Positions 1-22,480 of a stretch of 22,480 bases of DNA are shown here, one piece after another. Below the pieces are notes generated by a model that had not been told where the DNA came from, did not search any database, and saw nothing but the letters and a program-made list of their open reading frames with translations. Origin of the DNA: Bacillales bacterium (GTDB taxonomy: Bacteria > Bacillota > Bacilli > JARBTR01); the NCBI GenBank assembly GCA_031554275.1, contig JAVBKB010000130.1:1-22480 (forward strand), in the 5' to 3' direction. How positions within the stretch are numbered: the stretch's first letter is position 1; each line of letters opens with the position of its first letter. The position numbers were made by a program, and so were the translations under genes.

Positions 1-750
1 CCTGAAAAGCTTTGGTTTGAAGTAGTGGCAGGTAAGATGACTGAATGTGTCATGATTGATGAAATTGCGGTCTATGATGCAGCGTTACGTAAATGGGTTT
101 CAAAGGTAAATGATACGAGTTATGAAGAACCAACAGGCAACGTTGCAACACCAGTTGTCAGTATTGGCGACCTAGTAACCTTTACGATTAAAGTATTCAA
201 TCAATCGAATACAAATGCGATTGTGGCAGAAATCACCGATTATCTACCAGAAGGATTTGAATTTATCGCAAGCGAAAACCCAGATTGGCAGCTGAACGGA
301 TCGGTGCTAACAAGTAACAAATTGAAAGGCTTAGTACTAGCACCAGGAGAAACAGCTGAATTGAAGCTAGTTGTTCAAGTTGGTAAAAATGCAACGTCTG
401 CAAATCTTATCAATACAGCAGAAATTTCTAAATTCACAGATGACAAAGATCGTCCAGTTATCGACAAGGATTCAACACCAGACGGTGATCGTGAAAACGA
501 TGGATCACCAAAGGACAATGTTATCAATGAAGATGGAAAAGGCAAGAATGACCAAGATGATCATGATATTGCGCTTGTGAAGTTAGCAGAGAAAGTTGCA
601 CCGAAGGCTATTGCTCCTGCTCCAGAGAAACCGCAAATTGTCGTGACAGGTGATAACACAATTGACCCAATGAATCTTGCAGTTGCTGCAGCATCGGCAT
701 TGCTTGTGTTGTTGGGTGCTGTGAGTAAAAGAAGAAAAACTCCCTTGTGA
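1..750 (+). CDS. Cell-surface protein, C-terminal fragment. The reading frame is open to window position 1, so the gene continues upstream. It contains a DUF11 / 'conserved repeat domain' unit, a charged Asp/Lys-rich linker, a C-terminal hydrophobic segment and a KRRK tail.
   Basis: The ORF is open from nt 1 with no stop in frame 1. The segment VTFTIKVFNQSNTNAIVAEITDYLPEGFEFIASENPDWQL...APGETAELKLVVQV matches the DUF11/TIGR01451 repeat signature. The C terminus LAVAAASALLVLLGAVSKRRKTPL is a sortase-substrate-like anchor, but no canonical LPXTG is present; the closest match is IVVTGD. Confidence 0.55.
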   Translation, partial: PEKLWFEVVAGKMTECVMIDEIAVYDAALRKWVSKVNDTSYEEPTGNVATPVVSIGDLVTFTIKVFNQSNTNAIVAEITDYLPEGFEFIASENPDWQLNGSVLTSNKLKGLVLAPGETAELKLVVQVGKNATSANLINTAEISKFTDDKDRPVIDKDSTPDGDRENDGSPKDNVINEDGKGKNDQDDHDIALVKLAEKVAPKAIAPAPEKPQIVVTGDNTIDPMNLAVAAASALLVLLGAVSKRRKTPL

Positions 751-790
751 ATATTCCCGAAACCAACCAGTAATTTCAAAAAACCAACCT

Positions 791-1285
791 TCAATCCAAA
801 TCTTCCTGCAACTCGTTAGAAAGCTCCGAAGGCATTTCTGAAACCCCAAAGCGAGCAACTTCATCAAAGCTATCATTTGTGTCATATGGATTATCAAATA
901 GTTCATGCAGAACCTTTTCCTCAACAGGGCGATCATTTGGTAAATTTGATTTCGTTGTGTGCGAAATACAAAAAAGAGTGGTTGGAATCGCTTCTAGTCT
1001 CTCGGCTGGGATTTCCTTGCCACAGACTTTGCAATTCCCATAAGTTCCGGCTTCTATCGCATCAAGAGCTGAATAAATTTGCAAAAGTTCATCTTGCTGA
1101 TGGATATCTAGTGCCGCCTGTCGACCTCGATCTGATAAGTCGGTAGCAGTGTCTGCCGGATGATTATCGTATTGCGAAAGCTCACTGCTCACATTGTTCT
1201 GTATTTCCTTGGATTGCTTTAATCCATCTTCAATTCTTGATTTCTCTTGTAGTAAAACATTTTTAAAATGTGCACGATCAACCAT
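791..1285 (-). CDS. DksA/TraR-family C4-type zinc-finger protein (general stress protein 16O / YocK / YteA-like).
   Basis: CKVCGKEIPAERLEAIPTTLFCISH is the CxxC...C zinc-finger arrangement typical of DksA/TraR, preceded by a coiled-coil-like N-terminal half. The start was chosen at the ATG (MVDRAHF) that has an AAAGGAG RBS 9 nt upstream. The track's longer ORF begins at a GTG that lies inside this RBS. Confidence 0.7.
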   Translation of the reverse strand: MVDRAHFKNVLLQEKSRIEDGLKQSKEIQNNVSSELSQYDNHPADTATDLSDRGRQAALDIHQQDELLQIYSALDAIEAGTYGNCKVCGKEIPAERLEAIPTTLFCISHTTKSNLPNDRPVEEKVLHELFDNPYDTNDSFDEVARFGVSEMPSELSNELQEDLD

Positions 1286-1402
1286 CCTAAGTACTCCTTT
1301 ACCCACAGGTATTATTTAATGATAGTGTTTTCCATAAGATAGTGTTTCCGTTTTCCGAGTATTGTATTTCCGAAAAGATTTCCATATCCAAACATTCTGG
1401 CA

Positions 1403-1436
1403 TGAAAAAGCCCACCCAGAAAAAGTGCTGGGTGGG
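1403..1436 (-). terminator. Rho-independent terminator for the recJ-apt transcript on the minus strand. It lies about 190 nt after the apt stop codon.
   Basis: The minus strand reads CCCACCCAG-cacttttt-CTGGGTGGG followed by CTTTTTCAT. This is a perfect 9-bp GC-rich stem followed by a T-run. Confidence 0.6.
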
Positions 1437-1627
1437 AGCTATGTTAATATTCCCGTCAAAAATCGAATAAAGTTGTGGCAAATTCCGATTCTCATCAACA
1501 TCGGAAAAAATGGTGGATTTCCGTCCCAAGTTTTTTCTTGTGGTGGACTTCCCATCTTGCGGATTTCTTTGTTTGCAATTCGGATCAAGGAAAAATTACC
1601 GATCACAACTATTTCAAACAGAAATCA

Positions 1628-2140
1628 TTAATACGCTGTCAATGTAAGAACTTCATATCCTTTTAATTTATCCATGCCTTTCAGGTAAGTTAGATCCACT
1701 AAGAAAGCAATACCCGCAACAATACCGCCGAGCTCTTCCACCAACTTAATAGTGGCTTCAATAGTTCCGCCAGTAGCTAATAAATCATCAGTAATAAGGA
1801 CTCTTTGACCAGGCTTAATTGCATCTTTGTGAATTGCTAAGGTTGCTTGCCCGTATTCTAGTTCATAAGATGTTTGGATAGTTTCACGCGGAAGTTTGCC
1901 TTCTTTTCGTACTGGAGCAAAACCAATACCCAACGCATAAGCGACTGGGCATCCGATGATGAAACCACGTGCTTCCGGACCTACAACAAGATCTATTTTT
2001 TTATCAATTGCGAAGATAACAATTTCGTCTGTTGCGAATTTATATGCTTCACCATTATCCATTAATGTAGTGATATCCTTAAAGCGAATACCAGGCTTTG
2101 GCCAATCTTCAACAATCGTAATGTACTTCTTCAAATCCAT
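1628..2140 (-). CDS. apt: Adenine phosphoribosyltransferase.
   Basis: The 170-aa product aligns with Apt over its full length ([21 protein letters not shown]...[26 protein letters not shown], the PRPP-binding motif). It lies 11 bp downstream of recJ, as in the conserved recJ-apt operon. Confidence 0.95.
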
Positions 2141-2151
2141 GTGACTTCCTC

Positions 2152-4548
2152 CTATGATTCAGTAGCATTCATGAGTGATCGAAAAAAATTCGTGAAATCT
2201 TTTTTTGAAGAAAATAATAATTGGTTTTCTAGTTCACTCTTTGCAAGTTGCGACGAGTAACTGGTTGATTCAACAAGATCTTTCTTGGCAACACCTTTCA
2301 CTAAGTTTACAATGCCGTTGTCTATTGTAACAAAACCTAATTCAAAAAACACTTTTAAAATAAATGAAATTGAATCTTTTTTCCAAAGGTTTCGCTTTGC
2401 CAAGTTTTCTGCATGAGCTTGGGCGTTGAATGAATGGTTTTGTGTAAGAAAGGCATACATCCATTTGAACTGATCACGAGTTGGCGGATTTACGAATAAT
2501 TCATCTTTTCTCTTTTTTAAAAATAAGTAGTAGCGAGAGTATTTTGCTTGCGCAAACATTTCTTGAATGAGTTGCTTGCTATTCGGAAAATCGACCAAAC
2601 ATAGGTTTTCTGCTATTTTTCCTGTAGAAAATGTCCCTCGATAGACTTCAACCTCACTATGGATTGAAGGAGGAAGTTGCTGGATGCTCTCTTCATTGAA
2701 AACGACAATTCTTCGTTCGATCGGAATCAAGTTCAGATTGAATTCTGTCAGTGGTAAGCTTCGCCAATCAAAGATTTGCACATGATTACAGGAGATATCC
2801 TGTAAAGTCATTTGGGGAATCAGTTTATTGTTCCATTCATTTATCGAGATTCCCCCAACGATAGATAACTGATCGCTTTGAGAAATCTGTTCAACAATGT
2901 GCCCTTGACCAAATCCAATAAGGTCGATAACACCGGTATCATCAGTAAGTTGTGCTTTGAAATGGTTAAAGTCGGCGCCAACTTTTTTGGATGAAAGCAT
3001 TTCCACTTTTTCAACCAATATTCTTGGTCGAGGATTTCCCCTCCCAAAAGGGGCCAATCGATCTAACAGCTGAATTGTTTTTACAGTGATATCGGCAAGT
3101 TTCACTTTGCAATCAATCGCGATTTTTGATACAAAAATGGCTGGATCGACATTGATCTTTGCTTCATGATTGATCGCTTCACGAAAGGCATCAAGGTTTT
3201 CCATTCGAAGCGAAAGTCCTGCTGCCATTGGGTGTCCCCCGAACCTCGACAGCAGCTTTTCCTGCTCCAAAAGTTGTTGATACAAATTGTAGCCTTCAAC
3301 ACTTCTTGCTGAACCTTTTGCCTCGTTTTTTGCTTCGTCCAAACTGATAACAATCGCAGGATGTGCATATCTTTCAACTAATTTAGACGCTACAATCCCA
3401 ACGACTCCAGAATTCCAGCCGCTTTTGCCAATCACAATAATTGGCCACTGACTAATTGGGAAGGTTTCTTCCACCATAGCAATTGCTTCTTCAGTAATAG
3501 TTAGCACAAGTTCCTGTCTTTGACGATTAATTGCATCTAAATCAGTTGCAATCTCCACAGCTTTTTCTAGGGAGTCTGACATTAATAGCTCAACTGCTTT
3601 ATCAGCGCTTCCCAGTCGTCCAGCTGCATTCAGTCGTGGTGCAAAGCCAAATGCAATCGTTTCCTCATTAATTGTATCCAAAGGGATACCAGCAATCTGT
3701 GCTAAAGCTTGTATCGCAGGGAGTTGGCTGGTTTTCATACATTCCAGTCCTTTGGTAACTATCAGTCGGTTTTCACCATGTAATTCAACAAGATCAGCAA
3801 TAGTTCCTATGGCAGCTAATGTAACACAGTCAGGAAGTGCTTCACCCAAAAGAGCATGAGACAATTTCAAAGCAACACCGGCTCCGCATAGCTCTTGATA
3901 TGGGTAGTTGTCATCGAGTTTAGGATGTAGGATCGAATAGGCGTTTGGCAATTCCGCACCCATTTGGTGATGGTCTGTGATGACAACATCCATACCTAGT
4001 GTCGCTGCTTTGTTCATTTCTTCAATTGCAGCAACACCTGTATCAACTGTGATGAGCAAAGTAACACCCTGATGATGTAATTTCTCTATCGCAGATATGT
4101 TTGGACCATAACCCTCAGAGAAACGATTCGGAATATAGTATGAAATGGTCGAAGCAGAACCCATTGGTTCTATCAAAGCTTTTCCTGAAGCATCTTCCGG
4201 TAGATTAACTGCTGAAGGCATCGCAGTAAGCAACTGGAATGTACGCAATAATATCGCTGTGCTTGTCACCCCGTCAGCATCATAATCACCGAAGATTGCA
4301 ATACGCTCGCCTTTTGCTATTGCATTTTTGATGCGCTCAACCGCAGTCGCCATTTGACTGAATTGAAATGGATCATGAAAATTTTGTTTGTGTACATTGA
4401 GAAATTGTTTTGCTTCATTCAGATTAACAATTCCGCGATTAATAAGCAGAGCCGCAATCAGCTCTGGGATTTTCAATTTATCTACAAACTGCTGCACTAA
4501 TTCAGCATTTGGGTTCATCACTTGCCATTCTGACTTGGCTTGGAGCAT
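2152..4548 (-). CDS. recJ: Single-stranded-DNA-specific 5'-3' exonuclease RecJ. This is the long Firmicutes form with a C-terminal extension.
   Basis: DHH family motifs are present ([30 protein letters not shown]) and the DHHA1 region is intact. The 798-aa length matches Bacillales RecJ. A GAGGTG RBS sits upstream of the ATG at 4548. Confidence 0.95.
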
Positions 4549-4965
4549 TTTGTCACCTCAATCACAGTCTATTATACAATAGGTGTCAGGATAAATAGAG
4601 CATTTTATGGATGATCTATACTGCGCATCCCGAATCCCAACTTGGTAAAAAGAGTTTCTTCCCATAAACTCGCAAGTCACTTTGTCGTTATAAAATCATC
4701 AATTGAAGATGTTGGCTCTCTGCTAGGGGTGAAGGTAAATGATATGCAGCTCGTCTTACTGCTTCGCGACAGATTTCTCTTCGATGGACCAATATCTTAT
4801 TCAAATATCCATAAAAGAACCTACTGATAAACAATCTGATTATACGTATTTAGGAAGACTACAACAAAGTATCCCTGTTGAAGCGCTTTCATCTCAGGAA
4901 CAAACATTTCTGCAAAGACATCAAGAAAAAATCACTACTTAAATGTAGTGACAATTGTTACACTT

Positions 4966-5212
4966 AATCCTGATTACATATAAAGATAACGAAACAAACT
5001 AAACTATGCTACCCACAGAGATTGGATTCTTTCGTTATCTTAAAGCGGAATCAGGATACACAGTGCCGGCTTATGCAAATACTGCCGGATTAAAGAGAGC
5101 TTGTATCGCCATATTCTTCTTCAACATTATTGAGCTAAAACAATTCAACGTATTTCGCTTGTTCCAATTTTATCGAGAGTTTTAAGTTGCATTTCTAACG
5201 ACAATTAGGATA
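4966..5212. repeat. Structured intergenic repeat element, copy B. It has a long imperfect hairpin (arms 4966-4994 and 5030-5058) and a conserved about 40-bp terminal box (5169-5212). It is homologous to the element at 20436-20757.
   Basis: The hairpin consists of a 9-bp helix (AATCCTGAT / ATCAGGATA) and a 12-bp helix (AAGATAACGAAA / TTTCGTTATCTT), separated by an internal loop and closed by a 35-nt terminal loop. The box TTATCGAGAGTTTTAAGTTGCATTTCTAACGACAATTAGGATA is about 90% identical to 20716-20757, and its core matches the reverse complement of 20441-20469. Confidence 0.6.
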
Positions 5213-5217
5213 AGCCC

Positions 5218-6369
5218 TCACCAATTTCTTTCTGCAAAATATCTTTCCATGCGATTCAGGCCTTCAATGAGTGTCTCCATGGCACAAGCATAGGAGACCC
5301 TGAAAAATCCCTCGCCATATTGAGTGAAGGCCGAACCAGGAACGACTGCTACGCCAGCCTTCTTCACTAACTCAAGCGCGAAATCCCATGATGATTGTTT
5401 ACATTGCACAGGGAGTTTTACAAAAAAGTAAAAGGCACCGTCAGGGAATGTCGTTTCTAGTCCCATCTTGGTTAGGCGATCATAGACATATTTTCTCCGC
5501 TCTCTGTAGGCTGTTCGCATTGGAAGAGCATCATCAAACCCTGTTGTCAAGGCAGCAAGAGCGGCATGCTGTGAAATTGAGGAGGCACAGGTCACATTGT
5601 ATTGATGAACTTTAAGCATATGCTGACAAATAGTAGCTGGAGCGAGTAGAAACCCTATTCGCCAACCAGTCATGGCATGAGACTTCGATAATCCGTTGAT
5701 AACAATTGTTTGTTCTTTTAACAAATTAGCAATCGAGAAATGATTGTCAGCAAGCTCACTATAGATTTCATCTGCAAGTACAAATATCTTGTGATCTCCT
5801 AGCACCACTGCAATTTCCTCTAGTTCGGATTGGCTAAGTGAGACACCAGTTGGATTTGATGGGTAGGGCAAGATTATACACTTCGTCTTCTCTGAAATCT
5901 TATTGCGAATTTGTGTTGCGGTAACCTTGAAAGCGGTTTCTCTTGTGTCTAGGTAAACTGCTTTTGCACCACAAATTTGGATGATTGGCTCATATCCAGG
6001 ATAAATGGGGCATGGAAGTAGCACCTCATCGCCAGGCTGTAAAATAGTTCTTAATGCAACGTCAATTGCTTCGCTTGCGCCAGCAGTTACAATGATCTCG
6101 CTATCTGCAAGATAGTTCAAATTGTACTTTTTTTCAAAATAAACACATGCTGCCTTTCGAAGTTCCAGCAGACCTGCATTCATTGTATATGTGGTGTGAT
6201 TTCCTGTTATTGCTCCAACTGCTGTTGTTTTGATATGCTCAGGGGTATTAAAGTCAGGCTGGCCAATGGTAAATGAAATGACATCTGGGATTCCAGCAAT
6301 CATATTAAAGAACTGGCGTATGCCAGAAATCTGAATATCTTTTACTAAAGGGTTTATACGGTCTTCCAT
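5218..6369 (-). CDS. PLP-dependent class I/II aminotransferase (aspartate / PatA-type, possibly N-acetyl-LL-diaminopimelate aminotransferase).
   Basis: The N terminus M..RINPLVKDIQISGIRQF and the Schiff-base lysine in NGLSKSHAMTGWRIG are both typical of this class. The start was set at MEDRINP (ATG at 6369), which lies 4 nt after the TGA stop of the upstream ORF and so indicates an operon. The longer track ORF overlaps that upstream gene. Confidence 0.8.
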   Translation of the reverse strand: MEDRINPLVKDIQISGIRQFFNMIAGIPDVISFTIGQPDFNTPEHIKTTAVGAITGNHTTYTMNAGLLELRKAACVYFEKKYNLNYLADSEIIVTAGASEAIDVALRTILQPGDEVLLPCPIYPGYEPIIQICGAKAVYLDTRETAFKVTATQIRNKISEKTKCIILPYPSNPTGVSLSQSELEEIAVVLGDHKIFVLADEIYSELADNHFSIANLLKEQTIVINGLSKSHAMTGWRIGFLLAPATICQHMLKVHQYNVTCASSISQHAALAALTTGFDDALPMRTAYRERRKYVYDRLTKMGLETTFPDGAFYFFVKLPVQCKQSSWDFALELVKKAGVAVVPGSAFTQYGEGFFRVSYACAMETLIEGLNRMERYFAERNW

Positions 6370-6373
6370 GAGA

Positions 6374-6823
6374 TCACTCTTTCTTAGGTCTTTTTTGAAT
6401 CGATTGCGGGGTTTCTCCAAGTCTGGTAAAGACCGGTTGAACGTATTTTCGTGTTGCACTAGGAATTGTTTCTTTAATCCCAGTATACTTCTGCAAAATA
6501 CTTTTGGCCGTTCGTAAGTTCATCTTTGAGGGCGGGTTTCGAAAGCCTTCGATAGCAAGTCCGAGGTGAGTAAGTGTCTTGAAGTCTTCTTTCGCAGGGT
6601 TGATGTGAAATTGATAACTACCACACTCAACTAAGACTGATGAAGTTTGCTGCACATTTTTCGGGTTATTTGAAAAGTGCAAGCCAATTTTCTTTGCAAT
6701 ACCCATACTAATCATCTTTTCGAGGCTTGCGCCTTTCAATTGGTAGAGGAACTTTGGATTCTGGGCAGTTTTTGCATGTTTATTCACTGTAAAAATTGCT
6801 TCAGATAATTCTTGTACATTCAT
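6374..6823 (-). CDS. Hypothetical 149-aa protein co-transcribed with the aminotransferase. It may belong to the YkyB-like family.
   Basis: A clean ORF whose stop is 4 nt from the aminotransferase start, downstream of a near-consensus promoter. No enzymatic motif was recognised. The family assignment is a guess from neighbourhood memory only. Confidence 0.45.
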   Translation of the reverse strand: MNVQELSEAIFTVNKHAKTAQNPKFLYQLKGASLEKMISMGIAKKIGLHFSNNPKNVQQTSSVLVECGSYQFHINPAKEDFKTLTHLGLAIEGFRNPPSKMNLRTAKSILQKYTGIKETIPSATRKYVQPVFTRLGETPQSIQKRPKKE

Positions 6824-6855
6824 AAAACCAGTCCAGTTAGCTTATTTTTATAAGA

Positions 6856-6883
6856 ATTATAGCATTTTTCCGACCTTTCACAA
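6856..6883 (-). promoter_or_regulatory. Sigma-A-type promoter for the 6823←5218 operon on the minus strand: TTGTGA-16 nt-TGcTATAAT.
   Basis: Reverse complement of 6856-6883. The -35 is TTGTGA (6878-6883), the spacer is 16 nt, and the extended -10 is TGcTATAAT (6856-6864). It sits about 30 nt upstream of the ATG at 6823. Confidence 0.5.
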
Positions 6884-6920
6884 AAATATTTCAAGTAACC
6901 AATAAATAATGATTCCTTTA

Positions 6921-6949
6921 TTGTCAACTCTTTGATAATATTTATATAT
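6921..6949 (+). promoter_or_regulatory. Candidate sigma-A promoter for the LEA-like gene: TTGTCA-17-ATATAT/TATATA.
   Basis: TTGTCA lies at 6921-6926, and an AT-rich -10 hexamer 17-18 nt downstream. It is divergent from the aminotransferase operon promoter. Confidence 0.35.
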
Positions 6950-6974
6950 GAAATACTATTAGGGAGTGAAAAAA

Positions 6975-7322
6975 ATGTTTGAAAAGATTAAGAGCTTTTT
7001 CAAAAGCAAAACGCAGGATGCAAAAGAATTTGCTGCTAAAGCAGATGATATTCTTGAAGAAAAATTTGACGGCGTCAAAGAAAAGCTTGGCGATGCTAAG
7101 GATGTTGTTGCTGATAAGCTTGGCGATGCCAAAGATGTTATGGCAGACAAGTTTGGTGATGCAAAAGAATTTGCAGCTGACAAACTCGGCGATGCAAAAG
7201 ACGTTGTTGTAGATAAATTTGGCGATGCAAAAGAATTTGCAGCTGACAAAATAGGAGACCTTAAAGACAAAGTAACTGGTAAAGACAACGAAAATGATGC
7301 AACTGATAAAGAAAAACTGTAA
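6975..7322 (+). CDS. Small hydrophilic 11-mer-repeat protein, LEA group-3 / GsiB / CsbD-like, a putative general-stress or desiccation protein.
   Basis: The protein carries about six tandem copies of the 11-residue unit DK(L/F)GDAK(D/E)(V/F)(V/A)A. It is very rich in Lys, Asp and Ala, with no hydrophobic core. The ATG at 6975 has an AGGGAG RBS 9 nt upstream. Confidence 0.6.
   Translation: MFEKIKSFFKSKTQDAKEFAAKADDILEEKFDGVKEKLGDAKDVVADKLGDAKDVMADKFGDAKEFAADKLGDAKDVVVDKFGDAKEFAADKIGDLKDKVTGKDNENDATDKEKL
7083..7274 (+). repeat. Tandem 33-bp coding repeat, about 5.8 copies. It underlies the 11-residue protein repeat in the LEA-like gene.
   Basis: Consecutive units of aagcttggcgatgctaaggatgttgttgctgat, aagcttggcgatgccaaagatgttatggcagac, aagtttggtgatgcaaaagaatttgcagctgac and so on. 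Units 3 and 5 are identical. Confidence 0.85.
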
Positions 7323-7346
7323 TTAATGAAGGAGAGAACTACTTAA

Positions 7347-7991
7347 ATGGCAAATATTTTGGGTGACTTAATTGCTAAGCTTTTTAAATCAAAGATAGTA
7401 CAAGATCAGGTTGGCAACTTGGTACAAGATAAGATTGGAGATTTAGTTGGTGGACTTTTTGGTGGAGGCAGTACTGCTGCTACTACCTCTGGTAAGAAAC
7501 CAGCTAAGAAAAAATCCGAAGGTTTCAGTTTGACTGACCTCTTCACATCAGGTTTTATGAAGGAGAACACAAGCTTTCCTTCAATAGGAGATTTCTTAGG
7601 TGCTGGCAATCTTAAAGCTACTTCGCTTGATGAAATTTCCTCACTTCCACAAAACCAAATGCATGATTTGGCGGCAAATGGTACTAAGTTTGATGGTTGG
7701 AGAGAGATGCTTGGTGCAGCTGTTGCAGAAGCAATCACAGGAAAGAACAAAAACGTTGATCCATCTTCACTAGACTTAAGTAAGTTAATGAACGCGGATT
7801 TCATGAAGAGTAACACAAAGTTCGCTTCGCTTACTGATTTCATGCAAGCAGCGGGTGTAGATTCCGAAGATGCATTAAAAGCAAGTTCAAGTAAAAAAGT
7901 AGATGAACTTGTGTCTGAGGATGATTCTAATGGATTCGGGAACTGGAAAGACTTACTTGGATCAGCTGTAACATCATTCTTAAAAAAATAA
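7347..7991 (+). CDS. Hypothetical 214-aa soluble protein with an internal duplication; the family was not recognised.
   Basis: Two duplicated motifs are present: F(S/A)SLTD(L/F)..(S/A)G paired with F.KxNT.F, and FDGWREMLGAAVAEAI paired with FGNWKDLLGSAVTSFL. The gene is 24 nt downstream of the LEA-like gene and shares a bidirectional terminator. Confidence 0.5.
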   Translation: MANILGDLIAKLFKSKIVQDQVGNLVQDKIGDLVGGLFGGGSTAATTSGKKPAKKKSEGFSLTDLFTSGFMKENTSFPSIGDFLGAGNLKATSLDEISSLPQNQMHDLAANGTKFDGWREMLGAAVAEAITGKNKNVDPSSLDLSKLMNADFMKSNTKFASLTDFMQAAGVDSEDALKASSSKKVDELVSEDDSNGFGNWKDLLGSAVTSFLKK

Positions 7992-8004
7992 ACTGAGATT
8001 TCAG

Positions 8005-8044
8005 TAAAAAAATGCTAGGTTATGATGATAACCTAGCATTTTTG
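8005..8044. terminator. Bidirectional rho-independent terminator between convergent genes.
   Basis: AAAAAAA-ATGCTAGGTTAT-gatg-ATAACCTAGCAT-TTTTTG. This is a perfect 12-bp stem flanked by an A-run and a T-run. Confidence 0.8.
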
Positions 8045-8050
8045 TGTGTA

Positions 8051-9028
8051 TTACATTTTCTGTCCACAGCTCACACAGAATTTCGCTTCTATTGTATTTG
8101 CTGCACCACATGAAGCGCAGAAGTGGCCCTTCGGTTTGACTACTTGACCACATTCAGGGCAGAACTTCGAATCTGCAGGGATTTTGGCATCGCAACTTGG
8201 ACATTCAATTGATTTGTCAGTATCCCCATCAAAGAGCTTGTTTGCCATTTTCATGCCAGCAGCCATACCTAGCGCATCTGACATACTTGAGTTGCCTTTG
8301 CCCATTGCATCTGCTGCACTCAAGTTTTGATATTTGTCAACATCCTTTACCATGCTGAATGCTGCTGCTTTATTAATTTTTTCTTGAATTTCTTCTGGAT
8401 AATTGAAGCTTTGAATATTGAAGTCAAGGATTGAGATACCAATTTTCCGCATTTCGAAATCCAGGTCCGTTTTAATTCCTTCTGCTATATCGAATGCGCT
8501 GGCTTGGAGACGGAACATATCTTTTCCCTCTTGTAAGATCCATTTCATCAGATACTTATCCAATACTGCGACGATTCGACCGCGTAGTTCTTCAACAGTA
8601 TACATTTTCTTTACACCAGCAATTTTGTCAATTAGGGTGATGTAGTCAGAAACTTTGAAAATCAATGTGCCAAAAGCTCTAACAGGTAGTCCGCCTGGTA
8701 ATTCCTCAGAAGGAATGTTAATGGCGTTTTGTGTACCCCATTTCAACTCGATTTCTTTGTTATTTACAAAAAGTACTTCAGCTCGTAAACCGCTATTAAA
8801 TCCGAATCGAAAGCCCTTTAATGTGCTTAGAAAGGGGATGATATCTGATTGCAATTCATAAGTGCCTTCCTTTTCGAAAATACCTTCAACGCGACCATTA
8901 TACATAAATACAGCATCTTGTCCTGCTTTAAGGATAACGCGAGAGCCTTTCTCAAGCTCATCGTCATTCCATTTCCAGAAGATCACATCTTCCCGGAATT
9001 CTTGCCATTCCACAACATCTGCAAACAT
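8051..9028 (-). CDS. SPFH / Band_7_1-family protein with a C-terminal double zinc ribbon (B. subtilis YdjI-like).
   Basis: The N-terminal domain architecture matches the Band_7_1 (virion-core-like SPFH) family. The C terminus carries CPSCDAKIP...CPECG and CASCGAAN...CVSCG. It is the last gene of the pspA-led operon. The start was chosen at MFADVVEW (ATG at 9028) with a GAAAGGCGG RBS. Confidence 0.7.
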   Translation of the reverse strand: MFADVVEWQEFREDVIFWKWNDDELEKGSRVILKAGQDAVFMYNGRVEGIFEKEGTYELQSDIIPFLSTLKGFRFGFNSGLRAEVLFVNNKEIELKWGTQNAINIPSEELPGGLPVRAFGTLIFKVSDYITLIDKIAGVKKMYTVEELRGRIVAVLDKYLMKWILQEGKDMFRLQASAFDIAEGIKTDLDFEMRKIGISILDFNIQSFNYPEEIQEKINKAAAFSMVKDVDKYQNLSAADAMGKGNSSMSDALGMAAGMKMANKLFDGDTDKSIECPSCDAKIPADSKFCPECGQVVKPKGHFCASCGAANTIEAKFCVSCGQKM

Positions 9029-9097
9029 TTTTTTACCGCCTTTCAAATGATTTCACTAATTGTAACGTTTAAATACAATCGTATCGAAAACTTACTG

Positions 9098-10219
9098 CTA
9101 AAGACTATTCAAAAATTCTTGTCCTGCCTCAGTTCCAGTCAAGAAGTAAATTATGATAAATAATAGAACTAACCCAAGAACAGTTAAGATCGCAATCTTG
9201 ACTGGACTATATGGGTATCGGCCAGCAATTTCACCATTTTCACCATTGATTACATAGCTGTAAATTTTATTTTTGAACATAAAACCAGAACTCCATACTG
9301 GAAACAACACATGTTTAAACCGAACATTAGAATAGGTTGTATCTAGTGAAATCCCCTGTACAACGTCGTATTGAGCCAATACTTGACTTTCAACGTCTCT
9401 AACCAGGTAGTTGTACATCTCATGCTGAGCCATTTCAAATCCTGGTTGTGGCAGCATCGCATACTTTTCAGCATAGAAGCCCGACAAGTATGCAGATGAA
9501 AAGGGCACAAGGTGACCAGTATTAAATTCGTCGACTTGAGTTACTAGCGATGCATTCTTACCGCCACCATTTACAAGCACATCATCAAAAGACCGGGAAA
9601 CAGAACCACTTACATTGTACCAACGAACTCTTTGCTCTTGTCTTCTGTTACCTCTACCGTCACTGACTGTAACATAATAGACTTCTCCACCCATTGCAGC
9701 ATAACGGCTGTTTGTATCGGCATCATAAGTCCAATAAGGAAGGTAAATAGGCTTTAGCAGATCTTCTTGGTACATTTTTTTAAGAATATTAGGTGCTAGC
9801 CATCTCCGACCGATCCAATTTTTAAAAATTTCAGCCGAACGCTCTTTGGTAACCTTAAATGGGATAATTCCCTCAGGCCGAATGCCAGCATCCTGCTTCA
9901 CTTCCAAAATATTAGATGAGCCACAAAAAGCACAAGATGCTGTTGTATCATTCTTGGCAATTGATAATTCTGCACCACAAGAACTGCATTTGACAGTGTG
10001 AATCTGTTCTCCCCATTCAACATCTGCTTTTGAAAGTTCTATTTCTGTGAAATCATACTCTCTTATTGTGCTTTTCTGATTGGGCAGCTTCTCTAATACA
10101 TAGTTGCAATTTGGGCAGAGCATATGCTGTGACGCAATATCAAACTCGAGAATACTGTTACACTTTGGGCAATTATAAACGATTTGCTCTTTCGATACAG
10201 CCATTTCTTGAACAGCCAA
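9098..10219 (-). CDS. Zinc-ribbon membrane-anchored protein (YdjG/YdjH-like), encoded in the PspA operon.
   Basis: The N terminus has two CxxC...CxxC zinc ribbons (CPKCNSIL...CPNCNYVL and CSSCGAEL...CAFCGSSN). These are followed by a domain of about 250 aa and a C-terminal TM helix (IAILTVLGLVLLFIIIYFL). A TTG start is preceded by a GGAG RBS. Confidence 0.55.
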   Translation of the reverse strand: MAVQEMAVSKEQIVYNCPKCNSILEFDIASQHMLCPNCNYVLEKLPNQKSTIREYDFTEIELSKADVEWGEQIHTVKCSSCGAELSIAKNDTTASCAFCGSSNILEVKQDAGIRPEGIIPFKVTKERSAEIFKNWIGRRWLAPNILKKMYQEDLLKPIYLPYWTYDADTNSRYAAMGGEVYYVTVSDGRGNRRQEQRVRWYNVSGSVSRSFDDVLVNGGGKNASLVTQVDEFNTGHLVPFSSAYLSGFYAEKYAMLPQPGFEMAQHEMYNYLVRDVESQVLAQYDVVQGISLDTTYSNVRFKHVLFPVWSSGFMFKNKIYSYVINGENGEIAGRYPYSPVKIAILTVLGLVLLFIIIYFLTGTEAGQEFLNSL

Positions 10220-10302
10220 ATGAATTCACTCCATTGCTTTGTGAATGCTTTGATTCATTATTTTGATAGAATTTGATTCTGTTGTTTCTGTACTTTATCA
10301 CA

Positions 10303-10332
10303 AATCAGGCTGCGCCTTGCGCAGCCTGATTG
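10303..10332 (-). promoter_or_regulatory. Perfect 13-bp stem-loop between pspA and the downstream operon genes, possibly a partial terminator or attenuator.
   Basis: AATCAGGCTGCGC-cttg-GCGCAGCCTGATT. No strong U-tract follows on the minus strand. Its position is analogous to the readthrough terminator after liaH/pspA in other Firmicutes. Confidence 0.4.
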
Positions 10333-10346
10333 TTTGATTGAAAATA

Positions 10347-11045
10347 TTATTTCTTTGCTTTAGCTTTCATAGCAGCAAGCTCATCTTCAACTGATGGCGC
10401 AGATGGAATATCATCATATTTATCTTCTAGATCATCCAATTTCTCTTCATAAGAAAGCTCATTGTCTGTAACAGAATTCAACTCTGCCATAGCATTTGCT
10501 TTGTCTAGCATTTTGTTTGCTTTCTCTTCCATCTCACCGAATTTGTTCATGCTACCTTTTGATTGATCAATACTTGAGCCTAACTTGTTGATATGCTCTT
10601 GAGTTTTGGCGATATTCATTTTGGCTTTAATATTATCACGACGAGAATCTAGCTCACCGATTTGGTCTACTAATTTATCATGCATTGCACGCATTTTTGT
10701 TGAATTAGCAGTCGCTGAAACAAGTACTTGTTGCAAGCTTGCTTGTTGTCCAACCAAATGACTTTTCTTTGTAAGGAAGTCTCTCGCATCTGAATCATTA
10801 CCAGCTGCAACAGCACGTTCAGCATAGCTTTGTAGTTTGTTTACTTCAGCTTGATTCTCATCGAATTCACGCTGTGCACGCATTTGCTCTGCCATAATAG
10901 TTGCTGTTTCTGATTTGACTTCATTGAGGTCGTCTTGCATATCTCTTAATGCCTCATCAATCATTTTCTCTGGGTCTTCAGCCTTGTCTAGCAATGAGTT
11001 GATGTTAGCTTCCATGATGTCTTTAAATCTTGATAAAATACTCAA
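10347..11045 (-). CDS. pspA: Phage-shock protein A / IM30 family (PspA, LiaH/YdjF-like).
   Basis: The N terminus MSILSRFKDIMEANINSLLDKAEDPEKMIDEALRDMQ is the PspA signature. The remaining roughly 220 aa are coiled-coil. AGGAGGAAA provides the RBS. Confidence 0.9.
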   Translation of the reverse strand: MSILSRFKDIMEANINSLLDKAEDPEKMIDEALRDMQDDLNEVKSETATIMAEQMRAQREFDENQAEVNKLQSYAERAVAAGNDSDARDFLTKKSHLVGQQASLQQVLVSATANSTKMRAMHDKLVDQIGELDSRRDNIKAKMNIAKTQEHINKLGSSIDQSKGSMNKFGEMEEKANKMLDKANAMAELNSVTDNELSYEEKLDDLEDKYDDIPSAPSVEDELAAMKAKAKK

Positions 11046-11118
11046 TTGGGGTTTCCTCCTAAGTAGCAGAAATATCTACTACAATGATTTTTCAGCTAGA
11101 ATAACTAGCCACGCTATA

Positions 11119-11147
11119 ATTATATTAATTTTGGGGCAAAATTTCAA
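11119..11147 (-). promoter_or_regulatory. Near-consensus sigma-A promoter for pspA: TTGAAA-17-TATAAT.
   Basis: On the minus strand the -35 is TTGAAA (11142-11147), the spacer is 17 nt, and the -10 is TATAAT (11119-11124). The predicted 5'UTR is about 65 nt. Confidence 0.55.
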
Positions 11148-11394
11148 TGATTGTTTTTTAAATTTTCTAGTATAAGAGAATTTAATAATTATTATTTATT
11201 GGAATCTATTTGAAAAATAGTCACTTTTCTAATGCAACCATTGAGCAAATTTTACAAAAAAAATAAACGGACTTAAGCAGCTTACTTAAATAATGAAATT
11301 CCCTTGCAATCAACTAACATGAGGATGATAAAAAAACCTAATGCGCAACAAATTCCAGGAGGGTTTTGTTTTCTTCGCAAAAGGTCTTAAGGTG

Positions 11395-11679
11395 TTATCT
11401 TTGATAAATATTAATATTTTCTGTGACACCGTATGGCATTGGGTACCCGCTAATAGGATAACTTGGATACGGGGCGACAGGCGGATAGGGGGCAACAGGT
11501 GGATACGCTGGATATGGTTGAAATTGGGGGTATGGCATTGGGTAGGGATAGGGACGATTGAATAACAGACCCCCAATCGCGAGTCCACCGAGAAATGGTA
11601 GAAACGGGATGAATCTTTCGTCTTCTCTATAAATATTGCCATTGATTCCATTAGGGTTTTGAAAATAATCGGGATACAT
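11395..11679 (-). CDS. Small membrane protein of 94 aa with a Pro/Tyr-rich repeat tail (YP/PYP repeats); function unknown.
   Basis: A strong RBS is present (AAATGGAGG 7 nt before the ATG). One TM segment is predicted (FIPFLPFLGGLAIGGLLF). The C-terminal tail reads RPYPYPMPYPQFQPYPAYPPVAPYPPVAPYPSYP. The overlapping 131-aa ORF in another frame lacks an RBS. Confidence 0.55.
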   Translation of the reverse strand: MYPDYFQNPNGINGNIYREDERFIPFLPFLGGLAIGGLLFNRPYPYPMPYPQFQPYPAYPPVAPYPPVAPYPSYPISGYPMPYGVTENINIYQR

Positions 11680-11716
11680 TGTAGACCTCCATTTTGCTTT
11701 TTCAATAATGAGAAGG

Positions 11717-11746
11717 TTGCACTGAAGCCTTCATTATGGGTAAAAT
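11717..11746 (+). promoter_or_regulatory. Candidate sigma-A promoter for dapH: TTGCAC-18-TAAAAT.
   Basis: Based on hexamer match and spacing only. Confidence 0.3.
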
Positions 11747-11818
11747 GTCTTCAAGCTATATTATGGGATAACCACTCACTCTGAGCCTGTTCAAATCGAA
11801 TATTGGGGGAAAAGTCAA

Positions 11819-12529
11819 ATGAAGAAACTTACTGCAGAAGAAATTATATCGTTTATCGGTAATAGTAAAAAATCAACACCCGTTAAAGTCTATGTAAAAG
11901 GAGACCTCGATCAAATTGAGTTCGGAAATACCGTTCAAGCTTTTGTGGAGTCAAAGTCAGGCGTTCTTTTTGGAGAATGGGAAGCTATTGAAAAGTTTTT
12001 AGAAGAAAATAAAGCAAATATTTCGGACTATGTATTGGAATGTGATCGCCGCAATTCAGCTATTCCATTATTTGATAAGAAATATGCAAACGCTCGTATC
12101 GAGCCAGGTGCAATCATTCGTGACCAAGTGGAAATTGGGGATCAGGCTATTATCATGATGGGTGCTGTAATCAATATAGGTGCGACAGTTGGTGCGAAGA
12201 CGATGATTGATATGAATGCGGTTCTTGGTGGACGTGCAGAAGTTGGTGCCAATTGCCATATTGGTGCAGGAGCAGTGTTGGCAGGAGTCGTTGAACCGCC
12301 ATCTGCAAAACCAGTAATCGTTGAAGACGGTGTTTTGGTAGGGGCAAATGCAGTTGTATTGGAAGGTGTCCGTGTTGGAGCTGGTTCAGTTGTAGCTGCT
12401 GGTGCCATTGTTGTTCAAGATGTAGCGCCAAATACTGTGGTTGCAGGCGTACCAGCAAGGATGATCAAAACAATTGATCAAGTAGACAAATCGAAAATTG
12501 AAATGAAAGATGAATTACGTAACTTGTAA
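11819..12529 (+). CDS. dapH: 2,3,4,5-tetrahydropyridine-2,6-dicarboxylate N-acetyltransferase.
   Basis: The N terminus [22 protein letters not shown] is characteristic of DapH (YkuQ). A left-handed beta-helix hexapeptide-repeat region follows. The 236-aa length is as expected. Confidence 0.9.
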
Positions 12530-12679
12530 CAGGCAGTTAATTTCTTAGCATCATAATAAGGGGTTTCCACAGGAATTGCTGTTTCTAGCGAAGAAAATTA
12601 CTGTTGTTAGAAATTATGTTTACCTAAATACTTCAATGTGTCATACTATTATTATCTTATTGAGAAAGGAACACAGAAA

Positions 12680-13192
12680 ATGAATAAAATGATGAAAAAG
12701 GTTTTACTTGGATCAATCATGGCTATTTTAGTCCTAGGATTAGTAGGTTGTGGTGGAGGAGATCAAACAATTACAAGTAAGGATAAGAAATTCGAGGTTA
12801 AAGTTCCAAAAGAATGGGAACTAGTTGAAGACGGAGTAGGCGAAGACGGACTAGTTGTCGCTGATGCACAATCAGAAAGTGATGCTACTCAAATGGTTGT
12901 AATTATGCCAATCGGTGAACCGGACATGTTTGAAGGTGACCTTGAAGATTCATTTGATGAAATTTTTGGATCAGAAAGTGGTACAGATACGAAAAAACTT
13001 TCTACAGACAAAATTTCTGGCTTTGAGGCGATTACAGTTGAAATAAAATCTGATGACGAAGGTACATATATTGCAGCTCTTATCAAAGGCGAAAAGAAAG
13101 TATATATGGTGAATACTGGAGCAAAAGAGAGTAAAGACTACGATCAAAAGAAATTTGAGAAGATTGCAAAAAGTGTTAAGATCAAAGAGTAA
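12680..13192 (+). CDS. Lipoprotein of unknown function.
   Basis: The signal peptide MNKMMKKVLLGSIMAILVLGLVGC carries an LVGC lipobox. The mature part is acidic. The start was chosen at the ATG with a GAAAGGAA RBS rather than the longer track ORF. Confidence 0.65.
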   Translation: MNKMMKKVLLGSIMAILVLGLVGCGGGDQTITSKDKKFEVKVPKEWELVEDGVGEDGLVVADAQSESDATQMVVIMPIGEPDMFEGDLEDSFDEIFGSESGTDTKKLSTDKISGFEAITVEIKSDDEGTYIAALIKGEKKVYMVNTGAKESKDYDQKKFEKIAKSVKIKE

Positions 13193-13208
13193 TGATAATC
13201 TAATTATG

Positions 13209-13245
13209 ACATCTCCAATGTAGACTACATTGGAGATGTTTTTTC
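13209..13245 (+). terminator. Rho-independent terminator after the lipoprotein gene.
   Basis: ACATCTCCAATGTAG / CTACATTGGAGATGT forms a palindromic stem followed by TTTTTT. Confidence 0.75.
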
Positions 13246-13278
13246 GTGGTGACAACTTGTGCTAAGAAACAGTTTCGA

Positions 13279-13617
13279 CTAGTTCTTTGCAGACATATTT
13301 ACACCCAATATGCCGCCCATCATTGCCGTTAGGACATAACTTGCGTAGTAAATAATTTGTTTTATTGAGAACAAAGTATCTAAACCCAAATACTGATACA
13401 GGAAAATGATTAACGTGTACAACAAGCCAGTCGCACCGCCAAGCATCCAACCGGATTTTTTCCCTCTTCCACCAGAAACAAAACCGCCTATGAATAGGGA
13501 AATGAATGAGACAAATAAGATTATGTAACCAATGGTGGTCTCACTTGTATCTGTGAAACGCAGAATCAGTGAGAAGATCAAACTTGATGTAGCTGCAAGC
13601 ACAAAGATCACTAACAA
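13279..13617 (-). CDS. Small polytopic membrane protein downstream of the spoVB-like gene (YrzE/YrbG-like position). The start codon is uncertain.
   Basis: Three to four TM helices are predicted. The only canonical start is the TTG at 13617, which has no RBS. A strong RBS (GAAAGAGGGGA) lies 60 nt upstream, positioned before an in-frame ATC codon (13656-13654). Confidence 0.5.
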   Translation of the reverse strand: MLVIFVLAATSSLIFSLILRFTDTSETTIGYIILFVSFISLFIGGFVSGGRGKKSGWMLGGATGLLYTLIIFLYQYLGLDTLFSIKQIIYYASYVLTAMMGGILGVNMSAKN

Positions 13618-13797
13618 ACCATAAAGAATTGCTGTACTAATTTTTTTCGTTTCGATGGTAAATCCCCTCTTTCATCTAACTGGACACGCTAATCCAACTA
13701 TATGTACAACAGATTAGAAAAAGACCAGGTTGTATAGAATTTTCCAAGCTGTTGAACTTTTTCCACACAGCAAAATTCACAATTTCACACCAAAATC

Positions 13798-15360
13798 TCA
13801 TCCAATAAAACTCCTTGAAATCAATTTACCAAAGAGCGGAATGCGCTGCACTTCAGGCTTCGTGACAACACCAGTAATCACCAACAATATGAGAAACAGT
13901 ACAACCATGAGGGATGCAGTCAGAAGCACATTCTGTACCATTCCAAGTGCTGCGAATATCTTCAAGTTAAGCAGATGTCCTGTGAACCCTGTAATCAAAA
14001 TAATCACACCTGTAACAACATATTCTCGCAGATAAATTGGCACATGGATTTTGCGGGAAATTGAAACGAAATGTAGCCAAGTAATCAGGATTATTCCAAC
14101 CCCAAGCGAGAGCGTAACCCCCATGATACCAAAGCGAGGTTGCGTTGCCAGAATCAGTATTAATACTGTTTTCACAGCTGCTCCAATGAAGCTATTCACC
14201 ATTGCAGCAGTTGCCATATTCATTGCTTGCAGTGCTGCTTGAAGCGGTCCTTGGTAAAAGAAAAACAGGAAGAAAGGCGCCAGAAATTTAACATAATGGG
14301 CAGCATGATTATTGCCATACATCAAGGTCATTAATGGGTCTGCTAACACATAGATGATGACAACGGAAAGAGCACCACTGATAAAGGTGAAGCGTAACGA
14401 TTGATGTAGCTGGTACTCCACTAGCCTGAATTTCTTTTTCGCATAGGCTTCACTAATAGCAGGAATGAGTGAAGTACCCAATGAAGTTGTGATAAATGAT
14501 GGAAGCATGAGGAGTGGCAAGGCATATCCCGTTAACTCTCCATATAGCTTTGTAGAACTAACAGTTGTGATGCCTGCGATCGCTAAACTCTGTGCGACAA
14601 CAATCGGCTCAAGGAACCAAGCTATTGAGCCAATCATCCGACTGCCAGTAGTAGGGATGGCAATTGTCATCAGCTCTTGTAGTGTTTTACGTCCCTTGAC
14701 CATATGAGAGAAAAATTGTTTGCGTAAGCGAAAATTTTTTCGAAGTTTAAAACGTGCCAGTAGATACAATAATGAAACTAGCTCTCCTATTATAGAAGCC
14801 ACAATGGCACCAGCAGTGGCATACTCAATGCCATAAGGTAAAAACTTCTTCGTGAGGTAAGCGATTAAAGCAATTCGAACAGATTGCTCTAATATCATTG
14901 AAAATGCAAATGGGTTCATCTGCTGTTTCCCTTGGAAGTAGCCCCGTAACACGGCAGAAACTGCTGTGATCGGAATAATTGGTGCCATAGCAAGGAGTGG
15001 GTAATAAACGCGGTGATCTGTGAACAATGTTTGAGAAATGAACTTTGCACCTAATATTAATAAAGGTGTGAAAATCATTGAAAGAAGAATGGTTACTGCC
15101 AGTGAAACAACAAGTATTGATTTCACTTTCCTTGAATCATCTCTCGCCGTAGCTTCCGCAACAAATTTGGAGATGGCAACAGGTAGTCCAATTTGTGTGA
15201 TCGCAATCACTAGAAATAGGGTTGGTGAGGCCATCATGTATAAACCAACGCCCTCTTCACCAACAAACCGTGCTAACACGATCCGATTAATGAATCCAAG
15301 AATTCTAGTGATGAATCCTGCAATGAGTAAAATGATTGTTCCTTTAAGAAATCTTGACAT
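13798..15360 (-). CDS. spoVB: MOP-superfamily flippase, SpoVB/MurJ-like (stage V sporulation protein B, or a polysaccharide/lipid II flippase homologue).
   Basis: The 520-aa product has about 14 TM segments. The N terminus LKGTIILLIAGFITRILGFINRIVLARFVGEEGVGLYMMASPT is very close to B. subtilis SpoVB as recalled from memory (unchecked; a MurJ/YtgP-type paralogue cannot be excluded). The gene is divergent from comN-secDF, as in the B. subtilis locus. Confidence 0.6.
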   Translation of the reverse strand: MSRFLKGTIILLIAGFITRILGFINRIVLARFVGEEGVGLYMMASPTLFLVIAITQIGLPVAISKFVAEATARDDSRKVKSILVVSLAVTILLSMIFTPLLILGAKFISQTLFTDHRVYYPLLAMAPIIPITAVSAVLRGYFQGKQQMNPFAFSMILEQSVRIALIAYLTKKFLPYGIEYATAGAIVASIIGELVSLLYLLARFKLRKNFRLRKQFFSHMVKGRKTLQELMTIAIPTTGSRMIGSIAWFLEPIVVAQSLAIAGITTVSSTKLYGELTGYALPLLMLPSFITTSLGTSLIPAISEAYAKKKFRLVEYQLHQSLRFTFISGALSVVIIYVLADPLMTLMYGNNHAAHYVKFLAPFFLFFFYQGPLQAALQAMNMATAAMVNSFIGAAVKTVLILILATQPRFGIMGVTLSLGVGIILITWLHFVSISRKIHVPIYLREYVVTGVIILITGFTGHLLNLKIFAALGMVQNVLLTASLMVVLFLILLVITGVVTKPEVQRIPLFGKLISRSFIG

Positions 15361-15541
15361 ATTAAATTACCAACCTTTTCAATCTATCAACAATCCAGTA
15401 CAATAGAAATGATACTTGATTGTTTGACTCTTTTTTCTTAAGCGAGTTATTTGTCTACATAACTAAAGGTAGCTTTATAAAAGATATGCACTCAACAGAC
15501 AAGCTTATGATTTTTCAGTAACTATTATTTCTTTAGTTTTT

Positions 15542-15570
15542 TTTGCGAAAAAAAAATTGAGAATGTAGAA
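15542..15570 (+). promoter_or_regulatory. Candidate sigma-A promoter for comN-secDF: TTGCGA-17-TAGAAT.
   Basis: The -35 is at 15542-15547 and the -10 at 15565-15570, about 20 nt upstream of the comN ATG. Confidence 0.4.
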
Positions 15571-15590
15571 TGTGAAGGGTAGGAGTACTT

Positions 15591-15884
15591 ATGCATCCAA
15601 ATGAATTGTATCGAAAGCAGGTACAACCCGCTTTACAGCTGAAGTGTAAGGATTTCGAGTTAATGGGTTACAATGTTAATGAAGAAGGAATTTGGAGTTA
15701 TTTTGTGGATTATAAATGGCGTAAGCAGACCAATGTTTTGCGTCTATATCAAGTTGTAAATGAGATACTAATGCTGAAGATTTCTGACTATATGAACTTT
15801 GCCTCACTAGATGTGATCAAACGTTCGGGCCCAAAGAGGAAAGGGATGCAGTTAAATAAAGAAGACTTGAAAGATTTGATCTAG
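15591..15884 (+). CDS. comN: Post-transcriptional regulator ComN (YrzD)-like small protein.
   Basis: The 97-aa ORF has an AGGAG RBS and lies immediately upstream of secDF, which is exactly the position of comN/yrzD in Bacillus. Confidence 0.5.
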   Translation: MHPNELYRKQVQPALQLKCKDFELMGYNVNEEGIWSYFVDYKWRKQTNVLRLYQVVNEILMLKISDYMNFASLDVIKRSGPKRKGMQLNKEDLKDLI

Positions 15885-15954
15885 TTTTTTACTAGGGATA
15901 AGTATTATAATGTATTTTATTGAAGATGGAAGTTTTGAGAGGAGCCATAAGTAA

Positions 15955-18213
15955 ATGATTAAAAGAAGTAGAATAATTGCATTTGTTCTGATTGTGGGTT
16001 GTCTAGGCGGAATATTTGCATGGACAGTTGAACCAATAATGAAGAACGTAAGTTTAGGTTTAGATCTTCAAGGAGGATTTGAAGTTCAGTATCAAGTTGA
16101 CCCTGCTAAAGAGGGGCAAACAATTAATGAAGAAGCACTAAAGGCAACTGCAAGCGCACTTAACCGACGAGTTGACGTTCTTGGAGTCAACGATCCAAGC
16201 ATCAATATTGAAGGCGAAACAATACGTGTCCAGCTTGCAGGCGTGAAGGATGCAGATAAAGCAAGAAAAATACTGTCAACAGAGGCTAATCTGACGTTAC
16301 GTGATTATCAAGACAAGGTAATGCTTGATGGTGCTGACTTTGTGGAGAACGGCGCTTATGCTGGTTATAATGACCGCAATCAGATCTGTGTTTTCATCAA
16401 GTTAAAGGACGCTAGCAAATTCTATAATGTAACGAATGAAGTATATGGTAAGCCGGACAAGGCATTGGTCATTTGGTTGGATTTTGAAGAAGGTGTCGAT
16501 TCATATGCCACTGAGAAGGTCAAAGCCAAACCTAAGTTTATCTCCGCACCAGGTGTAAATGATGGTCCAATTAATAGTGAAACAGCAACAATTTCGGGAA
16601 GTTTCACCATTCAAGAAGCACAAGAACTTTCTGAAATCCTTAATGCTGGGGCACTACCAACAAAGTTAACTGAGATCTATTCGACATCAGTGGGAGCACA
16701 GTTTGGTAAGAATGCGTTAGATCAAACAATGCTAGCAGGCATAATTGCTTTGGCACTTGTATTTGCATTTATGATTTATTTCTACCGATTCCCTGGTTTT
16801 CTGGCATGTATTACATTAACAATATATTGTTATGTCATGATTTTTGTTTTTGAAAAGATCAATGGTGTGCTAACCCTACCAGGTATTGCCGCCTTGATTC
16901 TTGGAGTGGGTATTGCTGTTGATGCCAATATCATTGCTGATGAACGGATTAAGGACGAGCTTAGAAAAGGTCGAACGGTTAAAGCAGCATTCAAAGAAGG
17001 TAATAAACACTCGATCGCTACAATCATTGATGCTCACGTAACAACACTTATTGTCTCGATTGTTCTCTTTATCTATGGTACAAGTTCTGTTAAAGGATTC
17101 GCAACAATGCTGTTTATCAGTATCATTGTTGGTTTCTGTACTGCAGTATATGGTACAAGAGGATTAATGAAGCTTTGGGTAGATAGCAATTTCTTAAACA
17201 ATCGTTTAGGCTGGCTCCATGTGAAGAAAAGCCAAGTCCTCAAACTCAAAGATGTCAATAATGACTTAGATATCCCGACACGTTTTGATAAATACGATTT
17301 TATCAAGCATAGTAAAAAATTCTTTATTGTTTCACTAGTACTCACAGTTGTCGGAATCGGCTCCCTTTTCATCTCAGGTCTTAATACGAGTATTGACTTC
17401 TCAAGTGGATCGCGGATTGAAGTTGTTTCTGATAAATCCGTTTCTGTAGATGTAGTTAAAGAAAAGTTTGATGAATTGGGGATTAAGGTTGATGATGCGA
17501 TCACGGCAGACGCAGGCGCAGGCAATGAATCCGTTATTGTGCGAGTCAAAGGAGAGCTCTCCCAAGACCAAGTACTTCAAGTGAAGTCAACGATGAGTTC
17601 GACGTTTGGGCATGAACCAAATATTAGTACAGTTTCATCCATCATTGGAAAAGAGCTTGCAAAGAATGCTTTGATATCAGTACTAATTGCTTCCATTGGG
17701 ATCATTATCTATATAACAATTCGATTTGAGTGGAGAATGGCAATCGCAGCAATTGTTTCACTTCTGCATGATGCATTCTTTATCGTCACGGTTTTCAGCT
17801 TGATCAGGTTTGAAGTTGACTTAACGTTTATTGCAGCCGTTCTGACGATACTTGGTTATTCAATCAATGATACAATTGTTACCTTTGACCGTATTCGTGA
17901 GAATATGAAAAAAGCAAAGAAAATCCGATCCAAAGAAGAGGTTGCTCGGATTGCGAATATCAGTATTCGTCAAACCTTGAGACGATCTATTAATACTGTT
18001 GTGACCGTTATCTTAACAGTACTGGCGATGCTCATATTTGGAAGTCATGCGATCTTCAACTTTAACTTCGCATTACTTGTGGGCTTGATGATTGGTATGT
18101 ATTCTTCGGTTCTGATTGCAGTGCCGATTTGGGTTTTCTTGAAAGGAAAACAGGTTTCCAAAACAGGTGGCATCAAGACTGAACCGAAAAAGAGTATCGA
18201 AGGAACTGTGTAA
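15955..18213 (+). CDS. secDF: Protein translocase subunit SecDF (fused SecD/SecF).
   Basis: The 752-aa product has the N-terminal TM and periplasmic P1 domain (LDLQGGFEVQYQV) and two 6-TM bundles. The fused SecDF form is typical of Bacillales. Confidence 0.95.
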   Translation: MIKRSRIIAFVLIVGCLGGIFAWTVEPIMKNVSLGLDLQGGFEVQYQVDPAKEGQTINEEALKATASALNRRVDVLGVNDPSINIEGETIRVQLAGVKDADKARKILSTEANLTLRDYQDKVMLDGADFVENGAYAGYNDRNQICVFIKLKDASKFYNVTNEVYGKPDKALVIWLDFEEGVDSYATEKVKAKPKFISAPGVNDGPINSETATISGSFTIQEAQELSEILNAGALPTKLTEIYSTSVGAQFGKNALDQTMLAGIIALALVFAFMIYFYRFPGFLACITLTIYCYVMIFVFEKINGVLTLPGIAALILGVGIAVDANIIADERIKDELRKGRTVKAAFKEGNKHSIATIIDAHVTTLIVSIVLFIYGTSSVKGFATMLFISIIVGFCTAVYGTRGLMKLWVDSNFLNNRLGWLHVKKSQVLKLKDVNNDLDIPTRFDKYDFIKHSKKFFIVSLVLTVVGIGSLFISGLNTSIDFSSGSRIEVVSDKSVSVDVVKEKFDELGIKVDDAITADAGAGNESVIVRVKGELSQDQVLQVKSTMSSTFGHEPNISTVSSIIGKELAKNALISVLIASIGIIIYITIRFEWRMAIAAIVSLLHDAFFIVTVFSLIRFEVDLTFIAAVLTILGYSINDTIVTFDRIRENMKKAKKIRSKEEVARIANISIRQTLRRSINTVVTVILTVLAMLIFGSHAIFNFNFALLVGLMIGMYSSVLIAVPIWVFLKGKQVSKTGGIKTEPKKSIEGTV

Positions 18214-18252
18214 AAACTTCTAACAAAACACAATTTTAAAATTAATAATTGA

Positions 18253-18290
18253 GGATAGCTACTGTGCAAACAGCAACTATCCTTTCTTAT
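18253..18290 (+). terminator. Terminator after secDF.
   Basis: GGATAGCTACTG-tgcaaa-CAGCAACTATCC forms a stem of 10 bp out of 12, followed by TTTCTTAT. Confidence 0.5.
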
Positions 18291-18332
18291 AAGAAAAAAC
18301 TTTTTGAAAAAATTTCTTAATTGGGGTGCCGT

Positions 18333-20198
18333 ATGAAAAAACCAAGTCTTAAAGAGAGATTGAGTTATCAGTTTGACAAAGTAATGACGAAAGGAACAGT
18401 TGCACTTGTTGGGCTGTTATTTCTGATTACAATTATTGTGATATTAATTGGTGGGTGGATAGCTTCGTGGTTTGTGGATGAAGATGTTTCGATTTGGAAA
18501 TCGCTTTGGTTAAGCTTCAACCATACAATTGATTCTGGGATGCTTGGAGGAGATGAAGGTGGCATATCTTTACTTCTGATCATGTTCATCATAACAATTT
18601 GTGGTATTTTCATTACTAGTATGTTAATCGGGGTGTTGAGTTCTGGTCTAGAATCGAAGTTTACTTCCTTGAGAAAGGGAAAGTCCAGAGTGCTTGAGAA
18701 TGGTCACGTGGTGATCCTTGGATTCAATGATAATGTTTTCCCGATTATTTCTGAACTGTTGATTGCCAATGAGAGTGAGAAGAAGCAGAGCATTGTCGTA
18801 TTTGGTAACGAAGATAAAGAAGTAATGGATGAAGCGATGAGTGCTTATTTTCCTGATACAAAGAATACAACGATTATTTGTAGAAGCGGTGAGACAACTA
18901 GTATTTCGGATTTGTCAGCCTGCTCAATCGAAAGTTGCCGATCAGTTATTGTCAATGAATCAGATGATTTCTCTGTTATCAAAACCATTATTGCTACAGC
19001 CAGTATTATTAAAGATTCGGAGAATTGTAGTGCGTATATGGTTGCGACTGTTCAAAATAAGCGAAATGTCGAGGCAGCAAAAATCGCTGGTGAAGGATTT
19101 GCATATATTCTGTATTTCAAAAGCACAATTGCTCGAATTATTGCACATACTTGCAATCAACCTGGATTGTCTGCTGTTTTTACGGATTTATTCGACTTTG
19201 CAGGGGATGAAATCTACTTTGAAGAATTCCCGCAATTCTATGGAAAAACCTATCAAGAAATTATCTGTTCGTTTGGATCGTCTTCTGTTATTGGTATCGG
19301 AAAAAACAAAGCTACACTTCTTAATCCGAATAATGAAACAGTCTATGATCAGGGTGATCAACTAATCTTGATTGCAGCTGATAATAATGAGTCATCAGCG
19401 CTAGCAAATGCGCCAGCAATCGATGTTAACGCGATCTTGTCAAATACACATCGTACAAATATTACGCCGAAAGAAAATGTTCTTTTCCTTGGCTACAACG
19501 ATTTGTTACTAGAAATAATCGCAGAGCTAGATCATTATGTTGCAGATGGATCGAAGATTTGTATAGCTACGACAGAAGCTTTGCCAGACGAAACAAAGAA
19601 ATTACTAGAAAGCAAATGTAAGAAAATTGATCTTATTCTCAAAGAATGCGACTTATTTACACAAAGTGAGTTGGAAGCACTTGTGAAAGATGCAGTCAGT
19701 ATTGTTTTATTAAGCAATTATGATCAAGACCCTGAGGTATCCGATTCAGAGACATTACTGCTCTTATTACATCTAAGAGATATTTCACTTAAGAAAGGCT
19801 ACAGCTTCTCAATAACAAGTGAGATGATTAAAGTTCGCAACCAGAAACTAGCTAAGGTAGCTCGTGTTAATGATTTTGTTATAAGTAGTAATATTACTGG
19901 CTTGATGGTGGCTCAGCTTTCTCAAAACCAACTGCTATTCAATGTTTTTGAAGATTTGTTAGATAATGATGGTTCAGAAATCTATATGAAACCTGTTGGT
20001 GATTATGTAGATCTAAGCAAGCCTGTTAATTTATTTACAGCTTATCAGGCCGTTGCAAATCGAAATGAAACAATGATCGGTTATAAGCGAATGTCAGGAA
20101 CCAATCAAAGTTATCAAATTACCTTGAACCCAGATAAGCAGGAAGAGATTAAATTTACAGAACAAGATTCATTCATAGTTCTTTCAGAAGAAGGCTGA
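18333..20198 (+). CDS. Two-TM membrane protein with a pore-loop-like segment and two tandem Rossmann-like RCK/TrkA-N domains that lack GxGxxG. This is a CASTOR/POLLUX (DMI1)-related putative ion channel.
   Basis: TM1 (ALVGLLFLITIIVILIGGWIA) is followed by SLWLSFNHTIDSGMLGGDEGG (compare the DMI1 filter ADSGNHA) and then TM2. Two repeats of the V(I/L)(I/F)LG(F/Y)ND..(F/L)..I..EL motif each begin a domain of about 220 aa. Confidence 0.5.
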   Translation: MKKPSLKERLSYQFDKVMTKGTVALVGLLFLITIIVILIGGWIASWFVDEDVSIWKSLWLSFNHTIDSGMLGGDEGGISLLLIMFIITICGIFITSMLIGVLSSGLESKFTSLRKGKSRVLENGHVVILGFNDNVFPIISELLIANESEKKQSIVVFGNEDKEVMDEAMSAYFPDTKNTTIICRSGETTSISDLSACSIESCRSVIVNESDDFSVIKTIIATASIIKDSENCSAYMVATVQNKRNVEAAKIAGEGFAYILYFKSTIARIIAHTCNQPGLSAVFTDLFDFAGDEIYFEEFPQFYGKTYQEIICSFGSSSVIGIGKNKATLLNPNNETVYDQGDQLILIAADNNESSALANAPAIDVNAILSNTHRTNITPKENVLFLGYNDLLLEIIAELDHYVADGSKICIATTEALPDETKKLLESKCKKIDLILKECDLFTQSELEALVKDAVSIVLLSNYDQDPEVSDSETLLLLLHLRDISLKKGYSFSITSEMIKVRNQKLAKVARVNDFVISSNITGLMVAQLSQNQLLFNVFEDLLDNDGSEIYMKPVGDYVDLSKPVNLFTAYQAVANRNETMIGYKRMSGTNQSYQITLNPDKQEEIKFTEQDSFIVLSEEG

Positions 20199-20435
20199 AC
20201 GATACGATTGGATATAAGTCGGGAGAAGCGACAGAAAAGCTGAGATTTGGACAATTTAGCGCAGACGAAATAGTTGCAACATATTGTTCAGATACAATAA
20301 CTGCGACATAAATCCTGTTTGCTTTGAACATCAAAAGGATGTGGAATCCATTTTGGAACAAATTCCGCATTCTTTTTGATTTATCCTATTTATTTCGTAA
20401 TTCGACGAAAAGATTGGTCGATTTCGGAAATATCC

Positions 20436-20757
20436 GCTTTATCCTAATTGTCGATAGAAATGCAACTTATCCTGATTACCGATTAAGATAGCGAATGCTT
20501 TGTGGTAATTTTCCATCTCGCTTTGTTAAAAAAGTGCATAAATATCTAGATATTCGCGCATTTTTTGCCGCGCGAGATGAAAAAATTCCGGACAAATCAT
20601 TCACTATTTTAATCGGTAATCAGGATTAAAACTCGCTAAGATCCCAAATACTTCGTCATAATTTCCTAGGATAGTCCCGCTATCCGTCGTAAATTATTCC
20701 TCGTCTTTGAAAATCTTATCGGAGTTTTAAGTTGTATTTTAACGACAATTAGGATTA
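20436..20757. repeat. Structured intergenic repeat element, copy A (MITE-like). It carries 29-bp terminal inverted boxes (20441-20469 and 20727-20755), a nested 31-bp inverted repeat (20467-20498 and 20598-20628), a 14-bp perfect palindrome and a GC-stem.
   Basis: ATCCTAATTGTCGATAGAAATGCAACTTA (20441-20469) is the reverse complement of TAAGTTGTATTTTAACGACAATTAGGAT (20728-20755), allowing for 2-3 mismatches. The inner arms TTATCCTGATTACCGATTAAGATAGCGAATGC and CATTCACTATTTTAATCGGTAATCAGGATTA pair at 28 of 31 positions. AATATCTAGATATT lies at 20541-20554. Confidence 0.65.
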
Positions 20758-20829
20758 TTTTGATTATTTTCTTTACTTTTAGGCAATTTTTATTAATAAT
20801 AGATACAATCTTTTGAACCGAGGAATCCT

Positions 20830-22431
20830 ATGTATACACAGAAGTTTTATCGACCAAATCAGGTTTTCGAAGACGCCGCAAAGTATGTGAATGACGAATC
20901 TGGAATGGCTTTGATCAAAAAGGCATTTGAATTTGCAGATCGATTGCACAAGGGGCAGTTTCGTAAATCAAGAGAACCATATATTGTGCATCCTACTCAG
21001 GTGGCAGGGATCCTTGTTGAGCTTGAGATGGATCCAGCAACAATTGCTGCTGGGTTTCTTCATGATGTTGTAGAGGACACTGACGCTACACTTGAAGAGA
21101 TTGGTCGTGAATTCAACGAGACGATTATGCATTTGGTTGATGGTGTTACAAAGTTAGGAAAGATCAAATATAAGTCCCAAGAACAAGAACAGGCAGAGAA
21201 TTATCGCAAGATGTTTGTGGCAATGACGAATGATTTCAGGGTCATTATCATTAAATTCGCTGACCGGCTACATAATTTAAGAACACTGAAGCATTTACCT
21301 CCTGAGAAACAAATGAGAATTGCTAATGAGACGCTTGAAATCTTCGCGCCACTTGCAAACCGACTTGGTATTTCCAATATTCAATGGGAATTAGAGGATA
21401 CCGCACTCCGTTTTCTAGACCCATCTCATTATTTCAAGGTAGTCAACTTAATGAAACAGCGAAGCCATGAGCGGGAAAAATATCTCAATATGGTTATGGA
21501 AGAGATCCGCAAAAGCATGGCAGAATCTGATATTGAGGGTGAAGTGTTTGGGCGACCAAAGCATATCTACAGTGTTTATCGGAAGATGGAGATAAAGGGC
21601 AGGCAGTTTGACGAGATTTACGATCTGATTGCAGTTCGTGTTGTCGTTGATAGCATTAAGGATTGCTATGCAGTATTAGGTGCAGTGCACACATTATGGA
21701 CACCAATTAATGGTCGGCTAAAGGACTTTATCGCAATGCCGAAATCAAATATGTATCAGTCTTTGCACACAACCGTGATTGGACCAGAACGCGTGCCATT
21801 TGAAATCCAAATCCGGACTAAAGATATGCACCGTGTTGCACAATACGGTATCGCAGCACATTGGGCGTATAAGCAAGATAAGGATATTAAAAAGAAGAAG
21901 GATGCTGAGAAGAAGCTTGATTTCTTCCGAGAGTTTGTAGAAGTGCAAGAGCAGGATCAGAATGATGATGTTACTTTCTTGCAATCCCTTAAGAATGATT
22001 TGTTCACAGATATGGTCTATATCTATACGCCAAAGGGTGATGTATTTGAGTTGCCGCAGGGGTCAGTGCCAATTGATTTTGCTTATCGGGTTCACTCAGA
22101 GATTGGCAATAAAACGATAGGTGCAAAGATCAATGGAAAGATTGTTCCATTAGATACAGAGCTAAGTACAGGGGATATAATTGAAATTCTTACTGCAAAG
22201 AATTCTTCAGGTCCAAGCCGTGACTGGCTGAAAATGGCGAAGTCAGTACACACACGAAACAAAATTAAGCAGTTCTTTAAGAAGCAAAACCGAGAAGAGA
22301 ATGTTATTAAGGGACGTGATATGCTTGAAAAAGAACTTCGTGATATGGAGATCGAATTCAAGGAAGCATTCGCCTCTGATAATCTAAAACGTATTCTAGA
22401 TAAATATAATTTTCTACACGAAGATGACTGA
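20830..22431 (+). CDS. relA: Bifunctional (p)ppGpp synthetase/hydrolase Rel/RelA. The reading frame is terminated by an in-frame TGA at 22429-22431 (codon 534), after the TGS domain. The protein as encoded lacks the C-terminal ZFD/RIS and ACT/RRM domains.
   Basis: The HD hydrolase motifs (HPTQVAGIL...FLHDVVEDT), the synthetase motifs (RPKHIYSVYRKM...DLIAVRVV...IQIRTKDMHRVAQYGIAAHWAYK) and the TGS domain (VYIYTPKGDVFELPQGSVPIDFAYRVHSEIGN) are all present. Homologues continue for about 200 more residues. The same frame after the TGA encodes YAAIGYSGLNARQVAT. Confidence 0.85.
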   Translation: MYTQKFYRPNQVFEDAAKYVNDESGMALIKKAFEFADRLHKGQFRKSREPYIVHPTQVAGILVELEMDPATIAAGFLHDVVEDTDATLEEIGREFNETIMHLVDGVTKLGKIKYKSQEQEQAENYRKMFVAMTNDFRVIIIKFADRLHNLRTLKHLPPEKQMRIANETLEIFAPLANRLGISNIQWELEDTALRFLDPSHYFKVVNLMKQRSHEREKYLNMVMEEIRKSMAESDIEGEVFGRPKHIYSVYRKMEIKGRQFDEIYDLIAVRVVVDSIKDCYAVLGAVHTLWTPINGRLKDFIAMPKSNMYQSLHTTVIGPERVPFEIQIRTKDMHRVAQYGIAAHWAYKQDKDIKKKKDAEKKLDFFREFVEVQEQDQNDDVTFLQSLKNDLFTDMVYIYTPKGDVFELPQGSVPIDFAYRVHSEIGNKTIGAKINGKIVPLDTELSTGDIIEILTAKNSSGPSRDWLKMAKSVHTRNKIKQFFKKQNREENVIKGRDMLEKELRDMEIEFKEAFASDNLKRILDKYNFLHEDD

Positions 22432-22480
22432 TATGCTGCAATTGGTTATAGTGGATTGAATGCGAGACAGGTTGCAACGA
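22432..22480 (+). other. relA: In-frame continuation of rel downstream of the internal TGA. It encodes the conserved Rel segment and runs to the window edge.
   Basis: The codons read tat gct gca att ggt tat agt gga ttg aat gcg aga cag gtt gca acg, giving YAAIGYSGLNARQVAT. This matches the conserved (D/E)D(L/M)YAA(V/I)GYGG(I/L)..QV motif of Rel proteins, here recalled from memory as B. subtilis EEDMYAAVGYNGITALQVANRL. The frame is open to position 22480. Confidence 0.6.

What the first reader, a model, noticed from the sequence alone, without database searches (positions are those of the whole stretch)
4948..5216. Second copy of the structured repeat immediately upstream of recJ, abutting the aminotransferase stop
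The 669-bp gap between the recJ start (4548) and the aminotransferase stop (5218) contains a homologous element.

The about 40-bp box TTATCGAGAGTTTTAAGTTGCATTTCTAACGACAATTAGGATA (5169-5212) is roughly 90% identical to 20716-20757.

Its core differs from the reverse complement of 20441-20469 by a single mismatch.

The arm AATCCTGATTACATATAAAGATAACGAAAC is related to the copy-A inner repeat and pairs with 5030-5058, giving 9-bp and 12-bp helices.

A 16-bp quasi-palindrome, GTGACAATTGTTACAC (4948-4963), sits just 5' of the hairpin and shares the ACAATT core of the box.

Copy B lacks the left inverted box, so it looks like a truncated or decayed copy.

The remaining 400 bp (4560-4960) have no convincing ORF and could be a remnant of the gene lost between secDF and recJ, by analogy with B. 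subtilis yrvD.
Basis: seen in the sequence. Interest (0 to 1): 0.55.

Follow-up and report, generated by a model that had tools for sequence, protein, structure and literature searches.

The report
Nested palindromic mobile-element relics (MITE-like)
The repeat between recJ and the aminotransferase gene is real, and it is most likely the relic of two small non-coding "jumping" DNA palindromes, a common kind of bacterial repeat from a family not seen before; the idea that the DNA beside it is a dead gene is not supported.

Summary
It occurs seven times in the window, only in these two spacers.

Copy A (20439-20757) is a nested pair of end-to-end palindromes:
- A 156-bp type II element (20470-20625) sits between TTA/TTA inside the left arm of a 154-bp type I element, itself between TTA/TTA.
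- Deleting type II plus one TTA rebuilds a 46-nt terminal repeat and a single clean hairpin.

Copy B, the finding, is an 89-bp type II element (4968-5056, flanks TAA/TAC), 108 unrelated nt, then a lone right end of type I (5165-5210). That end lies 7 nt from the aminotransferase stop codon.

Only the termini are conserved between A and B. I found no transposase gene, Rfam match, or copy in any collection searched.

I read these as MITE-like relics moved in trans into TWA sites (confidence 0.6). The rest of the source genome was not available, so copy number is unknown.

The pseudogene idea for 4560-4960 found no support. In all comparator Bacillales the order is secDF-recJ-apt-relA. Here recJ-apt is inverted and relocated, and both new junction spacers carry the element.

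The parts
4968..5056 (.). Copy B, type II element: an 89-bp end-to-end palindrome with termini TCCTGATTAC... / ...GGAATCAGGA.
   Evidence: Inverted repeat I2. Weight-matrix scores of 27.1 and 26.7 bits for the two ends. The DNA fold is one hairpin with z = -6.3. The two halves are 71% alike.
4965..4967 (.). TAA triplet flanking the left end of type II in copy B. Its partner is TAC at 5057-5059. This is a possible decayed 3-bp target duplication.
   Evidence: Read. It matches 2 of 3 positions as a direct repeat.
5057..5059 (.). TAC triplet flanking the right end of type II in copy B.
   Evidence: Read.
5060..5164 (.). Spacer with no detectable similarity to the corresponding part of copy A. It contains a small GCCGGC...GCCGG stem at 5066-5089.
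   Evidence: Local alignment against 20629-20712 scores 11, against 8.8 +/- 1.6 in shuffles; 64 of 500 shuffles reach it.
5165..5210 (-). Copy B, lone right terminal repeat of type I (46 nt, tip at 5210).
   Evidence: Identical to the reverse complement of 20439-20469 but for 1 mismatch in 31 nt. 43 of 52 aligned columns match the right end of copy A. Weight-matrix score 27.4 bits.
5211..5213 (.). TAA triplet outside the type I tip. Four nucleotides separate it from the aminotransferase stop codon (5218-5220).
   Evidence: Read; ORF end.
4931..4952 (-). Terminator-like stem-loop plus T-run on the minus strand, just beyond the element as read from the aminotransferase gene.
   Evidence: 8 pairs, followed by TTTTTCTTGA. 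The stem is also seen in the fold.
4568..4578 (-). recJ promoter-like block TGTATAATAGA (TATAAT at 4571-4576), shared with relatives L053 and L054.
   Evidence: Sequence comparison.
20442..20754 (.). Copy A, type I element. It has 154 bp of its own, interrupted by type II, and is flanked by TTA (20439-20441) and TTA (20755-20757).
   Evidence: Removing 20470-20628 rebuilds a 46-nt left terminal repeat that matches the right one. The rebuilt element folds as one end-to-end hairpin with z = -9.3.
20470..20625 (.). Copy A, type II element: a 156-bp palindrome flanked by TTA (20467-20469) and TTA (20626-20628), inserted in the left arm of type I.
   Evidence: Inverted repeat I1. Halves 79% alike. 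DNA fold z = -9.6. Exactly one TTA is present at the matching point of the uninterrupted right arm (CAACTTAAAAC).

Best explanation
The finding is one of two loci carrying relics of a family of short, non-coding, whole-length palindromic mobile elements (MITE-like).

**Two subfamilies share the terminus TCCTRATT:**
- Type I: about 154 bp, with 46-nt terminal inverted repeats.
- Type II: 89-156 bp.

**What each locus holds.** In copy A, a type II element inserted into a TTA inside the left terminal repeat of a type I element and duplicated that TTA. The type I element itself lies between two TTAs. Copy B holds a shorter type II element and, 108 nt away, a lone right end of type I next to the aminotransferase stop codon.

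**Inferred mechanism.** A transposase encoded elsewhere in the genome, not in this window, binds the conserved ~28-nt terminal unit. It cuts at the TCC tips and inserts at AT-rich TWA sites with a 3-nt stagger.

**Present-day role.** The copies are probably passive. Copy B would be carried in the aminotransferase 3' untranslated region, up to the stem-loop at 4931-4952. Copy A lies between the upstream gene's terminator and the relA promoter.

**Shown versus inferred.**
- Shown: the repeats, the nested architecture, the triplet flanks, the lack of coding capacity, and the absence from the orthologous spacers of relatives.
- Inferred: transposition itself, the trans-acting enzyme, and transcription.
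For: - **Terminal units.** There are seven, only in the two spacers, scoring 22-38 bits; the best score elsewhere in the window or in shuffles is 17 or less.
- **Palindromes.** All three elements fold as single end-to-end hairpins: z = -9.6, -9.3 and -6.3 as DNA, and z = -12.3 for all of copy A as RNA.
- **Nested insertion.** The left arm of type I stops matching its right arm at CAACTTA. It resumes at AAACTCGCTAAGAT exactly after the type II element plus one TTA.
- **Triplet flanks read better as direct than as inverted repeats.** They are TTA/TTA twice and TAA/TAC once.
- **No coding capacity.** The element ORFs are all under 60 aa. The 59-aa copy-B ORF that was scanned has no Pfam hit. No transposase-like ORF turned up among the window ORFs annotated.
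- **Absent from relatives.** The elements are missing from the orthologous spacers and from 257 kb of related loci.
- **Fits the published definition of a MITE.** That definition is terminal inverted repeats, flanking direct repeats, no transposase, under 200-400 bp, and a long stem-loop (PMC3184786).
- **A 3-bp duplication at AT-rich targets** is reported for IS5 and PIF/Harbinger elements (PMC4122938).
Against: - Only two loci are known, both in one 22-kb contig.
- The unit patterns gave no hit in the genome, metagenome, viral, plasmid or phage collections. Multi-copy dispersal is therefore unproven and no parent insertion sequence is known.
- A 3-nt duplication is weak evidence on its own, and TWA could be part of the terminus.
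- The interiors of A and B are unalignable while the termini are 80-97% alike. Simple neutral decay of two copies does not predict that. It hints at selection on the termini, or at different subfamilies.
- No empty site is available. The relatives are too distant (68% SecDF identity) and the region is rearranged.
Confidence: 0.6

Rival explanations
1. The units are binding sites for a host (or domesticated) DNA-binding protein. The -> -> <- <- array would be a cis-regulatory or architectural site near relA, recJ and the aminotransferase gene.
For: Only the ~28-nt units are conserved between A and B, while everything between them has diverged to background. The outer unit of copy A ends 15-23 nt upstream of the predicted relA -35 hexamers. 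A 9-mer, TTATCCTGA, also lies just upstream of the recJ TATAAT.
Against: Copy B lies downstream of one gene and about 420 bp from recJ, so there is no consistent position relative to promoters. The relatives manage relA and recJ without any such array. The nested structure with a duplicated TTA is what insertion predicts, not what operator evolution predicts. The extra 9-mer is expected by chance about once per window.
Confidence: 0.13
2. The element is a structured RNA (small RNA, or a 3'/5' untranslated-region element) whose hairpins are the functional part.
For: The predicted folds are very stable. Two positions differ between A and B yet agree in both arms of each hairpin. A minus-strand terminator-like hairpin follows copy B. 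The Bacillus cereus repeat bcr1 is transcribed (PMC3184786).
Against: No Rfam family reaches its threshold. The sub-threshold hits are plant microRNA hairpin models, meaning generic long hairpins. No promoter-like site lies inside or in front of either copy. The transcript context differs: copy A sits after a terminator and before a promoter, and copy B sits in a 3' region. Stability and arm co-variation follow automatically from any inverted repeat.
Confidence: 0.08
3. The repeats are recombination scars or substrates of the rearrangement that moved recJ-apt, rather than transposed elements. Alternatively, the junctions are assembly chimeras formed at repeats.
For: Both new junction spacers (recJ|aminotransferase and channel gene|relA) carry the element. 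The block between them, 5214-20438, is bracketed by the most similar pair of units in inverted orientation, 30 of 31 nt identical. The window is a whole metagenome-assembled contig.
Against: The longest exact runs seen when comparing the printed unit sequences of the two loci are 15-16 nt, shorter than typical assembly k-mers. Each hairpin has copy-specific features shared by its own two arms, so neither is a chimera. The third junction, 1307-1627, has no unit. A scar model does not explain the nested insertion with a duplicated TTA.
Confidence: 0.1

Closest known systems
bcr1 and other group A repeats of the Bacillus cereus group
   Same: About 155 bp, non-coding and intergenic in a spore-forming Bacillales. 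Flanked by short direct repeats, with a cruciform-like fold and the character of a non-autonomous mobile element (PMC3184786).
   Different: bcr1 has 5-bp direct repeats and two independent stem-loops, and is restricted to the B. cereus group. Here there are 3-nt TWA flanks, one end-to-end hairpin per element, and an unrelated organism.
Whole-length palindromic enterobacterial and Neisseria MITEs (ERIC/IRU, YPAL, Correia/NEMIS)
   Same: 100-170 bp imperfect palindromes that fold into one long hairpin, lie in spacers or 3' untranslated regions, and are linked to local genome plasticity (PMC3184786).
   Different: Different phylum and different termini. Correia elements duplicate TA (from my own knowledge, not tested here). 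No promoter or IHF-site features were found in this element.
IS5-family / PIF-Harbinger-type transposons and their Tourist-like MITEs
   Same: A 3-bp target duplication at AT-rich sites (PMC4122938). TTA/TAA is the classic Tourist duplication (from my own knowledge).
   Different: No IS5-type transposase or parent element was found. Bacterial IS5 ends usually start with G (from my own knowledge), whereas these start with TCC. This is a lead, not an assignment.
REP / REPIN elements moved by RAYT transposases
   Same: Pairs of inverted units forming a long hairpin, non-coding and intergenic.
   Different: REP units are 20-40 nt, are themselves palindromic, and carry a GTAG or CGTC tag (PMC3733652, abstract seen). 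The units here are not self-complementary and carry no such tag.

Membership tests
MITE (non-autonomous terminal-inverted-repeat element) | Terminal inverted repeats | tested here: met
   Type I in copy A has 46-nt repeats, about 87% alike once the nested element is removed. Type II has 35 nt at 91% in copy A and 42 nt at 76% in copy B. Type I in copy B has only its right end.
MITE (non-autonomous terminal-inverted-repeat element) | Flanking direct repeats (target-site duplication) | tested here: inconclusive
   The flanks are TTA/TTA around both elements of copy A and TAA/TAC around type II of copy B. The best case is the nested insertion, where the uninterrupted arm has one TTA and the interrupted arm has two. 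Three nucleotides is short, and TWA could belong to the terminus.
MITE (non-autonomous terminal-inverted-repeat element) | No transposase gene; small size (<200-400 bp) | tested here: met
   The elements are 89, 154 and 156 bp. Only ORFs under 60 aa overlap them, and the one scanned has no Pfam match.
MITE (non-autonomous terminal-inverted-repeat element) | Folds into a long stem-loop | tested here: met
   z = -9.6, -9.3 and -6.3 as DNA; z = -12.3 for copy A as RNA.
MITE (non-autonomous terminal-inverted-repeat element) | Many dispersed copies in the genome | not testable with these tools
   Two loci in 22 kb. The rest of the metagenome-assembled genome is not in any searchable collection, and pattern scans found nothing.
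MITE (non-autonomous terminal-inverted-repeat element) | Presence/absence differences between related strains (empty sites) | tested here: inconclusive
   The elements are absent from the orthologous spacers of the closest genomes. Those genomes share only 68% SecDF identity and have a different gene order.
MITE (non-autonomous terminal-inverted-repeat element) | A parent insertion sequence with matching termini | tested here: not met
   None in the window. blastn against plasmids and phages found nothing relevant. Genome and metagenome pattern scans were empty. The searches needed near-exact matches, so a diverged parent could have been missed.
bcr1 (B. cereus group repeat) | 5-bp flanking direct repeats and a two-stem cruciform | tested here: not met
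   3-nt flanks and one end-to-end hairpin per element, against the description in PMC3184786.
REP / REPIN | A short unit that is itself palindromic and carries a GTAG/CGTC tag | tested here: not met
   The aligned units are not self-complementary and lack the tag.
Any Rfam RNA family | Covariance-model score at or above the gathering threshold | tested here: not met
   No hit at gathering thresholds. The best sub-threshold hits are microRNA hairpin models at 20-37 bits, against thresholds of 100-140.
Pseudogene remnant in 4560-4960 (yrvD-like or other) | Detectable protein-level similarity in any frame | tested here: not met

The most novel reading that the evidence does not exclude
The terminal units are kept by selection, not by recent copying. 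On this reading, a transposase or a domesticated descendant still binds them. By pairing ends that belong to different copies, it produced the relocation and inversion of recJ-apt. The 15-kb block 5214-20438 is bracketed by the two most similar units, with their tips facing it. The elements would then be active drivers of gene-order change in an otherwise highly conserved secDF-recJ-apt-relA neighbourhood, rather than passive relics.
Probability: 0.15. Interest if true: 0.5.

Novelty: new member of a known kind. Interest (0 to 1): 0.27.

Why it matters
Small palindromic repeats are routine in bacterial genomes, so the main value is correct annotation. This is neither a riboswitch-like RNA nor a dead gene.

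Three points are of modest interest:
- The nested insertion gives direct sequence evidence of past mobility in an uncultured Bacillales lineage whose SecDF has no relative closer than 68%.
- The family has an unusual 3-nt TWA duplication.
- The elements sit in both new junction spacers of a rearrangement that broke the secDF-recJ-apt-relA order, which was conserved in all nine comparator Bacillales loci examined.

If a full genome showed many copies at other breakpoints, the family would help explain the genome shuffling in this lineage.

Tried and rejected
**Searches for further copies, all empty**
- Box pattern in genome contigs, metagenome contigs and viral contigs.
- Arm pattern in metagenome contigs and viral contigs.
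- blastn of copy A against plasmids and phages gave only a 34-nt chance hit.
- A weight-matrix scan of 257 kb of related loci found nothing.
- A literature search for the sequence strings found only primers.

**Locating the source genome**
- Exact-protein look-ups for window genes failed.
- Cluster look-up gave no accession or name.

**RNA families**
- Rfam gave nothing at gathering thresholds, and only generic hairpin models in permissive mode.

**Pseudogene test of 4549-4966**
- Six-frame reading, Pfam at E<=10 and two large protein searches all found nothing usable.
- tblastx against relatives found nothing.

**Ideas considered from memory and dropped**
- DnaA boxes: TTATCCTRA mismatches the two critical positions.
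- Spo0A boxes: only 6 of 7 positions in one subtype.
- Bacillus replication terminator sites: only CTAA is shared.
- Tn7/Mu-type ends: no TG tips.
- Retron RNA: no reverse transcriptase gene.
- Invertase sites: the bracketed block is 15 kb of housekeeping genes.

**Decayed left type I end in copy B (4937-4967).** The alignment is no better than shuffles, so it is not claimed.

**"Empty site" argument.** I tried to argue that the aminotransferase terminator lay right after the stop codon before insertion. The relatives do not show a conserved arrangement there, so I dropped it.

Full report
**Context**

The window is a complete 22,480-bp contig from an NCBI metagenome-assembled genome. Its SecDF is in the protein collection at 100% identity on a contig of exactly that length. 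The organism is an uncultured spore-forming Bacillales.
- The nearest SecDF proteins are 68% identical, from three other Bacillales MAGs. Pradoshia follows at 62%.
- The genes annotated include apt, recJ, aminotransferase A, YkyB, PspA, DapH-like, SpoVB, SecDF and RelA.

**Observation**

- The 31-nt box at 5183-5213 recurs in inverted orientation at 20439-20469 with one mismatch. None of 100 shuffles gave even two matches.
- The 44-nt version aligns to 20716-20757 at 40 of 44 columns.
- The hairpin at 4967-5057 (42-nt arms, 76% complementary) and its similarity to the arms of the large copy-A hairpin (80-85%) are confirmed.
- The fold shows the 9-bp and 12-bp helices.
- No further copy of the box or the arm occurs in the window.

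**Anatomy**

When the seven terminal segments are lined up, the "box" and the "hairpin arm" turn out to be two subtypes of one unit, (T-W-A)TCCTRATTNYCGWTWRAAAT.
- Type I reads TCCTAATTGTCGWTAGAAATGCAAC.
- Type II reads TCCTGATTACCGATTAAGATAGCG.
- A weight matrix built from them scores the seven sites at 22-38 bits. Nothing else in the window, and no shuffle, exceeds 17 bits.

In copy A the units are arranged -> -> <- <-. The key result concerns the left arm of type I.
- It matches the right arm up to CAACTTA (20469) and then stops.
- It resumes with AAACTCGCTAAGAT at 20629.
- That point is exactly after the type II element (20470-20625) plus one TTA.
- The uninterrupted right arm reads CAACTTAAAACTCCGATAAGAT, with a single TTA.

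Copy A is therefore a 156-bp type II palindrome inserted, with a TTA duplication, into the left terminal repeat of a 154-bp type I palindrome. The type I element is itself bounded by TTA (20439-20441) and TTA (20755-20757).

The folds agree with this:

| Element | Fold | z-score |
|---|---|---|
| Type II, copy A | single end-to-end DNA hairpin | -9.6 |
| Type I, copy A, with type II removed | single end-to-end DNA hairpin | -9.3 |
| Type II, copy B | single end-to-end DNA hairpin | -6.3 |
| Whole of copy A | RNA fold | -12.3 |

The two halves of each copy-A element are 75-79% alike over their whole length.

Copy B, the finding, consists of:
- an 89-bp type II element (4968-5056) flanked by TAA and TAC;
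- 105 nt (5060-5164) with no similarity to copy A;
- a lone 46-nt right end of type I (5165-5210), followed by TAA and, four nucleotides later, the aminotransferase stop codon.

No left end of type I can be shown.

Between A and B only the terminal units are conserved.
- Type I ends are 83% alike over about 50 nt and 30 of 31 in the outer part.
- Type II ends are about 80-85% alike over 26 nt.
- The interiors align no better than shuffled sequence.

**What it is not**
- No Rfam family matches at its gathering threshold. In permissive mode the only hits are plant microRNA precursor models, far below threshold, which is what any long hairpin gives.
- There are no tRNAs.
- No promoter-like site lies within or in front of either copy.
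- The copies sit in different transcriptional contexts. Copy A follows a predicted stem-loop with a T-rich tail after the upstream gene and precedes the relA promoter candidates at 20772-20809. Copy B lies between the aminotransferase stop and a minus-strand terminator-like hairpin at 4931-4952.
- The 4549-4966 stretch has two open frames of about 70 aa. They have no family, no homologue, and no tblastx trace in the relatives.
- The only conserved feature in that stretch is the recJ TATAAT block TGTATAATAGA (4568-4578, minus strand), shared with L053 and L054.

**Genomic setting**

All nine comparator loci that reach recJ keep the order spoVB(-), post-transcriptional regulator, secDF, recJ, apt, relA. 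These are three close MAG loci, a Logan contig, Rossellomorea, three Paenisporosarcina and Brevibacillus. The three closest also have the aminotransferase and ykyB upstream, as here.

In the window the order is apt(-) recJ(-) | copy B | aminotransferase(-) ... spoVB(-) ... secDF(+) channel gene(+) | copy A | relA(+).
- recJ-apt has therefore been inverted and moved to the far side of the aminotransferase gene.
- A CASTOR/POLLUX-type channel gene now lies where recJ-apt used to be. Its nearest homologues are at most 52% identical, and those that carry names come mainly from Clostridia MAGs.
- The elements lie in both new junction spacers.
- The 15-kb block between them is bracketed by the most similar pair of units, in inverted orientation (I3).

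This is suggestive of a role in the rearrangement, or of preferential insertion into remodelled spacers. It is not proven: the third junction (1307-1627) has no unit, and two inversions would be needed.

An assembly chimera is unlikely.
- The longest exact runs seen when comparing the unit sequences of the two loci are 15-16 nt.
- Each hairpin carries copy-specific features in both of its own arms.

**Explanation**

The best reading is a MITE-like family: non-coding palindromic elements moved in trans by a transposase that recognises the ~28-nt terminal unit and inserts at TWA with a 3-nt duplication.
- This fits the published definition of bacterial MITEs (PMC3184786).
- A 3-bp duplication at AT-rich targets is typical of IS5 and PIF/Harbinger transposases (PMC4122938). 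That is a lead, not an assignment.
- The nested insertion is the strongest evidence of past mobility.

The weak points are:
- only two loci are known;
- no parent element has been found;
- no copy turned up in any collection searched;
- the termini are conserved while the interiors are unrelated. This could mean different subfamilies, or selection on protein-binding sites.

I put the mobile-relic reading at 0.6, a host protein-binding array at 0.13, recombination scars or an assembly artefact at 0.10, and a functional RNA at 0.08.

**Verdict**

The repeat is real and correctly spotted. It is best filed as a new family of a well-known kind of element. Interest is low to moderate.

Noticed in passing
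window 1628-4548 versus 15955-22480; loci L001-L007 and L053-L057: recJ-apt is inverted and moved about 11 kb, to the far side of the aminotransferase gene. All nine comparator Bacillales loci that reach recJ keep secDF-recJ-apt-relA on one strand.
   Followed up: partly
window 18321-20198 (+): A 625-aa CASTOR/POLLUX-type channel with an RCK domain occupies the place of recJ-apt. It is absent from all comparator loci. Its nearest homologues are at most 52% identical, and the named ones come mainly from Clostridia MAGs, so it was probably acquired horizontally.
   Followed up: partly
window 22429-22431: An in-frame TGA in relA replaces a conserved Leu (relatives read EDDLYAAVGY), 49 nt from the contig end. 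Homology continues past it. It could be a nonsense mutation, a pseudogene or a sequencing error.
   Followed up: partly
window 6966-7322 (+): An ORF built from 33-nt tandem repeats that encode 11-residue KLGDAKD(V/F)xAD units.
   Followed up: no
window about 6959-11300: A block of about 4.4 kb lies between ykyB and the dapH-like gene. It holds the repeat protein, a 214-aa ORF, an SPFH/zinc-ribbon protein, a 373-aa zinc-ribbon protein and PspA. None of these window proteins has a match in loci L053 or L054, which have only a small ORF at that place.
   Followed up: no
window 4586-4594 (-): The 9-mer TTATCCTGA, identical to the start of a type II unit, lies just upstream of the recJ TATAAT. About one such match per window is expected by chance.
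   Followed up: no
L053:12300-12760: The closest relative, L053, has about 440 extra nucleotides in the secDF-recJ spacer compared with L054. The extra DNA has no similarity to the elements here, so this spacer is variable in the lineage.
   Followed up: partly
window 1307-1627: The spacer beside apt (the third rearrangement junction) holds a strong bidirectional terminator-like stem (about 1406-1440) and several GGATTTCC-like short repeats, but no terminal unit of the element.
   Followed up: no

Follow-up and report, generated by a model that had tools for sequence, protein, structure and literature searches.

Nested miniature inverted-repeat elements as the probable make-up of a structured interval upstream of rel in a Bacillales bacterium

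The highly structured interval that precedes rel on a 22,480-nt contig of a Bacillales bacterium (the whole stretch of DNA that we analyzed, called the window here) very probably consists of two related nonautonomous DNA transposons (MITEs), of which one lies within the other. What appears as one structured stretch of 320 bp before rel is two elements, an inner element H within an outer element O. O (about 154 bp), H (156 bp), and a shorter H-type variant at a second locus, H' (89 bp), are all noncoding, AT-rich, intergenic, and smaller than 500 bp. The terminal inverted repeats amount to about 43 nt in O once H is removed and to 35 nt in H, a target duplication (TTA) borders H, and O is flanked by TTA on both sides. 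H was found on three contigs with different flanks, whereas O was seen in only 1.5 copies, one complete and one solo arm, both within the window. Both elements are nearly complete palindromes that fold as hairpins almost from end to end. O and H form a previously unrecorded repeat family of an ordinary bacterial kind and represent no new class of system. A structured gap before rel that could be mistaken for a riboswitch or sRNA in annotation can in this way be explained as MITEs, and the locus provides an internally controlled example of how one bacterial MITE came to lie within another, with a 3-bp TWA duplication.

The noncoding gap between the upstream channel gene and rel measures 631 nt (20199-20829), in agreement with the roughly 630 bp given in a preliminary description of this DNA. 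The composite O::H, together with its flanking TTA triplets (20439-20441 and 20755-20757), occupies 20439-20757. The preliminary description had placed a single element with nested repeats at 20436-20757; the composite and the nested repeats are real, but the start lies at 20439 (or at 20442, without the triplet), and the nested repeats belong to two elements. O comprises positions 20442-20754 minus the H insert. Its left arm (20442-20469, forward strand) extends up to and includes the TTA targeted by H (20467-20469), and in the remainder of O (20629-20754) the left arm resumes (AAACTCGCTAAGAT...), followed by a hairpin at the center (GGATAG/CTATCC) and by the right arm (20712-20754). The inverted boxes of 29 bp reported earlier were located at 20441-20469 and 20728-20755, with 26 of 29 positions matching and one indel. 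H (20470-20625) is a full-length imperfect palindrome with the termini TCCTGATTACC...GGTAATCAGGA, bordered by TTA at 20467-20469 and 20626-20628. The palindrome extends over 158 nt (20469-20626) and is centered on positions 20541-20554, where the perfect 14-bp palindrome mentioned before, AATATCTAGATATT, was recovered as the symmetry center of H. The inner inverted repeat of 31 bp is also present, but its real arms are longer, 35 nt at 91% identity (20469-20503 and 20592-20626), with pairing that extends to the center. The 6-bp GC stem was found as TCGCGC at 20554-20559 and GCGCGA at 20570-20575. Overall, the features noted earlier and those measured here were offset by a few bases.

The nesting of H in O can be followed at the level of single nucleotides. 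Removal of positions 20470-20628, corresponding to H and one TTA, lengthened the pairing of the O arms from 29 nt to about 43 nt, with ATCCTAATTGTCGATAGAAATGCAACTTAAAACT-CGCTAAGAT pairing against ATCCTAATTGTCGTTA-AAATACAACTTAAAACTCCGATAAGAT and the pairing running on to the central GGATAG/CTATCC hairpin. The rejoined left arm was identical at 36 of 37 positions to the reverse complement of an uninterrupted arm at 5177-5213 (...GAGTTTTAAGTTGCATTTCTAACGACAATTAGGATAA), and the match crosses the insertion point (CAAC-TTA-AAACTC), including the 6 nt AAACTC past it. At the H target, uninterrupted O arms read CAACTTAAAAC, and the single TTA that they contain is doubled at the rel locus (20467-20469 and 20626-20628). 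Since deletion of H and one TTA restores the arm, H was inserted into the left arm of O with a 3-bp TTA duplication, as judged against this paralogous empty site. The TTA on both sides of H is therefore a target-site duplication that can be checked within the window itself. All complete elements in the window are flanked by TTA or TAA, with an imperfect pair (TAA/TAC) at H'. The two elements also have 17 terminal nucleotides in common (TTATCCTRATTRYCGAT), with identity at 14 of 17 positions (TTATCCTAATTGTCGAT versus TTATCCTGATTACCGAT). When folded as single-stranded DNA, H reached -41.8 kcal/mol (z = -8.6), and the reconstituted 160-nt O formed a full-length hairpin of -35.2 kcal/mol (z = -9.7); none of 200 shuffles was as stable in either case.

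Copies of H outside the window were traced through a spurious 44-amino-acid open reading frame in the element (P0242; 20495-20629, forward strand) that is present in a protein collection. The 90% cluster of P0242 contains one other sequence, P0243, from an 11,779-nt NCBI contig, and a homology search of 5.8 billion clusters yielded a third, P0244, on a 22,187-nt NCBI contig, with no homologue beyond these three. P0243 and P0244 were identical to P0242 at 42 and 41 of 44 positions, respectively (93 to 95%). Both cross the right terminus of H, with ...ILIGNQD corresponding to ...GGTAATCAGGAT, after which P0243 continues as D-Y-S-P-C-F... and P0244 as D-K-F-P-Q-N...; these downstream flanks showed no similarity to each other or to the window. 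When the codons were read back, they gave CAGGA-TTA-Y for P0243 and CAGGA-TAA-R for P0244, so that TWA again adjoins the terminus ...GGTAATCAGGA. The two additional copies are known from protein translations, which show their right flanks only, and their contigs may come from the same genome as the window contig or from another. Because the reading frames are near-identical and their flanks are unrelated, H has been dispersed, with at least three copies at distinct sites in addition to the H' variant. Judged from these translations, H exists as three or more nearly identical copies spread over three contigs, and it is not confined to the two loci of the window, the case that the preliminary description had held against a mobile element. 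The small reading frames of 25 to 59 amino acids in the elements contain no Pfam domain, and the H reading frames in the databases (P0242 to P0244) are repeat artefacts. The O arm has stops in all six frames, as read from its sequence, so it offers no reading frame by which further copies could be sought in the same way.

The second locus (4964-5213) had been described as a related copy of the whole structure at 4966-5212. Its ends do match, but it is a short H-type hairpin followed by a solo O arm and not a copy of the composite. H' occupies 4968-5056 between TAA (4965-4967) and TAC (5057-5059), an imperfect duplication; it resembles H at the termini (78 to 85% identity) but not in the interior, which is unrelated. 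A spacer of about 109 nt (5057-5165) showed no clear relation to anything in the locus next to rel. It contains part of a 59-amino-acid reading frame, P0241 (5006-5185), which is a singleton and for which a HMMER search of 1.84 billion representatives returned only two unrelated repeat proteins (E ~5e-4). The solo right arm of O follows on the forward strand (5166-5213); it ends with TAA (5211-5213), 4 nt short of the aminotransferase stop codon. No left arm of O is present at 4964-5213, and the locus as a whole is bounded by TAA at 4965-4967 and 5211-5213. The solo arm lacks an H insertion and thus serves as the paralogous empty site used above. Just beyond the locus, a terminator-like hairpin with a T-run (4931-4952, reverse strand) lies on the strand of aminotransferase transcription. 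Alignment of 5166-5211 with 20712-20755 gave 91% identity over 46 nt (E 2e-13), positions 5183-5213 matched the reverse complement of 20439-20469 at 30 of 31 positions, and 4962-4993 was 84% identical to 20465-20495. The 31-mer box had no match in 100 shuffles of the window. In a global comparison, the two loci scored 176 against 108.5 +/- 7.2 for shuffled sequences, a similarity above chance, although their interiors were not clearly related. The recurrence of the motif TTATCCT(A/G)A that had been pointed out was also evident, since the window contains 10 matches to TTATCCTRATT (with at most one mismatch), where 1.8 would be expected, and 8 of them fall in the two loci. Within the loci, these matches are the element termini; a match of this type at 14083-14093 lies inside spoVB and was taken as chance.

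Searches of DNA collections beyond the window returned no further O or H sequence of the same kind. The box pattern GTTGNATTTN{3,4}CGACAATTAGGAT had no match in genome, metagenome, or viral contigs, in collections that do not hold the source MAG, and the H-terminus pattern had none in viral contigs. The sole metagenome match of the H-terminus pattern (L047) was an unrelated, eukaryote-looking sequence and was discarded. With blastn, the element and the 48-nt arm gave either nothing or chance matches of 18 to 33 nt among plasmids and phages. The O/H termini were absent from the loci of the relatives (L039 to L049, about 190 kb with heavy overlap); one fuzzy match of 14 of 17 positions in L039 was inside a coding region without a partner arm and was taken as chance. 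Intergenic blastn against the relatives found nothing significant except the rel promoter, and the terminal sequences, sought as text in the literature, coincided only with primers. A Rel-based search for related loci in the genome collection returned only distant Sphingomonas loci.

In four relatives, rel is preceded by apt and its T-run terminator, which a gap of about 25 nt separates from a promoter of the form CTTTAC(T/A)...17 nt...AATAAT. A probable rel promoter in the window (20772-20800, forward strand) consists of TTTACT (20772-20777), 17 nt, and AATAAT (20795-20800) and is kept in all four relatives. The right end of O lies 15 nt upstream of its -35 box, and similarity to the relatives seems to start within about 15 nt of that end. 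By this comparison, O::H occupies the place of the apt terminator found in the relatives. Between the channel gene and rel, the scan for canonical terminators came back empty. A T-rich tract, TTATTTTGATTATTTTCTTT, lies after the O hairpin, and if transcription ran through from the channel gene, the RNA would be expected to fold at the long hairpins into a very stable structure ahead of that tract. From these predicted folds, the O/H hairpins may insulate or terminate read-through from the channel gene.

The position and the stability of the structure could also suggest a structured small RNA or a cis-regulatory leader that controls rel, as the preliminary description had proposed next to a MITE. 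The MITE half of that proposal is borne out and the sRNA half is not; we regard control of rel by such an RNA as highly improbable. The interval does lie directly upstream of rel, its predicted structure is very stable, and read-through transcription is possible, with no terminator-like site between the channel gene and rel. However, the conserved rel promoter is located downstream of the element, no promoter-like or canonical terminator-like site was found within 20439-20757, and the same modules are also found past the end of an unrelated gene and on further contigs. The element is absent at rel in the relatives, although their Rel proteins are only 70 to 78% identical (78%, 72%, and 71% for the nearest) and the locus is rearranged, which leaves no clean orthologous empty site among them. 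The element had no Rfam hit at gathering thresholds; the best subthreshold match was MIR4208, at 37 bits against a gathering threshold of 140, and all such matches were plant miRNA precursor hairpins. Plant miRNA hairpin models score any long hairpin. Additionally, the mismatches in the H stem (4 that are G-U compatible on each strand and 6 others) show no strand bias, which is expected of a DNA palindrome decaying by mutation and not of an RNA structure selected on one strand.

As assigned by Pfam, the window carries genes for a DUF11 protein (25-750, +), a DksA/TraR-type zinc-finger protein (791-1306, -), apt (1628-2140, -), recJ (2152-4548, -), a class I/II aminotransferase (5218-6459, -), ykyB (6374-6823, -), a LEA-like protein (6966-7322, +), an SPFH protein (8051-9046, -), pspA (10347-11045, -), dapH (11819-12529, +), a DUF3792 protein (13279-13617, -), a spoVB-like flippase (13798-15360, -), a comN-like regulator (15591-15884, +), secDF (15955-18213, +), a Castor/Pollux-RCK channel (18321-20198, +), and rel (20830 to the contig end, +). 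In three independent relatives (L039, L043/L044, and L045), recJ-apt-relA-dtd lie on one strand, whereas in the window apt and recJ (1628-4548, -) are inverted and about 15 kb away from their conserved place directly upstream of rel. Two relatives have the order aminotransferase(-)...dapH...DUF3792, spoVB, comN, secDF. In L049 this order runs on into recJ, and L043, on the same contig, has recJ-apt-relA. In the window, the genes from the aminotransferase gene to secDF have kept their orientation with respect to rel, but recJ-apt is inverted at the far end of this block, and the channel gene, which is absent from L043/L049, comes after secDF.

The 15.2-kb block from the aminotransferase gene through dapH, spoVB, comN, and secDF to the channel gene (5214-20438) is enclosed, with single-base precision, between inverted O arms (5183-5213 and 20439-20469), the outer termini of which face the block. 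The minimal path to the window order would consist of two inversions, the second of which inverts exactly 5214-20438, and undoing that inversion makes secDF-channel-recJ-apt co-linear. Because the arms bracket the block exactly and reversal restores co-linearity, recombination between the inverted O arms could have produced the inversion, an explanation to which we give somewhat less than an even chance. MITEs have been described as recombination hotspots (PMC10969869). The third junction (1307-1627) carries no element, which leaves the other inversion unexplained and also led us to reject movement of recJ-apt as a composite transposon. Misassembly was rejected as the cause as well, since no exact match between the arms exceeds 15 nt, a length below that of any assembler k-mer. 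GC skew was of no use as an inversion clock because it only tracks gene orientation. The locus is thus a plausible example of a rearranged 15-kb block, flanked by MITE arms, that broke up the widely conserved recJ-apt-relA arrangement, and the new repeat family could serve as a marker for genome rearrangement in this uncultured Bacillales lineage.

The same geometry would be expected if the inverted boxes were a scar, left by inversion of the 15.2-kb block through staggered breaks with fill-in or as recombination products, and had never been mobile. The near-identical arms (30/31) do sit exactly at both ends of 5214-20438, and both loci are synteny breakpoints relative to the four relatives, but a scar does not account for H on two further contigs with unrelated flanks or for the 17-nt terminus common to two different elements. 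Without H, O forms a whole palindrome and has TTA/TTA flanks of its own, and the arm at 5166-5213 lacks H and so is no copy of the present left arm next to rel. We therefore assign this explanation little probability. The boxes might also be crossover or binding sites of a site-specific recombinase or invertase, or an operator array for a repressor, and repeated inverted boxes of 17 to 31 nt on either side of a 15-kb block are what one would look for in that case. This is the least probable of the explanations considered here and has hardly any weight, because the boxes form the termini of whole palindromic units that carry target duplications, with one such unit lying within another, and no recombinase, invertase, or regulator gene was identified in the window.

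With nested MITEs as the preferred reading, mobilization would have depended on an enzyme encoded elsewhere, and Pfam found no transposase gene in the 22,480-nt window, nor did an autonomous IS with matching ends come to light there. A DDE-type transposase from another part of the genome would recognize the shared terminus and move O and H in trans, making 3-nt staggered cuts at TWA so that cut-and-paste insertion generates the 3-bp duplication. O and H would probably be served by the same or sister enzymes, since their termini are so similar. The possibility that a Y1 (HUH) transposase mobilized the elements in the form of single-stranded hairpins, as for REP/REPIN-like or IS200/IS605-type palindromic elements (PATE), has only a slim chance of being correct. 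O and H do fold as hairpins over nearly their whole length, at very low energies, and they occur in clusters and in inverted orientation. However, Y1-mobilized elements are not known to make target duplications or to have terminal inverted repeats in the DDE sense, and the 3-bp duplication, which was checked against the empty paralogous site, argues for a DDE transposase over Y1. The termini read TCCTRATT with no conserved GTAG-type REP head, and neither a RAYT nor a TnpA gene was seen in the window. PATE have asymmetric ends with subterminal hairpins and insert 3' of a fixed tetra- or pentanucleotide, whereas the terminal repeats found here are symmetric.

Among DDE enzymes, the 3-bp duplication points, by analogy, to the IS5 type. 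IS30-type enzymes appear to be an equally open candidate; they make 2- to 3-bp duplications and tend to insert into their own inverted repeats, and the position of H in an O arm would agree with such a habit. The elements are probably neutral passengers without genes, and they may be inactive relics. A more far-reaching version, in which O and H are active now or were so recently, target TWA with a preference for the arms of their relatives, drove through these arms the inversion that uncoupled recJ-apt from rel, and as O::H replaced the apt terminator and now set the read-through from the channel gene into rel, the stringent-response gene, is unlikely.

Prokaryotic MITEs have been characterized as noncoding, AT-rich, intergenic elements of less than 500 bp, with terminal inverted repeats, direct repeats, stem-loops, and multiple copies (PMC10969869). 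In the "type II" group the copies share only their ends, and partial and solo-arm copies are common (PMC10969869). Compared with the Correia elements of Neisseria, Chunjie of Geobacter, and the QMITEs of Coxiella (PMC10969869), O and H fit the definition, and H and H' are conserved at the ends only, like "type II" copies. They differ from these elements in their arms of about 43 to 70 nt, against typical terminal repeats of 4 to 30 bp, and they showed no sequence similarity to anything in the collections searched. In pneumococcus, different small repeats cluster and insert into one another (PMC10969869). The BOX, RUP, and SPRITE clusters of this member of the Firmicutes resemble the insertion of H in O and the occurrence of an H-type element together with an O arm at both loci, but their sequences and termini differ from those of O and H. 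RUP is linked to IS630-Spn1 and has TA targets, whereas the target of O and H is TWA with a 3-bp duplication. REP/REPIN and IS200/IS605-derived elements are hairpin-forming, clustered, and intergenic like O and H, but, unlike them, are moved by Y1 enzymes and are not known to make a target duplication. Canonical Harbinger elements generate 3-bp duplications and have phylogenetic ties to IS5 groups, including ISL2 and IS1031 (PMC12730594). The 3-bp duplication is common to O and H, to the Tourist-type MITEs of PIF/Harbinger, and to the bacterial IS5 family. IS5-family ends usually start with G, whereas those of O and H start with TCCT; the target of Harbinger elements is TWA.

The recJ-apt pair in the window (1628-4548) lies approximately 15 kb away from the conserved site directly upstream of rel and is inverted. 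Comparison with four related loci (L039, L043, L045, and L049) implies, from gene order, that two inversions would be needed to explain this position, and the inverted arms of the outer MITE, O (5183-5213 and 20439-20469), are the exact bounds of one of them. The sequence TTTATCCTATTT, which resembles the element terminus at 11 of 12 positions, was found at 20380-20391, 58 nt upstream of the left end of O. This resemblance may be due to chance, or the sequence may be what is left of a solo terminus after decay. The junction downstream of apt (1307-1627) contained no remnant of O or of H, the MITE nested in it. The motifs GGTGGA(C/T)TTCC and TTTCCG are each repeated in this junction, which also includes a strong hairpin (CCCACCCAG…CTGGGTGGG) at approximately 1411-1438, and the apt terminator is located approximately 200 nt later in the window than in relatives.

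A gene for a Castor/Pollux-type channel of 625 amino acids with an RCK domain (18321-20198) is found between secDF and rel. Because the secDF-recJ junction of L043 and L049 has no intervening gene, the channel gene is an addition to this junction that is specific to the lineage of the window. The database "hypothetical proteins" P0241 to P0244 (44 to 84 amino acids) translate either the H repeat with its flanks or locus A, which combines a short H-type hairpin with a lone O arm, and are annotation artefacts. A small protein encoded at 6966-7322 contains six tandem 33-nt (11-amino-acid) repeats at 7046-7276, and its similarity to LEA_4 was below the threshold (46.9 bits versus a cutoff of 51.1).

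Near the contig end, the rel gene has an in-frame TGA (22429-22431) at the position where relatives keep a conserved leucine (EDD[L]YAA), and a one-base change from TTA to TGA would suffice for its loss. The frame stays open past this codon (YAAIGYSGLNARQVAT), with the contig ending 49 nt further on. Either the TGA is an error at the end of the contig, or it is a genuine nonsense mutation and Rel lacks its C-terminal regulatory domains. The promoter of rel (TTTACT-17 nt-AATAAT; 20772-20800) is conserved between the window and relatives with Rel proteins 70 to 78% identical. The start codon follows the promoter by approximately 30 nt in the window, and two of the relatives, L043 and L045, have an additional leader of approximately 35 nt.

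Follow-up and report, generated by a model that had tools for sequence, protein, structure and literature searches.

An in-frame TGA in a Bacillales rel gene, 50 nucleotides from a contig end, may be a contig-tip artefact in an otherwise ordinary gene

Rel of B. subtilis, a long bifunctional RSH protein, is available as the crystallised fragment 1-556 (6yxa) and on the starved ribosome (6htq), and the role of H420 in its TGS domain, the tRNA-CCA-sensing histidine, has been described (PMC7797070). Stepwise deletion of the RRM and the ZFD from this protein induces hydrolysis and compromises both synthesis and activation by the starved ribosome, and in the NTD alone (1-373) hydrolysis is nearly lost (PMC7797070). 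With regard to interrupted genes in general, reassembly and simulation have shown that errors driven by low coverage, platform and assembler account for many of the 'pseudogenes' with internal stops in public assemblies of bacteria (Cooley and Wright 2024, PMC11017572).

The stretch of DNA analysed here (the window) is one entire contig of 22,480 bases. A rel ORF occupies its last part (20830-22431, forward strand) and encodes a 533-aa protein whose C-terminal end reads ...LDKYNFLHEDD before a TGA. This protein is identical to the database protein P0001, which is encoded on a contig of exactly the same length. The features at the locus are the following.

20830 to 22428, forward strand: rel codons 1-533, encoding the HD hydrolase, the RelA_SpoT synthetase, TGS and the first part of the alpha-helical (AH) domain
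22429 to 22431, forward strand: in-frame TGA at rel codon 534, a position occupied by Leu or Met in every homolog; the next base is T (TGAT)
22432 to 22480, forward strand: 16 more in-frame rel codons, YAAIGYSGLNARQVAT, plus one base, reaching the physical end of the contig
Contig end: last k-mer, ...GGATTGAATGCGAGACAGGTTGCAACGA

The visible part of the protein follows the HD, SYNTH, TGS and AH order of B. subtilis Rel. The N-terminal HD hydrolase domain was recognised by the Pfam profile HD_4 at residues 32-181 (E 2.9e-51, profile positions 1-155 of 156), the synthetase domain by RelA_SpoT (PF04607) at residues 241-351 (E 4.4e-44, positions 1-112 of 113) and the TGS domain at residues 396-455 (Pfam, E 1.7e-24, all 60 profile positions). 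A His in the TGS domain aligns with B. subtilis H420. Positions 9-79 of the 185 positions of the AH_RIS profile correspond to residues 475-549 of the read-through protein, a match that is cut by the contig end, and the TGA falls inside AH at approximately position 63 of this AH+RIS model. The protein also matches residues 398-547 of 6yxa (E 6e-63), and the motif D-[ML]-YAA[VI]GY is present. The closest full-length homologs are 731-732 aa long: P0002 (731 aa) is 78% identical, P0003 72%, and P0004 and P0005 70-71%, whereas named Bacillaceae Rel proteins share 64-65% identity with the rel product. The gene is best explained, as far as its sequence can tell, as an ordinary long RSH bifunctional (p)ppGpp synthetase-hydrolase gene of an uncultured Bacillales-like bacterium. 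It differs from B. subtilis rel in having a TGA in place of Met532, and its visible part stops, with the contig, before RIS/ZFD and ACT/RRM.

The initial annotation had taken the TGA to lie within rel and not at its natural end, and the sequence that follows bears this out. The frame reads on to base 22479, leaving one base over, and in an alignment with 119 homologs every near-invariant column 3' of the TGA is matched (Y+1, A+2, A+3, G+5, Y+6, G+8, A+11, Q+13, V+14 and A+15). Thirteen of the 16 residues are the same as in P0002, on par with the gene-wide 78%, and on this comparison the conserved match past the TGA far exceeds chance. The final bases of the contig, GCA ACG A, match GCA ACG AGA in the relative L002, and therefore Rel coding sequence reaches the last contig base. 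The TGA aligns with Met532 of both B. subtilis Rel chains (6yxa and 6htq), and the B. subtilis motif that had been given for this segment, EEDMYAAVGYNGITALQVA, is correct.

The column in which the TGA stands is occupied by Met in 91 and by Leu in 28 of the 119 homologs, with Leu in the four nearest, which agrees with the earlier proposal that the stop replaces a Leu or Met codon. The alignment passes through the TGA without a gap, and hence a single codon has been altered by substitution, with no shift of frame. The same stop was found at this column in none of the 119 homologs. A comparison with rel of relatives had been called for, and it gave a sense codon in each of the nearest, CTC in L001 and TTG in L002, and no TGA. 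TGA has nine one-step neighbours, of which TTA alone codes for Leu or Met, and genes of the contig use TTA 137 times; the T-to-G change in TTA that had been put forward, at 22430, would be the most economical origin of the stop.

An open and conserved frame over the 16 visible codons would also be seen if the UGA were recoded, in a programmed or tolerated manner, by near-cognate Trp or by selenocysteine, such that short and full-length Rel are both made. UGA is the leakiest of the stop codons, and low-level decoding of UGA as Trp is on record for B. subtilis. We nevertheless consider recoding very improbable. All 119 homologs encode Met or Leu at this site, and none has Trp, Cys or a stop there. 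The T that follows the stop makes a strong, not a weak, termination context in E. coli. No SECIS-like or readthrough-stimulating element was found in the 49 nt on hand after the TGA; shuffled sequences gave folds as good as that of the 61 nt spanning and following the stop (z -0.34). The contig carries no tRNA gene and gives no match to any Rfam family. Selenocysteine was rejected on the Met/Leu-only column and on the lack of a SECIS-like fold in the 49 nt 3' of the stop, and programmed readthrough on the absence of a stop from every one of the 119 homologs, the nearest with CTC and TTG. Of the low-level readthrough that the initial annotation had listed as an alternative, a conserved or programmed form is not supported. 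A scheme in which a real TGA is partly read through, giving two Rel isoforms from one gene in an uncultured Bacillales lineage, is exceedingly improbable. If true, it would yield a short, ribosome-uncoupled and hydrolase-biased Rel 1-533 and a minor full-length, starvation-sensing Rel, in a ratio set by the efficiency of UGA termination.

The low G+C content of the contig (38.7%) would be in keeping with a code that reads TGA as an amino acid, either Trp (code 4) or Gly (code 25). Such a code is effectively refuted, and we give it next to no credence. Seven other genes end at TGA and would gain only short extensions if it were read through; the other 19 genes, and the other long ORFs, contain no internal TGA; TGG encodes Trp 48 times; the ORFs called under code 11 cover their Pfam profiles end to end; and the homologs have Leu or Met in the affected column and not Trp or Gly. 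The earlier statements that the other long genes lack internal TGA and terminate at it (for example at 6374), and that an alternative genetic code is unsupported, were accurate.

The remaining genes of the contig include recJ, apt, an aminotransferase gene and genes for YkyB, an SPFH protein, PspA, DapH, a SpoVB-like flippase, SecDF and a Castor/Pollux-like channel, all intact as judged by Pfam. The surroundings of rel differ from those in B. subtilis and also from those in the nearest relative. In the latter, L001 (526-6462), recJ, apt, rel and dtd stand in a row; here recJ-apt (1628-4548, reverse strand) is about 16 kb from rel and on the opposite strand. Immediately before rel lies the gene for the 625-aa Castor/Pollux-like RCK channel (18321-20198, forward strand), followed by a 630-bp gap. 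This gap (20199-20829) and a second one (4549-5217) are unusually long, free of ORFs, and have short repeats in common:

5183 to 5213, forward strand; 20439 to 20469, reverse strand; about 20727 to 20757, forward strand: 31-nt motif TAAGTTGCATTTCTAACGACAATTAGGATAA
4967 to 5008 with 5016 to 5057, and 20469 to 20503 with 20592 to 20626 (91% complementary, 88 nt apart): inverted repeats with the termini TTAATCCTGATTAC

The 18-nt core of TAAGTTGCATTTCTAACGACAATTAGGATAA has three matches, where 0.03 would be expected, and the gap repeats belong to no Rfam family. They look like a small intergenic repeat or MITE-like element, one copy of which lies just upstream of rel. Elsewhere on the contig, a 118-aa ORF (6966-7322, forward strand) consists of 33-nt (11-residue) tandem repeats encoding D-K-L-G-D-A-K-D-V-V-A. 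It matches LEA_4 below the threshold (E 2.5e-12, 46.9 bits against a cut-off of 51.1), and its product looks like an LEA or stress-protein-like repeat protein. The ORF antisense to it (6959-7288) matches no family and is probably spurious. The listed ORFs of the aminotransferase (5218-6459, reverse strand) and YkyB (6374-6823, reverse strand) overlap by 86 nt; the GTG start of the aminotransferase at 6459 is probably placed too far upstream, and the true start is likely to be downstream of the YkyB stop at 6374.

The position of the stop on the contig alters how it is to be read. The variant base, 22430, sits 50 nt from the contig end, within roughly the length of a read or k-mer, as would be expected of a tip artefact, and the rel TGA is the sole premature stop in 20 genes, comprising 6,400 codons and 19,260 coding nt. 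The chance that a randomly placed coding lesion falls in the last 52 of these 19,260 nt is approximately 0.003. This coincidence would be improbable if the two events were unrelated, and therefore the stop and the contig break are probably connected causally. Moreover, the contig breaks within rel, a single-copy housekeeping gene, and no repeat was found at its end. An IS insertion just past the contig end was also considered as the cause of the break; Rel coding sequence runs to the last base, and the end carries no repeat. Few reads back the consensus at contig tips, which is the least supported part of an assembly, and low local coverage is common in unannotated draft assemblies of this kind; for error enrichment specifically at contig ends, our literature search yielded no specific citation. 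The organism's closest relatives are uncultured Bacillales represented by MAGs.

The rest of the gene was sought in several ways. With the C-terminal third of P0002 as bait, the protein collection gave no C-terminal Rel of the same lineage; the best match was only 57% identical, and therefore the remainder of rel is absent from this collection, the source assembly included. A short query across the stop recovered no same-lineage fragment, and exact-protein look-ups of the 533-aa product, the channel protein, SecDF and a 97-aa regulator turned up neither a longer contig nor an independent one. Genome contigs contained no match to an exact DNA pattern in which NNN stood for the stop, and a fully degenerate back-translated pattern for D-x-YAAIGYSGLNARQVAT gave none in metagenome contigs. 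Peptide-word scans of genome and metagenome contigs returned just distant Rel genes, about 40% identical and mostly from Sphingomonas, through chance 8-mer matches. A break in the middle of a gene with no end repeat, together with the lack of any same-lineage C-terminal or stop-spanning fragment, is the pattern expected of a locally poor assembly.

There is likewise no sign of decay in the gene. The domain profiles are at full strength across the 533 upstream codons, the 16 codons downstream are equally conserved, and neither relaxed constraint nor further lesions were found in rel or its neighbours, the other 19 genes being intact. Taken together, we favour, with moderate confidence, a wrong base, or else a minor variant left unresolved, at a contig tip with poor support; the rel gene would otherwise be intact and full-length. 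The TGA would then likely not be the organism's consensus, a G having been called for T at 22430 such that the Leu codon TTA was read as TGA; by an alternative route, the assembler would have kept a low-frequency variant path where the graph broke. Two mechanisms fit, namely a miscalled base in a thinly covered tip and a real variant that represents one of two strain paths and broke the graph. The true Rel presumably continues through RIS/ZFD and ACT/RRM on an unrecovered contig. We infer that base 22430 is an error or a minority variant. Some of the evidence would fit other causes equally: a real polymorphism that breaks the assembly graph gives the same picture, and a genuine mutation of very recent date would likewise leave one clean substitution between perfect flanks.

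The main rival is a genuine TTA-to-TGA nonsense mutation, fixed or segregating, that yields a Rel 1-533 with HD, SYNTH, TGS and about two thirds of AH but without RIS/ZFD and ACT/RRM. We regard it as a possible, though the less probable, explanation. The deposited sequence does read TGA, TGAT is not a notably leaky context, comparable truncations are known biochemically (PMC7797070), and the 1-556 construct was stable enough for crystals (6yxa). A polymorphic variant of this kind could itself have ended the contig here. Against it stand the coincidence of the stop with the contig end, the unrelaxed constraint on either side of the stop, a contig with no other pseudogenes and the absence of the stop from every relative in the alignment; in addition, selection filters real nonsense variants in a conserved regulator, while errors go unfiltered. 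The initial annotation had placed a truncated Rel first and had named a sequencing or assembly error merely as an alternative. The former is not supported as the leading reading for a stop 50 nt from a contig end in a single-copy gene; the latter, with the window being a whole contig and the stop at its tip, becomes the favoured one.

Disrupted rel genes in other assemblies are a further point in support of a genuine nonsense allele, and they weigh against a tip error in that a rel that is split, naturally or artefactually, is not implausible. Many public assemblies hold a split rel, and the C-terminal Rel pieces (proteins P0121-P0240) often stand alone on long contigs. Three such loci resemble the present one: in L043 (GCA_041231565.1), L045 (GCA_000269905.1) and L044 (an ENA long-read contig), rel appears as an N-terminal catalytic fragment with a separate 'ACT domain-containing protein'. 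For 20 C-terminal Rel fragments in the database, the first residue is precisely the Met of M-YAAVGY; this reflects gene callers, which resume at the first conserved ATG of the frame. The ORF upstream of the break stops 31 codons ahead of that Met in L043 and 45 codons ahead in L045, whereas in L044 rel is shattered by several frameshifts in the long-read assembly, which looks like long-read frameshift error. A recurrent break at codon 534 was considered and rejected; the breaks lie elsewhere in the three loci inspected.

Were the stop real, the consequences could be gauged from the B. subtilis deletions. The product would probably show raised (p)ppGpp hydrolysis and compromised ribosome-dependent synthesis while keeping its TGS-tRNA contacts, a relaxed-like state. 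The organism would then be without ribosome-coupled stringent control, which would be of some value for understanding (p)ppGpp regulation in uncultured Bacilli. The earlier expectation of a deregulated balance between synthetase and hydrolase was roughly right, but the published effect is raised hydrolysis with compromised synthesis and not a general loss of regulation (PMC7797070). The truncation had also been placed after TGS and the helical region; it does come after TGS, but falls inside AH, at the equivalent of B. subtilis residue 532, to be compared with constructs that extend to 556 and 583. Whichever reading holds, the finding is an ordinary one and nothing new in kind. Its main lesson is cautionary: a stop 50 bases from the end of a draft contig should be counted neither as biology nor as a pseudogene without read support.

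Compared with the known systems, the truncated product would be equivalent to B. subtilis Rel 1-531, 25 residues shorter than the crystallised 1-556 (6yxa) and about 51-52 residues shorter than the delta-ZFD-RRM construct 1-583. Its mass is estimated at about 61 kDa, against about 84 kDa for a full-length Rel of about 731 aa. Like 1-583 (PMC7797070), Rel 1-533 would, if real, be without ZFD and RRM; unlike that designed construct, it would be a natural allele. The locus also resembles the cases of Cooley and Wright (PMC11017572), being a single-base stop in an otherwise intact conserved gene of a fragmented, unannotated public assembly. Their study includes no specific analysis of contig ends, whereas in the present case we implicate the contig tip from the position of the stop.
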